A stretch of DNA of 64,000 bases, from the IMG/VR virus record IMGVR_UViG_3300042691_023183, positions 32,001 through 96,000 of that record. The stretch is one strand, 5' to 3'. This DNA comes from a virus. Under the pieces are notes generated by a model that worked only from the letters and a program-made list of their open reading frames with translations, was not told the DNA's origin and did not search any database. This document shows positions 1-64,000 of the stretch, one piece after another. A program made the position numbers and the translations under genes. Position 1 is the first letter of the stretch. Every line of letters begins with the position of its first letter.

Positions 1-1374
1 CATTATGATATCATGGAAATTTTGGTGTTGAAAAACAACGCTGGTACTGATGATAATCGTGTTCGTAAGTTGGATTATTGTATTGGTCTTGATAAGTTGA
101 TCTTTGAACGATTCATGGAAAACAAGGAAGTTACTCTTTTCAGTTATCATGAGTGTCAGAGTCTTTGGAATCGATTTGGTTATGAAGATTTTAAGGAGAA
201 GTACGAAAAGGCAGAGAACAACAAGAACATCAAGTTCAAGAAGACGGTTAAGGCACGGGATTTGATGATGCTTTTGGCAAAAGAGCGTCTTGAGACCGGT
301 CGTATCTACACGATGTTTGTTGATCATGCCAATTCACATGGTAGTTGGGTTGACCAAGTTGATACCAGTAACCTTTGTCTTGAAGTGAATCATCCTTTGA
401 TTCCTATTGAGGACGTTAACGATCCTAATGGTGAAATTGGAGTGTGTATTTTGGCAGCGGTTAATTGGTTGGAGATTACCTCGGATGATGAAATGAAGAG
501 TGTTTGTGATGTTATTGTTCGAATGCTTGATTCATTGATTGATCACCAGAATTATTTTGTTCCGGCTGCTGAGAATTTTGCCAAGAAGCGTCGTAGTCTT
601 GGAGTTGGTGTTACCAACTTGGCGGCTATTCTTGCCAGAGAGGGTGTAAAGTACTGGGATCCTGAGGCTCCTAATATTGCGGCTCGTTGGATGGAGAAGA
701 TGAGTTATTATCTGATTGATGCAAGTGCTGAAATGGCCAAGGAATTTGGTAAGTGTGAAAAGTTTGATCGTACCAAGTTTAGTTCTGGCATTTTGCCAAT
801 TGATACTTATAAGAAGGACGTTGATGAGTTCATTACTGAACCTCTTCATATGGACTGGGAAGGTTTGCGTGAAAAGATTAAACAATATGGAATGCGTCAT
901 AGTACGTTGACTGCTTGTATGCCTGTTGAATCCAGCAGTGTTATTCAGAGTAGTACCAACGGAATTGAACCTCCACGTAGTTTGATTAGTCACAAGGGAA
1001 GTAAGACTAATATTCTACCTGTGGTTGTTCCGGGTGTGGAGAAATACAAAGACAATTACACCTTTGCGTTTGACATGCCTGATAATTCGGGATATCTTAA
1101 GGTAGCTGCGGCCATTCAGAAGTTTACTGATATGAGTATTAGTACCAACACTTATTATATTCCATCACGGTATCCCCAAAATAAGGTACCGGCTCAGGCA
1201 GTGATTATGGATATGATGTTGGCATATAAGTATGGATTGAAAAATCTGTATTATGCTAACACCGATGATGGCGATAAACAGACAGCAATGTCAGAAGATA
1301 AAGAGACTGTGAAGGTTGAACCTAAGATTGAAGGTGAACAGTCTGGTTGTACTAGCGGTGCATGTGCAATGTAA
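1..1374 (+). CDS. nrdA: Ribonucleotide reductase class Ia alpha subunit (5'-truncated by window edge)
   Basis: SNLCLE active-site motif, MPVESSS, TNGIEP, GLKNLYY, C-terminal CxxGxC; the frame is open from base 1. Confidence 0.97.
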   Translation, partial: HYDIMEILVLKNNAGTDDNRVRKLDYCIGLDKLIFERFMENKEVTLFSYHECQSLWNRFGYEDFKEKYEKAENNKNIKFKKTVKARDLMMLLAKERLETGRIYTMFVDHANSHGSWVDQVDTSNLCLEVNHPLIPIEDVNDPNGEIGVCILAAVNWLEITSDDEMKSVCDVIVRMLDSLIDHQNYFVPAAENFAKKRRSLGVGVTNLAAILAREGVKYWDPEAPNIAARWMEKMSYYLIDASAEMAKEFGKCEKFDRTKFSSGILPIDTYKKDVDEFITEPLHMDWEGLREKIKQYGMRHSTLTACMPVESSSVIQSSTNGIEPPRSLISHKGSKTNILPVVVPGVEKYKDNYTFAFDMPDNSGYLKVAAAIQKFTDMSISTNTYYIPSRYPQNKVPAQAVIMDMMLAYKYGLKNLYYANTDDGDKQTAMSEDKETVKVEPKIEGEQSGCTSGACAM

Positions 1375-1386
1375 AATAATAAAACT

Positions 1387-2445
1387 ATGAAAACCGTACT
1401 AAACAAGAAGAACATTGATCAACTAAAGAACCCCATGTTTTTTGGTGATGATCTATCTCTTCAAAGATATGATCAGATCAAATATCAAAAGTTCTATGAT
1501 CTTTATGATCAACAACTGAACTTTTTCTGGAGACCGCAAGAGGTTTCTTTGGTAAAAGATATCAGTGACTATAAGGCTCTATCAGACGAAGAACGTTTTG
1601 TGTTTGATAGCAATCTTAAATTCCAAACGATGACTGATTCGATGTTGAGTCGAAGCATTCATGAGTTGATGAAATACGTTACAAATCCCGAGTTGGAGAT
1701 TTGTATGAATACGTGGTCGTTTTTTGAAACGATTCACAGCAACAGTTATACATATATTTTGAACAACGTCTATCCTGACGCTACTAAGTTCTTTAATAGC
1801 GTATTGGAAGATCCTGAAATTGTTAAACGTGCAACAGCTATCTCTGGAAAGTATGATCAACTGTTGGGCGGTGGTTCAGATGAACGTCAACGTTTGTATG
1901 ATGCTATTCTGGCCACTCAAATCACTGAAGGATTGATTTTCTATGTGAGCTTTGCATGTAGTTTTTACTTTGGTTACCGTGGAAAGATGGAAGGTAACTC
2001 AAAGATTATCAAGTTTATTAGTCGTGATGAAAACCTTCATGTTGCGATTACTCAAAACATTATGAAAAACTGGATGAATAATCCAGATGAAGGATTCCAA
2101 GATATTGTCAAGAAGAACGAAGATAAGGTTTATGCTGCCTATGAAATGGCAGTCAATGCTGAAAAGGATTGGGCCGATTATTTGTTCAGTAAGGGCAACT
2201 TGGTTGGATTGACATCTGAAAGTCTCAAACACTATATTGAATGGTTGGCTAATAACCGACTTTCAAGTTTGGGATATAAGAAGATTTATCCAAATGCCAA
2301 GAACAATCCGCTATCTGGATGGTTGGATAGTTATTACGACAGTAAAAAATTACAAGTTGCTCCTCAGGAAACTGAATTGAGTAGTTATGTAAAGGGTGTA
2401 GATAGTACAATCAATGAAGATAGTTTTGTTGGTTTCAAACTATAA
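1387..2445 (+). CDS. nrdB: Ribonucleotide reductase class Ia beta subunit
   Basis: FFWRPQEV, ETIHSNSY, EGLIFYVSF, RDENLH, APQETE motifs; follows nrdA. Confidence 0.97.
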   Translation: MKTVLNKKNIDQLKNPMFFGDDLSLQRYDQIKYQKFYDLYDQQLNFFWRPQEVSLVKDISDYKALSDEERFVFDSNLKFQTMTDSMLSRSIHELMKYVTNPELEICMNTWSFFETIHSNSYTYILNNVYPDATKFFNSVLEDPEIVKRATAISGKYDQLLGGGSDERQRLYDAILATQITEGLIFYVSFACSFYFGYRGKMEGNSKIIKFISRDENLHVAITQNIMKNWMNNPDEGFQDIVKKNEDKVYAAYEMAVNAEKDWADYLFSKGNLVGLTSESLKHYIEWLANNRLSSLGYKKIYPNAKNNPLSGWLDSYYDSKKLQVAPQETELSSYVKGVDSTINEDSFVGFKL

Positions 2446-2475
2446 ACACTATATATCAAAAGAAAGGAATAAATT

Positions 2476-2616
2476 ATGCCAAAGCCAACACCAACGCCAA
2501 CACCAAGTGGTACGGCCGGAACAAGCGGTTCCAAGCCAAAGCCAACTGGTACTCCAAAGCCAACGGGATCAGCTGGATCAAGCGGTTCTAGTGGGTCTAG
2601 TGGAAAGAAGCGTTAA
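2476..2616 (+). CDS. 46-aa Pro/Thr/Gly/Ser/Lys-rich microprotein (not in ORF track)
   Basis: ATG at 2476 preceded by AGAAAGGAA RBS; MPKPTPTPTPSGTAGTSGSKPKPTGTPKPTGSAGSSGSSGSSGKKR*; followed by a terminator. Confidence 0.7.
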   Translation: MPKPTPTPTPSGTAGTSGSKPKPTGTPKPTGSAGSSGSSGSSGKKR

Positions 2617-2635
2617 TAAAGTTAATAACGGTCAC

Positions 2636-2666
2636 AAGAACACCCTTTACTGGGTGTTCTTTTTTT
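2636..2666 (+). terminator. Rho-independent terminator
   Basis: AAGAACACCC-tttact-GGGTGTTCTT hairpin followed by a T run. Confidence 0.85.
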
Positions 2667-2704
2667 GTTGTTATATCTAATCTGTATATATTTATAGTCA
2701 TAAT

Positions 2705-3379
2705 ATGAAAATCGATCAATTGCGTACACTCATTTCTGAAGGAATCCAAGAAGTTCTTGCCGAACGAAAGAAGCGTTTGGATGAAAAAAACAAGATCTCT
2801 GGTCTTTTGAAGAAGCTTGTGATGGAAGTCATCGAAGAAAAGAGCGTAGAGTTCGATAAAACATGTTCACAAATTGCCGAAGAGTTGGACAAAGAGGCCA
2901 AGAAGATCAATAAGAGTTATAGTGTGACCAAAAATGACGCTGGTAATTTTGAATTGTGTGGATGTGACCCATACCACGTTCATGTACGTCCACGTTGGAA
3001 CAACAGTTTTGAAGTTTTGGCTTATAAAGACAAAACAGATCGTACCAAGAAGATTGGTTTGACCTATGACGAAGTAAAAGACTTTATCAAGTCATATTTG
3101 ACAAGTGATAAAGAAAACTATGTCAATTCCGCATATAATAAGGTTGCAGACAACAGTCTTGATAAGGAAAAGAAGAAGAAACAAGAGGACGGACCACAAA
3201 AGACTGATGAAAAAGTGGTTGATGCAGTTGAAAAGAAAGAAGATCTACCAGATCAGCCAATGCAAGATGTAAACCTTAAGAAGGTTGAAAAACAAGTTGA
3301 TCACTCTTTGAAGGGTGAAAAGGCCAAGTATAAGTTTCCTAAGCAAAAGGACGATGACTTGACTGTCAAATTTAAGTAA
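2705..3379 (+). CDS. Hypothetical protein, possibly virion/head-associated
   Basis: 224-aa charged ORF with LISEGIQEVLAE / LVMEVIEE segments; TATTTATA motif just upstream. Confidence 0.7.
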   Translation: MKIDQLRTLISEGIQEVLAERKKRLDEKNKISGLLKKLVMEVIEEKSVEFDKTCSQIAEELDKEAKKINKSYSVTKNDAGNFELCGCDPYHVHVRPRWNNSFEVLAYKDKTDRTKKIGLTYDEVKDFIKSYLTSDKENYVNSAYNKVADNSLDKEKKKKQEDGPQKTDEKVVDAVEKKEDLPDQPMQDVNLKKVEKQVDHSLKGEKAKYKFPKQKDDDLTVKFK

Positions 3380-3433
3380 GTTGATCGAATACGGGTATAT
3401 CCGGTGAGGTCAAACTACTGTCGGATAAAACCT

Positions 3434-3742
3434 ATGAAAAGAATTATAATTAAATCATTACTTGTTGCGTCATTACTCAGTTCAGTAACGGTTAATGCCG
3501 GACATTTCAGTTGGGGAGTTTCAATTAACCTTGGATTTCCAGTATATTGTCCTCCGCCACAACCAGTAATCTATTCACCTGTGGTATATCACCCACAAGT
3601 GGTTGTGGTTCCTCAACCAATAGTTCGTCATGTTGTATATTCTCAACCAGTAGTTGTCGTTGCACCACCACCGGTGATTTACTATCCGGCACCGACAATT
3701 TGGGTTGGTGGTGGTCATCATCATCACGGTCATAGACGATAA
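3434..3742 (+). CDS. Secreted Pro/Val/Tyr-rich protein (PXPV-repeat-like)
   Basis: Signal peptide MKRIIIKSLLVASLLSSVTVNA, PPPQPVIY/PPPVIYYPAP repeats, His-rich tail. Confidence 0.75.
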   Translation: MKRIIIKSLLVASLLSSVTVNAGHFSWGVSINLGFPVYCPPPQPVIYSPVVYHPQVVVVPQPIVRHVVYSQPVVVVAPPPVIYYPAPTIWVGGGHHHHGHRR

Positions 3743-3759
3743 AATCCATAGATTCCTCG

Positions 3760-3790
3760 AAAATCCGCTGATAAAAACAGCGGATTTTTT
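3760..3790 (+). terminator. Rho-independent terminator (possibly bidirectional)
   Basis: AAAATCCGCTG-ataaaaa-CAGCGGATTTT then T run. Confidence 0.85.
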
Positions 3791-3791
3791 G

Positions 3792-3819
3792 TTGACTTTT
3801 TCTAGAACCGGTGTAGGAT
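3792..3819 (+). promoter_or_regulatory. Sigma70-like early promoter
   Basis: TTGACT-16nt-TAGGAT; shares GTTGACTTTT...CCGGTGTAGG with the promoter at 4798. Confidence 0.65.
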
Positions 3820-3837
3820 AGTGAAAATTAAATATAT

Positions 3838-4788
3838 ATGAGCAATACCAAACTCACCTCCGTCAACGAAATCCTCAATTCCGCCGTGTCTATGAAGCCG
3901 GCCGATGTCATCATTTCGGATCTCAAGTGGAAGTACCTTGTTCGATCCGTTCTCTATGGTAAGAACGTCCTCATGATCGGACCCACCGGTTGTGGTAAGA
4001 CTCTTGCTGCGCAAACTGTTGCAAAAGTCTTTAATCGTCCTTTCTTCTACTTTAACATGGGTTCTACTCAAGATGCTCGTAGTGCCCTTATTGGCAATAC
4101 TCACTTTGAAAAGGATACCGGTACCATTTTCAGCGAGTCTACGTTTGTCAGGGCCATTCAGACTCCCAATGCAGTCATTCTTTTGGATGAAATCAGTCGT
4201 GCTCATCATGATGCTGCAAATATCATGATGACTGTCTTGGATACTCTTCAGCGTTATCTTCGATTGGATGAAAAGAAGGATAATGCCATCGTGAATGTTG
4301 CCAAGGGTGTGTGTTTTATTGGCACCGCAAACATTGGTAACCAGTATACCGCAACCCGTGTTATGGATCGAGCGTTGATGGATCGTTTTTCTGTCAAGAT
4401 TGAGATGGATTTCCTCGATAAGGAGTCTGAGATCAACTTGGTTGTTAATCGGTTCAAGATTGATACCAAGAACTCTGAATTGTTCAACACCATTTCTGCC
4501 ATTTGTGAGATTGCATCTCATACCCGTGATCAGTATCGTCAGGATGATGGTAAGATTACCAACTTTGTGTCTACACGTGCTGTGTGTGAGATGGCAGAAT
4601 TGGTTAAGGATGGATTTAACCTTCGTGAAATTGCGGAGAGTGCCATTTATCCAGAGTTTTCTGTTGATGGTGGTGTTGACAGTGAACGTACTTATATCAA
4701 ACAGGTTGTTCAAAAATATATTCCGGCTGAATCTACCAATTCTCCTTTGATGAATGATCCGCTCAAGAACACTCAACCTCCTTTCTAA
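3838..4788 (+). CDS. MoxR/CobS/CbbQ-family AAA+ ATPase
   Basis: Walker A GPTGCGKT, Walker B LLDEISR, GTAN, DRALMDRF, VSTR sensor. Confidence 0.92.
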   Translation: MSNTKLTSVNEILNSAVSMKPADVIISDLKWKYLVRSVLYGKNVLMIGPTGCGKTLAAQTVAKVFNRPFFYFNMGSTQDARSALIGNTHFEKDTGTIFSESTFVRAIQTPNAVILLDEISRAHHDAANIMMTVLDTLQRYLRLDEKKDNAIVNVAKGVCFIGTANIGNQYTATRVMDRALMDRFSVKIEMDFLDKESEINLVVNRFKIDTKNSELFNTISAICEIASHTRDQYRQDDGKITNFVSTRAVCEMAELVKDGFNLREIAESAIYPEFSVDGGVDSERTYIKQVVQKYIPAESTNSPLMNDPLKNTQPPF

Positions 4789-4797
4789 AAAAAGTTG

Positions 4798-4826
4798 TTG
4801 ACTTTTGTATAATTCCGGTGTAGGGT
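4798..4826 (+). promoter_or_regulatory. Sigma70-like early promoter
   Basis: TTGACT-17nt-TAGGGT immediately upstream of the vWA gene. Confidence 0.65.
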
Positions 4827-4835
4827 ATTAACACA

Positions 4836-6854
4836 ATGAAACATGTACATTCCGAATTTTGGTTGGATGAATTTGATGACTTTGACTCAACCGTCGAGGT
4901 TGATGCTACAACTCGTCTTATTCGTCTGAACATGACTCGTAGGGCTGTTGCCAATTTTGTTAGTATCCTCACCGGAAAGAACATCCCTGTTATTTTTAGT
5001 GATAGTGGTGAAAACATGACCGATGGTAAGGTCGTGTATCTTTCTTCTGATATTGATCAACCAGAGGACTTTGATAGTCTGGTTGGATTGGCTCTTCACG
5101 AAGGTTCTCACGTGTTGTTGTCTGATTTTCGGTTGGTGGTTGATCTGTGGCAGAATATTCCTCGTAGTCTTTATAACATTGCTGAACCAAAGGGTTTTTC
5201 CAAGACTGATGTGGCGTCTTTTCTCAAGACTGTCCTCAACGTTATTGAGGATCGTTATATTGATCAGTTTGTGTATAAGAATGCTCCGGGTTATCGTGGT
5301 TATTATTTGGCACTGTACGATAAGTTCTTCAACAACAAGAGCATTGACATGATGCTCGAATCACAGATGTATCGTAGCGCTACTCTTCAGTCGTATGAAG
5401 CTCGGTTGATTAACTTGACCAACAAGAATACTGATCTGGATGCGTTGCCTGATTTCCGTAATATTGCCGAATTAATTGGTATTTCCACTATTGACCGATT
5501 GGTTACGCCTCAGGATCGTCTTAATGTGGCTATTAAAGTCTGTGAACTGATTTTCAAGAACATTGATGCTGACCAACAAAAGTCAGAGGATGGTTCTTCA
5601 AAGACTGGAAAAGGATCCGGTGAAAATGCCACTGTTGTTATTGTCCCAGAAGATGATGTTATTGGAGGCACTTCTACATCGGTCACTTCTTCTACAATCA
5701 ATTCTGATGAAGTCACTAAGAAGGCTAATGAACAAAGTGGTGTTTCAAAGTCAAAACGTGATGCTGTGGATCGTGCTTTGAAGAAACAAAAGATCTTTGT
5801 TTTGGGTAACATTAAGAAGTCGAAGATTTCGGCTACTCAAAAGAAGATTCTTGATAGTTTGGAAAACGCAGGTGTTACTATTGTTAACGTTGGAAATCAA
5901 CTTGGCGACAATACTCCTATTACTGCTGGTGTTGACTGTATTGTTGTCAAGAATTTTACCCGTGACTTGATTTTTTCTGATATTTGTCCTTGTACACAAT
6001 ACGATGATAAAAAGAATCCCACCTCGGAGACCAAGATGGCAGTTGAACGGGGTGTTCAACTTGGTGTTTTGCTTGGAAAACGTTTGAGTATTCGTAGTGA
6101 GATTAATACTACGAAGTATATGCGTAAGTCTGTTGGCAAAATTGATCGACGTGTTTTGTCTGAATTGGGATTTGACAATGACAACGTTTTCTATAGAATT
6201 GAAACTGACTTGTATAAGAAGGCGTTCATTCATATTTCAGTTGATGCTAGTGCAAGTATGCAGGGTAAAAAGTGGAATAATACCATAACTTGTGTCACTG
6301 CAATTTGTAAGGCAGCGTCTATGATTTCGAACATTCGGGTTAGTGTAAGTGTTCGTACTACCAGTATGAGTTCCGGTCATCCTTATATTGCTATGGTTTA
6401 CGATTCTGCTAAGGATTCATTTGCCAAGGTGATTAATCTGTTTCCGTATTTGGGTCCAAGTGGAAGTACACCAGAAGGTCTTTGTTTTGAGGCAATTATG
6501 AATATGTTGAAAGACTGTGGAGAAAACGAGGATTATTATTTCCTTAATTTCTCTGATGGCGAACCGGCATATTGTTATAATTCTCCAAAGGTTGGACAGT
6601 TTATCCATTATTCTACCGATAATGGGGCAAAACACACTCGTAAACAAGTTGGTAAGATTCGTGAGAAGGGATACAAGGTGTTGGCATATTACATTACCGA
6701 AAGTAAAACTCTAAAGAGACTTGGTGAATTTAATAGTTTTAACGTTTTTAAGACGATGTACGGTAAAGATTCTCGGTACATTGATGTAACGAATATCGTT
6801 AGCGTTGCTAAGACGATGAATGAAATGTTTTTGAACAGTAACAGTAAAGTTTAA
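4836..6854 (+). CDS. vWA-domain MoxR partner with N-terminal HExxH metallopeptidase-like domain
   Basis: LALHEGSH, NVIED; MIDAS DASASM, GSTPEG, FSDGEP; adjacent to the MoxR ATPase. Confidence 0.88.
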   Translation: MKHVHSEFWLDEFDDFDSTVEVDATTRLIRLNMTRRAVANFVSILTGKNIPVIFSDSGENMTDGKVVYLSSDIDQPEDFDSLVGLALHEGSHVLLSDFRLVVDLWQNIPRSLYNIAEPKGFSKTDVASFLKTVLNVIEDRYIDQFVYKNAPGYRGYYLALYDKFFNNKSIDMMLESQMYRSATLQSYEARLINLTNKNTDLDALPDFRNIAELIGISTIDRLVTPQDRLNVAIKVCELIFKNIDADQQKSEDGSSKTGKGSGENATVVIVPEDDVIGGTSTSVTSSTINSDEVTKKANEQSGVSKSKRDAVDRALKKQKIFVLGNIKKSKISATQKKILDSLENAGVTIVNVGNQLGDNTPITAGVDCIVVKNFTRDLIFSDICPCTQYDDKKNPTSETKMAVERGVQLGVLLGKRLSIRSEINTTKYMRKSVGKIDRRVLSELGFDNDNVFYRIETDLYKKAFIHISVDASASMQGKKWNNTITCVTAICKAASMISNIRVSVSVRTTSMSSGHPYIAMVYDSAKDSFAKVINLFPYLGPSGSTPEGLCFEAIMNMLKDCGENEDYYFLNFSDGEPAYCYNSPKVGQFIHYSTDNGAKHTRKQVGKIREKGYKVLAYYITESKTLKRLGEFNSFNVFKTMYGKDSRYIDVTNIVSVAKTMNEMFLNSNSKV

Positions 6855-6881
6855 CAATTAACAAGAAAGGAAATATATAAC

Positions 6882-7292
6882 ATGAAGAAGACAAATCGAC
6901 AGAATAAGACTGGACTTAGCGTGAATTGGCCAACTGGCTTTTACACGATGGAGACCAGTGAATCACATCCTAACATTACCAGTTTGTGGAGTCAGAATCA
7001 GCATTTTGCTGCTTTGATTACGCTTCGGGTTAGGTTGACGAATGCAATTGAGGCAAATCAGGTGGTTTCTCTGGGTACCATTAAGGGTTCCAAGGGTCGT
7101 CCTAAGTTGGTTTTTGCCAACACTCCGGTGTCTCAAGAAACCATTGAATCTGCTCGTGCAGCTGGCGTTACGCTCAACGATAACATTCCTCACGTTGTGA
7201 ATGTCATGAGTGTGTCTCCTGCTACTGAGGAGGTTTCAGAGGTGGTTGATCATGTGAGTCAGACTGACAAGACTGCCGTCTCTGCGGTTTAA
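6882..7292 (+). CDS. Hypothetical protein, possibly DNA-binding
   Basis: GAAAGGAA RBS; KGRPKLVF motif typical of winged-helix wing/AT-hook. Confidence 0.65.
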   Translation: MKKTNRQNKTGLSVNWPTGFYTMETSESHPNITSLWSQNQHFAALITLRVRLTNAIEANQVVSLGTIKGSKGRPKLVFANTPVSQETIESARAAGVTLNDNIPHVVNVMSVSPATEEVSEVVDHVSQTDKTAVSAV

Positions 7293-7344
7293 AATAAAGT
7301 AACGGTGTTCACTTTCTATATATATCAAAGGTAACTTTGGTATT

Positions 7345-7623
7345 ATGAGAAAACACTATTACTATTTTGAATTGGCAAAAGGAGATGCGTATTTGTTATA
7401 CGATGGGGAGAGTCTAATAAAATTGGACTCTCCTCTTTCTATTGGCAATGAACGTGAAGTTAAATTGGCTGTAACAAAACTTCCTAAAGATAAAAATGAC
7501 AAATTGCCAATAGTAACTTATTCTGAATTACTAAATGTAAAAATAGAGTCATCTAAGATAGTATTTGACTTTAAGCGTGGTACTACTATAGACTTTGAAG
7601 ATAGAAACAAGAAGAAAACCTAA
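7345..7623 (+). CDS. Hypothetical protein
   Basis: 92-aa ORF coupled (TAATG) to the next gene. Confidence 0.65.
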   Translation: MRKHYYYFELAKGDAYLLYDGESLIKLDSPLSIGNEREVKLAVTKLPKDKNDKLPIVTYSELLNVKIESSKIVFDFKRGTTIDFEDRNKKKT

Positions 7624-8813
7624 TGAACACAGAACATCAATTTTTTGATTTAGACGTATTTAAATTCGATAAGGAAGTAGAAAAAAGAAAGTTCATAGAC
7701 AATATGAACTTTTTGAAATCTATGAGTGTCGAAGAGTCAACGTTCTATAAGAAGTGGGAGGAAGTAAAAGAATATAGTAAGTTTGCAACTAAGTCTGATG
7801 ATGTCTTTTGTAAGATTTGGAAACCCAAGGATCTTAACAACGAAGAGTTGACGTTGCAGCAATTGGAGAAAATGAATCCAACTATGGTTCATGTGGAAAC
7901 TGAACAACAAGAGTTGGATTGGTTGATGTTGCGTGTGTTTTGTCATACGATGGAGTTTAGTCAAACTCCGGGTAGGTTTCTAAAGTTTCTTATTACTGAT
8001 GGTAACGAGGATAATCCCAAGTATCTGGGAGCGGTATCTGTATCAAGTGACGTTATTACGATTCAGGATAGAGATGTTTATCTAGGATGGACACCCAAGA
8101 ACAAGTTGGAAGATGGTAAACTGGTTCATAGTGCAATTGGAAGTTGTATTATGTCAACTCAACCTTTTGGATATAACTTTCTTGGTGGTAAGTTGATAGC
8201 GTGTTTGGTTACATCTTCTGCAGTACGTGATGTATGGAAGAAGTTGTACGGACAAACTTTGGTAGGTATGACGACAACCAGTCTATATGGTAGTTACAGT
8301 ATGTACAACAGTTTGAAGTGGTGGCACAAATGTGGAACCAGCGCTGGTAAGATCCCTATTAAGCCAGATGACACCTTCTATCAAATTTGGCACGATTGGA
8401 TCAAGGAGAATAAATCTAATGAATACATCAAAAAGATGACTCAAAAGGATGATGTCTCTGGACCTGTAACTGGCGCTAAACAACGTGTATTGAGTATGAT
8501 CTTTCAAGAGTTAAAGATTAAAACTCAAGATTACGTTCATGGGTATGAAAGAGGTGTTTATTATAGTTGTTTTTATGAAAATACCAAGGAGTTCTTGAAG
8601 AACGAGATTACTGAAGATCGATTGGTAATGAAAAAATTGTTCGTGGATGACACGAATGTTATAATGAATTGGTGGAAATCTAAGGCAAAAGACCGTTATT
8701 TGAAGTTAAAATCGGAAAATAATCTTAAAAATGACGTTTTGTATTATAGTCCTATGATCGACCTGTCATATCAAGACGCTAAGGAAAAGTTTTTTAAAGA
8801 AGTTGGCCGATGA
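7623..8813 (+). CDS. DUF4338 / Druantia DruA-like protein
   Basis: PGRFLKF, QPFGYNFLGGKL, TTTSLYG..SMY, G.SAG motifs. Confidence 0.7.
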   Translation: MNTEHQFFDLDVFKFDKEVEKRKFIDNMNFLKSMSVEESTFYKKWEEVKEYSKFATKSDDVFCKIWKPKDLNNEELTLQQLEKMNPTMVHVETEQQELDWLMLRVFCHTMEFSQTPGRFLKFLITDGNEDNPKYLGAVSVSSDVITIQDRDVYLGWTPKNKLEDGKLVHSAIGSCIMSTQPFGYNFLGGKLIACLVTSSAVRDVWKKLYGQTLVGMTTTSLYGSYSMYNSLKWWHKCGTSAGKIPIKPDDTFYQIWHDWIKENKSNEYIKKMTQKDDVSGPVTGAKQRVLSMIFQELKIKTQDYVHGYERGVYYSCFYENTKEFLKNEITEDRLVMKKLFVDDTNVIMNWWKSKAKDRYLKLKSENNLKNDVLYYSPMIDLSYQDAKEKFFKEVGR

Positions 8814-8849
8814 GTTCATATTTATAATGTACAATAAATAGGACTCTTT

Positions 8850-9458
8850 GTGCTAGATTTTATTTCTTATAACAGATTTAACACGTTTATAGAACGTTTG
8901 TTGGTGGTGAGAAAAACCCAAGTTTCGCCATCATACGTGGATAACTCCGCAAACGGTTTATTTACTGGACCTGTTGGTACCATTCTTCAAAAGCGTGGTA
9001 ATATCTTTTCGTACAAATATCCCAACGATCCCGATTTTACTGTCATCAATTATACCAATAACACCATTGAAAGGTTGTGTAATAACTATTCTGTGGTATT
9101 AAACAGTGGTGTAAATAAGAATGTAACGTGGGTCAAAAAGGATAACAGTCCGGGCACAAAATGGGAAAATAAAGGTGTTAACAGTCAGATATGTGTAATT
9201 TGTGAAATTACACCTGCTGCGCCATGTACAACACCAATTATCAGTTATATTACACCTACACCTACTCCATCTCCATATACTTATTATGGTGATATTGTTG
9301 TTGGTACATTACGAGTAACTACGTTAATTGTTGACAGTAATACGCCATGTCCACCGACCGGCTCTGGTTCATTTGGACAAGTGAGTATATGTGAAAATTA
9401 CCTGTATATTTACGATGGTACTAAATGGAAACGTTTTGAACTTTCGACTTATTATTGA
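8850..9458 (+). CDS. Hypothetical virion-type protein with C-terminal FGQ..ICENY.Y.YDG..WKR module
   Basis: ORF track; start codon uncertain; C-terminal module is repeated in the next ORF. Confidence 0.6.
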   Translation: MLDFISYNRFNTFIERLLVVRKTQVSPSYVDNSANGLFTGPVGTILQKRGNIFSYKYPNDPDFTVINYTNNTIERLCNNYSVVLNSGVNKNVTWVKKDNSPGTKWENKGVNSQICVICEITPAAPCTTPIISYITPTPTPSPYTYYGDIVVGTLRVTTLIVDSNTPCPPTGSGSFGQVSICENYLYIYDGTKWKRFELSTYY

Positions 9459-9460
9459 TT

Positions 9461-9652
9461 ATGTCAACAACGTATACTGAAATAAGTGCCAGTACAGCTA
9501 CAATCACCACTTTGATTGTGAATGATTCTGGCTCATGCACTCCTACTTCAAGCACCACCGGTACATTTGGTCAAATCATCATTTGTGAAAACTACATCTA
9601 CGTGTATGACGGTGTTCAGTGGAAACGTGGTGAGTTTAGCACATATTCTTAA
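9461..9652 (+). CDS. Small paralog of the preceding C-terminal module
   Basis: GTFGQIIICENYIYVYDGVQWKRGEFSTY versus GSFGQVSICENYLYIYDGTKWKRFELSTY. Confidence 0.75.
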   Translation: MSTTYTEISASTATITTLIVNDSGSCTPTSSTTGTFGQIIICENYIYVYDGVQWKRGEFSTYS

Positions 9653-9694
9653 AAAAGTCTGTACACGACGGTATTTTTATGATACCGTCATCTC

Positions 9695-10621
9695 ATGCGT
9701 AATCATCGTTATAGTCTGTGTTGTATTTCTCTTCAACTCCAAGATCAGGGTATTCAAGCGTCTACCATGACCAAAACACGGTTTCTTCAGTTGGAACGTG
9801 TCAACGCTGAACGTATTGTTGCAGATCGTACTCTCAACAACGTATTTGTAACTCGTAAGACCCTTGAGTTTTGCGCAACTCGTAAGTGGAATTACCGTGT
9901 CAGTAGCGGTTTGATGCCTCTGGAAACTCTTCCTGAAGCCAATCTTTCAATTGAAACTACCTACAACTTTGACAAAATCAAACAAGAGTTTGATTTGTGT
10001 GCGTCAGTGATCAAACAACACAACATTCGTTGTTCAACGCATCCTGACCAATTTGTGGTTCCTGCCAGCGCAAATCCTGCTGTGGCTCAAAAGTCTGTCA
10101 TCGAATTGGAATCTCATGGAAAAATGATGGATTATTTGGGTCTTCCTCAATCATATGAGGCTCCCATCAACATTCATATGAATTGTTTCAAAGGTGCTGA
10201 TCTAAAAGACATCGCAAAACGTTTTATTGACGTATACAACGATCTTTCTGTGTCGGTGAAGCGTAGACTGGTTTTGGAGAACGAAGACAAGCCTAACAGT
10301 TGGAATGTGGAACAGTTGTATGAACACATTTATCAACAGACTGGTATTCCAATTACTTACGACAATCTTCATTTTCGGTGTAATCCGGGTCGTCAAACTG
10401 CTACTGAAGCGTTGAAAATGGCTACAACTACGTGGTCTACGTACATTCCATTGTTTCACTTTAGCGATAACGATCCTTCTGAAAAGAATCCTCGGTCACA
10501 TGGACAATATGTTAGGGATATTCCAGTGGAATATGCCACGTATGATGGCAATTTGGATTTGGAGATGGAGTTTAAAGCCAAAGATTACGCCATTGAAAAA
10601 TTTCAATCTGAGTTGAAATAA
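9695..10621 (+). CDS. uvsE: UV-damage endonuclease (UvsE/UvdE)
   Basis: YRVSS, STHPDQF, INIH, RLVLENED, YDNLH, HFS, EFKAKD motifs. Confidence 0.93.
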   Translation: MRNHRYSLCCISLQLQDQGIQASTMTKTRFLQLERVNAERIVADRTLNNVFVTRKTLEFCATRKWNYRVSSGLMPLETLPEANLSIETTYNFDKIKQEFDLCASVIKQHNIRCSTHPDQFVVPASANPAVAQKSVIELESHGKMMDYLGLPQSYEAPINIHMNCFKGADLKDIAKRFIDVYNDLSVSVKRRLVLENEDKPNSWNVEQLYEHIYQQTGIPITYDNLHFRCNPGRQTATEALKMATTTWSTYIPLFHFSDNDPSEKNPRSHGQYVRDIPVEYATYDGNLDLEMEFKAKDYAIEKFQSELK

Positions 10622-10634
10622 AAAAACAATTCTG

Positions 10635-10662
10635 TTGACATCCTGAGTATGTATGATATGAT
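10635..10662 (+). promoter_or_regulatory. Sigma70-like promoter
   Basis: TTGACA-16nt-TATGAT with extended TGn, followed by an A-rich leader. Confidence 0.65.
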
Positions 10663-10723
10663 AGGAGACGTTAGTTACAAAACTAACAAAATAAAAAACT
10701 AAAATACTAAATATAATAAAGTT

Positions 10724-11008
10724 ATGAAGATTATTAATGACGCACGTCGTAAGACGTATTTTGTTCAACGTAAGAACGCCGCAATCAATACTTATATTGC
10801 GGGACCAACCAATGGCGCTCATCGAGCGACCCGTTTGACCCTTCATGTCGGCAAGACCCGACTTGACCTCAACGGTCGTCAGATTCGTGCTCTTCGTAAT
10901 GTCCTCGATACGAGTAAGGCTCTTGCTGGAGTTCGTACCCGTACGGCGATTAAGGCTGCCAAGCCGACAAAGCCTGCTAAGCCTGCTAAGCCGGTTAAGA
11001 CCAAGTAA
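10724..11008 (+). CDS. Small basic protein with histone-H1-like PAK tail
   Basis: Arg/Lys-rich; AAKPTKPAKPAKPVKTK C-terminus. Confidence 0.75.
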   Translation: MKIINDARRKTYFVQRKNAAINTYIAGPTNGAHRATRLTLHVGKTRLDLNGRQIRALRNVLDTSKALAGVRTRTAIKAAKPTKPAKPAKPVKTK

Positions 11009-11030
11009 AACTACTAACATAGACAGAGAT

Positions 11031-11180
11031 ATGGGAAAGACTTATAGAAAGAATTCGGATTCTTTTGAACGCAAGAAAAGGAATCGTAGGTTTGAACAAA
11101 GTCTGAGTAAGAACAAGTCCAAGCCAGGAAAATTCGATAAGAATCGACCATTCGGAAGAGACGAAGAAGAATATGCTTAA
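11031..11180 (+). CDS. Small basic hypothetical protein (49 aa)
   Basis: MGKTYRKNSDSFERKKRNRR...; fills the gap between neighbouring genes. Confidence 0.6.
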   Translation: MGKTYRKNSDSFERKKRNRRFEQSLSKNKSKPGKFDKNRPFGRDEEEYA

Positions 11181-11475
11181 AAAGACTATACTAACCATAA
11201 TGGTAGTATTATCTTTGTTAACCTATAAGTTTGAAGTACTAATACCACTGGGATTCGTCCTAGTGGTATTTTATTTATATCAGGTTCACAAGATGTTACT
11301 TATCAACAAACAAGTTATTGATGAAAATAATGATGACATGAACAGACTTATAACAACTTTACTAAACAACCAAAAGGTGTTATCTTCTGATCTTAAACTG
11401 TTAAGAAATATAAATCATGGCGACAAGAAAAGCATCAACAAAGAAATCCAAAAAAACAACAGCCGAAGAGAGTAG
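11173..11475 (+). CDS. Small membrane protein
   Basis: Two N-terminal hydrophobic stretches. Confidence 0.6.
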   Translation: MLKKTILTIMVVLSLLTYKFEVLIPLGFVLVVFYLYQVHKMLLINKQVIDENNDDMNRLITTLLNNQKVLSSDLKLLRNINHGDKKSINKEIQKNNSRRE

Positions 11476-11935
11476 TACACCTACTGTTAAAGCCTTGGGG
11501 TTGTTTGATCATGTTAACCACATACGTAATGTTCAAAACCCCAAGTATTTTTCAACACTGAGTGACGCTGATAAAAAGAGTTTTGCTCACGTGATGTTGA
11601 TGAAGTTTTTATCGATGGATCGTAACGCTCTTGATTCACTATCTTATATTGGAAAGTATCAAGACGGTATGCCATCTGAGAACTTTTATCAGGTGTTGAT
11701 TGCAACTGTACCTCGTACTAAATATTTTCATCCTTATATCAAACCAGCCAAGACTAAATACTCACTTGAGTTTTATCAGATGTTGGCACAATGGTATGAA
11801 TGTTCTTCGTCAGAGGCAGAAGAATATGCCGAAATTTTAAGTCAAACAGATAGTGGTTTGACCGAAATGATCAATATATGTAAAGCGTATGGTTTGACTG
11901 AGGAAGAAGTAGAAGGATTGATGACAAATGAGTAA
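11417..11935 (+). CDS. Probable clamp-loader small subunit (T4 gp62-like)
   Basis: LFDHVNHI...KKSF..ML.KFLS...FYQVLIATVPRTKYFHPYIK resembles the gp62 family pattern. Confidence 0.6.
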   Translation: MATRKASTKKSKKTTAEESSTPTVKALGLFDHVNHIRNVQNPKYFSTLSDADKKSFAHVMLMKFLSMDRNALDSLSYIGKYQDGMPSENFYQVLIATVPRTKYFHPYIKPAKTKYSLEFYQMLAQWYECSSSEAEEYAEILSQTDSGLTEMINICKAYGLTEEEVEGLMTNE

Positions 11936-12593
11936 AAAAGTTTATATTGGAATATCTGGTGTTGCAAGAAGTGGTAAAAACTTGTTTTGCGACATTTCGA
12001 AGAAAATTGTCACTGAAACATATGGACTATCATGTAGTTCTTATGCGTTGGCATATTATCTCAAGAATGATTGTAAAGAATTTGTACAAGACAAGTTAGG
12101 ATTGGATGTTTTTACAGAAAATACAGAAGACAAAAAAGTATTTAGAGAAATGCTTGTGTGGTATGGAGATGTAAAACGTAAACAAACCCAAGGACGTTAT
12201 TGGACTGAGAAGCTACAACTTGATTTGGAAAAGGATACTTCGGATGTAATTTTTATAACTGATATTCGTTATAACTTTTACCCGAAAGATGAAGTGTTTT
12301 GGATTTACAATGATTTACATGGTCATTTGATTCACGTTTCTAAGTATACTTATGGTTTCCCTACTGATGGCCGACGTATTCGTAGTGATATTGCCAATAC
12401 AACTCAGAAAATTTGGACAGAACCAGCGAATGACCATGAACGTTGGAACGATCCCAAGGTTAAAGCCGAATCCGATTTTATTGTTGAATGGGAACATATC
12501 AAGTCAGACGGAAAAACATACCAAGATATTGTGAATGATGAAAATCTAAACAAGATTGTATCTCCTATTTACGAAACACTGTTCAAAAAATGA
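11928..12593 (+). CDS. Deoxynucleoside monophosphate kinase-like P-loop protein
   Basis: GVARSGKN P-loop, R..L...G...R, ITDIRY..E. Confidence 0.75.
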   Translation: MSKKVYIGISGVARSGKNLFCDISKKIVTETYGLSCSSYALAYYLKNDCKEFVQDKLGLDVFTENTEDKKVFREMLVWYGDVKRKQTQGRYWTEKLQLDLEKDTSDVIFITDIRYNFYPKDEVFWIYNDLHGHLIHVSKYTYGFPTDGRRIRSDIANTTQKIWTEPANDHERWNDPKVKAESDFIVEWEHIKSDGKTYQDIVNDENLNKIVSPIYETLFKK

Positions 12594-13429
12594 AAGGTAT
12601 TATTTTATCTGGAGGTACCGGGAGTAGGTTGTATCCACTTACATGTGCGAGTAACAAACAGTTATTGCCTGTATTTGATAAACCTATGATTTATTATCCC
12701 TTGTCAACGTTGATTAACAAAGGGATACGTGAAATCATGATCATATCAACACCCAAATGGATCACAGAGTATAAAGCGTTGTTTGGAAATGGAAAACAGT
12801 TGGGGTTAAAGATTGTATATGGTGTACAACCACAACCAAAAGGCATTGCTCAATCATTTTTGATTGCGGAAGATTTCATTAAGAAGGATTCTATATCATT
12901 GATCTTGGGTGATAACATTATTTTTGGCACATCGATTGAAACTTTGTTTTCACCCGCACACATACTTGCGTATCCCGTCACAAACCCACGGGATTATGGC
13001 GTGGTTGAGTTTTCTTATGATGGAAGGGTAAAGTCCATAGAAGAGAAACCCGAAGTGCCTAAGAGTAAATACGCGGTTCCGGGGTTGTATTTTTATGACA
13101 ATACGGTGATTGGTATAGCCAAGAAGTTGAAACCTTCGGCTAGAGGGGAATTGGAAATCACCGACGTTAACAAGGTATATCTTGAAAGAAATGAGTTGTA
13201 TGCTACGTTAATGAAACGAGGATCTGTATGGTTGGACGCTGGTACACCCACAACATTGGCACAAGCTAGTAGTTATGTACAAACTATTCAGGAACGTCAA
13301 GGTATCAAAATTGCGTGTATTGAAGAAGATTGTTTGAATAATGGATTTATACGATTGGATCAATACAAGAATATAATTGAAAAAACACCGAAATCCGAAT
13401 ATAGAAATTATTTGGAATCGATCATTTGA
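12590..13429 (+). CDS. rmlA: Glucose-1-phosphate thymidylyltransferase
   Basis: GGTGSRLYPLT, KQLLPVFDKPMIYYP, LILGDN, EEKP, RGELEITD, WLDAGT. Confidence 0.96.
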   Translation: MKGIILSGGTGSRLYPLTCASNKQLLPVFDKPMIYYPLSTLINKGIREIMIISTPKWITEYKALFGNGKQLGLKIVYGVQPQPKGIAQSFLIAEDFIKKDSISLILGDNIIFGTSIETLFSPAHILAYPVTNPRDYGVVEFSYDGRVKSIEEKPEVPKSKYAVPGLYFYDNTVIGIAKKLKPSARGELEITDVNKVYLERNELYATLMKRGSVWLDAGTPTTLAQASSYVQTIQERQGIKIACIEEDCLNNGFIRLDQYKNIIEKTPKSEYRNYLESII

Positions 13430-13444
13430 TATATATTACCGGTT

Positions 13445-14308
13445 ATGATTTTATTATTAGGTGCGTCCGGTTATATTGGTAAAGAGTTCAACAAACAGTT
13501 ATTTCAAAATAACGTGCCTGTTAGAACGTGTGGAGTGTCAACAAAAGAGTTGACATATACGCATTTGGAACTGATGCACAAATCATTAAAATTAACTGCA
13601 ATCGTTAATTGTGCTGGGTATACAGGTAAACCAAATGTAGATGCATGTGAGACAGACAAACACAATACGATTTATGGCAACGTAGTCGTACCAGAAATGT
13701 TGTCGTTGTTTTGTCGTAATCATGGAATTACACTGGGACATGTATCGTCTGGGTGTATTTACACAGGACGTAGGTCAGACGGAAAACCATTTACAGAAAA
13801 AGATCGTCCTAACTTTAGTTTTGAACACAATAACTGTAGCTTTTATAGTGGTACTAAAGCTATGGCTGAAGATGTTATTAGACAGAACTGGGGAAATCAT
13901 TATATTTGGAGATTACGTATACCGTTTGAGGAAAATAACAATCCGAGAAACTATCTGTCTAAGATGTTGAATTATAAGAAGTTGTTGGATGCCGAGAATT
14001 CGATATCCAACAAGTATGATTTTGTCAATGCGTGCGTTCAGTCGTTAAAAAAGAATATTCCATATGGCACATACAATGTGACTAATACTGGATTTGTTAC
14101 TACAAAACAAGTAATTGAAAAGATGCAAAAGACTATTGCCAAGGATAAAGTCTTTGAGTTTTTTGATAATGAAGAAGATTTTTATAAGATTGCTGCAAAG
14201 ACTCCACGGTCAAACTGTGTTATGAGCAATGAAAAACTACTGTCAACTGGTATTACTATGAGAACGGTCGATGAAGCCTTGAACTATTGTTTAGAAAATT
14301 GGAAATAA
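13445..14308 (+). CDS. RmlD-like / bifunctional 3,5-epimerase-4-reductase-type SDR
   Basis: GASGYIG, CAGYTGKPNVDACE, SSGCIY, FYSGTK, LRIP (NRS/ER-like signature). Confidence 0.85.
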   Translation: MILLLGASGYIGKEFNKQLFQNNVPVRTCGVSTKELTYTHLELMHKSLKLTAIVNCAGYTGKPNVDACETDKHNTIYGNVVVPEMLSLFCRNHGITLGHVSSGCIYTGRRSDGKPFTEKDRPNFSFEHNNCSFYSGTKAMAEDVIRQNWGNHYIWRLRIPFEENNNPRNYLSKMLNYKKLLDAENSISNKYDFVNACVQSLKKNIPYGTYNVTNTGFVTTKQVIEKMQKTIAKDKVFEFFDNEEDFYKIAAKTPRSNCVMSNEKLLSTGITMRTVDEALNYCLENWK

Positions 14309-14309
14309 T

Positions 14310-15572
14310 ATGAAATATACAGAAAAAGTTACAAATTGTCGAGTATCAAATGATCAACTTGTTCCATTGTTTACATTGGGAAATTTATTCATTTCAAACT
14401 TTGTTAAGGATCAACCATCAGATGATTTCAAGTCTGAAATGAAGTTGATGTATTCACCTACATCAAAGTTGGTTCAGTTGGAACAGGGCGCTGATCCAAA
14501 CAAAATGTATGGTCAATATTGGTATCGTTCAGGTACAAATCAAACTATGCGTAATCAACTCAAGAATGTGGTTGACAGCTGTATGATGGTTCACAGCCCA
14601 AAGTCTGACAATCCTCTATGGTTGGACATTGCGTGTAATGATGGAACACTATTGAGTTATGTGCCGACACCATATTCAAGGTTAGGGATTGATCCTGCCG
14701 ATGACTCTTATACCAAAGAGAGTGTTAAGTTCGCAGATCAAGTAGTACAGGATTATTTTTCAAAATCAGCGTTTGATAGAAGTTTATTCAAAGGACGTAA
14801 GTGTGATGTAATCACTTGTATCGCAATGTTTTATGATCTACCAGATCCAGTTTCCTTTTTAAACGAGGTTCATGAAGTATTACACGATGAAGGATTGTTC
14901 GTAGTACAAATGAGTTACACTCCATTGATGATTCAACAGATGGCGTTTGATAATATCTGTCACGAACACTTGATGTATTATTCTTTACACTCTTTCAAGT
15001 ATGTTGCCGAAAAGGCTAATTTTAAGATTGTTGATTGTGAGTTGAACGATGTCAATGGAGGATCGTTCAGAGTTTATTTGCAGAAGAATATTGCTAAAGT
15101 TACATCATATGCTACTGCTCCTTATCGTGATGTTGCACGTTATCGTGTAAATTCCACTTTAGAATATGAAAACAAGATCGGTGCAAATACCATTGAGTTT
15201 TACATGGACTTTTATAGGAAACTTCAAGAGTTAAAGGAAAAGACTTATAATTTCATCAAACAAGAAAAGGAAAAGGGTAAGAGTATTTGGGTATACGGAG
15301 CGTCAACCAAAGGAAACACTCTTCTTCAATATTTTGGATTGGATAAAACGTTGATTGATGGTGCGGCAGAACGTAGTCCATATAAGTTTGGATTAAAGAC
15401 AGTTGGAACTGACATTACAATTTATTCCGAACAAGATATGAGAAAGGCTAATCCGGATTATCTTTTGGTATTGCCTTGGCATTTTATTGATGAATTTAAG
15501 AGACGTGAGTCAACATATCTAATGACGGGTGGTCATTTTATAGTTCCATGTCCAGTATTTGAAATTGTATGA
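14310..15572 (+). CDS. NDP-hexose C-methyltransferase (TylC3/NovU-like)
   Basis: YWYRSG, DIACNDGTLL, FDNICHEH, NGGS, YGASTKGNTLL, LPWHF. Confidence 0.9.
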   Translation: MKYTEKVTNCRVSNDQLVPLFTLGNLFISNFVKDQPSDDFKSEMKLMYSPTSKLVQLEQGADPNKMYGQYWYRSGTNQTMRNQLKNVVDSCMMVHSPKSDNPLWLDIACNDGTLLSYVPTPYSRLGIDPADDSYTKESVKFADQVVQDYFSKSAFDRSLFKGRKCDVITCIAMFYDLPDPVSFLNEVHEVLHDEGLFVVQMSYTPLMIQQMAFDNICHEHLMYYSLHSFKYVAEKANFKIVDCELNDVNGGSFRVYLQKNIAKVTSYATAPYRDVARYRVNSTLEYENKIGANTIEFYMDFYRKLQELKEKTYNFIKQEKEKGKSIWVYGASTKGNTLLQYFGLDKTLIDGAAERSPYKFGLKTVGTDITIYSEQDMRKANPDYLLVLPWHFIDEFKRRESTYLMTGGHFIVPCPVFEIV

Positions 15573-16528
15573 AGAAAAATATTTTAGTTACAGGTGGGTG
15601 TGGTTTTATTGGATCACACTTTGTAGAAAAGTTATTGAATGATCCCGATATTGGTTGCATTATTAACGTTGACAAACTAACATATGCAGCCAATAGGGAT
15701 TTGAAGTTCAATGTAGACCAACGATATAAACATTATGTTGCAGATATTAATGATGGAGTTATTTTGTGGCAGACACTAAATAAGTTTGAGATTACTCATG
15801 TAATTAATTTTGCTGCGGAAACTCATGTTGATAATTCAATTTATGCTCCTGATCCATTTGTAACAACAAATGTTCTTGGAACATACAATTTGATTAAAGC
15901 CATATATGACTATGGTAAACTTGAAAAGTTTATTCATATTTCAACTGACGAAGTTTATGGGTCTTTGGGTGCCAAGGAGTCATCCTTCACGGTTGAAAGT
16001 CCATATCGTCCAAATAGTCCTTATTCTGCCACAAAGGCTGCAAGTGATTTGTTGGTACGTAGTTACAACAAAACATATAAACTACCAACTATTATTACCA
16101 ATTGTAGCAACAATTTTGGACCTCGACAAAACGCTGAGAAATTGATTCCGACCTGTATTCGTAAGTTAAAAAACCGAGAACAAATTCCGGTATATGGTAC
16201 TGGTCAGAATGTACGTGATTGGATCTATGTAAAAGATCACGTTAACTGTATTTGGGATGTACTTGAAAATGGTGATGTAGGAAGTCAATATTTGATTGGC
16301 GGTAACAACGAATTGACCAATCTTGAATTGATTGAATACATTAAATCAACGTTTGAAGAAGTAACAAATACCAAGGTAGATTACGACTACATAAGTTATG
16401 TCACTGATCGTAAGGGACACGATTTACGATACGCTATTGAAACTTTTGAGTATGAACAAAAGTTTGGAAAAATGAAATTGACTGATTTCAAAACAGCGTT
16501 AAAGACAACTATTGAAAGTTATATCTGA
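15569..16528 (+). CDS. rmlB: dTDP-glucose 4,6-dehydratase
   Basis: TGGCGFIGS, DKLTYA, FAAETHVDNS, STDEVYG, PYSATKA, RDWIYV, DRKGHD.RY. Confidence 0.95.
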   Translation: MKKNILVTGGCGFIGSHFVEKLLNDPDIGCIINVDKLTYAANRDLKFNVDQRYKHYVADINDGVILWQTLNKFEITHVINFAAETHVDNSIYAPDPFVTTNVLGTYNLIKAIYDYGKLEKFIHISTDEVYGSLGAKESSFTVESPYRPNSPYSATKAASDLLVRSYNKTYKLPTIITNCSNNFGPRQNAEKLIPTCIRKLKNREQIPVYGTGQNVRDWIYVKDHVNCIWDVLENGDVGSQYLIGGNNELTNLELIEYIKSTFEEVTNTKVDYDYISYVTDRKGHDLRYAIETFEYEQKFGKMKLTDFKTALKTTIESYI

Positions 16529-16822
16529 TTAAACATTAAACTCTTGGATGATGGCATTATTTTGAATAAATTTAATATGACCATCACCCAAGGAGTTTTT
16601 GAATAAGTTTATATTATTACTTACTTCAGTTAAAACCAACGATCTGTATTGCATTTCACAATCATTTTTTACACGTTGTTTTTCAGTTCCTCTACAACTG
16701 CAAGTATTTTTAAAACGTTCTACCAATAACACATACTCTTTCAGCTTAGAGACTGAATTGGGTATGTTATTGTGCGTCTTTAGTATGTTATAAAATTCTG
16801 TGAAGTTTTGGACGAGGATCAT
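16529..16822 (-). CDS. Hypothetical protein
   Basis: Last ORF of a long minus-strand operon; CSC...C residues. Confidence 0.6.
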   Translation of the reverse strand: MILVQNFTEFYNILKTHNNIPNSVSKLKEYVLLVERFKNTCSCRGTEKQRVKNDCEMQYRSLVLTEVSNNINLFKNSLGDGHIKFIQNNAIIQEFNV

Positions 16823-16823
16823 A

Positions 16824-17168
16824 TTATCTAAAAAACTTATTTACGATCAGTAAATATATAACAAGTGTAAACACATAAATTACCGGAAATATGTAAAATG
16901 TGGAGAAAATCCATGAAGATAGTAGAGTAAACCAGAATCCAATACACCATGGACAATTAACAAGTTTGGTAAAAAAGTTTGGATATGTTTGTTTTAGCCA
17001 CGACAAATATTCCAAACTGAAATCACTTTCTTGTGCTTTTTCAAATTCACCAATTTTAAACAGACGTTTCAAATTAAATAGGTTGCAGTATTCAACAAAC
17101 GCTTCTGTATGAAACCACACAACCAAAAACGTAACTCCGATAAATATTGTATTTAGTATGTCGATCAT
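16824..17168 (-). CDS. Membrane protein (DUF1360-like)
   Basis: CPWCIGFW motif flanked by TM helices. Confidence 0.65.
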   Translation of the reverse strand: MIDILNTIFIGVTFLVVWFHTEAFVEYCNLFNLKRLFKIGEFEKAQESDFSLEYLSWLKQTYPNFFTKLVNCPWCIGFWFTLLSSWIFSTFYIFPVIYVFTLVIYLLIVNKFFR

Positions 17169-18070
17169 AATGATTTAAATGCGTAGTTATTCTTGTTAAC
17201 AAACTCTCTCAAGCAGTTTCCTAGTTCTGATTCGGCTTTGCTTTTAAAGTTATTTCTATCTTCAAAATAAGTGATGTATTCCTTGTATGGATTGTGTCTC
17301 AATAAATAGTTTTCTGCCACAATGATGTTTTCCATTAAATATTGTTGAAAATCTACTTTATTGAGTTTCATTATTTGTGCTGCAAACATGACATAGGTAT
17401 CATCCACACCGTAGGGACCAAGAACGTCTGGTATATCGGTAAACGTAAGTAGATTGGAACTAATTAGATTGAACCACCCACCTCCAAACTTGGTTGGATC
17501 ACACTTGATAAGATTTACATCTTCACTATATGACTTGCGGTTTACTTCAAAATACGGATTGATGTTTCGTTCACTTCCATATTTGTTGTTGATAAACTGA
17601 TGATTCACCAAGTGATCCCACGTTTGATCCCAAATCTTGGTGATTTGAGGTGTAATAATGTAGTATTGATTCTTAACCTGTTTTGCACAATGTATAGAAT
17701 ACGCTAGAATACCAGATGGAAATACCAAATCCGAATCCAAATATAGAAACGCATCTACATCTTTGCCATACTTACGAACGCTATTACGACGTTTGTCGTT
17801 GATACCTCTACAACTACCGTGGTCATCAACATCAAAGATATAGTTTCTCGCCCAACTAGTGTGAGTCACATATTTACTCATTGACTCAAACTTATCAATA
17901 AAAAAATCCTTGGGTATCTTGGTCTTATTCCAGTCAACCGTATTCAGATTGAGCGTAACATCCAAGGTTATTTCTGACGAATCAATCATCTCTTGACTCA
18001 GCACGGTCAACTGACGTTCAAATTCGTCTAACTCATGAGGTAGAAGATGTGTAACAATTTGTATTTTCAT
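17165..18070 (-). CDS. GT-A fold glycosyltransferase
   Basis: YLDSD DxD motif, GGGWF, YGVDD. Confidence 0.7.
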   Translation of the reverse strand: MKIQIVTHLLPHELDEFERQLTVLSQEMIDSSEITLDVTLNLNTVDWNKTKIPKDFFIDKFESMSKYVTHTSWARNYIFDVDDHGSCRGINDKRRNSVRKYGKDVDAFLYLDSDLVFPSGILAYSIHCAKQVKNQYYIITPQITKIWDQTWDHLVNHQFINNKYGSERNINPYFEVNRKSYSEDVNLIKCDPTKFGGGWFNLISSNLLTFTDIPDVLGPYGVDDTYVMFAAQIMKLNKVDFQQYLMENIIVAENYLLRHNPYKEYITYFEDRNNFKSKAESELGNCLREFVNKNNYAFKSL

Positions 18071-19152
18071 AGTTTTTTACAGGTATGTAGTGCAGATCCA
18101 ATTACTTGATGCATGTCATAGTATCGGTATTCTGCCAATCTACCTCCAAATATAACATTGATTTCATTTTCGGTCAACGCTTTATACTTTTCATATACAG
18201 GCGTATTAACTTTATCATTGACGGGATAATACGGTTCAAGACCCTCTCCGTACTCTCTTGGATATTCACGGGTAATATAGGTGAAGTCTGTATTGACAGG
18301 ATCAAAATGTTTATGTTCAACTATACGGGTTTCTGGATGATGTAATTCGGTATAATTAACAACCGCATTACCTTGATAATCTGGAACCTCAACTCGCTCG
18401 GTTTCAAATTTAAGACTTCTGTAATTTAATTGACCGAATCTGTAGTTATAATAAGCGTCAATTGGACCGGTATAAATTACTTTTTTTGCTATACTATTAA
18501 ACGACTCTTTGTTTTGCAAATAATCTTCATTTAATCGTACTTCAATTCCATTCAATAACTTTTCAAATATCTGAGTGTATCCTCCAATAGGAATACCTTG
18601 ATACGTGTCGTTAAAGTAATTATCATCGTGGTTAAAACGTATCGGCAATCGTTTGATAATGGATGCTGGTAAATCAATTGGATGTCTTCCCCACTGTTTG
18701 GTTGTATACCCTTTTATAAACATCATATAAATGTCTACTCCAACTTGGGATACGATCCACTCTTCCAAGTTTTTAGGGTTGTCGTTTTTGACCCGAACTT
18801 CTTCTAGTTTCTTTTTTGCTTCTTCTGGTGTAGTTACGCCATAAATTTGATGTAATGTAAACAGATTAATCGGAAAAGAGTATAGTGAGTTCTTATAAAA
18901 TACCTTTGGACGGTTGATAAAGTTATTAAACTTAGCAAACTGGTTTACGTAATCCCAAATTTCTTTGTTGGATGTATGAAAGATGTGAGGTCCGTAAACA
19001 TGAACATTGATACCGTCTTTGTTTTCGGTATAACAGTTGCCTCCAATATGGTTGCGTTTATCAATAACCAAACATTTGTTGCCTTTTTTGGTTAGTTCAT
19101 GCGCACATACTGATCCAAACAAACCGCTTCCTACAATCAGATAATCGTACAT
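18067..19152 (-). CDS. glf: UDP-galactopyranose mutase
   Basis: VGSGLFG, HIGGNCY, YGPHIFHT, YQGIP, PYYP, GRLAEYRYYDMHQ. Confidence 0.96.
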   Translation of the reverse strand: MYDYLIVGSGLFGSVCAHELTKKGNKCLVIDKRNHIGGNCYTENKDGINVHVYGPHIFHTSNKEIWDYVNQFAKFNNFINRPKVFYKNSLYSFPINLFTLHQIYGVTTPEEAKKKLEEVRVKNDNPKNLEEWIVSQVGVDIYMMFIKGYTTKQWGRHPIDLPASIIKRLPIRFNHDDNYFNDTYQGIPIGGYTQIFEKLLNGIEVRLNEDYLQNKESFNSIAKKVIYTGPIDAYYNYRFGQLNYRSLKFETERVEVPDYQGNAVVNYTELHHPETRIVEHKHFDPVNTDFTYITREYPREYGEGLEPYYPVNDKVNTPVYEKYKALTENEINVIFGGRLAEYRYYDMHQVIGSALHTCKKL

Positions 19153-19155
19153 AAC

Positions 19156-20103
19156 TTATTTTGAAACAATTTGATTCACCACATTAAGATAATGTTTTAC
19201 GACATTTTCCCATGCAAAATTCGTAATTCCATACTGACGAATTTCTTCACGGTGTAACAAAGATTGCTGTCTATTTGTTTCAATAACACCACGAATATAA
19301 TTCAAATCATAGATCTTATTTTCAGAGACTACGCTGATATATGGTTTTGTCAAATCCAAATTAGCGACAGAACATTCTGAAATAACCACTCCAAGTCCTG
19401 CCATCAACGCTTCTTTGGTAACAAGAGGATCTGCTTCTCCATCGCTTAACAAGACCAAATTGGCATAATTGGTTAGATTTTCATATAGTGTTGGTTTATC
19501 CCACTCACCAATATAGTTTGTACGTGAAAAATCAAAACGATTGTCGTCTTTATTTCCAACAAAATCAATGCCGTTGATGTTTTGATACAACCATTGACGT
19601 TTTCTATCGGTGATCTTAGCTAGATACACGCTCTTTCCGGGTTTAGAAGGTGTCGATGTATATTTAAACAGGTCTTGTCTAGCGCCATTACATACAACGT
19701 ATAGTCTATTATCGTTTACACCATAGTGTTTATATACGTTCTTGATGCCTTCTGATAAACAAACGATGTTGAAATCTCCACGAACAAACGCTTCAAAGAT
19801 TCTAACGTAACCACCATAACGATGTGGTTGTTCTAAATAACCATAGTGAGTAGTTGCAGCCTTGTGTTTACAATTAATATACGGTAACACGTCGTACAAA
19901 TCGTCATATTGAAGATGTACGAAGTCAGGGTTGTATTGGTTAACTTGATTGACAATCTCTCGACGGTCCTGAGTATTAACAATTTGTACTTCGTGACCCA
20001 ATTTAGTCAATTCGATATTATAATCCCATATGAGAGATTCTACAGCACCCCATCCTTTTGGAGGAATGGGCATAATTCCCGGTCCAATAATTGAAATTTT
20101 CAT
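19156..20103 (-). CDS. GT4-like glycosyltransferase
   Basis: IPPKGWGAVE, EADPLVTKEAL.AGL. Confidence 0.85.
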   Translation of the reverse strand: MKISIIGPGIMPIPPKGWGAVESLIWDYNIELTKLGHEVQIVNTQDRREIVNQVNQYNPDFVHLQYDDLYDVLPYINCKHKAATTHYGYLEQPHRYGGYVRIFEAFVRGDFNIVCLSEGIKNVYKHYGVNDNRLYVVCNGARQDLFKYTSTPSKPGKSVYLAKITDRKRQWLYQNINGIDFVGNKDDNRFDFSRTNYIGEWDKPTLYENLTNYANLVLLSDGEADPLVTKEALMAGLGVVISECSVANLDLTKPYISVVSENKIYDLNYIRGVIETNRQQSLLHREEIRQYGITNFAWENVVKHYLNVVNQIVSK

Positions 20104-20723
20104 GATATATAAACGTCGTTATCTTTAATTCTAGCGTCAAACATATAACCTTTTAGGGCCATATATTCACGATAAGAGTCTTCATTAAAAATGTTTTCCA
20201 ACATGATAACTTTGGGTTTGAGTAAACTAAGTCCGTTCATGACTTCTAACTCCCAACCTTCAGTATCAACTGAAAGAATATCGATTTGTTCGATATTCGC
20301 TTCTTTAATTATTGTATCCAAACGACGTTGTTTAACTTTAATTTGGGTTTTGTTTAATTTATTTACCCAACCTTTTGATATTGACTGATATGATTCTTTG
20401 ATCTTTAAAGAAGAAAAGGCATGATCGGTAACACTGCCACCTGTGATATGAACTATTGTAAAATCTACATCATCTTCGTCAGTCTCAGACGCGGCATATT
20501 CATATATTTCATTTCCAATATCACGGTGTTGTTTAGCAAATGTCGGATTTGGTTCTACAATAACAGTTCTCCATCCGTTTAATGTAAAGTGACGAGATAC
20601 AGATATAAACTCTGGAGTTGCACCGCCGACTTCAACCAATGTACCTTTGTAACCATAATCTGGAAAGTATTTTGATCTAAGAAATTGGTCTTCTTTATGT
20701 TCTGCAAAAAATGATTCGTTCAT
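20100..20723 (-). CDS. FkbM-family methyltransferase
   Basis: VEVGG, VEPNP, RRLDTI, LSVDTEGWELEV. Confidence 0.88.
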   Translation of the reverse strand: MNESFFAEHKEDQFLRSKYFPDYGYKGTLVEVGGATPEFISVSRHFTLNGWRTVIVEPNPTFAKQHRDIGNEIYEYAASETDEDDVDFTIVHITGGSVTDHAFSSLKIKESYQSISKGWVNKLNKTQIKVKQRRLDTIIKEANIEQIDILSVDTEGWELEVMNGLSLLKPKVIMLENIFNEDSYREYMALKGYMFDARIKDNDVYIS

Positions 20724-21469
20724 ACAAGTATTTTTAGTACGGGTAAATGTTGTCCGTTCAACTGTATATATACATTAAACAATGACGGATTACGCTTACA
20801 AATATAAGCTAATGCAATTTGTTCGTTATTAATCATGTTTTGATCTAACATTTCTTCTTGTAAAAATTTCAATGTAAGATCTGATACTTGAGTTACGTAT
20901 TCATGATGGCCACCAAAGAAAGTTCCTACCAATACACAATCCGACATCCATTTATAGTTATCGTCAATGGGAATTCTGTTGGTATTATAATTACCTTGAA
21001 TCAAAAATTTTGGTGGAAGTTTGTCGGGATTTGGAAACGATTTTGGAAGATTCTCAAAAAAACGACTACACCCAGCGTCCATCCAAAAGAAATACTCTGA
21101 ATTGAATGGATTTTCTTTTATAGTACGTTTCAACCATTCAAATTTAGAGTATTGAATAATGTTATACATTGGCAATACACACTCAACTCTATTTGGATGT
21201 TTGATTTTTTGTAGATACTCAGGATTGTTCAATATACTCTGTATTGTCCCACATTTGTTATATAAAGGTATTTGATCGGGTGAAGTCACAATAACCTTAA
21301 TATTAGGTTTTTGTGGAATGTATGGAACCACACCCGATTCGGTGTATATAACATAGTTGCATGAAAGAGATAATGTTTCTGGAAGCCATTTAAGATAGTC
21401 TCTAAAAGGTCTACCGTCACCACGTTGTTCACGATTGATGTTATAAAGTGCCGTTACGATTGTTGTCAT
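20720..21469 (-). CDS. HtrL/YibB (WlaTC)-like glycosyltransferase
   Basis: TIVTALY, YSKF, NPFNSEYFFWMDAG, GTFFGG, NEQ. Confidence 0.8.
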   Translation of the reverse strand: MTTIVTALYNINREQRGDGRPFRDYLKWLPETLSLSCNYVIYTESGVVPYIPQKPNIKVIVTSPDQIPLYNKCGTIQSILNNPEYLQKIKHPNRVECVLPMYNIIQYSKFEWLKRTIKENPFNSEYFFWMDAGCSRFFENLPKSFPNPDKLPPKFLIQGNYNTNRIPIDDNYKWMSDCVLVGTFFGGHHEYVTQVSDLTLKFLQEEMLDQNMINNEQIALAYICKRNPSLFNVYIQLNGQHLPVLKILV

Positions 21470-22187
21470 AAAGATATTTAAATTGATGAACCAAAGGATG
21501 AGAGGTCTGTCTCCAATAATGGTTTCTGTGACATTCGATTATTTCCGGATTGTATATTTCATGTTCTCCTTGCAGTGCAAATAAAATAGGAAGTATTACA
21601 TCGTGTGCAAAAACAGCGTAAAATGTTTTTGTTATACGTGGTAAAAAAGTAGGATCTTGTTCGGTCACATACTTATATGATTTTAAAAAGGTTTCACAAT
21701 GGATTATTGCCGGGGTTGCTCCCCAACAGTTAATATCAATCGCACCGGGAGTTTGTGCAAGTATAGTTCTTAGTGCCGAAGGCAATCCCCAGTTAATTCT
21801 GGATCCCAATAATTTGGCACCTTCTGGCAAAGACAATGGACCACGAACAAGAGTATCAGGATCCATCAACAATAAATAATCAGATTGACAGAATTCTATT
21901 GCTTGTTTGACGCGGTTTAAAAATGAACGTGTTGCGAATAATATTTTTTCTTGAAAGTATGGTTCTACAAAGTTTTGATCGTTTACTTGTTTGATTATAT
22001 ACATTGTATCTTCTACATGGTTTATTTTAATATTGTTTAAAGATAACAACGAATCAAAATTGGTATTTGAACTTTCTGTGGTTAGATAAATTTTGGAATA
22101 TGGATATATTTTTCTGAACATTGGTAATGAAAATTCCAATGCTCGTACTTCGTTGTAACACGTAACTAATACACCCAACGTACTCAT
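21441..22187 (-). CDS. GT2-like glycosyltransferase
   Basis: VTCYNE, LMDPD DxD motif; operon context. Confidence 0.65.
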   Translation of the reverse strand: MSTLGVLVTCYNEVRALEFSLPMFRKIYPYSKIYLTTESSNTNFDSLLSLNNIKINHVEDTMYIIKQVNDQNFVEPYFQEKILFATRSFLNRVKQAIEFCQSDYLLLMDPDTLVRGPLSLPEGAKLLGSRINWGLPSALRTILAQTPGAIDINCWGATPAIIHCETFLKSYKYVTEQDPTFLPRITKTFYAVFAHDVILPILFALQGEHEIYNPEIIECHRNHYWRQTSHPLVHQFKYLYDNNRNGTL

Positions 22188-23122
22188 TTTATAACATTAT
22201 TAATATTGTCTTCAAAAACTTTAATGAAGTTTTCATGAGACCACTCATTATAGTATTTTTCCAACGGACCAAAACCGTTATTTATGATTTCTTTTAACGA
22301 ATTATCTTCTGCACAAATAGATGGTTGAGTATTCCAAATGTGTGAAAACATATTACTACGACAAATTGCAATCGGACGTTTGACTGATAAAGCGTAATCT
22401 ATAGATGATGATATTCCGTTATAACTGGTGTATTTTTGGTAGAAGAAGATATTAAGGTCATTGCCAGCAAGAAATGTTAATAATTCATCGTCACTTATAA
22501 AGTTTGTAGTAATCTTCAACGTTATGTTAGGATTGTTGATAATACGATTTGCCACAAATTTGATTGTTTCAATATCTCTTGTATTTTCACAAAAATGAGA
22601 ATGTGTTAGATGTAATCGTAGTTCGATAGGAAACGTTGTCCTATAAAAGTTATCTCTAACACATGCGCATAACGTTTCATATTGTTTGGATGCAAAGCCA
22701 AATCCAAAAGATCCAATTTTAAGTACGTTTGGATTCAAATTAAGGTTGTTGGTGTATTCAAACAAGGGTCTCAACAGACGATAGTTATTTTCATTTGGTT
22801 GATAATTGGGGTCTTGGTGTAAGTAAAAATCAAAGAATGTCGAATATGCAACATTATGAACTATCGTTCCTTGTTTGATGCCTAATTGACGTAGTTCATC
22901 TACATACATTTTATCAACCCAAGGCATCGTACCCGTAAGATGATTGTATACAATAACTTGAGGTTTATGAGTGTCAACTTCTTTTTGAAATTCTTCACGA
23001 TTGTCCATTTCCAAATAATGAACAACTAAGTTATTTGATTTGGAAATAATAGACGATACGCGTTTACCATATTGGTATACGCCGCAGTTTTGTATTTTAT
23101 GGTTAACCAAGAATATTTTCAT
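22184..23122 (-). CDS. GT-B-like protein
   Basis: CGVYQYG, GSFGF, GISSSIDYALSVKRPI. Confidence 0.6.
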   Translation of the reverse strand: MKIFLVNHKIQNCGVYQYGKRVSSIISKSNNLVVHYLEMDNREEFQKEVDTHKPQVIVYNHLTGTMPWVDKMYVDELRQLGIKQGTIVHNVAYSTFFDFYLHQDPNYQPNENNYRLLRPLFEYTNNLNLNPNVLKIGSFGFGFASKQYETLCACVRDNFYRTTFPIELRLHLTHSHFCENTRDIETIKFVANRIINNPNITLKITTNFISDDELLTFLAGNDLNIFFYQKYTSYNGISSSIDYALSVKRPIAICRSNMFSHIWNTQPSICAEDNSLKEIINNGFGPLEKYYNEWSHENFIKVFEDNINNVIK

Positions 23123-23724
23123 ATTTGAGAAATCAAATCTTCCGGAAATATTTGATCAAATTTATAGTTGTTTACATTTAAAGTAGGATGTATCCACCAA
23201 TCTTCAAATCCATTATTATTCAAATGATTTAACGTGCTTAACGACCTAAAATGACGATCTGGTACACGAACGTTTGATCCTAATAGGTGATATCCAAGAT
23301 TATTCAAAAAATCACGTTGTTGATTTCTATATTTGTCACCATAAATGTATCCGTCATGTTCAATGGTGATAACGCCGAATTTATATATGTCATGTGGCAA
23401 TAGTTTTAAAGCATCAATACTAAGTTCATCTATATCCACCGATAGATAATCTATCCATTTTGGAGAATTTTGGTGTTCAAATAAATCTTTATAATTGATG
23501 GTTAATGCATTTTGATTTATAAAAGTACACGATCTACTATGATAACTGTCCGCATAACCTTTTTCGATTTCTATGCATATACCTTTCCATCCAAGTGATT
23601 CAAAGAAGTATGTGTTGTTAGAATTAATTGCACCACAACTTCCGATGTCTACGAAATAACCATTACGTTTTCCGTTAAGAATTTTGTGTACAAACTGATC
23701 TTGAAAAGCGTCTGATTTAAACAT
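23119..23724 (-). CDS. FkbM/Methyltransf_21-like methyltransferase
   Basis: QDQFV, GYFVDIG, SNNTYFFE..GWKGICIE, IDYLSVD, ITIEH, EDWW. Confidence 0.85.
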   Translation of the reverse strand: MFKSDAFQDQFVHKILNGKRNGYFVDIGSCGAINSNNTYFFESLGWKGICIEIEKGYADSYHSRSCTFINQNALTINYKDLFEHQNSPKWIDYLSVDIDELSIDALKLLPHDIYKFGVITIEHDGYIYGDKYRNQQRDFLNNLGYHLLGSNVRVPDRHFRSLSTLNHLNNNGFEDWWIHPTLNVNNYKFDQIFPEDLISQI

Positions 23725-23727
23725 AAA

Positions 23728-24690
23728 TTATAAAATTGAAAATAAACTGTTGATTCTGTTTATATAGGTATGATTTTCTTTTACATACAACATTGATTTT
23801 TTTATGAAATCATAGTCTGTTCGATGTTGCATACCGATGTTAAATAATTCCACGGGATTTGAGTGATACAAACAATGTCCTTCCATTTCGTTGTATATCT
23901 CTTGAGAGTTTGTTAAACCCAAATGACCATAGCTAACATTTTTGAATATTCTGCACGTAACAATGCCGGTTCTAGCATGTTCTGATCCACGAATATCAAT
24001 TCCCAGTATTGATTTTTGTACCAATTCTTTCACTTTATCATCTGATATTGGATTTCTCCATGGATCATTATGATAAAAGGTAATATTATTACGTTTACAT
24101 TCCTGTATAAATGGAAGCCAATTGCTCATGTTTTCACATATACCAGAGTTGGAAAGACTTCCACAAAAATAAATGGAGTTTTCTCGTTGACGATAAACAT
24201 CATTTAAATCAAATTCTTCTGGTAATAGGTTAGTTGCCCAACTCAAGTAGAACTTATCAAAATCGTCAATGGTATAGTCTACATAATTGTTTTTGATATG
24301 TACTTTTTGATTGGTTTTAGGAACATAATAACAAGATGGTCCTATTTTTTGAGTGGTAGTTTTATCTACTGAATAATCGTGTATATGGTCCTTATGATTT
24401 TTAGCGGCACATCGAACATCAATATATCGTTTAACTCCAGCGTTCAAATACTTTTTGGGTGACGGACAATACATCACAAAATACGTACTGCTAGAATTCA
24501 ACGGAATGTTGTTGTCTGCAAATCCTTCTGTTATAAAAACACAATTGGAGTAATCAAAATCTTTGGGATAGTCTTTGTCATGAAACCAATAAACTTCATG
24601 TCCCATGTGAGATGCTGCCTTATAATAAGATGAATGAACATACGAATGTGTATGCGAATACAAAGGATGACCCCATATAACTATTTTCAT
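23728..24690 (-). CDS. Glycosyltransferase (CgeB/GT-B-like)
   Basis: HTHSYVH, CRIFKNVSYG, VKENHTYINR. Confidence 0.7.
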   Translation of the reverse strand: MKIVIWGHPLYSHTHSYVHSSYYKAASHMGHEVYWFHDKDYPKDFDYSNCVFITEGFADNNIPLNSSSTYFVMYCPSPKKYLNAGVKRYIDVRCAAKNHKDHIHDYSVDKTTTQKIGPSCYYVPKTNQKVHIKNNYVDYTIDDFDKFYLSWATNLLPEEFDLNDVYRQRENSIYFCGSLSNSGICENMSNWLPFIQECKRNNITFYHNDPWRNPISDDKVKELVQKSILGIDIRGSEHARTGIVTCRIFKNVSYGHLGLTNSQEIYNEMEGHCLYHSNPVELFNIGMQHRTDYDFIKKSMLYVKENHTYINRINSLFSIL

Positions 24691-25397
24691 GAAGGTGACG
24701 CTCCTTTGAATCGTGGATATTCTTCCATGTTTTTATCTTTATGAATCATCAATTTGTTAACTGGCAAATTCCAATGTTCTGGGTATGCCATACTCGGACT
24801 TAAAATAGCAGCTTCTTTTCGATGGTCTACGATAAACTTGTTAAGATGTGATTCATCATGCCAAACAGCAATAATATTGTTTTTAAGGTCAGTGTCGATG
24901 TTGTTTTTCATCACGTTAACCATATATTCTATGTGATTGCCTTTCGCTCCCCATACACATCCTTGAACATAAACACAACGGTGTCGTTCTGGAATATATG
25001 CGGTGGAATTTGGATTTGTTTCTATTGGCCAGAAGTTTAAGTTAGAGACAACTGACGGATGACAAACTGCATAATATTTTTTATTGTTAATATCAAATGT
25101 GAGAAGTGTATCTACAAATTCCATGTCGCTATCAATATAGAACACGTAATCGTAATCGGATAGTTCTTTGATACACGATGAAATGAATTCAAAACGTTTC
25201 AAAGTAATATATGGCCAAGGTTGGTGTTCTATCTTATACCATTTGACCGATTCATCAAACCACTCTAACTTTTCGTCCGTGAAAAAGTAAAAATCCTTTT
25301 GCGCACTTGGTATGAAATGTTTCTTAACCGAAGTCCACAAAGGATGTAAAAATGATTTATATTTGTTGGTCGCTAACGTAATAACGGCAATTTTCAT
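24687..25397 (-). CDS. GT6 (ABO/alpha-1,3-Gal(NAc)-transferase-like)
   Basis: IAVITLATNKY, FFTD, WPYITLKRF, YIDSD, AVWHDESHLNKF signature. Confidence 0.9.
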   Translation of the reverse strand: MKIAVITLATNKYKSFLHPLWTSVKKHFIPSAQKDFYFFTDEKLEWFDESVKWYKIEHQPWPYITLKRFEFISSCIKELSDYDYVFYIDSDMEFVDTLLTFDINNKKYYAVCHPSVVSNLNFWPIETNPNSTAYIPERHRCVYVQGCVWGAKGNHIEYMVNVMKNNIDTDLKNNIIAVWHDESHLNKFIVDHRKEAAILSPSMAYPEHWNLPVNKLMIHKDKNMEEYPRFKGASPS

Positions 25398-25400
25398 AAC

Positions 25401-26231
25401 TTAATAATTCTTCAAATACTCAACGTCTTTGTAATAGGTATTTAACTGATCTTGATTCATATCACCCAATTTTTTATATAAATCATTGTTCGACTTGAAA
25501 TAAGGATTTTTATCGCTAGAGTCTGATCCACGACTATGTTCTATGTGATATACAAATCCTTTATCAAGGTGTGTAACGGTGGTATTGAATTTTTTGAACC
25601 GTTCGTATCTTTCACGATCTTCTGGACCATACGATATAAAGTTTTCATTTTCCCACCCGTATTTTTTATATGATGATGTTTTGAAAAATTGACAATGACC
25701 ATATTCCGCAACACAATCTGAATAGTCTTGAGAGGTGAGTTCTACCACGGACGCTTGGTTTAACAACTTTTCTCTTCCAGACGTACCAATCTTCTTTTGA
25801 AATTTTCCCATAGCAAATGGATATACCAAGTCATGATTTTGACGAGTAATCTTTTTGTATGCCATTAGGTAAGATTCGATTGGGAGAATCACGTCAGCGT
25901 CATAATTTACTGTAACTGTGGTGTCTGATAATGCCAACATACGGTTTAAATATCGTGTTCTATGAAACGATTCATCTGGTATGTTTTGATGTATATAAGT
26001 CACATCGTCTTTGATTAAAGATGACACGATTGGTTCTTTAGAACACTCATAAACAATAATGTTAGTCTCAAAATTACGACGTAGATAGTCGTATATTATG
26101 CTAAAGTTTTTCTTTCTGTCGTCACTTTCAATGCAAACAGGTATGATAAACGTACACTCTTGTAATGGAATCAAACCATCTGTGATGGTTTTTGCTTTTT
26201 GTATTGTTTGAATTTCTTTAGGAATTTTCAT
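25401..26231 (-). CDS. GT7/GT2-like galactosyltransferase
   Basis: FHRTRYLN, YDAD, GWENENFISYGPED, YHIEH. Confidence 0.8.
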   Translation of the reverse strand: MKIPKEIQTIQKAKTITDGLIPLQECTFIIPVCIESDDRKKNFSIIYDYLRRNFETNIIVYECSKEPIVSSLIKDDVTYIHQNIPDESFHRTRYLNRMLALSDTTVTVNYDADVILPIESYLMAYKKITRQNHDLVYPFAMGKFQKKIGTSGREKLLNQASVVELTSQDYSDCVAEYGHCQFFKTSSYKKYGWENENFISYGPEDRERYERFKKFNTTVTHLDKGFVYHIEHSRGSDSSDKNPYFKSNNDLYKKLGDMNQDQLNTYYKDVEYLKNY

Positions 26232-27040
26232 ATTACAATCCAACTTGGTACATATAAATCTTTAGTGTTTAAAGTTACATCTGGACCGAACCAACGTGAA
26301 GGTGCAATAACTTTTTTATTTGGATTGGCGTTCAACCACGCCCCCCACCAACTAAATGTACTGTTGGCAATAATGTTATGACTACACTGGGTCATAATGC
26401 ACATATCAACAAATTGGTTACAAGACTCGGATACGAAAAAGTTATCATTTCCGGTAAAGGTTGATTTTGCCCATTCGATATCATCTGACACCACTATAAA
26501 ATTATATGATTTATCGGTAAAATGACTTAACGCATTGCTATAATATGTTAAATCACATGTACCGTGATGTGATAAATGTACATAATCACCTCTACGTACA
26601 TGAATAGAAACAGTTTCGTATGATTGTTTATCTTTTAAATACTCTTTTACTGTATTAACTATATCATGTCTAAATGTAAATTCGGATCTAACTGTTGATT
26701 CTATATGTTTAAAATATTTTTCAGTTTGAAAGTAACCATGTAAATGTACATCATCACCAACGTTAAAAAGTTCTTGGTTAAAATGAAAATGGTTTCCTTC
26801 ATGAACCATTCTATATTTTTCATTACATTGTAAAGCAGATAGATGAAATGCTTTTGGTAGTACAAAAGTTTGTTTGTTAACAATCTCATTGTCAGTAAAA
26901 TCGTACCAAGGAATTTTATTTCCGATAGAATAGTCAATTCCATATAAACAGTTTTGTTTATCTGCAATACCCATCAATGATGCATATTGAAACATTTGAT
27001 TTCCAAATCTTCCATTTAGTCCAATTGTAATGGTAATCAT
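26228..27040 (-). CDS. GT11 alpha-1,2-fucosyltransferase-like
   Basis: GRFGNQMFQYA, GYFQ.EKYF, HVRRGDY, SDD, ANSTFSWWGAWL. Confidence 0.92.
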   Translation of the reverse strand: MITITIGLNGRFGNQMFQYASLMGIADKQNCLYGIDYSIGNKIPWYDFTDNEIVNKQTFVLPKAFHLSALQCNEKYRMVHEGNHFHFNQELFNVGDDVHLHGYFQTEKYFKHIESTVRSEFTFRHDIVNTVKEYLKDKQSYETVSIHVRRGDYVHLSHHGTCDLTYYSNALSHFTDKSYNFIVVSDDIEWAKSTFTGNDNFFVSESCNQFVDMCIMTQCSHNIIANSTFSWWGAWLNANPNKKVIAPSRWFGPDVTLNTKDLYVPSWIVI

Positions 27041-27753
27041 TTTGATAGATAATTTAGTTGTTCTAGTTTTAGTTCCATGCTGGTACATCTATCGGTATTG
27101 ATTGTACAATTTGCATGATAAAGTATTATTTTCGACGTGTCTATTGTATCTAAATTTGATAGTTGATGTGTACATTTATAACATCCATGGTTATTTGAAC
27201 ATACGTTACATTGTATCGTGTCATCTCTATACGATAAAGACGTATATTGAAGATATCTAAAATCAAATATACCAATTTCTATTGAAGGAATGGTATTCGA
27301 AAAGTAATTAATAACGTCCATATCATGAACATCATTATGTTTACAACTAGTTAATAATTTTTCAAAAAAGTCCACCATCGTATCGTTACATTCTATTTTA
27401 CAAAATGCTGGATTTACAAATGTATCTGATGGATCTTCATCTTCTTTTAAAACAGTAAACATTTTATCATATGATGTTAAATCAATTGGAGAAAAGAATT
27501 TAATGTCAACATCTGTCCATATAATTTTTCGTCCCAGATTTTCTTTGGTTGTTTGTAGCATCAATCTTGTTTTATTATGTAAACAGTCGATGTATCCATC
27601 CGTATTATAATCACCATTTCCATCAACAGTAGTTTCAAATATACGAAGATCGTAGTTATTTTCATTAAACTTTATAAATGATGGATAAAAGTGTTTGTTA
27701 AATATTTCATCCATTTGAGGAGAGTATAAACAATATACCGGAGTTTTTTCCAT
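27037..27753 (-). CDS. Nucleotide-diphospho-sugar transferase (GT77-like)
   Basis: WTDVDI DxD, N.AF, D..VIN, YHANC. Confidence 0.7.
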   Translation of the reverse strand: MEKTPVYCLYSPQMDEIFNKHFYPSFIKFNENNYDLRIFETTVDGNGDYNTDGYIDCLHNKTRLMLQTTKENLGRKIIWTDVDIKFFSPIDLTSYDKMFTVLKEDEDPSDTFVNPAFCKIECNDTMVDFFEKLLTSCKHNDVHDMDVINYFSNTIPSIEIGIFDFRYLQYTSLSYRDDTIQCNVCSNNHGCYKCTHQLSNLDTIDTSKIILYHANCTINTDRCTSMELKLEQLNYLSK

Positions 27754-27755
27754 AA

Positions 27756-28964
27756 TCACTTTCTAATATTATCTTCTAATGAGAATTCGTTCATGTATCT
27801 ACTATTATCTTTACGTTGTTTTTCAATCGTCTTTGTATGATACAATGATAATTCTTCCATTGCAGGAATACGTGTAAACTCTTTGAATCCTACGATGGTT
27901 TCATGCAATTTACGTTCCCATTTAATATGAGGTTGATTTTTGTATATGCGGGACTGATAGTCAGGCCACATGATATATCCCTTTTCATTGACTCTCCACC
28001 CATAATTTTTGATGTCTTCTGAGGTTACACCAATAAAGTTATTGACTCTTGGTACCCAAAACATTTCACAACTAAGGTTTGATTCGATGAGGTCTCTAAG
28101 ATTTTCAAGAAGAATCTCGTTGGGAAGTTCATCTGCGTCAATTTGAAATATGTATTTGCCACTACACTGTGAAGTTCCAAAGTTCTTATGAGAACCATAG
28201 TCTTTATTTAGGTGATGTTTGGAAATTTTGATTCCATTAACCAATTCGTGGTCTTTCAATACATTGAGTGTAACTTCGTCATCTGAATAATCATCTAACA
28301 CAACGATTTCATTACCGGTAATGTATTTTGACAAGAGAGTCAATAAACTACGCAGTTGTTCACCTTCATTGTGACATGTTACAAGAAATGACACAAATGG
28401 AGTTGACTGTTTAGTAAACACCGCATATCCAGACGGTTCTGTAACGTAGTCTGGATAATAGATGTCATATTTACCATTGAATACATTGTAAATATCATTC
28501 TTGACGTAATTTAAGTCCAAGTTTTGATCTTCATATGAATCATAGTTAAACTTCGAATTACCTTTACCGTCTGGGATATAAAAATCATGAATAATGATAG
28601 GACATTCAAATCCATACTTTTTGATGATTTTGAGTTCATCCAACAACGGCCAATACTTTTCCCAATGGGCGTCCAAGAAAAAGATTACATCCTCTCGTCC
28701 TTGAAACTTCTGACATATTGTTTCCAAAAATGTAATAGATGACTCATTTGTCACCGTAACGTTTTTAGCATGTTGTAAGTTGTTTTTAGCCAACTCATAC
28801 GTTGCAGGTACGATTTCACATGAATATAGTTCCTGAAAATGAGGAGATAAAATTCCCATAGAATCTCCATCATTGGTTCCAGTTTCAATAAAAACGTTGG
28901 ATTTAAATTTCTCTTTTAATTTCAACGTATGTTCTAACAAATATCTGTCTCTATATGCTCCCAT
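27756..28964 (-). CDS. Methyltransferase-like + GT2 fusion protein
   Basis: N-terminal FIETGT..G, FFLDAH, IIHD; C-terminal VTCHNE, QIDADE, WPDYQ.R, HE.I.G. Confidence 0.85.
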   Translation of the reverse strand: MGAYRDRYLLEHTLKLKEKFKSNVFIETGTNDGDSMGILSPHFQELYSCEIVPATYELAKNNLQHAKNVTVTNESSITFLETICQKFQGREDVIFFLDAHWEKYWPLLDELKIIKKYGFECPIIIHDFYIPDGKGNSKFNYDSYEDQNLDLNYVKNDIYNVFNGKYDIYYPDYVTEPSGYAVFTKQSTPFVSFLVTCHNEGEQLRSLLTLLSKYITGNEIVVLDDYSDDEVTLNVLKDHELVNGIKISKHHLNKDYGSHKNFGTSQCSGKYIFQIDADELPNEILLENLRDLIESNLSCEMFWVPRVNNFIGVTSEDIKNYGWRVNEKGYIMWPDYQSRIYKNQPHIKWERKLHETIVGFKEFTRIPAMEELSLYHTKTIEKQRKDNSRYMNEFSLEDNIRK

Positions 28965-28967
28965 ATG

Positions 28968-30281
28968 TTATTTGAGGTTTGGTTTTGGACTGTTTGGCAT
29001 CTTCAATTGTGGAATCATGATTTTCTGTTCAACCGCAAATTCTGGAATATACTTGTCCAAAATAGCGTGTAACTTTTGATCCATTGCTTGAGTTGAAAAT
29101 AGTTGAGCATTACGTTCGGCTAAAGCAATAGCATTATCCTTGGTCTTTTGATTCATGCTGAAATAATACTGTTTCAACCGTTCTTCTGCCAGACTGTATG
29201 ACACAGTAAACCACGCAGATTCCTTGATTAACCATTGGTTAGCTGATGCCGGATTGATTACATCCACCTTTCCTGGCAACAAACACTCTCTATTAGAATC
29301 CAAGAAATCCAAGTGACCACTCCAATCTGATGCAAGTATGGGTTTTCCGCTAAGAGATGCTAACAACAATGGATGACCAAAACCCTCACCGTGTGTGAAA
29401 CTAACGTGACACTTCACCTTTTCATGGTTGAAAAGAGCGTTCATTTCCACATCATTTAGTTCACCGTGAATCAAATACACGTTTGGTTTATCACCATCAA
29501 CCTGTGATTCTGCGATTTTGATTTTCTTCAAGATAGCATCTTTATCGACCTTTGAATAGTTTGTACCGCTGGTCTTTAGAATCAAACATGGCTTTTGAGG
29601 ACGGTTCTTAAATGTGTTCAAGAATGTCTTAATTAAGTTGCCAATGTCTTTACGATCATGAAATGGATTATCATGTGTCCATTGACCAACGAACAAAAAC
29701 GCAAAGTTTTCAGGAATCTGACTCATTACCGTTTCGACAGAATCAACCTTTTGATCGGTGATCTTGTAGATATCGGTATTGGCACCCCAGAAACACACTT
29801 CGATTGGTTTGGTATTACGTAGTTGTTCTTTACGTCCACTACCATCCTTATATTCCTTGGTATAGTCTGCATCGTCAAAGACCTTCTTGGAATGACGTGA
29901 TGTGACAATATTCATGTCCATCTTGTTCAATCCTTCGATCCACTCTCCAGCTGCAGCGGTGGTTTCAATACCAGCGGTCATTCCAATGTTGTACTTGCCA
30001 ATTGGTTTGAACTCATTGGGTATTGAGATCTGAATAAACAAGTCTGGTTGTCTATTCAAAGGTTCTTTCAACATCTTATCGAACAATGCAAGATTGAGTG
30101 GATCATTTGAATCCAATTCATCCTGAAAACGTTTGATGGGATTTCCACCCCACTTTGTTGTTGCGATGCGAAGATCGAATTTATTGTAACGAAGAATGCT
30201 TTTAGCAACTTCTCTTGCCCAATCTCCATAGCCACTGCGACTAAAGACTGGACCTTGTATAACACATAATGGTTTGCTCAT
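28968..30281 (-). CDS. GT4-like glycosyltransferase
   Basis: SRSGYG, AGIET, FLFVGQW, RKD, HGEGFGHPLL, WSGHLDFL. Confidence 0.88.
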   Translation of the reverse strand: MSKPLCVIQGPVFSRSGYGDWAREVAKSILRYNKFDLRIATTKWGGNPIKRFQDELDSNDPLNLALFDKMLKEPLNRQPDLFIQISIPNEFKPIGKYNIGMTAGIETTAAAGEWIEGLNKMDMNIVTSRHSKKVFDDADYTKEYKDGSGRKEQLRNTKPIEVCFWGANTDIYKITDQKVDSVETVMSQIPENFAFLFVGQWTHDNPFHDRKDIGNLIKTFLNTFKNRPQKPCLILKTSGTNYSKVDKDAILKKIKIAESQVDGDKPNVYLIHGELNDVEMNALFNHEKVKCHVSFTHGEGFGHPLLLASLSGKPILASDWSGHLDFLDSNRECLLPGKVDVINPASANQWLIKESAWFTVSYSLAEERLKQYYFSMNQKTKDNAIALAERNAQLFSTQAMDQKLHAILDKYIPEFAVEQKIMIPQLKMPNSPKPNLK

Positions 30282-30282
30282 A

Positions 30283-30972
30283 TTAATTTCCAAAAAGTTT
30301 GTTGTCTCTTTCCTTGATCATGTCAGAATACTTTTGCGCATTAGATGCAAAGTACCCTTCCTTTTGTTTCATTAAATCTTCAATAGTTTTTCCGGACTTT
30401 GGTTGTGTTGCGGGTGGTGTGTTTGTATCTGTACTTCCAAATCCACCTTCACCACGATTTGTAGCATCTAATTCGTCAACAAGAACAAATTCGATGTTTT
30501 CAACTCTGGTAACTTTAAGTTGACAGATTTTATCACCCATATTGTAAATCTTAGTTTCGTTGACGTTGCCCACAATTTGTTGGGAAATAATACTATAATC
30601 CTCTGGTTGAAATATATACTTAAATCGAAGTAGAACTTCACCACGATAATCTGCATCAACCAATCCAATACAGTTAGCTAGGATTAAATTGTATTTACTG
30701 ACACTGCTACGAGGAAATGCAAGTACATCATGATCGATATCTGTATAACCAAAATTACTATATACACGATCTTTTTGAACTGCAAGTTTTAGATTAGTGC
30801 GATATTGAATATAGTCAATACGTTTATATCCTCCAATTTCATAATTTTTTTCACCAACAATTTCAGGTCCACTCGTTGCGATGATATCATAACCTGTTGC
30901 TCTATCAGTTCCTTTCTTAGGCAGGTTATCCACTGTTTGATATGTTTCATTTTTTAATATTTGAATTTTCAT
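30283..30972 (-). CDS. dut: Trimeric dUTPase
   Basis: ATGYD, PRSS, GLVDADYRGE, ICQL, RGEGGFGST motifs. Confidence 0.93.
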   Translation of the reverse strand: MKIQILKNETYQTVDNLPKKGTDRATGYDIIATSGPEIVGEKNYEIGGYKRIDYIQYRTNLKLAVQKDRVYSNFGYTDIDHDVLAFPRSSVSKYNLILANCIGLVDADYRGEVLLRFKYIFQPEDYSIISQQIVGNVNETKIYNMGDKICQLKVTRVENIEFVLVDELDATNRGEGGFGSTDTNTPPATQPKSGKTIEDLMKQKEGYFASNAQKYSDMIKERDNKLFGN

Positions 30973-31940
30973 ACAATTTCCTTTTGAACTTTTTCAATAT
31001 CAACTTTACCGAAATCTACTCCCATACAATTATCTGGTTGTATCTGTCCAACTTGTTCTTTGGTGGTGTGCAGAGTGAACTTTTCACTTGGTGTGAAATT
31101 TGCCAACGTGTAATCCATGGCTTTGATAAACTGGTTACACATATTTACGGCGTTCAATCCACCTTCGTTTAGTGCCCATCTACGTCCTTCTTCACCACGA
31201 CGAGTACGTTCTTCGTTTGGAATTAGGTACCAATACATCATGGCTTCTGCCAAATCACGGGGGTCAACCATATCATCAAAAATGTATGGAGTTTGATTAC
31301 TACCATGCATATCGTGAACCCTTGGCCACACTGGCTTTGCCCACACACCGTGTTTCTTATACTTTCCAACGTTATTGGTTCCAAACTCTTTGGTGAATTC
31401 AACAGGGTTACCATTGTCATCCACTTGTCCAATTTGATCTTGTAGACCACCGGTAACACTCACAATAACAGGAGTACCTGACATAATGGACTCGTTGACG
31501 CTCAATCCGAATCCTTCGTTACTGGAAGCGTTAATTGTTACATCTGCCAAGTTATACATCAAGTTCATTTCTCCCGGTGTGATTTTACGTTGAGAGAAGT
31601 ATACGACATAATCACGACAAATGGCTTCCTTGACTGCGGGAAGATCAGTACCGTGACCGTTTTGACCAACGACTTCAGTATGTAGAATCAAACACACCTT
31701 CTTTGCGTCTTCTTTAGAAAGACTATCACAGAAAATTCGGTATGCGAGAATTACATTTGAAACCTGTTTACGTTTGACGTTACGACTATTGAAAAAGATT
31801 GTATAATCGTATTCGTTACCGTTAAAGAATCTCTTCTTTCCTTCAATTAGGTTTTTATCGGACGTATCTACTGGTCGAAATACCTCACTATTAATTCCGT
31901 GGGGTACATAATGTAAAAGTGTTTTTCCTTTGATTGGCAT
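30969..31940 (-). CDS. GT4 glycosyltransferase, C-terminal half
   Basis: VPHGIN, NSRNVKRK, SNEGFGLS..E, TGGLQDQ. Confidence 0.85.
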   Translation of the reverse strand: MPIKGKTLLHYVPHGINSEVFRPVDTSDKNLIEGKKRFFNGNEYDYTIFFNSRNVKRKQVSNVILAYRIFCDSLSKEDAKKVCLILHTEVVGQNGHGTDLPAVKEAICRDYVVYFSQRKITPGEMNLMYNLADVTINASSNEGFGLSVNESIMSGTPVIVSVTGGLQDQIGQVDDNGNPVEFTKEFGTNNVGKYKKHGVWAKPVWPRVHDMHGSNQTPYIFDDMVDPRDLAEAMMYWYLIPNEERTRRGEEGRRWALNEGGLNAVNMCNQFIKAMDYTLANFTPSEKFTLHTTKEQVGQIQPDNCMGVDFGKVDIEKVQKEIV

Positions 31941-31943
31941 ATA

Positions 31944-32495
31944 TTAAACGTTCTCCTTGATAATGTTACCGTCTTTGTCAAAATCACCGTCTAAAGTGGT
32001 ACAGTTTTCAGGTCCAAGTACCCACTTATTGATGTTATAAGTTTGTTTGCTGATACTAAACAACGCATCACAGCTTTCGTAGAATGGACGATTCCACATA
32101 GGATATGGTAGATCATCCCAAATATTAAGATATGTGATGGGAATCTTCTTACGAAGTTCACGTTCAATCGCGTATAACCATCCCCAATAACGAGGATCTG
32201 TAAAATGCATAATTGCGTGAGGATTTTCTCTTGCAATAACTGTATACAATATATCTTCGTTACCATATCCTGCGGTGGGATATAATGTAACATACGCATC
32301 TTGTACGTTTGTATTTTTCTTAATTTCATCACTAAGATTTATAATCTTTCCTTGATCGGGATGGTTAATCGCTCCTGCGATTTGAACCCAATCATAATGA
32401 TGAACTGTACCAATGACCAATTCACGACTCATAGTAGATACACCACTATGCATACGCAAATCATCACTCAATAAAAGAATTTTCTTTTTTGCCAT
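31944..32495 (-). CDS. GT4 glycosyltransferase, N-terminal half
   Basis: KKILLLSDDLRMHSGV, FTDPRYW, YLNIWDDLPYP, ISKQT. Confidence 0.85.
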   Translation of the reverse strand: MAKKKILLLSDDLRMHSGVSTMSRELVIGTVHHYDWVQIAGAINHPDQGKIINLSDEIKKNTNVQDAYVTLYPTAGYGNEDILYTVIARENPHAIMHFTDPRYWGWLYAIERELRKKIPITYLNIWDDLPYPMWNRPFYESCDALFSISKQTYNINKWVLGPENCTTLDGDFDKDGNIIKENV

Positions 32496-32501
32496 AACTT
32501 A

Positions 32502-32732
32502 TTATACTGTTTCTGATTGTGTTACACTTGATAGTTTTATTTTTTGACTTTCGGTTGACAATACTGGAATATGATAATTCAATACTGTGTCTCTAAAGTT
32601 TGTATCAGTTAAAAACAAATGCATAGACCTATTGACTAGATCTTGCAAATGAAACTTGATATTGGAGGTGTTTTGTTTAAATTGATCGTACACCTCCGGT
32701 TCGATCTTGACGCTGGTTAGAACTTTTGCCAT
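32502..32732 (-). CDS. Small ribbon-helix-helix-like protein
   Basis: LTSVKI beta strand followed by two helices (YDQFK; LQDLVNRSMHLF). Confidence 0.6.
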   Translation of the reverse strand: MAKVLTSVKIEPEVYDQFKQNTSNIKFHLQDLVNRSMHLFLTDTNFRDTVLNYHIPVLSTESQKIKLSSVTQSETV

Positions 32733-32775
32733 AACTTTGTATATACGTATATATACGCAATACAAATGGTTATTT

Positions 32776-33693
32776 TTAATTGTCGTCTTTATCGTCTTTG
32801 GTTTCTTTTCCGTCACAGTTTGTCTTGTAGTGTGTACAATACTTACAGTTCTTTTTAGCTTTACCCGGAACTTTTGGATAATAACCATCTTCCTTATAAG
32901 TTCCTTCCGGTGTAAAACATTCATCAATAAAGGATGTAAACGTCACCAACGACTTTGAAACATAGTTCTTAGCATTAGCCGGTTCAAAGATTTGAATTCG
33001 ATTTTGTGGAAACGCAACATTCTCATACAACTTACGCTTTAGAATAAAAAACTCGACATCAATGGAATCCAAAGGAACATTGAACTGTTTGGAGTAAAAC
33101 GCCTTGTACAACAATAACTGTGAATACTTACTTTCATCAGCAACCTGATACTTGTTCCACCCCATCGAACTTGTTTTGAAGTCCCAAATCTTGTATTTAC
33201 CAGAAGTCTTATCACGTAGAATCAAGTCAACATACGCAATAAACCGAACGTTATTCTTGATCGGTACATCCAATGGAACTTCAACTCCAATGAATTCATA
33301 CTTCCGACTCGGAAAATACTTGATACGGTTGGCGGAACTACTAAAGGTCTTTAGAATATCTTCACCATCAAACATGAATTCGGTAACGTCATCATCCGTA
33401 TATGGTTCCTTCATGTTATCTTTTTCTTCGGAAAGAATACGGGTAAATTCCTCACGGAACTTTTTAACCAAATCTATTTCGTCTGCCACTTCTGCACCAT
33501 CGGTGTACAATGACTTAATATAATCTTGAAGTGTATTATGAATAGCGGTACCAAAACAAGTGTTTAGACTCGACTCATATACACGCAAACCTTTCAAATA
33601 ATTAAGATACCAACTATGAGGACACTTGAACCATCCTGAATATTGTGAAAAGCTGACCGTCTTTTTGTTTTTTTCTTCTATAATTTCAGACAT
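32776..33693 (-). CDS. PD-(D/E)xK Cas4/RecB-like exonuclease
   Basis: SFSQ...CP, FGTAIH, E, YVDL, WDFKTS, QLLLY, C-terminal CKYC...C (Fe-S). Confidence 0.88.
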   Translation of the reverse strand: MSEIIEEKNKKTVSFSQYSGWFKCPHSWYLNYLKGLRVYESSLNTCFGTAIHNTLQDYIKSLYTDGAEVADEIDLVKKFREEFTRILSEEKDNMKEPYTDDDVTEFMFDGEDILKTFSSSANRIKYFPSRKYEFIGVEVPLDVPIKNNVRFIAYVDLILRDKTSGKYKIWDFKTSSMGWNKYQVADESKYSQLLLYKAFYSKQFNVPLDSIDVEFFILKRKLYENVAFPQNRIQIFEPANAKNYVSKSLVTFTSFIDECFTPEGTYKEDGYYPKVPGKAKKNCKYCTHYKTNCDGKETKDDKDDN

Positions 33694-33744
33694 ACTTATA
33701 TACAGTATCATGTACGAACTTGAAAGTCTACATCTTCTAATTCT

Positions 33745-34500
33745 ATGCGAAATATAATATTTACCCTACTGTTTACTTTAACCACTTACGCCAACGGTGT
33801 CTTTTATGTCCAAAAATCAAGTGGAGAAACCGTTTTGGAAAATGTGGCAAATAATGTTTTGTCCACTAATTCTCCGGTTGTGGGTCAAACATACACCGCC
33901 AACGGACAAAATTATGCTTTCAAAACTTCAACCAACTCGGAAGTAACTGTGGCATTTTCCAACGACGTGTTTGTTAAAGTCAAAGAATCGGCCCATGTAA
34001 CCCTTGATAATTTTGATCAAACCTTCATCAATATCTCTTCTCTACCAGAAAAAGCTAAGTACGAGACATACTCAAAATCGTTATCGTTAATCGAAGGTGA
34101 ACTTGATGTCTACTCAGATCAAGGTGGCAATTCCGAATCAATCTCTACCATCAACACCAAACTTGCATCGATTATACTGTCCAAGGGCAAATTCGTCGTA
34201 CAAGCCGATGATCGTACCACCGTGATTATTGTTCTTGAAGGGTCCGCTGTTATTTTGGATAATTCATCCAAGAGAAAAGAAAGCGTTAAAGCCAACCAAA
34301 CCGTGGTGATTGTACCCGCTCCAAAGTTTCAAGGACGTGGAGTGGATACCATGCGTCGTGGCAATATTTTCTCAATTAAAGAAACTGTGAATGGTGACTC
34401 TGAGTCCTATCTATTGGGAGTTAATGCCGTAGTTGAAGATTCCAAGAACGTTCGATTTTGTATAATCGACAAAAACGTTCGTGGTGTTAAAATTAATTGA
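33745..34500 (+). CDS. Secreted FecR-domain protein
   Basis: Signal peptide; KT...S...AFSN...V...A.V, L.EG.L, INT.LA, G.FVV, T.I.VLEGS pattern. Confidence 0.7.
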   Translation: MRNIIFTLLFTLTTYANGVFYVQKSSGETVLENVANNVLSTNSPVVGQTYTANGQNYAFKTSTNSEVTVAFSNDVFVKVKESAHVTLDNFDQTFINISSLPEKAKYETYSKSLSLIEGELDVYSDQGGNSESISTINTKLASIILSKGKFVVQADDRTTVIIVLEGSAVILDNSSKRKESVKANQTVVIVPAPKFQGRGVDTMRRGNIFSIKETVNGDSESYLLGVNAVVEDSKNVRFCIIDKNVRGVKIN

Positions 34501-34525
34501 CTTTTTGACCACCATAGAATAAGGT
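34497..34525 (+). promoter_or_regulatory. Sigma70-like promoter for the polymerase operon
   Basis: TTGACT-17nt-TAAGGT. Confidence 0.55.
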
Positions 34526-34531
34526 TATAAG

Positions 34532-34765
34532 ATGACATTAGAAGAATTGCAGTCCCTTAACGAGGATGAAACTGCCATGTTATGGTACATGGTAAATAAA
34601 ATTGGAAGACCTGCCATCTATGGTATAGAATTGGAACCATCAGTATTTCCATCAATTAGTCGTTTTTGGTTGGCAGAAAAGATTTTGGCATCTAAAGATT
34701 CTGTTAAACCGGAACACCTTCCTATCTATGAGAGTCTGACATCCAAGTTGGGTTATATCAAATAA
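34532..34765 (+). CDS. Hypothetical protein
   Basis: 77-aa ORF directly upstream of the polymerase. Confidence 0.65.
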   Translation: MTLEELQSLNEDETAMLWYMVNKIGRPAIYGIELEPSVFPSISRFWLAEKILASKDSVKPEHLPIYESLTSKLGYIK

Positions 34766-34768
34766 GTT

Positions 34769-37315
34769 ATGTATCAAAATATTTATATCGACAAGAAGAC
34801 TGAAACCGTACACCTTTGGGATGACCAAAAGGGATATGTTACGTTCCCGATGCCTAAGTATGCGTACCGTAAGAAGACGGGTGGACGTTATCGTTCTGTT
34901 TATGGCGACGAGCTAGAAAAGGTCACCAATTTTAATCGTAATGATCCTTCAATCTTTGAAGGTGATGTTCCTCCCGAAACACGGGTATTGATTGACGCTT
35001 ACGAAGATAGTGATGAACCTTCCAAAGGACATCGTGTGGTGTTTTTCGACATTGAGGTCAGTTCTGAAGGTGGATTTCCTGTTATTGAAGAAGGTGACAA
35101 GGAACTGACGGCTATTGCTTTGTATGACGGTGCTGCATCCAAGTATACAGCGTTCATCTTGGATAAAGATGGAAAACTTAAAGACAGTGAAACTTCCGAT
35201 ACGATTATTCAAAGTTTTGATAATGAGGAATCGTTGATCAGTCACTTTATGAATAAGTGGGAGGAAATTCAACCCACAATTATCACCGGTTGGAACATCG
35301 ACGGGTTTGACGTTCCTTATCTGTATAATCGAATCAAACGGGTGATGGGTACAAACTTCGCTAAGAGGTTGAGTCCTATCCGTGAATGTTACTACAACAA
35401 TTTCTCTAAACGAATGGTTGTTGCTGGTATTTCGTGTATGGACTATATCGAACTATACAAGAAGTTCAGTGGCAAAAACGAACCAAGTTATACACTCGGT
35501 GCGATTGGTAAGAAAGTGGTCAATATTGACAAGATCACTTATACCGGAAGTCTTAATGATTTGTACCGGGATGACATTCAAAAGTACATTGAGTACAACC
35601 TGAATGACGTTAAGATCGTGGTTGCTCTTGATAAGAAACTACAATTCATCGATCTTGCACGTCGTATTTGTCATACTGGACATGTTGGTTATGAACAGTT
35701 TGGAACTTCATCACGTTATCTTGAAGGTGCTATATTGATGTATCTACGTCGTCAAGGTCGTGTTGCTCCTAATAAACCATTGGAAGGACGTGAAGAATAT
35801 GAACAACGAATGGAAGACGGTGAAGAAGGATTTGAAGGAGCTTATGTTAAACCTCCTGTTCCGGGTCGTTATGATTGGGTGTTTGATTTGGATCTCACAT
35901 CAATGTATCCGAATATCATCATCAGTCTTAACATCAGTCCTGAGACCAAGATAGCTAAGGTCGAAAACTGGAACGCTGAAGATTTTGTTCGTGGTAAATT
36001 GACCGAGGTAATTCTCAGTGGTCAAAAGTATTCTGCTCAGGATTTCAGTGAAATGTTGATTCAGAATAACCTCAGCGTTGCTAGTAACGGAGCAGTGTAT
36101 AAACTTCCAAAGGGAGAAGGTGAAGAGGGTACTATTCCAAGTATTCTTATCAAGTGGTTCAATGAACGTAAAGAAATGCGTAAGTTGGCCAAGAAACACG
36201 CTGATGCTAAAGAATGGGAAATGTATGAGTTCTACGATCAACGTCAGAAGGTTCAAAAGATCTTGTTAAACTCCATTTATGGGTGTTTGGGTCTTCCCGT
36301 GTTTCGTTTTTATGATAAGGACAACGCTGAGGCAGTTACCTTGAGTGGTGTCAGCATCATTAAGACTGCGAATATGGCAATCAACCAGTATTACAAGAAT
36401 GTCTTGGGTGAAGAGGCTAAGGGTAACGATTATGTTATCTACGTTGATACCGATTCTTGTTTTGCCAGTGCGTTGCCTATTATCAAGAAAACGATGCCGG
36501 ATATTGATATGGAAGATGAAAAACAAATGACGGAGGCGATTCTCAAGGTAACTGGAGAAGCTCAGACTTATGTCAACAAGATGTTTGACATTATGTCACT
36601 TCGTTTGTTTAACGTGAAGAAACATAGGTTTGACGCAAAACAAGAGGTGATTGCCAAGTCATCGTTTTGGTTGGCGAAGAAACGGTATTGTCAGTTCATT
36701 ATTAACAAGGGTGGAGTTGAGTGTGACGAATTGGAAGTTAAGGGTATTGACGTTGTTAGAACGTCGTTTCCTGCCAAGTTTCGTACCTTTATGAAACAGT
36801 TCTTGATTGATCTTTTGAAGAAGGTTGATCAGGAGACCATTAACAACAACATTCTACAGTTCAAAGAGGACATGAAGGACTTTGGTGTTATTGAACTGGC
36901 GAAGAATACCAGTGTAAAGTTTAAGAGTGATGCGACAAAAAAGGTGGATTACAATCCTAAGAGTCGTCAACCTTTTCAAATCATTTCAGGTACTCCTGCT
37001 CAGGTTAAGGCAGCATTGTATTATAACGATCTATTGGCACAGTTTAATTTGACCAAGATTATTCCTCCGATATTTCATGGTCAGAAGATTAAGTGGGTAT
37101 ATCTAAAACAGAATGAGTATGGTATTGAGTGTCTTGCTATGAAGGCGGACGGTACTGATCCTCAACCGATTATGGATATTATCACAAAGTATATGGATCG
37201 TGATACCATGTATGAACAAGAGTTGAAGAGTAAACTTGTTGATTTTTACGAGGTGTTAAATTGGGAGTACCCAAATTCAAATTGGAAAGCTGCATCTGCA
37301 TTTTTTGAGTTTTGA
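34769..37315 (+). CDS. Family B DNA polymerase (T4 gp43-like)
   Basis: Exonuclease DIE, GWNIDGFD, YNLND; polymerase DLTSMYP, KILLNSIYG, YVDTDS, KKRY, KGID. Confidence 0.97.
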   Translation: MYQNIYIDKKTETVHLWDDQKGYVTFPMPKYAYRKKTGGRYRSVYGDELEKVTNFNRNDPSIFEGDVPPETRVLIDAYEDSDEPSKGHRVVFFDIEVSSEGGFPVIEEGDKELTAIALYDGAASKYTAFILDKDGKLKDSETSDTIIQSFDNEESLISHFMNKWEEIQPTIITGWNIDGFDVPYLYNRIKRVMGTNFAKRLSPIRECYYNNFSKRMVVAGISCMDYIELYKKFSGKNEPSYTLGAIGKKVVNIDKITYTGSLNDLYRDDIQKYIEYNLNDVKIVVALDKKLQFIDLARRICHTGHVGYEQFGTSSRYLEGAILMYLRRQGRVAPNKPLEGREEYEQRMEDGEEGFEGAYVKPPVPGRYDWVFDLDLTSMYPNIIISLNISPETKIAKVENWNAEDFVRGKLTEVILSGQKYSAQDFSEMLIQNNLSVASNGAVYKLPKGEGEEGTIPSILIKWFNERKEMRKLAKKHADAKEWEMYEFYDQRQKVQKILLNSIYGCLGLPVFRFYDKDNAEAVTLSGVSIIKTANMAINQYYKNVLGEEAKGNDYVIYVDTDSCFASALPIIKKTMPDIDMEDEKQMTEAILKVTGEAQTYVNKMFDIMSLRLFNVKKHRFDAKQEVIAKSSFWLAKKRYCQFIINKGGVECDELEVKGIDVVRTSFPAKFRTFMKQFLIDLLKKVDQETINNNILQFKEDMKDFGVIELAKNTSVKFKSDATKKVDYNPKSRQPFQIISGTPAQVKAALYYNDLLAQFNLTKIIPPIFHGQKIKWVYLKQNEYGIECLAMKADGTDPQPIMDIITKYMDRDTMYEQELKSKLVDFYEVLNWEYPNSNWKAASAFFEF

Positions 37316-37317
37316 TT

Positions 37318-38088
37318 ATGAATATTGCTATTTTGATGTCAGGAAGAACCGAACGGTTTAATTTTGTTTTAGATTTGAATAAAAGCAATTTGATCCAACC
37401 ACTTTTGGATTCGGGTCATAAAGTTGATATGTTTGGATCTTTCTGGGATGAACATGATACAGAATCATGTATTCACGCATTTCAACCCCATTTGAAAGTT
37501 ACTGACATTGAAACGTTTACACCTTTCACTTGTGGTATGATTAATAATTTTAACGAACATGAAGAACGTATTAAGAAGTATCAAAATGATAGTAAACTTT
37601 CAAATACATTGTATTGGCTTTATAAGTTGAATCGTTTATATAAAATTGTTAAACAGTATGAACGTATGAATAGTATAAAATATGACTATTATGTTCGTAT
37701 TCGTCCTGACGTTGGATTGAGATATCCATTTAATGTAGATGATTTAAATCACTTAACGGATGATTCTATTATTACCCACGTTGACCACGTAGTTAATTCG
37801 GGTGGTAAGATATATGGGTGTGGAGAAGGATGGATAGATGACAATTTCTGTATTGCTAAACAACATCCATTTGAGGTCTATTGTAGTGTCTACGATGATA
37901 TACTGTCACTCTGTGATATGTGTCAGAACTGTATATCTCATTTGTTGTTTAAAAAACAATTTGAATTGAAGAATATAAAAACATTGCTTCCTAATTCGCC
38001 ATTAATTATAGTTCATAAAACCCATATGGGTATACAACTGTTTACTTACTTTGAATATGTGTACCCAAATTTTGGTGTTACCCGGTAA
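37318..38088 (+). CDS. Glycan-locus hypothetical protein (GT-like)
   Basis: IAILMSG..R, KYDYYVRIRPD, DDNFCI; pattern typical of polysaccharide-locus proteins. Confidence 0.6.
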   Translation: MNIAILMSGRTERFNFVLDLNKSNLIQPLLDSGHKVDMFGSFWDEHDTESCIHAFQPHLKVTDIETFTPFTCGMINNFNEHEERIKKYQNDSKLSNTLYWLYKLNRLYKIVKQYERMNSIKYDYYVRIRPDVGLRYPFNVDDLNHLTDDSIITHVDHVVNSGGKIYGCGEGWIDDNFCIAKQHPFEVYCSVYDDILSLCDMCQNCISHLLFKKQFELKNIKTLLPNSPLIIVHKTHMGIQLFTYFEYVYPNFGVTR

Positions 38089-38090
38089 GT

Positions 38091-38195
38091 GTGATTGAGT
38101 TAATTATTTTTGATTTGGATAAAGTTTTGGTTGAAACAAATATTGAAAATATGTGGGGTGGGAAAACTAGAAGAGTAAAAAATTATATTAAGTAA
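38091..38195 (+). pseudogene. Internally deleted HAD-family phosphatase remnant (34 codons)
   Basis: GTG start; translates MIELIIFDLDKVLVETNIENMWGGKTRRVKNYIK*, with HAD motif I (IIFDLDGVLV-like) and then an early stop. Confidence 0.65.
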
Positions 38196-38226
38196 AACGA
38201 TTAAATATAAATTAGTTATAATTGTT

Positions 38227-39438
38227 ATGATAACCAAATCGATAAAAGAACTTATTTTTGTTAACCGGAACACTGTGTTTTCTGGTAACATTGTTACATA
38301 TTATATTAAATCTAAAACGGATTTATTTGATGCGGCTAAAGCTATTGCATTGGGACAAAGTGTTGGGAACCCAGAAAAAAGATCCGAATTTGAAAGCAAC
38401 GAATTGTTTGAAACATTTTGTGCCAAAGTTATTATAGACGACGTTGATTTTTCTAAAAATGAAGGATCGGTTGATATTTATTATCCAGACTCCAATTTCA
38501 ATTATCAAGAAGATGGAATAACACATTTTTTAACCACTATTATGGGTGGACAAGTTGATATTGACATCATTCAAAAATGTCGAATAACAAACATACAGTT
38601 TTCAAATAAATTCACATCCATATTTAATGGACCGAATCTTGGTTTATATGAAATGCGGCAGTTGTGTAACATCAATGATAAAACACCGTTATTTGGTGGA
38701 ATTATCAAACCGAAAATCGGACTTAATGTAAATGATTATGTAGAAGTTGTTAAAATTTATGCGGATAATGGATGTAATTTTATCAAAGAGGATGAAATTT
38801 TATCAAATCAATCGTTTTGTTCAATTGAAAAACGACTTGAAAAGATTGGTGATTATCTTAGAACCAACAACATTAAGATGGTCTATGCACCATCGATAAC
38901 GTGTGACCATTTATATTTAGAGGACCGTATACGTAAAGTCCATAATATGGGAATAAACGGTATCCACATCAATATTCATAGTGGATACGGTGCATATAAA
39001 TTGGCAAAAGATCTTAATCTATCTATGTTTTTACATTATCAGAAAAGTGGAGATAGGTTATGGACAAATCCACAACACGATTATTCTATAGATGAATCAG
39101 TTTTGTTTGAAATTGCAAGTCGATGTGGATGTTCTACACTTCATGTTGGTATGATTGGTGGATATTTAAATAGCGATTCTGATAGTTTGAAGAAAACTAT
39201 AAAGAAACTAGTTGAATTAAATTCTGTGCCAGCTTTAAGTTGTGGAATGCATCCGGGGTTAATTGAATATATTAAATCCGAACTTGGTCATCCAAACTGG
39301 ATGGCAAATGTTGGTGGATCAATTTCATCACATCCGATGGGTAGTAAAGCTGGCGTAAAAGCGATGGTCCAATCGATTCAAAAAACATACGGTGATGAAT
39401 ATTACACAGCAATTGAAACGTGGGGATTAAAGAAATGA
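38227..39438 (+). CDS. RuBisCO-like protein (form IV-like RLP)
   Basis: GGIIKPKIGL, FIKEDE (carbamate Lys/Mg site), LHVG, LSCGMHPG, VGGSISSHPMG..AG.KA. Confidence 0.92.
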   Translation: MITKSIKELIFVNRNTVFSGNIVTYYIKSKTDLFDAAKAIALGQSVGNPEKRSEFESNELFETFCAKVIIDDVDFSKNEGSVDIYYPDSNFNYQEDGITHFLTTIMGGQVDIDIIQKCRITNIQFSNKFTSIFNGPNLGLYEMRQLCNINDKTPLFGGIIKPKIGLNVNDYVEVVKIYADNGCNFIKEDEILSNQSFCSIEKRLEKIGDYLRTNNIKMVYAPSITCDHLYLEDRIRKVHNMGINGIHINIHSGYGAYKLAKDLNLSMFLHYQKSGDRLWTNPQHDYSIDESVLFEIASRCGCSTLHVGMIGGYLNSDSDSLKKTIKKLVELNSVPALSCGMHPGLIEYIKSELGHPNWMANVGGSISSHPMGSKAGVKAMVQSIQKTYGDEYYTAIETWGLKK

Positions 39439-40160
39439 CTTTAAACGTTGTTATACCAGCTGCTGGTCTTGGTACTCGATTTAATACCACAATTCCAAAA
39501 CCTTTACTGGATGTTAATGGATCTCCGATGTTAGCGAGAGTTATAAATAACTTTCATCATCGTGATGTAAAGTTTTTTGTATGCATTCTTAAAGAGCATC
39601 AACAGAAATTTAATATCATAGATAATGTAAAAACATACTGTGACACATCATCGATCAACTATGTTATCATTGATGAACTTACAGATGGACCTGCTCGAAC
39701 ATCCTATTTTGTAAAACAACATATTAATGTCGATGAACCATTGATCGTGACAAATTGTGATCAGGTTATTTTTGATTTGGATTTGGATAAACTAACGTCT
39801 TTTTCAGAAAAGAAATCAGCAGATGGAGTCGTTGGGACGTTTTATTCAAATAGTCCAAAAAATAGTTATATTAGATTAAATGATGATGGGTTAGTTACAC
39901 AAGTTAGAGAAAAAGAGGTTATTAGTAATTATGCTACAAACGGACTTCATTTTTGGTCAAAAGGATCTTATTTCTTTGAGTCATGTGACGAAATGTTTTC
40001 TCGAAATGACAGAGTAAATAATGAGTTTTATGTTGGACCAAGTTACAACTATATGATCAACAAAGGAATGAAAGTTGTTCAATATTTTTTCAATGAACAT
40101 TTTCCAATAGGAATCCCACAAGATTTAGAGTTATTTAAAAAAATAGATGAAAATATTTGA
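39435..40160 (+). CDS. Sugar-phosphate nucleotidyltransferase
   Basis: IPAAGLGTRF, PKPL, TDGPA, NCDQ, EK, NNEFYV, IGIPQD; ATGA-coupled to the RLP. Confidence 0.88.
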   Translation: MTLNVVIPAAGLGTRFNTTIPKPLLDVNGSPMLARVINNFHHRDVKFFVCILKEHQQKFNIIDNVKTYCDTSSINYVIIDELTDGPARTSYFVKQHINVDEPLIVTNCDQVIFDLDLDKLTSFSEKKSADGVVGTFYSNSPKNSYIRLNDDGLVTQVREKEVISNYATNGLHFWSKGSYFFESCDEMFSRNDRVNNEFYVGPSYNYMINKGMKVVQYFFNEHFPIGIPQDLELFKKIDENI

Positions 40161-40473
40161 TTCAAAACCGTTTATGGATAAAGGCGGTTGGTTTATTGGA
40201 GATTTCGAACCAACTGTTTTTAAAACGACTGCATTTGAGGTTTCATACAAACTCCATTATAAAGGAGAGAGTTGGCCAACTCACCACCATAAGGTAAGTG
40301 AAGAAATAAACTTTCTAATTCGTGGTAGAATGACTATTAATGATGTAGTTATTAATGTTGGAACCATATTCATCATTGATCGATATGAATCGATAAAACC
40401 AGTATTTCTGGAAGATTGTGAACTAATTGTTGTGAAAGTTCCGTCTTCGAAAAATGACAAATATGAAGATTAA
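40147..40473 (+). CDS. Cupin-like small protein
   Basis: GWFIGDFEP, H.HK..E, VVKVPS..DKY. Confidence 0.75.
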   Translation: MKIFDSKPFMDKGGWFIGDFEPTVFKTTAFEVSYKLHYKGESWPTHHHKVSEEINFLIRGRMTINDVVINVGTIFIIDRYESIKPVFLEDCELIVVKVPSSKNDKYED

Positions 40474-40475
40474 TT

Positions 40476-41108
40476 ATGAGCAATATAGATCAAAATTTAT
40501 ACGTTAAGAATACATCAAATGTTAATGGACTTTCTTATCTACCATCTTTCAAAAATGAATATGATAACGACGTTGACTGGCCCCGATGGTTTGATGTAAA
40601 AAACGGGATTCCAAATGAAATTAGTGATGCGAACAAAGAAGCATTGGATGATATTCTACGTAAGGTCAATGTAAAAAACGTCATTGAAATTGGTATTTCT
40701 CGTAATGATACAAGATCTTTTACCACACAACTACTTTACGCAAAGAAAGGAATTTATTGTGGAATTGATATTGAGGACAAAACATTTTTGAATGATCATT
40801 TAAATCGTGTATATACAATCAAAGCTAATTCACATGATCAATCAACTATACGTTCATATTTAAATACCATTGGATTGAAAAAATGTTCTGTATTATTTAT
40901 CGATGGATGGCACTCGGTTAATACTGTTATTAATGACTGGAAATATACAGATTTGCTTGATGACAATGGTGTCGTTATTTTTCATGATACTAACTATCAT
41001 CCGGGTCCAAATCTTATTATTGATGCAATTGATCGATCCATGTATAGGGTAGTAAAGTATTGTGATGGTGGTTGTGATTGGGGTATTGCAGCTGCGTATA
41101 ATTTATGA
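40476..41108 (+). CDS. Class I SAM methyltransferase (Methyltransf_24-like)
   Basis: IEIG, GID, LFIDGWHS, GVVIFHD. Confidence 0.82.
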   Translation: MSNIDQNLYVKNTSNVNGLSYLPSFKNEYDNDVDWPRWFDVKNGIPNEISDANKEALDDILRKVNVKNVIEIGISRNDTRSFTTQLLYAKKGIYCGIDIEDKTFLNDHLNRVYTIKANSHDQSTIRSYLNTIGLKKCSVLFIDGWHSVNTVINDWKYTDLLDDNGVVIFHDTNYHPGPNLIIDAIDRSMYRVVKYCDGGCDWGIAAAYNL

Positions 41109-41941
41109 TACACGTATATATTCTAACATATAATAATAACCAAATCTTAAACGGATGGGCATTAAAATCATTACACGAATCAGAGTATGACCGTGATAAA
41201 GTCAAGGTTTTTGTAATAAACAATCACAGCAATATTGTTATTGAGGAACAATATAAACAAACTGTTACTGTATTAAACAATGTATTACGTCCAGATTTTT
41301 CAACTGGACATTTGGCCAGAAATTGGAATCAGGCAATAATGAGAGGATTTGTTAATTTGAATAATCCTCAATGTGAATATGTTATCACATGTCATAACGA
41401 TACCGTCTTCAAAAAAGACTGGTATAATAAATTAATGAAACATGCACGTATATACAACTATATTCAGTTAGGTGCTGGCGATCAATTTCAAATGTTTAGC
41501 CCAATTGCTGTAAAATATATTGGCATGAACGATGAACGATTTTGTGGAAACGGTGTACAAGAAGCAGATTATTTGTTACGTGCCAGATTATATTTTGGAC
41601 AACATTCGACTATTAATGACTATAGTCATGATCGAATTCATAATCCAATTGAAGAAAATGACGTGATCGAAACGACACCCCTTGGATGGCAACATTCAAA
41701 AGACATCCACGCATTGTATGTACGATTTCATCCGATTTGTTATACTATTTTTAAGAAAAAGTGGGGAATATCTCCTATCGAATGGAGTCGTTATGATGTT
41801 CCATTTGACAGTCTTGAACCACTAATTGATAACTATATTTTATACCCATATTTTGAACGGGATATCATTACATTAAAACAACAAAAATACGTTTGTGAAG
41901 ATACTTCGCTTGATGAAATTTGTAAACTAAGAACCAGATGA
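41105..41941 (+). CDS. GT-A fold glycosyltransferase
   Basis: ILTYN, INNH, LARNWN, HND, IGMNDERF..EAD. Confidence 0.7.
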   Translation: MIHVYILTYNNNQILNGWALKSLHESEYDRDKVKVFVINNHSNIVIEEQYKQTVTVLNNVLRPDFSTGHLARNWNQAIMRGFVNLNNPQCEYVITCHNDTVFKKDWYNKLMKHARIYNYIQLGAGDQFQMFSPIAVKYIGMNDERFCGNGVQEADYLLRARLYFGQHSTINDYSHDRIHNPIEENDVIETTPLGWQHSKDIHALYVRFHPICYTIFKKKWGISPIEWSRYDVPFDSLEPLIDNYILYPYFERDIITLKQQKYVCEDTSLDEICKLRTR

Positions 41942-42399
41942 AACTCATATCACACAGAGGCAACTTACATGGACCAAATCCGGATAAAGAAAACCATCCA
42001 GATTACATTACCTCTGCATTAAAAGCTGGACATGATGTTGAAGTTGATGTATGGTATCAGAATAACAAGTGGTATTTGGGACATGATAACCCTGAATATC
42101 AGGTTAAGTATGATTTTCTAGCAGAACGTAAGTTTTGGCTACATGCCAAGAATGGAGATGCGTTTCACCTATTGTTACAAGATTTTACGTTGAATGTATT
42201 TTGGCACACCGATGAAGATTGGGTATTGACAAGTAAACGATATATTTGGACTTATCCTACCAAACAATTATATCCTGAAAGCATCTGTGTAATGCCAGAA
42301 CGGGGTTGGATGGGTGATCTTACAAAATGCTATGCAGTATGTACTGACTTCGTAAAAGAATTTCCAGAACAGTTTGAACAAGAATATTGGCTAAATTAG
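41938..42399 (+). CDS. GDPD/PI-PLC-like phosphodiesterase
   Basis: ISHRGN, EN, DVEVDVW, LGHD, WLHAKN, FWH, VCTD. Confidence 0.8.
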   Translation: MKLISHRGNLHGPNPDKENHPDYITSALKAGHDVEVDVWYQNNKWYLGHDNPEYQVKYDFLAERKFWLHAKNGDAFHLLLQDFTLNVFWHTDEDWVLTSKRYIWTYPTKQLYPESICVMPERGWMGDLTKCYAVCTDFVKEFPEQFEQEYWLN

Positions 42400-42401
42400 T
42401 T

Positions 42402-43241
42402 ATGATTAACGTAAGTTTATATGATGGATCATTTGCACATGCATATTCGTGTTCAAATGGAGATTTGAATATTTTATCAAAACATGTACATTTTGATAGA
42501 GAAAATATACATGACATTGCGTTTTTTACGGATGGGTATGTTACGTGTGATAGTATAGATAACCATAACCACAAACGAAAAATTGCGTGGTTATTGGAAC
42601 CAAGATCTATTTTACCTGATTTGTATAGTTTTGATATAGACTGGAGTAAATTTGATTTTATTTTAACTCACGATAAACAGTTCATTAAAGACGTTCAATC
42701 GCATACAAATGCCAATGTGTATTGGTATCCTGTAGGAGGAACTTGGCTATATGAAAGTGATTGGGTCATATATCCAAAGACTAAAAACTTATCTATCATT
42801 GCGTCTGGAAAACGGGAAACTGTTGGTCACAAAATGAGACACGATATTATTGATCGTTTTCGTAGTCATTTTGATGCAATACACGGACGTGGTTATCAAT
42901 GTGTCGAATATAAATTTGAATCGTTGGCACCATATAGGTTTTCAACTATTATTGAAAACGCTCGTATAGATGACTATTTTAGTGAGAAACTTATTGATTG
43001 TCTACTGACGGGTACCATACCAATTTATTATGGAACCAACAACATAGGAAATTATTTTGACACGAACGGTATGTTGTTGATCGATAACGTTGATTCGTTT
43101 AGTAATATAATTCCGATGTTAAACGAAGAGTATTATGAATCCAAAATGGACATAATTCTTGAAAACTACAATCGTGCCAAAGAATACGTCAATACCGAAG
43201 ACTGGATTTATAACAAGTATAAAGATATACTGTTTGTATGA
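42402..43241 (+). CDS. GT10 alpha-1,3-fucosyltransferase-like
   Basis: LLEP, YRFSTIIEN, DYFSEKLIDC...GTIPIYYG. Confidence 0.85.
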   Translation: MINVSLYDGSFAHAYSCSNGDLNILSKHVHFDRENIHDIAFFTDGYVTCDSIDNHNHKRKIAWLLEPRSILPDLYSFDIDWSKFDFILTHDKQFIKDVQSHTNANVYWYPVGGTWLYESDWVIYPKTKNLSIIASGKRETVGHKMRHDIIDRFRSHFDAIHGRGYQCVEYKFESLAPYRFSTIIENARIDDYFSEKLIDCLLTGTIPIYYGTNNIGNYFDTNGMLLIDNVDSFSNIIPMLNEEYYESKMDIILENYNRAKEYVNTEDWIYNKYKDILFV

Positions 43242-43936
43242 TTACAGATTTGTTTAACATACTGGATTCTGTTGAGATAATCAACCTTGATGAAAGAACT
43301 GATAGGTTTGATAGAATATCAACACATCTAAATAAAATCGGATTTAACGGACGTTTTAATAGGTTTTCAGCTATAAAACGTGAACATACAGAACTTACAC
43401 GTTCTGAGAATGCAAGACTTGGGTGTTTTTTAAGTCATTGTAACGTGATTGAAAACGCTTATAATAAAAAACAAAAATATGTACTTGTTCTTGAAGATGA
43501 CTGTGAATTTATAGAAAATAACATCAGATACTTCAATTTTCAGAGTCTATGTGAAACCATTCAAAATATTCAGTTTGATATGGTATATCTAGGAGCAACG
43601 TACTATCATTTAGAATCAACATCATTTTCACAGTTGGATAAAGTTAAACCATATGGGTGTAATGCCGCGTTTTGCGTAATTATTAATATTCAGTCAATGT
43701 TTGAGAAAATAATTAATGAATACGTGGATGAAGATCATATTACAAATTTGGCAAAAAACAACCGTACAGATTATTCTAAAACCACGATTGATGGAGCATA
43801 TAATTTTTTGAATCCGGTACGATATGCCACGGATCCAATTCTAGCGACTCAATTTTCATCATTCAGTGATATAGAACAGGTTGACGTGTCGTATCCACTG
43901 GTAACCATGTGGAAAGATGCAAAATCGAAGATATAA
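43238..43936 (+). CDS. GT25-like glycosyltransferase
   Basis: INLDERTDR, RFSAI, GCFLSH, VLEDD, YLG. Confidence 0.85.
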   Translation: MITDLFNILDSVEIINLDERTDRFDRISTHLNKIGFNGRFNRFSAIKREHTELTRSENARLGCFLSHCNVIENAYNKKQKYVLVLEDDCEFIENNIRYFNFQSLCETIQNIQFDMVYLGATYYHLESTSFSQLDKVKPYGCNAAFCVIINIQSMFEKIINEYVDEDHITNLAKNNRTDYSKTTIDGAYNFLNPVRYATDPILATQFSSFSDIEQVDVSYPLVTMWKDAKSKI

Positions 43937-43993
43937 AAACTGGACATTTCAGGAAATCATAGTAAAGTATAGGAACAATAAACGAAAAAAGTT

Positions 43994-44737
43994 ATGACAA
44001 AGACAAATCTACAAAAATTCATTAGCAAGTATTCTCTTAACGGAGAAGTAACCGCAGTTAAGTGGAATCTTTCCACCAAGGACAATCAGATCAGTCTGAG
44101 TGCCATCACAAACGACAAGAGTTTGGTTTATGATGTGAACTGGAAGAATGTCGAAGGACTTTCTGCTGATTATGAGATTGGTGTGTATGATACCGATAAG
44201 TTGCAGAAGATGTTGAAGGCTCTTGGTGAGGATATTACCATGACAGTTAATCAGAATGAGGGACGTGTGACTTCATTGTCATTTTCTGATGGTACTTCGG
44301 AAATTCAGTTTATGACCGCTGAGTTGACTGTGATTCCCAAGTCTTCACGATTGAAGGGTCAACCCGCGTACAACTTTGAAATCGATCTCACTAAGGATTT
44401 CATTGCCAAGTACCGTAGTGCCAAGGATGCGTTGTCTGACGAATCCAAGTTCACCCTTCTCATGAACAAGAAGAGTAAGAAGGTTCAGTTGGTTATCGGA
44501 TACGCTTCAATCAACAGCAATCGTGTGACTTTGGATGTTCCTATTAAGAGTGGAACTGCGAAGCTCGAGAAGTCGTTGAACTTCAACGCTGACTTCCTCA
44601 AGAGTGTGTTGGATGCTAACAACGAGTGTGAAAATGCGGTGTTGAAGGTTTCCGAGTCAGGATTGGCAACTGTTCAGTTCAGTACTGATGCCTTTGAAGC
44701 TGTTTATCATTTCGGTCCAGTTCAAGCTAACGACTAA
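43994..44737 (+). CDS. DNA sliding clamp (gp45-like)
   Basis: Size and IGVYD..KL pattern; immediately upstream of the clamp loader. Confidence 0.75.
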   Translation: MTKTNLQKFISKYSLNGEVTAVKWNLSTKDNQISLSAITNDKSLVYDVNWKNVEGLSADYEIGVYDTDKLQKMLKALGEDITMTVNQNEGRVTSLSFSDGTSEIQFMTAELTVIPKSSRLKGQPAYNFEIDLTKDFIAKYRSAKDALSDESKFTLLMNKKSKKVQLVIGYASINSNRVTLDVPIKSGTAKLEKSLNFNADFLKSVLDANNECENAVLKVSESGLATVQFSTDAFEAVYHFGPVQAND

Positions 44738-44742
44738 GTATT

Positions 44743-45711
44743 ATGGATGCCTTTTTTGAAGAGGTTAGTCACACCAACGATGAAAAGGTTCATAGTTTGT
44801 GGGTCGAGAAGTATCGACCCACAACCCTTGAAAACTATATCGGTAATGAGAACATTATCACGACTATCAAGTCGTATATTGATCAACAGAACATTCCTCA
44901 TTTGATGTTGTATGGTGGTGCGGGTACTGGCAAGACTACTCTTGCTAAACTTCTTACCAAACAAATCAATTGTGATGTTTTGTATATCAATGCGTCTGAT
45001 GAAAACAAGGTTGATAACGTTCGAACCAAGATCAAGACTTTTGCGTCTTGTGTGGGTATCAAACCGTTGAAGGTTATCATTCTTGACGAGTGTGATTATA
45101 TGTCACCTGAGGCACAAGCGGCTCTTCGTAACCTGATGGAGACGTTTAGTATGTCTACAAGGTTCATTCTTACGTGTAACTATCATGAGAAGATGATTCT
45201 TCCGATTGTGTCACGTTGTATGACTTTTGAGATTGCTCCGATGACTAAGGTTTCGGTGGCAGTTCATATGACCAAGATTCTTAAGACTGAGAATGTTGAG
45301 TATCAGAATGATGACTTGGCTTATATTGTTAACACGTACTATCCTGATATTCGTAAGATTATCAATGTGACACAACAGTCTACCTTTGAAGGTAAGTTGA
45401 AAATCAATAAGGAGTCATCCTTAAAGACTGATACTCACCAAAAGTTGATTGACATGATCAAGAGTGGTATTGGTAAGCCTACTGCGTTCAATGAGATCCG
45501 ACAGTTTCTTGCGGATCAACGTATTAAGGTGTACGATGATTACTTTGCGGTTCTATACCAGAAGGTAGATGAATACGCTAACGGTAAACAAGCGATTGCT
45601 ACAATCATCATTTCGGAATATATGTATCAGTGTAGTTTGTTGATTCCTCCTTTGAAGGAGATTGCGTTGATGGCGTGTATCAGCAAACTTCTGAACGATT
45701 TACGAAAATGA
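44743..45711 (+). CDS. Clamp loader ATPase subunit (gp44/RFC small)
   Basis: WVEKYRP, GAGTGKTT, NASDE, ILDECD, SRC, PDIRK. Confidence 0.95.
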   Translation: MDAFFEEVSHTNDEKVHSLWVEKYRPTTLENYIGNENIITTIKSYIDQQNIPHLMLYGGAGTGKTTLAKLLTKQINCDVLYINASDENKVDNVRTKIKTFASCVGIKPLKVIILDECDYMSPEAQAALRNLMETFSMSTRFILTCNYHEKMILPIVSRCMTFEIAPMTKVSVAVHMTKILKTENVEYQNDDLAYIVNTYYPDIRKIINVTQQSTFEGKLKINKESSLKTDTHQKLIDMIKSGIGKPTAFNEIRQFLADQRIKVYDDYFAVLYQKVDEYANGKQAIATIIISEYMYQCSLLIPPLKEIALMACISKLLNDLRK

Positions 45712-45896
45712 AACCGATTGAGTTAATTACAAAAACGTTTGGCAAACGTCCTTGGTATAATAGGTTGGAAAATGGGTTAAATAAACGTGAGTTTATTATA
45801 TATGCTAATTACTATCCATATACTGAGGACGGCAAAGTGTATGACTTTGCCAAATCAAATAAAATTAAAATAAGTATACGACCATTGGGTGGTTAA
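45708..45896 (+). CDS. Small hypothetical protein (ANYYP family)
   Basis: ATGA-coupled; IYANYYP shared with 46279..46482. Confidence 0.6.
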   Translation: MKPIELITKTFGKRPWYNRLENGLNKREFIIYANYYPYTEDGKVYDFAKSNKIKISIRPLGG

Positions 45897-45914
45897 TATA
45901 TATAACCACAAAAT

Positions 45915-46286
45915 ATGGTTACAATCAGTGTCGATGAAGGTTATGCGTTTGATATCTTGACTATTTTTCAAGTCAAGATACATAATTGTACTGATCCAGT
46001 TAAACTTGAAACGAGTAAACGTGGATTTTCCATGCTTTATGAAGAATTGAAAGTCCAATTGGGTCAAGACAAGTTATCTGAAATATTAAACTCAAAAGAG
46101 TATGATGACTTGTATGCAGAAAATCAAACAACGTTTGTGTTGGTTGATGCAATTCGTTCTAGTAATGAAGTTTCAATTGGTAAAGACATTGATAATACTA
46201 ATTTAGCACGTTTCGACTGCAAGCGTCGTTTGCAGTCGAAATTTTTTAATTCACAGATGGTAGAAACCAAAACAAAACATGAATAA
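45915..46286 (+). CDS. Hypothetical protein (DUF6165-like)
   Basis: SVDEG.AFD.LTI..VK; N..R...K pattern. Confidence 0.65.
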   Translation: MVTISVDEGYAFDILTIFQVKIHNCTDPVKLETSKRGFSMLYEELKVQLGQDKLSEILNSKEYDDLYAENQTTFVLVDAIRSSNEVSIGKDIDNTNLARFDCKRRLQSKFFNSQMVETKTKHE

Positions 46287-46482
46287 ACGTCAAATTCTTA
46301 AAGAGGTGTGGGATAATTGGGCCGGTAAAGAGTGGTTCAAGTATGCTAATTATGAAAATGAACAATCAAACAAGATTGTGATTCAAGCAAACTATTATCC
46401 TACGTTAGAAATGCCACAGTTTAGAATCTTTATGGGTAAATATCCTGAGATTCAATATGAGGTAACATATCCAAGAGGTTAA
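46279..46482 (+). CDS. Small hypothetical protein (ANYYP family)
   Basis: IQANYYP; paralog of 45708..45896. Confidence 0.6.
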   Translation: MNKRQILKEVWDNWAGKEWFKYANYENEQSNKIVIQANYYPTLEMPQFRIFMGKYPEIQYEVTYPRG

Positions 46483-46485
46483 TTT

Positions 46486-47046
46486 ATGGGTATGTATGAT
46501 GACATAGTGTGTAAGTATCCTCTTCCTTTACCGGAGGATCCCAAGGGGTATGTACAAGATCGTTTTCAGACCAAAGATCTTGAAAACTTATTGAATCTTT
46601 ATGAGATTCGTGAGGATGGCACATTGTGGTTGTATGAATCGGAACATGTATGTACTGATGTTGATCCTGATGGGTGGCCAATTGTTGTAGAAAAAAATAA
46701 ACGTTGGTCATTCGTTAAAACAACCCGATGTATATCAATGTATGATTACCAACGTTCAAATGGTGATTATGATTATAGTATTGAGTATGAGATTGTTTTT
46801 ATTGATGGTGTGATAGACGAAATCAAACTTATAAAGTTTGAAACGTTTGATAATACTATACGAAAAGAAAACGACAGAATGTTTATTGAAGAACTCAAAC
46901 TTAGAAAGAAGTTTGAATCAACGTTAAGGTACAGGTTAATTTATCGGTGGTATAATAAGTCTATTTATAAGGTCTCTATGTGGTTAAATCTTTTTGGAAA
47001 TAGATTATCAAGTGTGTCATTTAAGTTACATAAGTTTACTGTATGA
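46486..47046 (+). CDS. Phage hypothetical protein
   Basis: MGMYDDI...FQTKDL...Y.I..DG.L pattern. Confidence 0.7.
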   Translation: MGMYDDIVCKYPLPLPEDPKGYVQDRFQTKDLENLLNLYEIREDGTLWLYESEHVCTDVDPDGWPIVVEKNKRWSFVKTTRCISMYDYQRSNGDYDYSIEYEIVFIDGVIDEIKLIKFETFDNTIRKENDRMFIEELKLRKKFESTLRYRLIYRWYNKSIYKVSMWLNLFGNRLSSVSFKLHKFTV

Positions 47047-47600
47047 ATAAAGATCAGTTTAACATTTTGCCAAATTATATTAATAAGAAGTTGGAAGTCA
47101 GTGAAGTAAAACAAGAACTAAAGTCAGTTAATATAAAAAGCACAGATGTGCCCGATTTATCAATTGATACAAAAATATCAAATGATGATTGGGTTATTTA
47201 TTTAAACGGCAAGTATAATTATGAATATCCCAGTAAAAAGTTTTGGTGTAAACCTCAATTTGTTATTCGTCCACAACTTCCAAAAACCGTATTCAAATAT
47301 TTGTTTTTGACTTTATCGATACCCGATGTTGAAAATAATAAAATAACTGTAAAAAATCGTGATGAATTATTGTTTGAAAGTAGTAATGTTAATCAAGATA
47401 TTGACATAATTTTAAAATACAAAAATGAATATACTTTCAACAGTTTGCCATTTACTCCTCAAAACTCCGAAGATAAACGAGTTCTGGGATCTTATATTGC
47501 AAGTATAAAAATAGTAGACAACGATAATTTCACATATCCAATATCATTAAGAAATATAGTCGTATTCGACTGTAATAGAATGTCTCAATTCATTGTATGA
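47043..47600 (+). CDS. Hypothetical beta-rich protein with EDKRVLG motif
   Basis: Motif shared with the middle domain of the next gene. Confidence 0.6.
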   Translation: MNKDQFNILPNYINKKLEVSEVKQELKSVNIKSTDVPDLSIDTKISNDDWVIYLNGKYNYEYPSKKFWCKPQFVIRPQLPKTVFKYLFLTLSIPDVENNKITVKNRDELLFESSNVNQDIDIILKYKNEYTFNSLPFTPQNSEDKRVLGSYIASIKIVDNDNFTYPISLRNIVVFDCNRMSQFIV

Positions 47601-50185
47601 AAAAACTTAATATATTATTCATTTCAAATAGTGTATCTAAAACTGGTGCTCCTAAGATGTTGGAGTTGTTATTGAATTATATAAAGAAACACAAAGCTGA
47701 TAAGTATACTGTTTATGTTGCGAGCGTATTAGAATCAGAAATTAAAGTAGAAGATAAAACGTATTGGGAAAGAAACTATAACTGTTTCTTTTTACGTCCA
47801 GTTTATAACATTAATGAATTAAAAACTTCTGAAGTACCGATTCTGTTTAATTTGATAGATATTGATATTGTTTATGGAAATTGTACTTGTACACTTCCAT
47901 ATCTTTACTTGTTTAAAAAATGTAATTCTAACATTAAAACGATTTTACATTTACACGAACACGCAAATGGATTTCAAATGTCAAGAATGAAGTTTGGCGA
48001 ATACACAGAATCATTGTTTCATCATGTTGACGAATTTATCACTGTATGTAAATATCAAATTTCTGCACTTCAACAATTCAATATACCTCTAAAGAAACAA
48101 CTTCATGTGTCAGAAATGATTGATGTTGATGTTATAGAACAACTTGTTTCTACCAATCCTCCGTTTAATATAAAACAGAAAGTTAGAATTATTGGATGTG
48201 GAACAGGCGGTAGTCGTAAAGGAATTGATAGGTTCATCGAAATATCTAACAGATTTGATCCAAATATTTTTGAGTTTATATGGATTGGCGACGTACCTGT
48301 CAAGGACGACAAGGTGTTTTTAGAAGGACATGGTGTATTTGAAGATTACCACGTTGATATCGGTAATGTAAAGTTTATTGGTCAAATTTCGGTACCATCT
48401 ACATATTTTACAAATTCAAATATATTCTTGATGTTATCAAGACAAGATCCATGTCCTCTTGTAGTTTTAGAAGCGTTATACATGGGTATGTTTGTAGTTA
48501 CCATTGAAGAAAGTGGAGATTCTCACATTTACTGTACTCAATATGATGAAATATTGAAAAAGTATGACGCTGATGATGTATTTACATCTATAAATCGAAT
48601 TTTAGAAAAAAGGAAAGATCTTAATATAATCAATGAAAAACGGAATTACTACAAGATTCTTAAAAACATAGTTAGTCCAAACATTGTATCTGACAAAATT
48701 ATAAAGTTAATTGAAAATGACTATCCGATTGTGACAATTAAAAATTTCAATGATTTTGAAGGCGAAAATAACTCAGTAGTGTGGACCAAAGATACTTCAA
48801 CTATTACGTTTAATAAACCTTGTAAAAAGTTAGATTTAAAAATTCAAAATACTTTTCAAACTGCACACACTATTGACTTTGTTTTTGACACCAAAGTAAA
48901 ATCGTTATTGATTCCCCCTGATGTGTTTCATTATGATGTATCGTTTGATATATCCAACGTTAAAACGGTAACAATCAATTCAAAAGTTTATCCGTGCACA
49001 GAAGACAAACGTGTTCTTGGAACGCATTTGTTGTCGATGAAAGTTGATGGGGTTATAATTGATAAAAACATTTTCAAATCAATTGATGTTAAATCAGAGT
49101 ATCATGACGAAAATGTCAATTACTCTCCGTTTAACAAGTCAGATAAAATTGTATTTGCATGTATTGATGGAACATCTGGTTATGGCGTTTTGGCAAGAGA
49201 GACTGTGTTAAATTTACGTAATTCTGGGTATAAGGTAAATTATCTTCCATTCGTTTTTGAAAAGTCACTGGGTGGACACAATCAAGATTTGCTTCTAAAT
49301 GATTTTGATGAATCTCAGGCAACTTGTTATATCTTGAATTTTCCTCCACATATATTGGAATATGTATACAATTATTTGTTGGGTGGTCGTTGTAAAGGTA
49401 AGAAAACTATATCGTTTCCTTTGTGGGAATCTGAATATATCAAGAAAGAATATGTTGATCAGATAAACAGATTTTCATCGTCTGTAATTGTCTCATCAGA
49501 GTGGAACAAAAACACTATGAGACAATGTGGCGTTATTAAAGACATACAAGTTATGTATCATAAACCCATATTGCCACCGTTGAGAACAAAAAATGAAGTT
49601 ATCAACTTTGTTTATCAAAACTCAAAAGTATTTGGTCAACCAAAAGACTTAATAACAACAAAGAATTTTTATTCTATTGGACAATGGACGTGTCGTAAAG
49701 GAATAACCGAGGTACTTGAATCTTTTTGTCAATCTTTTACAAATAACGATAATACCGCATTGATTCTAAAAACTCATTATGTTTCACATGATGAAACAAG
49801 TGTGACAACATGTGTTGATAGAATAAATGACATATTGAAAAGATATCCAAATCATCCAACGATTTATTATATCTATGTTAATTTGTTGGATGTTGATATG
49901 ATGAATATTCATTTTTGTGGAGATGTGTATGTGTCTGCTACAAAGTCTGAAGGCATTGGTTTAGGAGCAATTACTGCGTCTGCATATAATAAACCTGTAA
50001 TAATAACAAAATATGGTGCTCAATATGAATATTTAAAGAATGATCCAAATGTGAAGTTTGTATCATATACGCTACATCCAGCGAAAGATGACTTATCGTT
50101 TAATTTGGATTTGTCAAATCAATTGTGGGCACATCCGGATATATCTGATATGGTAGATAAAATGAAAATGGTATACAAATTATGA
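47597..50185 (+). CDS. Tandem double GT4 glycosyltransferase with central beta domain
   Basis: Domain 1 TGAP, RKGID.F, SRQDPCPLVVLEA; domain 2 SGYG, WES, IGQWTCRKG, SEGIGL. Confidence 0.88.
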   Translation: MKKLNILFISNSVSKTGAPKMLELLLNYIKKHKADKYTVYVASVLESEIKVEDKTYWERNYNCFFLRPVYNINELKTSEVPILFNLIDIDIVYGNCTCTLPYLYLFKKCNSNIKTILHLHEHANGFQMSRMKFGEYTESLFHHVDEFITVCKYQISALQQFNIPLKKQLHVSEMIDVDVIEQLVSTNPPFNIKQKVRIIGCGTGGSRKGIDRFIEISNRFDPNIFEFIWIGDVPVKDDKVFLEGHGVFEDYHVDIGNVKFIGQISVPSTYFTNSNIFLMLSRQDPCPLVVLEALYMGMFVVTIEESGDSHIYCTQYDEILKKYDADDVFTSINRILEKRKDLNIINEKRNYYKILKNIVSPNIVSDKIIKLIENDYPIVTIKNFNDFEGENNSVVWTKDTSTITFNKPCKKLDLKIQNTFQTAHTIDFVFDTKVKSLLIPPDVFHYDVSFDISNVKTVTINSKVYPCTEDKRVLGTHLLSMKVDGVIIDKNIFKSIDVKSEYHDENVNYSPFNKSDKIVFACIDGTSGYGVLARETVLNLRNSGYKVNYLPFVFEKSLGGHNQDLLLNDFDESQATCYILNFPPHILEYVYNYLLGGRCKGKKTISFPLWESEYIKKEYVDQINRFSSSVIVSSEWNKNTMRQCGVIKDIQVMYHKPILPPLRTKNEVINFVYQNSKVFGQPKDLITTKNFYSIGQWTCRKGITEVLESFCQSFTNNDNTALILKTHYVSHDETSVTTCVDRINDILKRYPNHPTIYYIYVNLLDVDMMNIHFCGDVYVSATKSEGIGLGAITASAYNKPVIITKYGAQYEYLKNDPNVKFVSYTLHPAKDDLSFNLDLSNQLWAHPDISDMVDKMKMVYKL

Positions 50186-50907
50186 AAACAATTTCTGTGA
50201 CAGTTGTAGGCAGACCGGAATTTCTAACTCAATTTATTGAATGTCTTAGAAAGGTTAATAAACGAAATGAATATGTTTTATATGTTGCAGTAGAACCAAC
50301 CACAAATGAAGTATACGACTTGATAGAATCCATCGATTTCATGGAGAAAAAAGTCATTTATAACTCTAAGGTATTGGGTGTATTTGACAATCCGTATCAT
50401 TTATTATCTACAGTTTTTAATGATGGTGCGGAACATAACATTTATTTAGAGGAAGACTTACTATTCTCACAGGATATCACTGATTTGAGTGAATGGATGA
50501 TTTCTAATTTTAGTGACCGTGATTATTCACATTTTAGTATGTATATGCACTCTTTAAGTTCTAAATGGAAATGTCCTGACATAAAGTATATACGTGAACG
50601 TCATGATTCTGTATTTAGTCCACTTGGATTTACTTTAACGAAGTATCAATGGAACAGTCATTTTAAACCTAATTGGCATATTAACAAAGATGGTTGGGAT
50701 TTTTCGATATTACAATACATTAAATCACATGGGTTTAAGAATATTGAACCTCATGTATCACGTACAAAACACATAGGTCATTATGGTACAAACTGTGTAT
50801 TTGAATCAAAACAAGCTCACGATGACATGTATAATGTTAATTATTATGATGGACCCAAACCAGAATATTATGTACTGAGTGATGAACCAGTAGTTCAGTT
50901 ACAGTGA
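50182..50907 (+). CDS. GT-A fold glycosyltransferase
   Basis: RPE, LEED, GWD, SRTKHIG..G. Confidence 0.7.
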   Translation: MKTISVTVVGRPEFLTQFIECLRKVNKRNEYVLYVAVEPTTNEVYDLIESIDFMEKKVIYNSKVLGVFDNPYHLLSTVFNDGAEHNIYLEEDLLFSQDITDLSEWMISNFSDRDYSHFSMYMHSLSSKWKCPDIKYIRERHDSVFSPLGFTLTKYQWNSHFKPNWHINKDGWDFSILQYIKSHGFKNIEPHVSRTKHIGHYGTNCVFESKQAHDDMYNVNYYDGPKPEYYVLSDEPVVQLQ

Positions 50908-51566
50908 TATGATATAAGTTCGTGATTGTTTTTATCAATCGGAGATATGTGGTGTTTTAAGAATATGTTTGTTAGTATACTTTGATCATGACGGTGATCT
51001 CTAAATCCATCAAAGTTTGGTTCTCCACATATGTTAGGAAGATCTGTTACAATTTTTTCATTTTGACAGTGTTGTAACCATTCTGTAATTATTTGAACTG
51101 CGACTGGACTATTTTTCACTCCTATTAGTCCTGCTTCTAATTGGGTTGAATTGTGATATTTTGGTTCATCACAGTTCATTAAAATAAAACAATCACGTTT
51201 AGTCCAATGACGATGCAAATGACACATGTCGAATACAAATAAATGATTGGTTTGCATGTGTTCTATAAAAACTTCAAAGAACTTTGAACTCACCATATCT
51301 TGAGAGTCCATATAGACCAACAATTCGTTTGGTTCTAACTTTGTCATTTCTTGTAGAATAAAGTATGGTTTCCACAACCAATATCCATATCCTCTTTTGT
51401 ATTTGAAGATATGTTTATTATCTTGTTTAAACTTTTCGTCAATATCGTGTTCATTTTTTTGTATGTGATGAACCGGATATATTTCTAGTATTTTTTCATT
51501 CAATCTTTGACGAAAAGGTTCGTATGCTTCTGTAGCGAAGGTTATGATTTTTATCTTTAATGACAT
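50895..51566 (-). CDS. Putative glycosyltransferase
   Basis: RGYGYWLWKP, YMDS, WTKRD, HRHDQS. Confidence 0.7.
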   Translation of the reverse strand: MSLKIKIITFATEAYEPFRQRLNEKILEIYPVHHIQKNEHDIDEKFKQDNKHIFKYKRGYGYWLWKPYFILQEMTKLEPNELLVYMDSQDMVSSKFFEVFIEHMQTNHLFVFDMCHLHRHWTKRDCFILMNCDEPKYHNSTQLEAGLIGVKNSPVAVQIITEWLQHCQNEKIVTDLPNICGEPNFDGFRDHRHDQSILTNIFLKHHISPIDKNNHELISYHCN

Positions 51567-51585
51567 GTATCAATATATATTTACA

Positions 51586-52254
51586 ATGAAAAATGTAATT
51601 TGTTTTGTTTTATCCACTGAGAAATATGTAGATCGTATTGAAAGAATTGAAAGAACGTGGAGTAAAAATGTACCAACAATTTTTTATTCGGATCATGATG
51701 TAATAGAACGGAATATTATAAAAGTACATGATGAAAAAAACTATCGTGCTGCCGAAATGAAACAATACAAAGTTTTGAATTCGATAAAAAAGATGTCAGA
51801 TGTTATTTCAAAATATGATTGGATCTGTTTTACCGATGATGACACTTTTTTGAATGTTAAAAAACTAAATGAAATAATTCAGACTTTGGATGAAACCAAA
51901 TCTTATGGTGAAGTTTTATCTTATCAAAACGATCCACGAAATCCGATGTTTCAACGATCTGATATACCTAAAGATTTAAGGTATCCAAATGGAGGGTCTG
52001 GATTTTTAATTAGTGTAAAAACAATAAACCAAATACCCGAGTTTAAAAGTTATGATACTGGATTTAGTGATGTAACATTTGGTTTAAATTTATATTTTAA
52101 CGGTGTATATATAGAACACTGTGATTTGTTTCATAGACACCCACCTTCTTTTTATAATCACAACATTGATCAAATTAAAAAGAATATCTCGTATCATTAC
52201 ATATTAAACGACGATGATATGAATAAACTATATTCAATCACTGAGGAAGAGTAA
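51586..52254 (+). CDS. GT31/Fringe-like glycosyltransferase
   Basis: R...I..TW, DDDTF, GGSGFLIS, DV.FG, ISYH. Confidence 0.85.
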   Translation: MKNVICFVLSTEKYVDRIERIERTWSKNVPTIFYSDHDVIERNIIKVHDEKNYRAAEMKQYKVLNSIKKMSDVISKYDWICFTDDDTFLNVKKLNEIIQTLDETKSYGEVLSYQNDPRNPMFQRSDIPKDLRYPNGGSGFLISVKTINQIPEFKSYDTGFSDVTFGLNLYFNGVYIEHCDLFHRHPPSFYNHNIDQIKKNISYHYILNDDDMNKLYSITEEE

Positions 52255-52903
52255 AAAATGGACTATGACATACTTCTGGGTGCATGTGTGAACTACGTCC
52301 GGGTATACAAGATGCCACTTTTCGTTTATTTTTTCTTATTTGAACAAATCCGTGATAATCATATTGCCAAATGTTATGCACCACTTCGTTCATCCAAATA
52401 TCATAATCTTCAACCAAAGTTTGGTGTTTAAAAGCAAATGTACCGGTAGTTGAGTTGGTGTATTTCCAATGAGAACTCTTGGTTAAGAATACCACTGTAT
52501 TTTCTCCAATATCTGTTAATTCTGGATTTGGGTAAATGAACTGAGAATATTTATCTGGATGGTCATATAAAGTAACATAATCAGCGTGTTGTAATCCTTC
52601 TTCAAACAGTATATCTGACCCCGGATAGTGTATGTAATCGTCTTCTACCATGTACACAATATCGTCTGAATCGAAGTTATTACGACAAAATTCAAACTTA
52701 TCAATCATGTATTTATCCTTTCCACGTACTTGATTGTCTACCGTAACATTGTAGGATTTCAGAAAATCCATCATTTCGTCGCTCAAATCATCACCCAATA
52801 TATAAATGTTGTGATTGGTGAATACTGTAAATAAGTTTTCTAAACATGGCTTTTTTGGATAGGTTGATCTAGATTTTTCACACAAAGAAAGCACAACATT
52901 CAT
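52238..52903 (-). CDS. GT-A-like protein
   Basis: YMVEDDYIH, LYDHPDKY, STT.TF. Confidence 0.7.
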   Translation of the reverse strand: MNVVLSLCEKSRSTYPKKPCLENLFTVFTNHNIYILGDDLSDEMMDFLKSYNVTVDNQVRGKDKYMIDKFEFCRNNFDSDDIVYMVEDDYIHYPGSDILFEEGLQHADYVTLYDHPDKYSQFIYPNPELTDIGENTVVFLTKSSHWKYTNSTTGTFAFKHQTLVEDYDIWMNEVVHNIWQYDYHGFVQIRKNKRKVASCIPGRSSHMHPEVCHSPFFTLPQ

Positions 52904-52960
52904 ATATTGATATATATCAATATCTGATGTGATTTGATATTTTTACCATATTTATAGATT

Positions 52961-54856
52961 ATGACCTATAAAGACTTCTTCAAAGAATATAATATGAGTC
53001 AGGTTCCTGTTGGTGGACAACCATCAATTTCAGGTCAATCTGGAACATATGCATCACCTGACGTGACTCAAAATCCCGGTTCGTTTCCTGCAGATAGTTC
53101 AAATGTCAATATTGTTCCTCCAGTGGATCAAGACATTAAGTCCAAAATTGATCCTGAACAGTATAAAAAGGATGTTGAGGACGTTAAAACAAAGGTAACT
53201 CCCGATGATATCATTCAAGGGATGCAATATGAACTCAAGAAACAGATTTATAAGAACAAAATGGTTGCAAAGGAAACCGTTGTTCAAAACTTGAAAGAAA
53301 ATCCACGTTATTATCGTGATCTTGGTATGTTGGGAATGACTCCTGACATGATGAATGAATCTGTTACAGGCGATATTAATGAGAAATTGGAACTTCATCG
53401 CCATACCGATGAGGAAACCGGAAAACAATACATTATTGTGGTGTCTGATTTATACAAACCATACGATCCAGATCAACCAGAATCTCCAGATAATAATCCA
53501 GACACTACGGTTAAAAGTTCTAGAGCTGCTGGTAATGAAACATATAAATCAAAGGATGGCATCAAGTCATTGGGATTTCTATGGAATCCAGATAGAGGGT
53601 GGGAAAAACCATATACTACCGATGAAGATTTACGATACTATATGAAAGCAATTGAGAAGATCAATGCTGGATATTCATATAATTGGAAAACGAAAACGTG
53701 GACTCCTCCAAAATCTGGTCCTATACAATATGAAGAGTTGTTACATACATTTGAAAATCTTAAAGTGTTTGTAGAGAGAGAAGACTTTAACAAGAAACGA
53801 ATGCTTGCCGACAAAATTACATCGATAATTAATGATTTGGCAAACGCAATTGAAGGAGCTTCAATGAGCGAAGCAATGAAGTCGTTTTTGAATTTCAAAA
53901 AGAAATTTTGGAAGTACAGCTTTAGTAATAGTTTACTAATTTGGTCACAAAAACCTAATGCTACTCAAGTTGCTGGACTTAGTAAATGGAAAGAACTTGG
54001 TATAAAAGTTAACTTTGAAACTGCTACTCGCATTAAAATTTGGAGACCTCTAAAAGCAAAGAAAGATGATTCCGAAGTTAAACCGGGAGAAGATACTGGT
54101 CTAGATGATGAAATAGCTAAAAATAACATTACACGATTTGTTATTGGAATCGTGTATGATATTTCAGATACTAATGCCGCAGAGTTAGGAAAGATACCAC
54201 AAATACCACAATGGCACGATCCTAATACGCCAAGTGAAACCGCTGATAAACTTTATAATTATCTCATTGAATTTTGTCAAGATAAAGGTATCAAAGTTAC
54301 CACTGATCCAGCCACGGGTAAAGAACAAGGATGGGCAAGTGGAGATCATATTAACTTAACAAGTACTATATCGGGTATAAATCGTGTGTCAACTTTGATT
54401 CACGAAATTGCACATTCATTATTACACTTTAAAGATAGTTCAGTGTTTTATGGAAATGATGAAACGTTAAAGTTAACCAAAGAAGAAGCCGAACTTCAAG
54501 CTGAATCAGTTGCTTATACTGTGACAAATCATTATGGACTAGATACAAAACACGGCGCCGCTTACATTTCCCTGTGGAAAGGTAATAAAGAAGCTGTTCA
54601 GAAAAATTTAACTTTAATACATAAAGTTGCTACCTTTATTATTAAAGGTGTTGATCAAATTGCAGAAGAAAAATCGAAAGAAACTCCAATGAACGAAAAT
54701 CAAAAAGAGAAGATTGGAAGTATCATACGTGATATGGCTAATCAATCCAAAACACGTGAACGTGTTGAACAAAAATATGGTAACTTTGAAGCTATCAAGA
54801 AGTTGATGGAAGAAAAATGGGAAGAAAAGAAAAAGAGAAGGAACTACGGTGGATAA
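52961..54856 (+). CDS. Mosaic protein: head-protein-like N-terminus + ArdC-like ssDNA-binding domain + zincin metallopeptidase
   Basis: FWKYSFSNSLLIWSQ.P.AT.VAG...W..LG (ArdC-N); TLIHEIAH..LH and ELQAESVAY (ImmA/MPTase zincin). Confidence 0.82.
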   Translation: MTYKDFFKEYNMSQVPVGGQPSISGQSGTYASPDVTQNPGSFPADSSNVNIVPPVDQDIKSKIDPEQYKKDVEDVKTKVTPDDIIQGMQYELKKQIYKNKMVAKETVVQNLKENPRYYRDLGMLGMTPDMMNESVTGDINEKLELHRHTDEETGKQYIIVVSDLYKPYDPDQPESPDNNPDTTVKSSRAAGNETYKSKDGIKSLGFLWNPDRGWEKPYTTDEDLRYYMKAIEKINAGYSYNWKTKTWTPPKSGPIQYEELLHTFENLKVFVEREDFNKKRMLADKITSIINDLANAIEGASMSEAMKSFLNFKKKFWKYSFSNSLLIWSQKPNATQVAGLSKWKELGIKVNFETATRIKIWRPLKAKKDDSEVKPGEDTGLDDEIAKNNITRFVIGIVYDISDTNAAELGKIPQIPQWHDPNTPSETADKLYNYLIEFCQDKGIKVTTDPATGKEQGWASGDHINLTSTISGINRVSTLIHEIAHSLLHFKDSSVFYGNDETLKLTKEEAELQAESVAYTVTNHYGLDTKHGAAYISLWKGNKEAVQKNLTLIHKVATFIIKGVDQIAEEKSKETPMNENQKEKIGSIIRDMANQSKTRERVEQKYGNFEAIKKLMEEKWEEKKKRRNYGG

Positions 54857-55043
54857 ACCTAAAGGAGATTGGTATATTGTAGGATCTCAGAAGAAAATTC
54901 AAGATCCTCTGATTGGTCATCCGGCTATGAAAGGTCGTAGATGGCAAATTGATTACGCATATCCATCAAATGGTTATAGTAAAATGCAAAAAGCCGAACA
55001 AGAAGCTTCACAACACAAACATAAAAGTAACAACCGACCATGA
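54849..55043 (+). CDS. Small hypothetical protein
   Basis: GTG start; overlaps both neighbours in coupled fashion. Confidence 0.5.
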   Translation: MDKPKGDWYIVGSQKKIQDPLIGHPAMKGRRWQIDYAYPSNGYSKMQKAEQEASQHKHKSNNRP

Positions 55044-55945
55044 AATATAAAGACTTTTTCATCAACGAAGATAACGAACTCAAAGGTGGTGTAGGTGACG
55101 CAACCGCTCCAGCAAATGTAGATCCCGCACAACTAGCGTTGGGTGTTCAAATCGAAATGGAACATACCAACGATGAAAAGATTGCTACCGAAATTGCATT
55201 GGACCATCTAACAGAAGACGGTCAATACTATCAGAAGTTAATCGCCGCTGGTCTTGCCAAAGAGTTTCAACCACAAGCCAATTCTGGATTTGGTGATCCA
55301 AAACAAAGTTTCAACGACAAAGCCAGACTTGGAAGCGAAATATCTTGTACACCGGGAAACAATGTGGTAGGTAAGATTGGTACAACACCAATTGGTCAAG
55401 TCAAAGACAGTGAACCAGTTGGACCAAGTAAAGTACCTGGCGTTGAACTTGATATTGATGAACCATCGTTAGATGAAGATAGATGTACAAACATTGCCAA
55501 ACGTAAGTACAAAAAGTGGCCAAGTGCATACGCAAGTGGTGCCGTTGTACGTTGCAGAAAAGGAAAGATTTGGCGTAAAAAGAATGAAGAAGTTGAACTA
55601 GAAGAGAAAAAAGACTTTAGTAAAGAAAAGAAACAAGGTCTTCATGGATGGTTTGCAAGACAGGGTGGAAAAGGAAAAAGCAAAGGTTGGGTAGATTGCA
55701 ATACTTGTCGTAAAGATAAAAAGACCGGTCGTAAAACATGTAAAGCCTGTGGTCGTCAAGCCGGTGAAAAACGATCCAAGTATCCAGCTTGTCGTCCAAC
55801 TCCTTCACAGTGTAATAAACGTGGAACAAGTAAGAAAAAAGGTCCAAGCTCGGTTTCTTGGCAAAAGAAAAAGAATGAATCTGTAGAACCACAGAATCCA
55901 ATCAAGTTGACCGATATTCTCAAAGATATATTGAAAGACCAATGA
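55040..55945 (+). CDS. Mosaic phage protein (DUF5661-like + basic Cys-rich module)
   Basis: GVQIEMEHT....A.EIALDHL.E...YY.KL; KWPSAYASG, GL..WF, WVD, CGR, KYPACRP. Confidence 0.72.
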   Translation: MKYKDFFINEDNELKGGVGDATAPANVDPAQLALGVQIEMEHTNDEKIATEIALDHLTEDGQYYQKLIAAGLAKEFQPQANSGFGDPKQSFNDKARLGSEISCTPGNNVVGKIGTTPIGQVKDSEPVGPSKVPGVELDIDEPSLDEDRCTNIAKRKYKKWPSAYASGAVVRCRKGKIWRKKNEEVELEEKKDFSKEKKQGLHGWFARQGGKGKSKGWVDCNTCRKDKKTGRKTCKACGRQAGEKRSKYPACRPTPSQCNKRGTSKKKGPSSVSWQKKKNESVEPQNPIKLTDILKDILKDQ

Positions 55946-57024
55946 TCAAACTAGCAGACATCGCAAGAGAAATTCTTTCGGAGGAAAACGTTAAGAAACT
56001 CTTTGGATCATTATCCAACAGAGTTACCACCGAGGAAATGCATGGTGTTTTTGGTGAGTTAAAAAAGAAACTCGCTAAGAAGTTTTCTAGCTTCAACAAC
56101 ACAACCAAACTGTCAAGTCGTCAAGATCATGGCGATATTGACATTGTTGTTGTACCTCCTGCGGGACAATCTGCGCGTGATATTATAACCAACGCAGTTG
56201 GAACCAATATTGTCAGAAATACCGAACCAAATGCGGTTGTAACATCTAATGGTAACGTATATCAACCAAAACAAATGTATGTTACCACCAATGGTAATAT
56301 CTTTTCTATATTGTATCGGCCAGATAAGTTGGATAAACAAGTTCATATTGACTTTATTGTAGCAAAAGATGAAGAAGATGCACGTAACAAACAAGATTAT
56401 CTAGCATACAATGACTTTTCAGGTATAGTTGGTGTTATTGCCAGAAAACTTGGGTTTAAGTATGGTAGTGATGGTTTCTTTAAGATCTTTGTTGATAACA
56501 AGGGTCAAAATCGATCAATCTTAATTACAAAGAACCTTCGTGACGCTCAAAAGATTCTTGGTTTTCGTAATGTTGATACTAATTTTTCCAACATTAAGAG
56601 TGAAGATGATATTGTAGAATACATCAAGACATCACCATTGTTTGATATACGTCAATTAAGTGGTGAATTGAATCGTGGTGATCGTAAAAAGATGCGTAGT
56701 GAACGTCAGTCCGCGCAGTATATACGTGATCAGTTGTTGCAAAGTGGTCAACGTCGTAGTGTGAATGATGATGACTTCTTCTTCAAGTCGTTGTTTCCAT
56801 CTTTGTATGATCAGGTTGACCAAGAAAAACAAAAGTTAGACGCCGAAACCGTTAAAACTGAAAAGTATAATGGTAAGTGGATCATAAACACATTCAATTT
56901 GAAGACTGGTAAGGTTATAGGCGATATTAAAGACCATTTGAACAAACAGTATGGTGACGAGTTAGAAAACACCCCTGAAGAAGAAGTGATTAACACTGTT
57001 AAACAATATTTATCTACACTATGA
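55942..57024 (+). CDS. Pol-beta-superfamily nucleotidyltransferase
   Basis: DHGDIDIVV, VHIDF, GFKYG..G; C-terminal NG..I....L..G..IG tail reminiscent of CCA enzymes. Confidence 0.75.
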   Translation: MIKLADIAREILSEENVKKLFGSLSNRVTTEEMHGVFGELKKKLAKKFSSFNNTTKLSSRQDHGDIDIVVVPPAGQSARDIITNAVGTNIVRNTEPNAVVTSNGNVYQPKQMYVTTNGNIFSILYRPDKLDKQVHIDFIVAKDEEDARNKQDYLAYNDFSGIVGVIARKLGFKYGSDGFFKIFVDNKGQNRSILITKNLRDAQKILGFRNVDTNFSNIKSEDDIVEYIKTSPLFDIRQLSGELNRGDRKKMRSERQSAQYIRDQLLQSGQRRSVNDDDFFFKSLFPSLYDQVDQEKQKLDAETVKTEKYNGKWIINTFNLKTGKVIGDIKDHLNKQYGDELENTPEEEVINTVKQYLSTL

Positions 57025-58946
57025 ATGAACTTACGAAGGATCAGTGGAAAAAAAGTATGTCAACCGGATTTGGTGATAGTAGTCATCCAATCAATATGGA
57101 CAATCCACATCACGATAAACTGGTGGTTAAGTTAGAAAATGCCGAAATGGCCATGAGTGACATGACCAAGGCCATTGAATATAGCGACAAGTTGCAGAAG
57201 ATGTTCAATGTCAGTGATGATTTGGAAGATTGGGTAAAAGCCAAGTTGAATCACGCTGCGGATTATATTGCTACTGTAAGAGATTACTTGAAGTTTTACC
57301 ATGATGAAAAATCGTTGGGTACATCTGATCAAGAAATAAACGAAAGGTGGACACGTAAGTATAAAACCAGTATTGATTGTTCACATCCAAAGGGATTTAG
57401 TCAAAGAGCACATTGTGCTGGACGTAGAGCTAGACGTGATGGTAGACATACCAAAAGTAGTTCTGTTAGCGAAGTGGAAGTATATAACGAAGTTTTAAAA
57501 GATTTGATTGAGGATATTCTTGAAGAAGAAAGTTCTATGGCAATGGGTGCGGTGAAACAGATAAACAGTGATGCACAAGAACTTCAATCAATGTTGAAAC
57601 CACAGATGGAACTTCCTGACTGGTGTAAAGCCAAATTAAACTTGGCAGGAGAATATTTGGATGATGTATATCATCACTTAGATCATTTTGGTCCACAAGG
57701 TCGTAAGTTTGATGAAAACATCAACGAACTTGATTATGAAGGTGCGGTGGGTTTTCATGAATTGATGACTTTTTATGGAAAAGCGTCAGATGAACAACGT
57801 CAACAAATGGATGATTGTTTGGCTAATAAAAACGTTGATTGTGTCAAAGATCTAATTCATCAAGTAACTGGTATGACTATGAATAATGTTAAAGAAGCTG
57901 TTACAGATCCACGTTTTCTTGCAATGAAACAGATGAGTCCACAGGACTTGGAACGTTATATTCTTTCTACTCAACAAAAGAAGTCATCATATGTTCCACC
58001 CGTTATACAAAAAGCATATTGGATAAGTCCAATCGGAGAATTGACTCCTGTATCTGATCACGAAAGATGGGCAAAAGAAATGTATCCTGACGCAAAAGAT
58101 CCAAAGATGGAAGCATTTCGTAATGGATATATTAGAATGGTATATTCTGTTCTTAAGAATGGTCGTGTTCAGTTTGACTTTCAAAATATAAAAACTCCAT
58201 CTGGTGGAGAAGAATTCAATAAAAATGGTAATTCTACGTTAGGAATACCTCCTGTTAAACCGAATGTCATGGTAGTGATACATCAATTTATTAAAGAAAA
58301 GAATAAATTGACTAACACTGTTGCTGATGATAACTTGGAGGAAGCCATGAGTATCGAAGAAGATTGGAAAAAGATGTTAGGTACCGCCGCATTAGCAGCT
58401 GCTACTGCATTTGGTACCCCGCAGGTACAAGGTGGTGCGTCTGCGAATGTCACCACTCCACAACCTGTTGTAACAACAACTGTACAAAAACAATATCCGT
58501 ATACAGTTGAAGATATCATTGCCGCTACACTAGTTGATGAAGCTGGTGGAGAGAAAAATTCATTGGAGGGCATGCATGCTGTCTTGAACGTTATTATGAA
58601 TCGTGCGAAAGGCAATATACGTCAAGCTGCAATTGAATGTTTGAAACCAAAACAGTTTAGTGGTTGGAATACCGTTGATAAAAAGAGTGCAGATGCAATC
58701 AAGAAATTTATCGACTCCAAACGTGGACATTCACAATTCAAGAACGCTTTGAAGTTGGTTGACCAAGCAAAAAACAAATCCTTGAAGGATATTACCAAAG
58801 GATCCAATCATTTTTTGAATGTAAAGTTAACACAACAACAACGTAAAGGCGGTAAATTACCATCTTGGTACGATCCTAAAAAGGTTGTTGTTGACTATGG
58901 AAAACATCGGTTCTTGAAATTAGAAGAGTTGTATGAACTTGCCTGA
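57021..58946 (+). CDS. Mosaic protein with duplicated helical module and C-terminal SleB-like cell-wall hydrolase
   Basis: Two MA....L..M....L.DW.KAKL..A..Y...V..YL repeats; IAATLVDEAGGE, AVLNVIMNR, QFSGWN, G..HF, YGKHRF. Confidence 0.82.
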   Translation: MNELTKDQWKKSMSTGFGDSSHPINMDNPHHDKLVVKLENAEMAMSDMTKAIEYSDKLQKMFNVSDDLEDWVKAKLNHAADYIATVRDYLKFYHDEKSLGTSDQEINERWTRKYKTSIDCSHPKGFSQRAHCAGRRARRDGRHTKSSSVSEVEVYNEVLKDLIEDILEEESSMAMGAVKQINSDAQELQSMLKPQMELPDWCKAKLNLAGEYLDDVYHHLDHFGPQGRKFDENINELDYEGAVGFHELMTFYGKASDEQRQQMDDCLANKNVDCVKDLIHQVTGMTMNNVKEAVTDPRFLAMKQMSPQDLERYILSTQQKKSSYVPPVIQKAYWISPIGELTPVSDHERWAKEMYPDAKDPKMEAFRNGYIRMVYSVLKNGRVQFDFQNIKTPSGGEEFNKNGNSTLGIPPVKPNVMVVIHQFIKEKNKLTNTVADDNLEEAMSIEEDWKKMLGTAALAAATAFGTPQVQGGASANVTTPQPVVTTTVQKQYPYTVEDIIAATLVDEAGGEKNSLEGMHAVLNVIMNRAKGNIRQAAIECLKPKQFSGWNTVDKKSADAIKKFIDSKRGHSQFKNALKLVDQAKNKSLKDITKGSNHFLNVKLTQQQRKGGKLPSWYDPKKVVVDYGKHRFLKLEELYELA

Positions 58947-59214
58947 GTTTCCGACTTCTATAAACGATCCAATCTTTCAAAGTTTGGTTCGTAGAAAGAA
59001 ACAGGGAGAAGATACAACACTTCCTCCTGTTCAAGAATTTCCTCAATCGGATATTGATGAACTAGAGTCTTTTTGTAGGGCACATGGTATATTGGGATTT
59101 AACTGTGGACGTATGAATCCCAAGGCCGCACTACAAATGCTTAAAAGCAAATTGGGTGTATTGAGTCATAACGAAGTTACTTCGACTCAAGTAAAACAAA
59201 TATTAAAGGGTTAA
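58933..59214 (+). CDS. Hypothetical protein
   Basis: 93-aa ORF coupled to the preceding gene. Confidence 0.65.
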   Translation: MNLPEFPTSINDPIFQSLVRRKKQGEDTTLPPVQEFPQSDIDELESFCRAHGILGFNCGRMNPKAALQMLKSKLGVLSHNEVTSTQVKQILKG

Positions 59215-59684
59215 CTCCAAAGGTTAACTGCTATACGTTTCCATTTATTATCAACGTATACATAAATGTAATTATCATCTAATCTTACTTCTCCGACTAA
59301 TCCTGAATCTGTTGGTGATGTTGGTGCGGATGCGGTGGTATTAAGTTGAAATGATACAAATGACCCACTTGGTGAACTAATACTATTAGTGAAATACGCA
59401 TTAGATGCAGTGATGTCACCACCACTTCCACTTAGACTAGAACTTACATCACTTGGTACAACGATTAAACTGCCACTGATGATTTGATTTCCTTGGAACG
59501 TATTACTTCCAGTACTAGCACTTCCACTAATAGATGTTACCAGTTCGTTGATACTTACCGCGGCTAAATTACCAGATCCATCTGTACCAAATACAATGTT
59601 GGACCCAGATAGATATTTTTCATCGAACTTCGTATTAGAAGCATTTCTCTGTGAAAATATGATGCTTAATGGATATAGTGGCAT
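59211..59684 (-). CDS. Ser/Gly-rich virion/fibre-type protein
   Basis: TGSNTFQGNQIISGSL beta repeats; C-terminal G..GE...DDNYIYVY....WKR module. Confidence 0.72.
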   Translation of the reverse strand: MPLYPLSIIFSQRNASNTKFDEKYLSGSNIVFGTDGSGNLAAVSINELVTSISGSASTGSNTFQGNQIISGSLIVVPSDVSSSLSGSGGDITASNAYFTNSISSPSGSFVSFQLNTTASAPTSPTDSGLVGEVRLDDNYIYVYVDNKWKRIAVNLWS

Positions 59685-59802
59685 ACAATACGTATAAATA
59701 TAAGAAAAAACGGTAGATCTATGTTTTAAAATATATTTATGACGGTATGGGCTTTAAAGAACAACTTTTGGAACAAACACTTGAACTGAAAGAAAGAAAT
59801 TT

Positions 59803-60753
59803 ATGAAAAGAATATATATTGTTTTGTCGTTATTGTTATTAACCAGTTGTGCTACTGTTAGACCCGCTAAACAAGTTACTACCAATCAAGATGGTATTGC
59901 TAAAGAAGAAAAGAAAGTAGATAAAACCTTGGATCAAATTGATAAGAATGAACAAGGTAAAAAATCACAAACATCTACATTAGCACAAGGTATTCAACAC
60001 TCGTTGAATCAAGTTACCAATCCTCCAATTCAGGTTGAAACTGCCAAGTCTTTGAACGACCGTGTTGTTTCTATTGTTGGATCTCCTAACGTCGATGAAA
60101 TGAAACGTATCAAAGCAACCGTGGATCTTTTGAATTCCGCAGTTGAAGAAGAACGTAAAAAAGGTCAAGAGTTGTTGAGTAAACGTGATGAAATTATCAG
60201 TAAATTACAACAAGAAAATGCCGAACTCAATCAAAAGTACGATGACCAAATGTGGGAAATGACTGATAAGGCTAAGGAACAAGCAAAAATAGCAGATCAA
60301 AATAAAGCCGCATTGGATTCAATGAGCGGTATGTTTGGTTTGAACGCTGTATTTTGGGGTTTAAAGAAGTTTGTATTTAGTTGTTTAACCTTTATTATTG
60401 TTTTTGGTATTATCTTCTTGATTTTACGTGTATTGAGTACATTGAATCCCGCCGCAGCTGCTGCTTTCGGTATTTTTAATCTAATTGGTACTACAATATT
60501 GAGTATGATTAAGGCACTAACACCACATGCGTTTGAAATGGCTAATTTTACATCTAAAGATCATGTAGATGAATACAAATCACCGTTGACAAAAATAGTG
60601 GATGTAATTCAAGAGTTCCGTGAAAAATACAAAGAAAATCCAGATCGAACTTTTACATTAGATGAGTTATTGAAGAAATTTGATAAAGAAATGGACAGTC
60701 ATGAGAAGTCACTGATTGATAATCTATTGGCCGAACTAAGATGGAAACGGTAA
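59803..60753 (+). CDS. Lipoprotein with coiled coil and C-terminal TM helices (spanin-like topology)
   Basis: Lipobox LLTSC, long helical region, hydrophobic segments at about aa 190-235. Confidence 0.72.
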   Translation: MKRIYIVLSLLLLTSCATVRPAKQVTTNQDGIAKEEKKVDKTLDQIDKNEQGKKSQTSTLAQGIQHSLNQVTNPPIQVETAKSLNDRVVSIVGSPNVDEMKRIKATVDLLNSAVEEERKKGQELLSKRDEIISKLQQENAELNQKYDDQMWEMTDKAKEQAKIADQNKAALDSMSGMFGLNAVFWGLKKFVFSCLTFIIVFGIIFLILRVLSTLNPAAAAAFGIFNLIGTTILSMIKALTPHAFEMANFTSKDHVDEYKSPLTKIVDVIQEFREKYKENPDRTFTLDELLKKFDKEMDSHEKSLIDNLLAELRWKR

Positions 60754-60853
60754 CATATATTAAGTTGAACATCGTTACATAGTAATATATACTATTACCA
60801 TAACAAGTAAATTATATTTAGTGTATACTAAATAAACCACTAGTTATTAAGGT

Positions 60854-61159
60854 ATGAGTATGAAGTATTATATTATTGACAAACAGGTTAGTCATCAACC
60901 TGCCATTTTTAATTCACTAAATGAACTAGTTAGTACACTTGAACGTGTGGTACAATACAAGTTCAAGATGACTCGTAAACAGTACATGCAAAATCTTATA
61001 GATTTGGGACATGGTGTTGATGATCATCTTGGACGTACATTTACTGAATCTATGTCTGAATACGTAGAGATTGGCGTTATGAAGAATAACGCATGTGTTC
61101 GTTGTAATGTACATGAAGTGACACATTACGCTAAGTATATTAATGAAATGGGTCACTAA
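60854..61159 (+). CDS. Hypothetical protein
   Basis: 101-aa ORF starting the helicase operon. Confidence 0.65.
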   Translation: MSMKYYIIDKQVSHQPAIFNSLNELVSTLERVVQYKFKMTRKQYMQNLIDLGHGVDDHLGRTFTESMSEYVEIGVMKNNACVRCNVHEVTHYAKYINEMGH

Positions 61160-61162
61160 TAT

Positions 61163-62776
61163 ATGATCAACATTGATATTGAGTGGGGTGATCCCTATCA
61201 AATGTCCGATGATAAAGGTATGTGGAGACGGGAAGGTTTGATTCCGGTCTCTTACCGTAATGAGTTTTTTGCTTACTGGAAGGTTAATAGTTATAAACTA
61301 AAGGACAAGGGTTTTGGTGTAGTAAAAAAAGATAAAGATTGGTATTTAACCCAAACCAAAACAACCAAAGACCAATTTACCAACGCAAAACCCAAACAGT
61401 TGATATCAGAAGATGTGGTGTTAAAGCCATATACAATGAAACACAGTGATGGATTGCGTCCATGGCAGGTTGAAAGCGTTGCCAAACTATGTTCTGTGAT
61501 TAAAACGATTGGATGTGGTATTGACGGTAGTGACGTTGGTATTGGCAAAACATACGTTGCATGTGGTGTTGCACGTGAATTGGACATGGATATTCTTATT
61601 GTGTGTCCTAAAGCAGTTATGGAAAGTTGGAGACGTGTTGTCATTAACCACTTTAAAATGAAAACCCGGTTGATTGGTATTATCAACTATGAACTACTTC
61701 GTATGGGTCGTTCAGATTCAATGATTGCATCCTACGTTAAAAACCGTAAAACCCACGTAGAGGAGTTTAAATGGAAGATTCCTAAATCCACCTTGATTAT
61801 ATGGGATGAAAGTCAGAAACTAAAAGGAGCCACTACTAAAAACAGCGAGGTATGTTTAAAAGCTCTTAAAGACGGATATAAAATGTTGTTTTGTAGCGCT
61901 ACCAACGCTACTAATCCGTTGGAATTACGAACTGTTGGGATGGCAATTAAACTTTTTGAAAACAATCGTCAGTATTATCAGTGGTTGTATACACATGGTG
62001 TATCCAAAGGTCGATTTGGATTACAGTTTAACGGTAATAAAGAAGTATTAAAGAAACTCCACAAGGATATCTTTGTTAATCGTGGAACTCGTCTTACAAG
62101 AGATACCATTCCGAACTTTCCAGAAAGTCAAATTATTGCGGAGTGTTATGATATGGAAGAAGAAGCCAAACACAAGATCAACTCCATTTATGACGAAATG
62201 GAAGTTGAATTGACTAAACTCAAGAAGAAGGTCAAAAAGGAAAAGAATGATACCGCAAGTGAGTTGACTGCTATTTTAAGAGCAAGACAAAAAGTAGAAC
62301 TTGTAAAAGTTCCATTGTTTGTAGAAATGGTTGAAGAAGCTCTTGAAAACAACATGAGTGTGGTTGTCTTTGTTAATTTTACTGAAACCATAACAGCGTT
62401 ATCTAAACGTCTTGGTACCAAGTGTATTGTTAACGGTGTTGTATCTGACACTGAAAGACAACAAAACATTGATGATTTTCAAGCGGATAAGCAACGAGTT
62501 ATATTGGTGAATATTGCGGCTGGTGGTGCGGGTTTGTCATTGCATGATTTGCATGGCAATCATCCACGACAAGCATTAATTAGTCCATCGTATAGTGCTG
62601 TACAAATGAGACAAGCAACTGGACGTGTGTGGCGTGATAGTGCAAAGAGTAAGAGTATTCAAAAAATTGTATTTGTTGCAAATACAGTTGAAGAAAAAGT
62701 ATGTGACGCTGTTAATGAAAAATTAAAGAACATGGATTTATTAAACGATGGTGATTTGAAATATGAAAAGAACTAA
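61163..62776 (+). CDS. SF2 (SNF2-like) helicase
   Basis: LRPWQ, DVGIGKT, WDESQ, SAT, AGGAGLSL, QATGRVWR. Confidence 0.9.
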   Translation: MINIDIEWGDPYQMSDDKGMWRREGLIPVSYRNEFFAYWKVNSYKLKDKGFGVVKKDKDWYLTQTKTTKDQFTNAKPKQLISEDVVLKPYTMKHSDGLRPWQVESVAKLCSVIKTIGCGIDGSDVGIGKTYVACGVARELDMDILIVCPKAVMESWRRVVINHFKMKTRLIGIINYELLRMGRSDSMIASYVKNRKTHVEEFKWKIPKSTLIIWDESQKLKGATTKNSEVCLKALKDGYKMLFCSATNATNPLELRTVGMAIKLFENNRQYYQWLYTHGVSKGRFGLQFNGNKEVLKKLHKDIFVNRGTRLTRDTIPNFPESQIIAECYDMEEEAKHKINSIYDEMEVELTKLKKKVKKEKNDTASELTAILRARQKVELVKVPLFVEMVEEALENNMSVVVFVNFTETITALSKRLGTKCIVNGVVSDTERQQNIDDFQADKQRVILVNIAAGGAGLSLHDLHGNHPRQALISPSYSAVQMRQATGRVWRDSAKSKSIQKIVFVANTVEEKVCDAVNEKLKNMDLLNDGDLKYEKN

Positions 62777-63074
62777 AATTATAGTAAGATTGTCGTCTGA
62801 GTATTTTACAATTGATATTGAAGATATGTTTGACGATCCGTATATGGAAGCCTGCACACGAGCAATAGAGTTTAAATGTAAAACCAGTGATAAACTCTCA
62901 GCTCCACCGTGTATTATTGCGTCTTTGGATCGTAAAGGTGCAAAAACACATGTATATAACACTTATAACGTTTTGATAAATGCGGGATTACATACCTTCG
63001 CTGAAAACTTAAGAGTTAGATTCATGAATGACAGTGGCATCGATTTACAAAAAGAACCATCAAAATCTAAATAG
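62763..63074 (+). CDS. Hypothetical protein
   Basis: 103-aa ORF coupled to the helicase. Confidence 0.6.
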   Translation: MKRTKIIVRLSSEYFTIDIEDMFDDPYMEACTRAIEFKCKTSDKLSAPPCIIASLDRKGAKTHVYNTYNVLINAGLHTFAENLRVRFMNDSGIDLQKEPSKSK

Positions 63075-63075
63075 T

Positions 63076-63792
63076 ATGGATAATATACCAGATAATCTTT
63101 CTCCAGATTTGATACAGGAACTTGAAAAGTTAAAACAAGAAGTACGTGAAATTAAAAAACTTCAAGGTTTAGGTGAATCAGTTGCGGAAGAAATTCAAAG
63201 AGAAATTGCCGAAAGTCTTGACGTTCCACATTTACGTGATAAACAGGATAGCCTAAAGGTAAAACTAAAAAGAGGACACGGATCAAGACCACTTTTGCAA
63301 TCAGAAATTGCAGCTGCTCAAGCGGTTTCACGTAGTGGTCGTGAAGCAGCACGTAAGTTGGGAGTAAACTATTTAACATATCGTAAGTATGCAAAAATGT
63401 ATGATATGCACAATCTTTTGAATCCATTCAACAAAGGAATCAAAAAAGATGTAGATCCCGAAGTTGGTAAATATCCGTTAGCAGAATTGTTGGAAGGTAA
63501 GTATCCAGATTATCCTGTATACCGACTCAAAGACAAGTTGATCCGATCACGTAAGAAAGACGCTTGTTGTGAAATCTGTGGATATAGAGAACGTAGGGTT
63601 GTAGATGGAAAGATACCGTTACTGTTGAATTTTGAAGACGGTAACTCAAAGAATCATAAAATTGAAAATATCAAGTTACTGTGTTACAATTGTACGTTTG
63701 TAGCGGGTAAAGGGTTTATTAAAAGAGGACAAAAACACTTTGATCCAGATGTGATGCAAGGATCGAAACACTTGTTTATTACTAGATTCTAA
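63076..63792 (+). CDS. HTH + degenerate HNH/zinc-finger protein
   Basis: S.REAARKLGVNY.TY (HTH); CEICG...LLLNFEDG...N...EN..LLCYNC. Confidence 0.75.
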   Translation: MDNIPDNLSPDLIQELEKLKQEVREIKKLQGLGESVAEEIQREIAESLDVPHLRDKQDSLKVKLKRGHGSRPLLQSEIAAAQAVSRSGREAARKLGVNYLTYRKYAKMYDMHNLLNPFNKGIKKDVDPEVGKYPLAELLEGKYPDYPVYRLKDKLIRSRKKDACCEICGYRERRVVDGKIPLLLNFEDGNSKNHKIENIKLLCYNCTFVAGKGFIKRGQKHFDPDVMQGSKHLFITRF

Positions 63793-63806
63793 CATATTTA
63801 TATAGC

Positions 63807-64000
63807 ATGGACACATGTGATCATATATTAGCAAAGTATGGAGTTATGGCCAACTTTTCAATTGCAAAGAAGGTCACCAAAGAACGTATCAAAAGAATGT
63901 CTGAACGGTTAAACACCGAAGACGAAACTTCTGCGGAGTTTCAAGAAGCATTAAAACAAGAAATTCTAAAAGAAACTCAGGTAGCAATATTCAATAATAC
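63807..64000 (+). CDS. Hypothetical protein (3'-truncated by window edge)
   Basis: ATG at 63807 after a TATTTATA motif; frame MDTCDHILAKYG... is open to the window end. Confidence 0.6.
   Translation, partial: MDTCDHILAKYGVMANFSIAKKVTKERIKRMSERLNTEDETSAEFQEALKQEILKETQVAIFNN

What the first reader, a model, noticed from the sequence alone, without database searches (positions are those of the whole stretch)
38091..42399. Candidate undescribed nucleotide-sugar cassette: HAD, RLP, nucleotidyltransferase, cupin, methyltransferase, GT, phosphodiesterase
Seen: from the RLP onward the genes overlap or are at most a few bases apart: RLP, NTP-transferase, cupin, SAM methyltransferase, GT-A protein and HRG-type phosphodiesterase, with a HAD remnant in front. 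Inference: the order reads as a pathway. The RLP rearranges a sugar (bis)phosphate, HAD removes a phosphate, the NTase activates the product to an NDP-sugar, the cupin epimerises, and GT/MTase transfer and decorate. I know of no characterised pathway with this enzyme set.
Basis: inference. Interest (0 to 1): 0.8.

Follow-up and report, generated by a model that had tools for sequence, protein, structure and literature searches.

The report
Phage RuBisCO-like protein sugar-activation cassette
A T4-like water phage carries a tight gene cluster in which a RuBisCO-like enzyme is coupled to a sugar-activating enzyme, and the same pairing recurs in hundreds of viruses and in SAR11, tiny archaea and bacteria, pointing to an undescribed route to a building block for surface sugars.

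Summary
Window 37312-43936 is one operon-like block of overlapping genes between DNA polymerase and the sliding clamp. It holds an RLP, an NTP-transferase, a small metal cupin, a methyltransferase, glycosyltransferase-like genes, a minimal GDPD phosphodiesterase, and the stump of a deleted HAD-NTase fusion gene.

The core recurs widely. Of the best 80 of 361 viral RLP loci, 77 have the NTase within 3 kb, 65 the cupin and 67 the GDPD. Of 27 cellular loci (SAR11, DPANN, CPR, Verrucomicrobiae), 24 have an NTase nearby. Gene order is permuted.

Natural fusions exist, all through the NTase: RLP-NTase, NTase-cupin, NTase-GDPD, HAD-NTase. In loci without the RLP there are NTase-RpiB fusions.

The RLP belongs to a distinct, well-supported clade. 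It keeps the metal/carbamate site and the P1 phosphate site but has Gln at the H294 position and Tyr at the K334 position, so it is not a carboxylase.

Phage RLPs were reported in 2019 with unknown function. I found no paper linking them to nucleotide-sugar genes.

Best reading: an uncharacterised RLP-dependent nucleotide-sugar pathway for glycan synthesis. The substrate and product remain unknown.

The parts
37312..38088 (+). 258-aa putative transferase (family 'c3'; weak DUF7796/GT15 likeness, phrog_13607)
   Evidence: The same family lies within 5 kb of the clade RLP in 16 of 41 loci, including SAR11 and Woesearchaeota.
38092..38195 (+). Stump of an internally deleted HAD-NTase fusion gene (HAD motif I plus the last residues of the NTase domain); has no start codon
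   Evidence: alignment to L002 6562-7971.
38227..39438 (+). RuBisCO-like protein, 403 aa, of the Gln294/Tyr334 clade
39435..40160 (+). Nucleotidyltransferase (NTase clade A), 241 aa from the ATG; the ORF also opens at GTG 39420
   Evidence: best solved relative 4evw, E 3e-26.
40147..40473 (+). 108-aa single-domain cupin with conserved HxH...E metal motif
40476..41108 (+). SAM methyltransferase-like gene (variable accessory)
   Evidence: Methyltransf_24, 25.6 bits, just under the cut-off. Present in L003/L004 and L006 only among the first 15 loci.
41105..41941 (+). GT2-like glycosyltransferase (variable accessory)
   Evidence: 20.7 bits, under the cut-off. No counterpart in the related loci.
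41938..42399 (+). Minimal glycerophosphodiester-phosphodiesterase-like protein, 153 aa
42387..43241 (+). GT10/fucosyltransferase-like glycosyltransferase
   Evidence: 26.9 bits against a cut-off of 23.9.
43238..43936 (+). GT25 glycosyltransferase
   Evidence: 34.2 bits against a cut-off of 24; phrog_2835.

Best explanation
The region is a real glycan-precursor cassette of a T4-like aquatic myophage. Its conserved core is a four-gene module: a form-IV-like RLP of a distinct clade, a nucleotidyltransferase, a small metal cupin and a minimal GDPD.

The proposed working is as follows.
1. The RLP uses its intact Lys-Lys / carbamyl-Lys / Asp / Glu metal site and its P1 phosphate site to enolise a phosphorylated keto-sugar, probably a pentulose phosphate. 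It thereby isomerises or epimerises that sugar.
2. The cupin performs a further metal-dependent isomerisation.
3. The NTase converts the resulting sugar phosphate into an NDP-sugar.
4. The 258-aa transferase-like protein and the variable GT and methyltransferase genes build that sugar into a glycan. The target would be either the infected cell's surface or the virion.
5. The GDPD supplies or trims a phosphodiester-linked component.

Shown: gene anatomy, residue conservation, clade identity, co-occurrence, fusions.
Inferred: substrate, order of steps, product, target.
For: (1) Co-occurrence from the RLP side. Of the best 80 of 361 IMG/VR loci, within +/-3 kb: NTase 77/80, cupin 65/80, GDPD 67/80, all four 51/80.
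(2) Co-occurrence from the cupin side. Of the best 80 of 499 loci, within +/-7 kb: NTase 80/80, RLP 68/80, GDPD 59/80.
(3) Across 41 loci with a clade RLP (window, 13 viral, 27 cellular), an NTase lies within 5 kb in 38. Two of the three misses are on contigs of 3-4 kb.
(4) Cellular loci are genuine. The SAR11 locus L038 sits next to pheT and lepA on a 175-kb contig. L042 lies on a 2.28-Mb Verrucomicrobiae chromosome.
(5) Gene order is permuted among loci.
(6) Natural fusions: RLP-NTase (P0005, 667 aa, clade signature kept), NTase-cupin (L016, 352 aa), NTase-GDPD (L025, 505 aa), HAD-NTase (L002, L003, L011, DSL-LC03).
(7) In RLP-less cupin loci the NTase is fused to an RpiB/LacAB sugar-phosphate isomerase in 2 of 10 examined and to a HAD phosphatase in 8 of 10.
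(8) Invariant in 13 aligned clade members: the K175, K177, K201, D203, E204, H327, S379, G381, G403 and G404 positions.
(9) The surroundings are glycan genes everywhere: GDP-mannose dehydratase, UDP-GlcNAc 2-epimerase, GT2, GT17, GT61, FkbM/TylF methyltransferases.
Against: - No enzyme was assayed, and no substrate or product can be read from sequence.
- No kinase or mutase is conserved in the loci, so the entry metabolite is unclear.
- The NTase next to the RLP is not one orthologous group. Clade A is found in phage, CPR and Verrucomicrobia. Clade C is found in SAR11 and DPANN. The NTase domain fused to the RLP in P0005 is closest (46-47%) to the HAD-fused clade B, which is deleted in this window.
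- The cupin is absent from the SAR11 and DPANN loci. NTase + cupin (+GDPD) occur without an RLP in 12 of 80 loci and in Synechococcus phages Bellamy and SynMITS9220M01. So the RLP is not obligatory for those partners.
- L022 has the RLP with none of the partners within 8 kb.
- Some 'cellular' loci sit on MAG or SAG contigs that could be phage DNA, for example L018 and L019.
Confidence: 0.6

Rival explanations
1. The module makes a nucleotide-activated phospho-alcohol or phospho-ketose (a CDP-X type donor). This would be transferred as a phosphodiester-linked, teichoic-acid-like decoration. The GDPD would produce the phosphorylated precursor from a phosphodiester or edit the product, and the 258-aa protein would act as a phosphotransferase.
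For: - The GDPD catalytic motifs are invariant and the GDPD is a top partner: 67/80 loci, a full-length GDPD in 7 DPANN loci, and an NTase-GDPD fusion.
- The NTase also scores on IspD (28.7 bits against a cut-off of 27) and on MobA-like models.
- In SAR11 and DPANN a second NTase sits beside the GDPD.
Against: - The NTase aligns over most of its length with sugar-1-phosphate NTases: NTP_transferase residues 11-187, RmlA residues 7-178, and 4evw full length.
- The IspD match covers only the N-terminal nucleotide loop, residues 9-63.
- No known phosphotransferase family was detected.
Confidence: 0.2
2. The RLP and cupin are a salvage pair like the Rhodospirillum rubrum MTA-isoprenoid shunt (an RLP isomerase plus a cupin methylsulfurylase). 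They would recycle 5-methylthio- or 5-deoxy-pentose phosphates, unrelated to the glycan genes around them.
For: An RLP working with a cupin is an established pair (passages of PMC6302742). The RLP keeps the P1 phosphate site expected for a ketose 1-phosphate.
Against: - No IF-2B/MtnA-type isomerase is present in the 127-kb contig.
- The RLP scores far below the MtnW models (126 against 409; 88 against 514).
- The RLP is fused to an NTase in P0005.
- SAR11 and DPANN loci have the RLP but no cupin.
- The surroundings are always glycan genes.
Confidence: 0.1
3. The cassette makes the sugar donor for hypermodification of the phage's DNA bases, as in T4-type glucosylation.
For: The cassette sits inside the replication module, between DNA polymerase and the clamp. 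A GT25 gene matches a PHROG named glucosyltransferase. The contig carries a thymidylate-synthase-family gene.
Against: - The same RLP/NTase/GDPD set lies in cellular genomes among GT17, GT61 and DUF4422 surface-glycan genes.
- The window has a second island of about 15 kb with Glf, GT4, GT6, GT11, GT2 and GT1 genes, which is typical of polysaccharide assembly.
- The thymidylate-synthase match is full length at 281 bits. That neither shows nor excludes a hydroxymethylase.
Confidence: 0.05
4. The RLP is a working RuBisCO that boosts host carbon fixation.
For: The best solved relatives are form III and II/III RuBisCOs, with E-values from about 1e-27 to 1e-24.
Against: - H294 is Gln, K334 is Tyr, R295 is Lys and H298 is Asp, across the clade.
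- The form III model scores 137 bits against a cut-off of 497.
- The clade is present in heterotrophic SAR11.
Confidence: 0.01

Closest known systems
Phage 'IV-like' RuBisCO-like proteins of Jaffe et al. 2019 (Mol Biol Evol, PMC6389311; abstract and passages read)
   Same: RLPs on Myoviridae-type contigs from many environments. They group with Beckwithbacteria sequences and lack some catalytic residues. My tree places a Beckwithbacteria locus (L021) in the same clade.
   Different: That paper leaves the function open and, in the passages I read, says nothing about neighbouring genes. Its supplementary figure of a curated phage genome could not be seen. The NTase/cupin/GDPD linkage, the fusions and the SAR11/DPANN loci are added here.
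Rhodospirillum rubrum MTA-isoprenoid shunt: RLP isomerase plus cupin methylsulfurylase (passages of PMC6302742)
   Same: An RLP that shifts a carbonyl along a pentulose phosphate, working with a cupin.
   Different: That route has no NTase, GDPD or GT genes. This RLP clade has its own active-site signature and scores below every named RLP model.
Nucleotide-heptose pathway: GmhA isomerase, kinase, GmhB HAD phosphatase, HddC/HldE NTase (recalled from general knowledge; HddC model hit)
   Same: The logic of sugar-phosphate isomerase, then HAD phosphatase, then NTase. The HAD-NTase and NTase-isomerase fusions seen here fit it.
   Different: The isomerase here is an RLP (or RpiB or cupin), not a SIS protein. 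No kinase is conserved. The HddC model scores 45 bits against a cut-off of 300.
Bifunctional type II phosphomannose isomerase / GDP-mannose pyrophosphorylase (ManC-type; recalled)
   Same: An NTase domain joined to a small metal cupin isomerase, as in the L016 fusion. The cupin model superposes on Thermococcus phosphomannose isomerase 7zvm (TM 0.67/0.70, rmsd 1.7 A).
   Different: The fold match is not specific; dioxygenases and seed globulins tie at Z 10-12. Sequence likeness to 7zvm is weak (E 7e-4).
Cyanophage glycan cassettes without an RLP (Synechococcus phages DSL-LC03, S-CAM9, S-SM2, Bellamy)
   Same: They carry the same minimal GDPD (35-47% identity), HAD and NTase genes, and GTs. Bellamy also has the cupin (43%).
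   Different: They have no RLP; none was found in 50,697 GenBank phage records. Class II aldolase, kinase and 'phosphoheptose isomerase' genes stand in those clusters instead.

Membership tests
RuBisCO large-subunit superfamily (PF00016) | Significant match to the catalytic-domain model above the curated cut-off | tested here: met
   93.7 bits against a cut-off of 30.1, E 1.6e-26. 99 solved chains match at E <= 0.001.
Bona fide RuBisCO (carboxylase, forms I-III) | Full catalytic set, including H294 and K334, and the R295/H298 phosphate site | tested here: not met
   K175, K177, K201, D203, E204 and H327 are kept. H294 is Gln, R295 is Lys, H298 is Asp and K334 is Tyr. Residue numbering and roles are recalled from the literature. 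The form III model scores 137 against 497.
MtnW / YkrW 2,3-diketo-5-methylthiopentyl-1-phosphate enolase | Score above the equivalog cut-off of the NCBIfam models | tested here: not met
   NF007095 scores 126 against 409. TIGR03332 scores 88 against 514.
OiaX 3-oxo-isoapionate-4-phosphate decarboxylase RLP | Score above the equivalog cut-off | tested here: not met
   87 against 700.
Phage/Beckwithbacteria 'IV-like' RLP clade (Jaffe et al. 2019) | Monophyletic group of phage-borne RLPs together with Beckwithbacteria sequences, apart from other RLPs | tested here: met
   A clade of 60 of 154 rows has SH-aLRT 99. It holds the window, all viral loci and the Beckwithbacteria locus L021. The paper's own sequences could not be compared.
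Sugar-phosphate nucleotidyltransferase (PF00483) | Match above the cut-off, with the GxGxR...PK nucleotide loop | tested here: met
   36.7 against 21.2. The loop residues are invariant or nearly so in the 14-member alignment (P8, A10, G11, R15 and K22 invariant; G13 and P23 nearly). The full-length relative 4evw matches at E 3e-26. Substrate not testable here.
Cupin superfamily | Double-stranded beta-helix fold with the HxH(x)4E(x)6G motif | tested here: met
   The Pfam models are under their cut-offs. The motif is invariant in 13 sequences. The model has pLDDT 88.7, and 537 of 999 aligned chains reach Z >= 8; all 50 listed matches are cupin-fold proteins at Z 10.3-11.8.
Glycerophosphodiester phosphodiesterase (PF03009) | TIM-barrel GDPD fold with HR...E.D...HD catalytic and metal residues | tested here: inconclusive
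   The window protein has no Pfam hit. Its profile matches GDPD 7e0v at E 0.003 over the motif region. The motif residues are invariant. The fold matches GDPDs at Z 10.6 with 140 of 153 residues aligned to 1o1z. The protein is about 90 residues shorter than solved GDPDs, and activity is unknown.
   Only motif I and the last residues of the fused NTase remain. About 415 codons are missing and there is no start codon.

The most novel reading that the evidence does not exclude
The Gln294/Tyr334 RLP clade is the committed isomerase or epimerase of a so far unknown nucleotide-sugar pathway. One example would be a kinase- and mutase-free route from a pentose-phosphate intermediate to an NDP-pentofuranose or NDP-pentulose. 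The pathway would be shared by T4-like and jumbo aquatic phages, SAR11, DPANN archaea and CPR bacteria. This would be the first anabolic, glycan-building role for the RuBisCO superfamily. It would also explain why phages carry RLPs.
Probability: 0.4. Interest if true: 0.85.

Novelty: new variant of a known kind. Interest (0 to 1): 0.72.

Why it matters
RuBisCO-like proteins are known from methionine salvage, the MTA-isoprenoid shunt and apiose breakdown. The large phage-borne clade reported in 2019 has had no proposed function.

The linkage shown here gives that clade a concrete biochemical hypothesis that can be tested directly. The evidence is hundreds of loci, three domains of carriers, and five kinds of natural fusion through the NTase.

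The carriers matter too. SAR11 is among the most abundant organisms in the ocean, and its surface-glycan island is a main target of phage selection. DPANN and CPR cells depend on their surfaces for attachment to hosts. A shared, phage-mobilised sugar pathway would bear on phage-host recognition in all of them. It could also add a new donor sugar to glycobiology.

Tried and rejected
- Complex prediction of the RLP with the NTase (alignments A3, A4): score 0.00, no verdict. It counts neither way.
- Promoter and terminator scan of 36900-44800: 54 promoter-like sites against 44.2 +/- 7.4 in shuffles, and 4 terminator-like sites against 3.2 +/- 2.0. Uninformative.
- blastn of the cassette against 50,697 GenBank phages: one 150-nt match, in the GDPD gene of DSL-LC03. 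tblastn of the RLP against the same set: no match.
- VIA-align second look for the cupin: all top rows are tied at Z 10.3-11.8, so no functional class can be picked.
- tRNA scan of the window: none found.
- Search of the contig for an IF-2B/MtnA-type isomerase: none, on a contig rated 36% complete. Search for a second HAD-NTase copy: only the window's own NTase.
- Literature searches that found nothing relevant:
  - 'RuBisCO-like' + nucleotidyltransferase + cupin: 0 papers.
  - 'RuBisCO-like protein' + nucleotidyl: 2 unrelated papers.
  - form IV / RuBisCO / glycosyltransferase / hypervariable region / SAR11: 2 unrelated papers.
  - 'IV-GOS': 1 review.
  - RLP + viral + auxiliary metabolic: 1 unrelated paper.
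  - 'RuBisCO-like' + Pelagibacter: 7 papers; one was opened (PMC6302742) and PMC1821046 had been read, and the rest were judged from titles and abstract openings. None appeared to concern this locus.
- The earlier-findings tool was not open.
- The idea that one NTase orthologue always partners the RLP was rejected by the NTase tree.

Full report
**What the window is.**
The window lies in a 126.8-kb IMG/VR viral contig rated 36% complete. It carries a T4-type replication module. The DNA polymerase (34769-37315) has its best GenBank relative in Microcystis phage Mel-JY01, at 44.8% identity. The sliding clamp and clamp loader follow at 43994-45711. The finding sits between polymerase and clamp.

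**Anatomy.**
From 37312 to 43936 nine + strand ORFs and one gene stump follow one another. Between the ORFs from the RLP onward there are overlaps of 4-19 nt or a 2-nt gap. In order they are:
- a 258-aa transferase-like protein
- a gene stump
- the RLP
- an NTase
- a 108-aa cupin
- a methyltransferase-like protein
- a GT2-like protein
- a 153-aa GDPD-like protein
- a GT10-like protein
- a GT25 protein

Pfam clearly supports the RLP, NTase, GT10 and GT25 calls. The methyltransferase, GT2 and cupin are under the curated cut-offs, and the 153-aa protein has no hit.

AlphaFold models built on 12-13 homologues are confident, at pLDDT 88.7 and 90.9.
- The cupin model matches cupins; 537 of 999 aligned chains reach Z >= 8.
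- The 153-aa model aligns 140-150 of its 153 residues to GDPDs at Z about 10.
- In both families the catalytic-type motifs are invariant.

The stump at 38092-38195 matches the first and the last residues of the 469-aa HAD-NTase fusion protein of locus L002. The sequence resumes homology just before the RLP start.

**The RLP.**
Its best solved relatives are form III and II/III RuBisCOs, with E-values from about 1e-27 to 1e-24, followed by MtnW enolases at about 1e-20. No named NCBIfam model comes near its cut-off.

The RuBisCO residue numbering and the roles of these residues are recalled from the literature.
- Kept: the positions of K175, K177, K201, D203, E204, H327, S379, G381, G403 and G404.
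- Changed: H294 is Gln, R295 is Lys, H298 is Asp and K334 is Tyr.

So the metal/carbamate enolisation site and the P1 phosphate site are intact. The carboxylation and hydrolysis residues and the P2 site are not.

How widespread the clade is:
- Among 1.84 billion cluster representatives only 40 match at E <= 1e-30.
- 21 of the 42 representatives of at least 340 aa that I examined share Gln at the 294 position and Tyr at the 334 position.
- In a tree of 154 rows these sequences and all locus sequences form one clade of 60 rows (SH-aLRT 99), apart from the other 94 RuBisCO/RLP representatives.

**Co-occurrence.**
A first scan found 15 viral loci. All had the NTase and cupin, and 13 had the GDPD. 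Of the other two, one is cut by the contig end and one has no GDPD in reach.

Profile scans then showed the scale:
- 361 IMG/VR stretches encode the RLP. Of the best 80, within +/-3 kb, 77 have the NTase, 65 the cupin, 67 the GDPD and 51 all four. One has the RLP alone.
- Starting from the cupin (499 stretches, best 80, +/-7 kb): 80 have the NTase, 68 the RLP and 59 the GDPD.

These sets overlap each other and contain near-identical contigs. The counts are therefore loci, not independent events.

Gene order varies: RLP-NTase-cupin, NTase-cupin-RLP-GDPD, cupin-NTase-RLP-GDPD and GDPD-NTase-cupin-RLP.

**Cellular carriers.**
A scan of one genome per prokaryotic species found 34 loci. Of these, 27 carry a clade RLP. 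They come from:
- Pelagibacteraceae single-cell genomes
- Woese-, Nano-, Pace- and Micrarchaeota
- Patescibacteria, including Beckwithbacteria
- a Verrucomicrobiae chromosome
- Sphingobacteriales, Balneola and Phycisphaerales

24 of the 27 have an NTase within 5 kb.

In SAR11 locus L038 the genes GT17, GDPD, NTase, RLP, NTase and the 258-aa family follow pheT and lepA on a 175-kb contig. GT61, methyltransferase, RmlD-like and DUF4422 genes come after them.

DPANN loci have RLP-NTase, then a second NTase beside a full-length GDPD and the 258-aa family. The Verrucomicrobiae locus is a bare RLP-NTase-cupin set preceded by an unknown 222-aa gene.

Some MAG contigs may be phage DNA. L019 is a 372-kb contig with a phage-like gene order.

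**Fusions.**
The NTase is the hub.
- RLP-NTase: P0005, 667 aa, with both Pfam domains and the full clade signature.
- NTase-cupin: L016, 352 aa. Two further stop-free segments hold both domains; these were not checked further.
- NTase-GDPD: L025, 505 aa.
- HAD-NTase: L002, L003/L004, L011, L080, L124 and Synechococcus phage DSL-LC03.

I examined 10 of the 12 RLP-less cupin loci. L134 looks the same as L133 and was left out. L129 has an unfused NTase. In those 10:
- the NTase is fused to an RpiB/LacAB sugar-phosphate isomerase in 2 (E 8e-36 and 2e-33)
- it is fused to a C-terminal HAD phosphatase in 6
- it is fused to an N-terminal HAD in 2

So where the RLP is missing, a classical sugar-phosphate isomerase or a phosphatase is attached to the NTase. 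This fits a pathway of sugar-phosphate rearrangement, dephosphorylation and nucleotidyl transfer.

**Limits on the simple story.**
- The NTases fall into several clades. Clade A goes with the cupin and includes the window. Clade C is RLP-adjacent in SAR11 and DPANN. Clade D lies beside the GDPD there. Clade B is HAD-fused.
- The NTase domain fused to the RLP in P0005 is closest to clades B and C. The window has lost its clade B copy.
- Most viral loci among the first 15 also lack a clade B copy yet keep all four core genes. I therefore regard the window's cassette as intact in its core.
- The cupin is absent from SAR11 and DPANN loci.
- No kinase or mutase is conserved.
- The NTase's best solved relative, 4evw, is a structural-genomics protein of unknown substrate. 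RmlA, ManC and HddC follow at E about 1e-8.

**What it is for.**
The surroundings are glycan-assembly genes in phages and cells alike. The window has a second island at 17165-31940 on the minus strand, with UDP-galactopyranose mutase, GT4, FkbM, HtrL, GT6, GT11, GT2 and GT1 genes. Cultured Synechococcus phages carry related cassettes with the same minimal GDPD, HAD and NTase genes but no RLP. I therefore favour glycan synthesis over DNA modification.

**Prior knowledge.**
Jaffe et al. 2019 reported about 80 phage RLPs grouping with Beckwithbacteria and left their function open (abstract and passages; supplements not seen). The 2007 GOS paper noted new RuBisCO-homologue branches in ocean data (passages). 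The RLP-plus-cupin pair of the R. rubrum shunt is the nearest worked-out precedent (passages). Searches for papers joining RLPs with nucleotidyltransferases, cupins or SAR11 glycan islands found nothing relevant.

**Verdict.**
Several details are wrong or unproven. The HAD is dead here. The cupin is probably not an NDP-sugar epimerase. The GDPD was overlooked as a core member. Substrate, product and target are open.

Noticed in passing
window 17165-31940, minus strand: A second, larger glycan island of about 15 tightly packed genes. It includes UDP-galactopyranose mutase (264 bits), GT4, an FkbM methyltransferase, HtrL/YibB, GT6, GT11 (fucosyltransferase family), GT2 and two GT1 genes, plus a dUTPase-like gene at 30283-30972. 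With the cassette, the window holds more than 20 glycan genes.
   Followed up: partly
protein P0055: A 583-aa protein joins an N-terminal TIR domain to a complete RuBisCO-family protein. Lys is kept at the K175 and K334 positions, but Phe replaces K201 and Cys replaces H294. It lies outside the clade studied here. A TIR-RuBisCO fusion looks like a possible defence or signalling protein.
   Followed up: no
proteins P0029 and P0051: These are fusions of an IF-2B-family domain (the family of ribose-1,5-bisphosphate / methylthioribose-1-phosphate isomerases) to a RuBisCO with the full catalytic set. That would put two steps of the archaeal AMP pathway in one chain.
   Followed up: no
window 41938-42399 and its family (alignment A2): The GDPD-like proteins are only 138-160 aa, yet they align across the whole length of 217-250-aa GDPD barrels. 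This looks like a stripped-down barrel that keeps all catalytic motifs. Seventeen GenBank Synechococcus phage records carry it.
   Followed up: partly
L019 (contig CAVVMJ010000010.1, 372 kb) and L018: These contigs are binned as bacterial MAGs. They carry GDPD-NTase-cupin-RLP in the phage order and at about 50% identity to the window. They may be jumbo-phage or prophage DNA rather than cellular genes.
   Followed up: no
G000:C1:107058-108158 (outside the window): A 380-aa open frame matches thymidylate synthase over the model's full length (281 bits). I did not determine whether it is ThyA or a hydroxymethylase.
   Followed up: no
window 32776-33711 (-) and 33745-34500 (+): A PD-(D/E)XK nuclease gene and a FecR-domain protein lie just upstream of the DNA polymerase. 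The FecR-domain protein has a hydrophobic N-terminus that looks like a signal peptide (not tested).
   Followed up: no
L022 (66-kb contig, uncultured bacterium): This is the only long-flank cellular locus where the clade RLP stands without an NTase, cupin or GDPD within 8 kb. Its RLP is the sister of the Verrucomicrobiae L042 RLP.
   Followed up: no

Follow-up and report, generated by a model that had tools for sequence, protein, structure and literature searches.

A RuBisCO-like protein linked to a sugar-phosphate nucleotidyltransferase in the glycan island of a large freshwater phage: a candidate sugar-activation cassette

RuBisCO-like proteins (RLPs) are a classic example of how a single active site can acquire new chemistry in evolution. 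To our knowledge, only a few of their functions have been established, namely methionine salvage, the MTA-isoprenoid shunt, and apiose or acid-sugar catabolism. What, then, does such a protein do in a phage, among genes for glycan synthesis? The question is raised by a 64,000-nucleotide stretch of viral DNA (the window), positions 32,001 to 96,000 of IMG/VR record IMGVR_UViG_3300042691_023183, which carries a gene for a RuBisCO large-subunit homologue directly before a nucleotidyltransferase gene. In 2019, Jaffe, Castelle, Dupont & Banfield described divergent RLPs from phage contigs of IMG/VR and of groundwater (Mol Biol Evol, PMC6389311). According to the available part of that paper, some are from myoviruses, and these phage RLPs group with Beckwithbacteria, miss several catalytic residues and have a function called 'unclear'.

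The RLP is encoded by a virus, as the initial annotation had assumed. The IMG/VR virus record is a fragment (CheckV estimate 36%), and the same contig encodes a tail sheath (52.4 bits, cut-off 31.4) and a T4-type family B DNA polymerase (PolB), whose closest phage match, at 44.8% identity across the whole query, is from Microcystis phage Mel-JY01. The carrier is a large freshwater tailed phage. Terminase_6C and Terminase_6N are absent from the contig in searches whose controls worked; searches for Gp23 and Portal_T4 were also blank, and as their controls matched no genome these two blanks are uninformative. Two other loci, L003 and L004, show synteny with this one that runs from the upstream block across PolB as far as the clamp loader. 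Furthermore, an independent contig of 3992 nt, assembled from a run that is not marked as the source, spans positions 36892-40883 of the window with 0 differences and bridges PolB, RLP, nucleotidyltransferase and cupin genes, so the RLP locus is not an assembly artefact. This contig and the synteny together argue against the RLP sitting on a chimeric host fragment. The stretch is present in 20 runs of 13 studies, and no RNA run with it was among the 24 runs listed.

The RLP is an intact, full-length homologue of the RuBisCO large subunit. Its catalytic TIM-barrel domain (residues 153-386) scores 93.7 bits against Pfam RuBisCO_large (PF00016, cut-off 30.1), and its N-terminal alpha/beta domain 20.5 bits against RuBisCO_large_N (PF02788), marginally below the cut-off of 20.7. 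An AF2 model (pLDDT 94.8) has the complete two-domain fold and aligns over its full length with form III chains (424-468 columns, TM 0.85-0.88, 20-23% identity), in keeping with the large-subunit hallmarks first recognised by eye in the 403-aa ORF. The nearest solved sequences are form III and II/III RuBisCOs (8dht, E 4.2e-27; 3a13, E 4.2e-25). Comparison with models of the individual RuBisCO forms, which had been suggested as a check, gave scores below cut-off for every carboxylase, MtnW and OiaX equivalog of NCBIfam. The form III model TIGR03326 is the highest-scoring (137.1 bits, cut-off 497.45), and the others are NF003252 (135.2, cut-off 438), NF010002 (95.7, cut-off 489), the MtnW models NF007095 (126.2, cut-off 409) and TIGR03332 (88.3, cut-off 513.6), and the OiaX model NF042437 (87.4, cut-off 700).

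The active site was mapped with HMMER alignments to 8dht and 3a13 and with a 131-row MAFFT alignment, using spinach numbering and the residue roles of RuBisCO. The enolisation core, H327 and the P1 phosphate site are all retained: K175 and K177 correspond to K161 and K163 (IIKPKIG), the Mg-carbamate trio K201/D203/E204 to K187, D189 and E190 (FIKEDE), H327 to H306, S379 and G381 to S338 and G340, and G403/G404 to G363/G364. Both kinds of alignment agree with the initial annotation on every one of these residues, and the carbamate Lys/Asp/Glu and both KPK lysines align with those of the form III enzymes (Thermococcus kodakarensis, 3a13/1geh; 8dht). Unlike form III RuBisCO, the RLP lacks the complete carboxylase set. 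H294, R295 and H298 are replaced by Q272, K273 and D276 (LHYQKSGD), and K334 of loop 6 by Y313, with G380->C339 nearby; the Gln-Lys pair and the Tyr had been correctly predicted. The prediction that E60 and N123 had each become Gln was right about the loss of Glu and Asn but not about their replacements, since the aligned residues are G43 and G108, with Q44 and Q109 one position later, although a one-residue shift of the alignments is conceivable. In addition, T65/W66 are N48/P49, and the segment that follows loop 6 is some 20 residues shorter than its counterpart in T. kodakarensis RuBisCO, as judged from gaps in the 3a13 alignment. Because E60, N123, H294, R295, H298 and K334 are lost, the RLP is, by its residues, not a carboxylase, and the equivalog scores agree with this part of the original proposal. 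With the P2 site altered (R295->K, H298->D), the substrate may be either a monophosphate or a bisphosphate.

This signature defines a clade. Among 32 members with 27-81% identity, G43, Q44, S45, K161, P162, K163, K187, D189, E190, Q272, Y313, S338, G340 and G363 are invariant, and conservation reaches at least 90% for N48, G108, H306, C339 and G364. In a 127-row tree (quick LG+G4), whose rows were labelled by residue signature without labelled reference forms, all 44 signature rows lie on one side of a branch with SH-aLRT 100; the tree excluded 43 of 150 representatives outside 340-520 aa, and the partial rows P0167, P0170, P0225 and P0260 were dropped. The clade is monophyletic, with an invariant signature. 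Its place among the RuBisCO forms is an open deep fork, and its ancestry therefore gives no hint of function. Relatives are encoded on at least 282 stretches in IMG/VR, and 1890 database relatives, comprising clade members and others, were found at E <= 1e-3. The clade is thus large and present in ecologically dominant organisms and viruses, such as SAR11 and freshwater myophages; its cellular carriers include SAR11, Legionellaceae, Verrucomicrobia, Actinomycetota, DPANN archaea and CPR, and among those that can be cultured are Azospirillum oleiclasticum and Nonomuraea rosea. Some giant-virus bins carry members, a Beckwithbacteria MAG (L028) carries a homologue, and none was found in the 50,697 deposited phage records searched.

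From the descriptions in the available part of PMC6389311, rather than from its sequences, we infer that this clade corresponds to the 'form IV-like' RLPs reported there. Like that set, it spans IMG/VR phages, a contig with a tail sheath and a Beckwithbacteria MAG, and its key catalytic and substrate residues are only partly conserved. Unlike the available text of that paper, the present analysis describes a nucleotidyltransferase/cupin/GDPD cassette and finds the clade also in SAR11, Legionellaceae, Verrucomicrobia, Actinomycetota and DPANN. No paper assigning the clade a function was found in the literature covered, which lay outside subscription journals and supplements.

The genes around the RLP form a run on one strand that starts with PolB (Table 1).

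Table 1. Genes of the RLP cassette and its surroundings (positions in the window)
Product	Coordinates	Strand	Evidence or remark
Family B DNA polymerase, T4-type	34769..37315	+	Pfam DNA_pol_B 4.2e-36; phrog_262 3e-169
258-aa protein, possibly glycosyltransferase-like	37312..38088	+	phrog_13607 (unknown function) 8.7e-11
RLP ("form IV-like" phage-type clade)	38227..39438	+	ATG start, 403 aa
Sugar-phosphate nucleotidyltransferase (NTPt)	39435..40160	+	Pfam NTP_transferase (PF00483) 36.7 bits, cut-off 21.2
Small single-domain cupin, 108 aa, metal-binding motif	40147..40473	+	Cupin_7 0.0045, Cupin_2 0.04, both below cut-off
Probable methyltransferase (Methyltransf_24/TylF-like)	40476..41108	+	Methyltransf_24 2.4e-5, 25.6 bits, just under cut-off 26.3
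Putative family 2 glycosyltransferase	41105..41941	+	Glycos_transf_2 4.4e-4, 20.7 bits, under cut-off 23.3
Putative miniature GDPD/PLC-like phosphodiesterase (mini-GDPD), 153 aa	41938..42399	+	No Pfam match; motif and profile
GT10 (fucosyltransferase-like) glycosyltransferase	42387..43241	+	Glyco_transf_10 4.6e-6, 26.9 bits, cut-off 23.9
GT25 glycosyltransferase	43238..43936	+	Glyco_transf_25 2.9e-8, 34.2 bits, cut-off 24

From the RLP through GT25, starts and stops abut or overlap. The NTPt frame is open from a GTG at 39420, and its probable start is the ATG at 39435, which overlaps the RLP stop (TGA, 39436-39438) as ATGA; the overlap had been pointed out in the initial annotation, and by it the two genes are probably translationally coupled. 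The NTPt has the N-terminal nucleotide loop G-x-G-T-R (AAGLGTRF, aligned to 4evw, its nearest solved chain at E 6.5e-8) and resembles sugar-1-phosphate nucleotidyltransferases such as 4evw, HddC, AglF and the GlmU N-domain, while reaching no NCBIfam equivalog cut-off (best 45.7 bits, cut-off 400). The cupin, which likewise reaches none, has the conserved residues H37, H46, H48, E53 and G60; its family profile matches only generic cupins in the PDB (E 3.5e-4 to 3e-3), and its Atlas neighbours are cupins, including clusters with MannoseP_isomer in 33% of members. The mini-GDPD is about 60% as long as a GDPD barrel. H6, R7, G8, N9, E18, N19, E35, D37 and H49, among them the residues of the catalytic motif HRG...EN...ExD...HD, are invariant in 30 sequences, the profile matches the GDPD 7e0v over the motif region (E 0.0037), and the top six Foldseek matches of its AF2 model (pLDDT 93.3) are GDPD chains, albeit weak ones (E 3e-3, TM 0.38).

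The expected flanks of glycosyltransferases and methyltransferases are thus firm for GT10 and GT25, which exceed their cut-offs, and less so for the GT2 and Methyltransf_24 genes inside the cassette, which fall below theirs. Genes for GT1, Fringe-like, marginal MGAT2, FkbM-type and C-methyltransferase proteins lie further away, with Pfam matches above cut-off. Upstream, the 258-aa protein has only weak Pfam matches (Glyco_transf_15 0.0036, below cut-off) and a homologue in L003 within the same island. A profile search found no LicD or TagF-type (Glyphos_transf) transferase on this contig. A promoter scan of 33500-46500 gave 72 sites versus 60.9 +/- 7.7 in shuffles and was not informative. The sole strong terminator-like hairpin in that interval lies at 46210-46242. 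A MoxR ATPase at 3838-4788 with a CbbQ_C match was considered as a CbbQ-type activase, yet among PDB structures midasin, NorQ and CobS resemble it more closely than CbbQ does, and the link was rejected; for the adjacent 672-aa protein, searches of PDB, Pfam and PHROG gave no match.

Is this arrangement peculiar to one phage? Partner genes were counted by HMM search (at least 60 bits, within 3 kb of the RLP) in 130 homologue loci, 80 viral and 50 cellular. NTPt is present in 78 of the 80 viral loci, cupin in 64 and mini-GDPD in 65, and the first 15 viral loci have 15, 14 and 13, respectively. The cellular loci have NTPt in 45 of 50, cupin in 16 and mini-GDPD in 22; with cupin missing from 34 and mini-GDPD from 28 of them, neither partner is obligatory. 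The loci were also collapsed at 90% RLP identity to 103 non-redundant ones, and neighbours within 5 kb were clustered blind. NTPt again leads (98/103), followed by mini-GDPD (69/103), SDR epimerase/dehydratase (32/103), and then methyltransferases and DegT aminotransferase (10/103). Among NTPt-family ORFs, 94 of 191 directly abut the RLP on the same strand, and homologues of the methyltransferase at 40476..41108 recur. The cupin did not emerge as a family from blind clustering, and hence its counts are taken from the HMM search; an ORF of 90-130 aa was called within 400 bp of the RLP in only 50 of the 103 loci. When one representative of each of ten neighbour families (ranks 3 to 12) was scanned with Pfam, SDR, methyltransferase and DegT families appeared, three families had no Pfam family, and no mtn or other salvage enzyme, phosphoribulokinase or AMP-pathway enzyme was seen among the ten. 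Whether homologues sit in glycan rather than methionine-salvage or catabolic operons had been set as a test beforehand, and for the families scanned the answer is glycan: NTPt in 98 of 103 loci, with recurrent neighbours of glycan type.

Gene fusions tie the partners more closely. The 667-aa protein P0125 joins an RLP (residues 12-419) to an NTPt (429-658; E 1.6e-74), and cupin and NTPt are fused in five loci. The cellular contexts are surface-glycan loci. In Legionella maceachernii, a divergent LicD gene (6.3e-44) lies beside RLP and NTPt, with an ABC-2 exporter close by; LicD neighbours occur only in four Legionellaceae loci among the 130 loci and the window, and minimal Legionellaceae loci consist of RLP and NTPt alone. 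On a complete Pelagibacter chromosome, the locus holds GT9, NTPt, RLP, CTP_transf_3, HAD and mini-GDPD genes. In another locus (L005), a GDP-mannose 4,6-dehydratase-family gene (PF16363, 4.2e-98) lies directly 3' of the module.

From the homology, residue pattern, clade conservation, gene linkage and fusions described above, we infer a catalysis, a class of substrate, an order of steps and a glycan target. As far as sequence can tell, an unusual sugar phosphate destined for surface glycans is probably the product of the RLP, and we favour, with some confidence, the view that the protein is an active non-carboxylating member of the superfamily and the first enzyme of an RLP/NTPt/cupin/mini-GDPD sugar-activation cassette in a phage glycan island. 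A phosphorylated keto-sugar, its phosphate held in the conserved P1 site (S338, G340, G363, G364), would lose the proton adjacent to its carbonyl to K161 and the centre formed by carbamylated Lys187 with Mg2+, D189 and E190. Where RuBisCO has the residues for CO2 addition, hydration and cleavage (K334, H294, N123, E60), the RLP has an invariant set of Tyr, Gln and Gly-Gln, and without those residues the enediolate would simply be reprotonated. The outcome would be an isomerisation, epimerisation or tautomerisation, and the ketose or branched sugar suggested in the initial annotation is a conceivable product. The xylulose-bisphosphate 'misfire' of RuBisCO is a reprotonation of the same kind, and the reaction of the Rhodospirillum rubrum RLP is a 1,3-proton shift; that enzyme is an MTRu-1-P 1,3-isomerase, paired with a cupin MTXu-5-P methylsulfurylase.

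The coupled NTPt may turn the resulting rare sugar phosphate into an NDP-linked donor, possibly after the cupin has carried out an aldose-ketose step and the mini-GDPD or a HAD enzyme a phosphoester step, and the neighbouring glycosyltransferases, or in Legionellaceae a LicD-type phosphotransferase, could then consume the donor. Known substrates of the RuBisCO family carry non-anomeric phosphates, whereas the NTPt is of the sugar-1-phosphate type, so an additional mutase or kinase/phosphatase step is needed, and neither is universally conserved beside the RLP. A broader version of this proposal is tentative and, in our judgement, somewhat doubtful. The RuBisCO fold could have become a dedicated keto-sugar-(bis)phosphate epimerase/isomerase, with misprotonation as its main reaction, opening an undescribed nucleotide-sugar (or NDP-phospho-sugar) pathway that hundreds of aquatic phages would share with some giant-virus bins, SAR11, Legionellaceae and CPR/DPANN, and placing a rare monosaccharide onto virion or cell-surface glycans.

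The order of steps could also be reversed. The RLP might act downstream of the NTPt on an NDP-sugar, for example as an NDP-4-keto-6-deoxyhexose keto-isomerase/epimerase with the same enolisation chemistry. SDR epimerase/4,6-dehydratase genes in 32 of 103 loci and the PF16363 gene in L005 speak for such a role, the RLP-NTPt fusion is compatible with either order, and the shortened post-loop-6 stretch might open the site. We nevertheless consider it unlikely. The P1 phosphate cradle is conserved as in binders of simple phosphate esters (S338, G340 and G363 invariant, G364 at least 90%), we know of no RuBisCO-family member that binds a nucleotide, two thirds of the loci lack a dehydratase, and the minimal Legionellaceae loci offer only RLP and NTPt. 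Still less credible is a true form III-like RuBP carboxylase fixing CO2 during infection, which we regard as practically excluded: form III provides the closest solved sequences and folds and the top NCBIfam model, but 137 bits are far from 497.45, all six carboxylation-related residues are replaced clade-wide, and no phosphoribulokinase or AMP-pathway enzyme appeared in the ten scanned families (three without a Pfam family).

The RLP might instead be an auxiliary metabolic gene that helps the host to salvage sulfur, methionine or nucleosides, in the manner of MtnW or of the R. rubrum RLP, and that is located among glycan genes by chance. This reading deserves more thought, although we judge it improbable. 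MtnW is among the top NCBIfam models (126 bits), a cupin gene neighbours the RLP in this phage and lies within 3 kb of it in 64 of 80 viral loci, and characterised RLPs serve methionine salvage and the MTA-isoprenoid shunt; in the available part of the R. rubrum study (PMC6302742), the RLP belongs to an anabolic/salvage route to DXP in which a cupin enzyme follows it. The resemblance is real, as in both systems a non-carboxylating RLP would reprotonate a ketose-phosphate enolate before a cupin step, with an anabolic product, and since an RLP-cupin pair is also found in that shunt, the pairing alone is no argument for glycans. The differences weigh more. No mtn/DXP gene is among the recurrent neighbours scanned here (ten families, ranks 3 to 12, three without a Pfam family), the conserved partner is a nucleotidyltransferase (98/103 loci), sometimes fused to the RLP, and the signature is Q294 and Y334, whereas H294 is kept in many RLP alignment rows. 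MtnW/YkrW, the DK-MTP-1-P enolase, shares the fold, K175/K201/D203/E204 and an enolisation-only reaction, but its models are missed by a wide margin (126.2 vs 409, 88.3 vs 513.6) and its gene context is another. OiaX, the 3-oxo-isoapionate-4-phosphate decarboxylase of apiose catabolism, is also an RLP with enolate chemistry on a sugar-acid phosphate, but its context is catabolic with kinases, that of the phage RLP is biosynthetic, and the scores differ (87.4 vs 700). Finally, a decayed, non-catalytic remnant or host DNA mis-joined to phage DNA is very improbable. The record is a fragment (CheckV 36%) with terminase absent and uninformative blanks for capsid and portal; against this stand the open frame, the confident model, a catalytic core invariant at 27-81% identity, tail sheath and T4-type PolB on the contig, the synteny of L003/L004, the 0-difference contig and the 20 runs of 13 studies.

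The initial annotation had presented a biosynthetic use of the RuBisCO fold in a virus as a novelty. Glycan context and viral origin stand, but the firsts were overstated: as phage RLPs are described in the available part of PMC6389311 and an anabolic RLP in that of PMC6302742, this is neither the first RLP in a virus nor the first biosynthetic use. New here is the genomic context, namely the conserved RLP-NTPt linkage with cupin, mini-GDPD and fusions, by which an invariant new active-site signature is tied to a nucleotidyltransferase. If the favoured sugar-activation reading is true, the RuBisCO superfamily would gain a biosynthetic role directed at glycans, a new activated sugar would be defined, and there would be a clue to the products of the large glycan islands in aquatic phages. 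The cassette is small and soluble, and it lends itself to direct tests in vitro.

Two known arrangements resemble parts of the cassette. ManC/AlgA-type phosphomannose isomerase/GDP-mannose pyrophosphorylases combine an NTP_transferase domain with a small cupin isomerase. The same folds are adjacent here and fused in the five loci, but RLP and mini-GDPD are added, and NTPt and cupin reach no equivalog cut-off. The glycan islands of T4-like cyanophages (S-CAM9, S-SM2, S-SKS1, Bellamy, B3/B23) encode NTPt (26-38% identity, 22 records) and mini-GDPD (35-47% identity, 17 records) beside glycosyltransferases and HAD hydrolases, and in cultured Synechococcus phages both occur without RLP. Other sugar-phosphate enzymes are found in these islands, namely a phosphoheptose isomerase, a class II aldolase and a DHBP-synthase annotation on the NTPt gene, a pattern consistent with an activation step that stays constant while the 'sugar-phosphate maker' supplying it varies.

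The gene at the centre of this region encodes a protein whose relationship to the RuBisCO large subunit, proposed in the initial annotation of this RuBisCO-like protein (RLP), is confirmed by family profiles, structure search and modelling. It matches the Pfam family RuBisCO_large at 93.7 bits (cut-off 30.1), with the N-terminal domain slightly short of its own threshold (20.5 bits against 20.7), and phmmer retrieves 99 PDB chains, led by form III and II/III enzymes (8dht, 4.2e-27; 9dyp, 1.1e-26; 3a13, 4.2e-25). An AlphaFold2 model computed from 32 clade members has a mean pLDDT of 94.8 and superposes on form III RuBisCOs with TM scores of 0.85-0.88 and on the Chlorobium RLP with 0.81-0.83. 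The protein lies far under every NCBIfam equivalog cut-off, including form III (137 bits, cut-off 497), MtnW (126 of 409 and 88 of 514), form II (96 of 489) and OiaX (87 of 700).

The active site was mapped through HMMER alignments to 8dht and 3a13 and a 131-member MAFFT alignment of the family, with spinach numbering and residue roles as background (own numbers in brackets). Conserved are K175 (K161), K177 (K163), K201/D203/E204 (K187/D189/E190), H327 (H306), S379 (S338), G381 (G340) and G403/G404 (G363/G364). Substituted are E60 (G43, with Q44 adjacent), T65/W66 (N48/P49), N123 (G108, with Q109 adjacent), H294 (Q272), R295 (K273), H298 (D276), K334 (Y313) and G380 (C339), and the segment that follows loop 6 lacks about 20 residues relative to the Thermococcus kodakarensis enzyme. 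The residue list drawn up earlier by eye is correct overall, except that both glutamines align one residue past E60 and N123. On this map, the machinery for proton abstraction and Mg2+ is intact, as is the P1 phosphate cradle, whereas all residues that serve CO2 addition, hydration or C-C cleavage are missing.

This combination of residues defines a clade. A word-indexed search returned 1890 relatives at E <= 1e-3, with a close group at 70-93% identity and a broad group at 44-54%, and an exhaustive search of representatives gave 40 clusters at E <= 1e-30. A tree of 127 rows was built from the 107 representatives (out of 150) with lengths of 340-520 aa, together with 12 viral loci, 11 close homologues and the window, less 4 partial rows. 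In it, a branch of SH-aLRT 100 separates the 44 rows with G60/Q294/Y334 from all others, and the fork where this clade, bona fide RuBisCOs and other RLP groups meet is left open. The signature residues are invariant or almost so in 32 clade members that share 27-81% identity, which argues that the enzyme works and that its new active site is fixed. The clade seems to be one that is already published and functionally unassigned: Jaffe et al. 2019 (PMC6389311) describe about 80 non-redundant "IV-like" RLPs from contigs assigned putatively to phages, Myoviridae among them, which group with two Beckwithbacteria sequences and whose function is called unclear there. New RuBisCO branches in ocean data had been noted before in the GOS paper, and PMC6302742 gives Rhodospirillum rubrum as a precedent for an RLP with a cupin.

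That the RLP is encoded by a virus, as first proposed, is borne out by several lines of evidence. The source IMG/VR record spans 126,838 bases, of which the window covers 32001-96000, and is 36% complete by CheckV. Its T4-type DNA polymerase (PolB) has Microcystis phage Mel-JY01 as closest deposited relative (44.8% identity); further genes of the window are those for RNR subunits, UvdE, a clamp-loader-like AAA+ protein, a helicase and an HNH endonuclease, and a tail sheath gene lies on the same contig outside the window (PF04984, 52.4 bits against 31.4). Terminase families were not found on this partial record, and blank searches of it for Gp23 and portal carry no weight because their controls matched nowhere either. 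Two related contigs (L003 and L004) are syntenic with the window, from an upstream block through PolB and RLP to the clamp loader. The 5.1-kb cassette is present nearly word for word in 20 sequencing runs from 13 studies, 8 of these runs carrying no flag as a possible source, and a 3992-nt contig from one of those 8 covers positions 36892-40883, from the tail of PolB into the methyltransferase, with 0 differences. The evidence thus says that the locus belongs to a phage, and given the phage genes, the syntenic relatives and this independent contig, an origin as a chimeric host fragment is very unlikely. In run X13, one contig with a depth of about 8 connects 36762 and 40644 by way of 40 other letters, omitting 3881 bases with RLP, nucleotidyltransferase and cupin; it may derive from a related phage without the cassette or, as its shorter side has only 21 letters, from another organism.

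From PolB to the clamp loader, all genes lie on the + strand and their ends abut or overlap (see table). Among them, the sugar-phosphate nucleotidyltransferase (NTPt) resembles sugar-1-phosphate enzymes (4evw, HddC, AglF and the GlmU N-domain), all short of cut-off. Pfam has no match for the 153-aa protein, whose 1072 relatives are every one annotated "hypothetical"; it carries an invariant H-R-G-N...E-N...E-x-D...G-H-D that matches the catalytic motif of glycerophosphodiester phosphodiesterases (GDPD). Its profile matches 7e0v at E 0.0037, and the best six Foldseek matches of its model (pLDDT 93.3) are GDPD chains, albeit weak (E 3e-3, TM 0.38). Motif, profile and model together suggest a putative miniature GDPD/PLC-like phosphodiesterase (mini-GDPD).

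Features of the window, by position
Feature	Position	Strand	Assignment
MoxR-type AAA+ ATPase	3838-4788	+	AAA_5 9.8e-20; CbbQ_C 1.2e-4
672-aa protein downstream of it	4836-6854	+	no match in Pfam, PHROG or PDB
DruA (Druantia defence protein) match	7623-8813	+	PF14236, 4.9e-21, 75.6 bits (cut-off 27)
Second glycan region, part 1	12590-16528	+	RmlA-like NTP transferase (1.9e-61), RmlD-like, sugar C-methyltransferase (Methyltransf_14, 1.2e-42), 4,6-dehydratase family SDR
Second glycan region, part 2	16824-33711	-	UDP-galactopyranose mutase (1.3e-78), FkbM methyltransferase, HtrL/YibB, GT4
PolB	34769-37315	+	phrog_262, 3e-169
258-aa protein	37312-38088	+	no assigned function
RLP	38227-39438	+	ATG start, 403 aa, full-length RuBisCO large-subunit homologue
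NTPt	39435-40160	+	PF00483, 36.7 bits; ATG overlaps RLP stop as ATGA
Cupin, 108 aa	40147-40473	+	HxH...E...G metal motif
Methyltransf_24	40476-41108	+	Pfam, slightly under cut-off
GT2	41105-41941	+	Pfam, under cut-off
Putative mini-GDPD, 153 aa	41938-42399	+	motif, profile, model
GT10	42387-43241	+	Pfam, fucosyltransferase-like (4.6e-6)
GT25	43238-43936	+	Pfam
123-aa ORF	45915-46286		
Terminator-like hairpin	46210-46242	+	15-bp stem, then T run
MGAT2-like glycosyltransferase	50182-50907	+	2.1e-6
Fringe-like glycosyltransferase	51544-52254	+	4.4e-16
631-aa protein	52961-54856	+	ArdC N-terminal anti-restriction domain (5.7e-6); PHROG: anti-restriction protein, metallo-protease

The neighbourhood survey of homologues, set beforehand as a refuting test, found linkage to NTPt to be the rule, and no pointer to methionine salvage or sugar catabolism among the recurrent neighbour families annotated. 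Scanning IMG/VR with a single sequence gave 15 loci, with NTPt in 15, cupin in 14 and mini-GDPD in 13. A profile scan then brought at least 282 viral relatives, 80 of them retained (three labelled GVMAG); run on species-representative genomes, this profile picked up 50 loci. Cellular carriers comprise a complete Pelagibacter chromosome, many SAR11 SAGs, three Legionella species, a Tatlockia, Nonomuraea rosea, Azospirillum oleiclasticum, Verrucomicrobia, Turneriella, CPR bacteria (including Beckwithbacteria) and DPANN archaea. With neighbour HMMs built from the first loci and counted at <= 3 kb and >= 60 bits, NTPt, cupin and mini-GDPD accompany 78, 64 and 65 of the 80 viral loci and 45, 16 and 22 of the 50 cellular ones; four of the five cellular loci lacking NTPt sit on contigs of <= 4.1 kb, and the fifth (L030) has full flanks. 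When loci were collapsed at 90% RLP identity to 103 and all neighbours were clustered blind, the commonest families were again NTPt (98/103) and mini-GDPD (69/103), followed by SDR epimerase/dehydratases (32/103), methyltransferases and DegT aminotransferases (10/103).

Of 191 NTPt-family ORFs, 94 abut RLP on the same strand, one homologue (P0125) is a 667-aa RLP-NTPt fusion, and at five loci on viral contigs (L122, L132, L140, L142 and L144) single ORFs of 351-882 aa match both the cupin and NTPt HMMs and are thus fused proteins, three of these contigs being labelled GVMAG (giant-virus bins) in IMG/VR. In Legionella maceachernii a LicD-family phosphotransferase (6.3e-44) adjoins RLP and NTPt, with an ABC-2 exporter nearby; across the 130 surveyed loci and the window, LicD neighbours occur only in the four Legionellaceae loci. 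The Pelagibacter RLP is surrounded by GT9, 2-hydroxyacid dehydrogenase, CTP_transf_3, a HAD fragment and mini-GDPD. Some islands also encode proteins of 450-470 aa in which HAD_2 at the N terminus (3.5e-28) is fused to a further NTP_transferase domain, a paralogue of the first (L002 8562-9971; L003 14299-15693; L011 7880-9238; none in the window). A literature search, supplements and subscription journals aside, found no paper tying an RLP to a nucleotidyltransferase or glycan synthesis. The substantive point is this tight, cross-domain linkage of RLP to a nucleotide-activation cassette, which yields a clear, testable prediction.

RLP is present in 0 of 50,697 deposited phage records, 22 of which carry NTPt and 17 mini-GDPD, with Synechococcus myophages accounting for 19 and 17 of these, respectively. 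Their glycan islands share NTPt and/or mini-GDPD with the window but lack RLP, and contain HAD hydrolases, phosphoheptose isomerase, class II aldolase, transketolase, a "cysteine dioxygenase" cupin and a DHBP-synthase-annotated gene covering the NTPt match. In Synechococcus phage S-SKS1 (NC_020851.1, 38066-39493) this match falls within a 475-aa gene annotated as 3,4-dihydroxy-2-butanone 4-phosphate synthase, an annotation that suggests a ribulose-5-phosphate-rearranging enzyme fused to a nucleotidyltransferase. These islands can be read as a constant activation module fed by interchangeable sugar-phosphate makers, RLP among them.

How might such an enzyme serve the cassette? We propose that the Lys187 carbamate and Mg2+ would enolise a keto-sugar phosphate held at the P1 site, and that the enediolate, K334, H294, N123 and E60 being absent, would be reprotonated to an isomer or epimer, possibly with Y313 or K161 as the acid. 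The cupin could then perform an aldose-ketose step, a conversion known from PMI-type cupins; a phosphoester-handling step might follow through mini-GDPD or HAD-NTPt fusions, of which L002 has one of 469 aa, and NTPt would make the NDP donor used by the adjoining transferases. The scheme is weak in that NTPt resembles the sugar-1-phosphate type, whereas the phosphates on known RuBisCO-family substrates are non-anomeric, and RLP neighbourhoods share no universally conserved mutase or kinase. The reverse order, with NTPt acting first and RLP on an NDP-keto-sugar, is a less probable alternative. The initial interpretation of a biosynthetic, non-carboxylating RLP is supported in part: the residue set, the NTPt linkage and the lack of salvage or catabolic genes among the annotated neighbour families stood, and a ketose or branched sugar may be the product.

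Glycan genes make up about half of the window, which has a second and larger glycan region, and three of its glycosyltransferases (MGAT2-like, Fringe-like and GT10) have typically eukaryotic top Pfam families. CbbQ-type ATPases are RuBisCO activators; the MoxR-type ATPase was considered as a CbbQ and rejected, being closer to midasin, NorQ and CobS and 33 kb away from RLP. The sole strong terminator-like hairpin of the region falls within the end of the 123-aa ORF.
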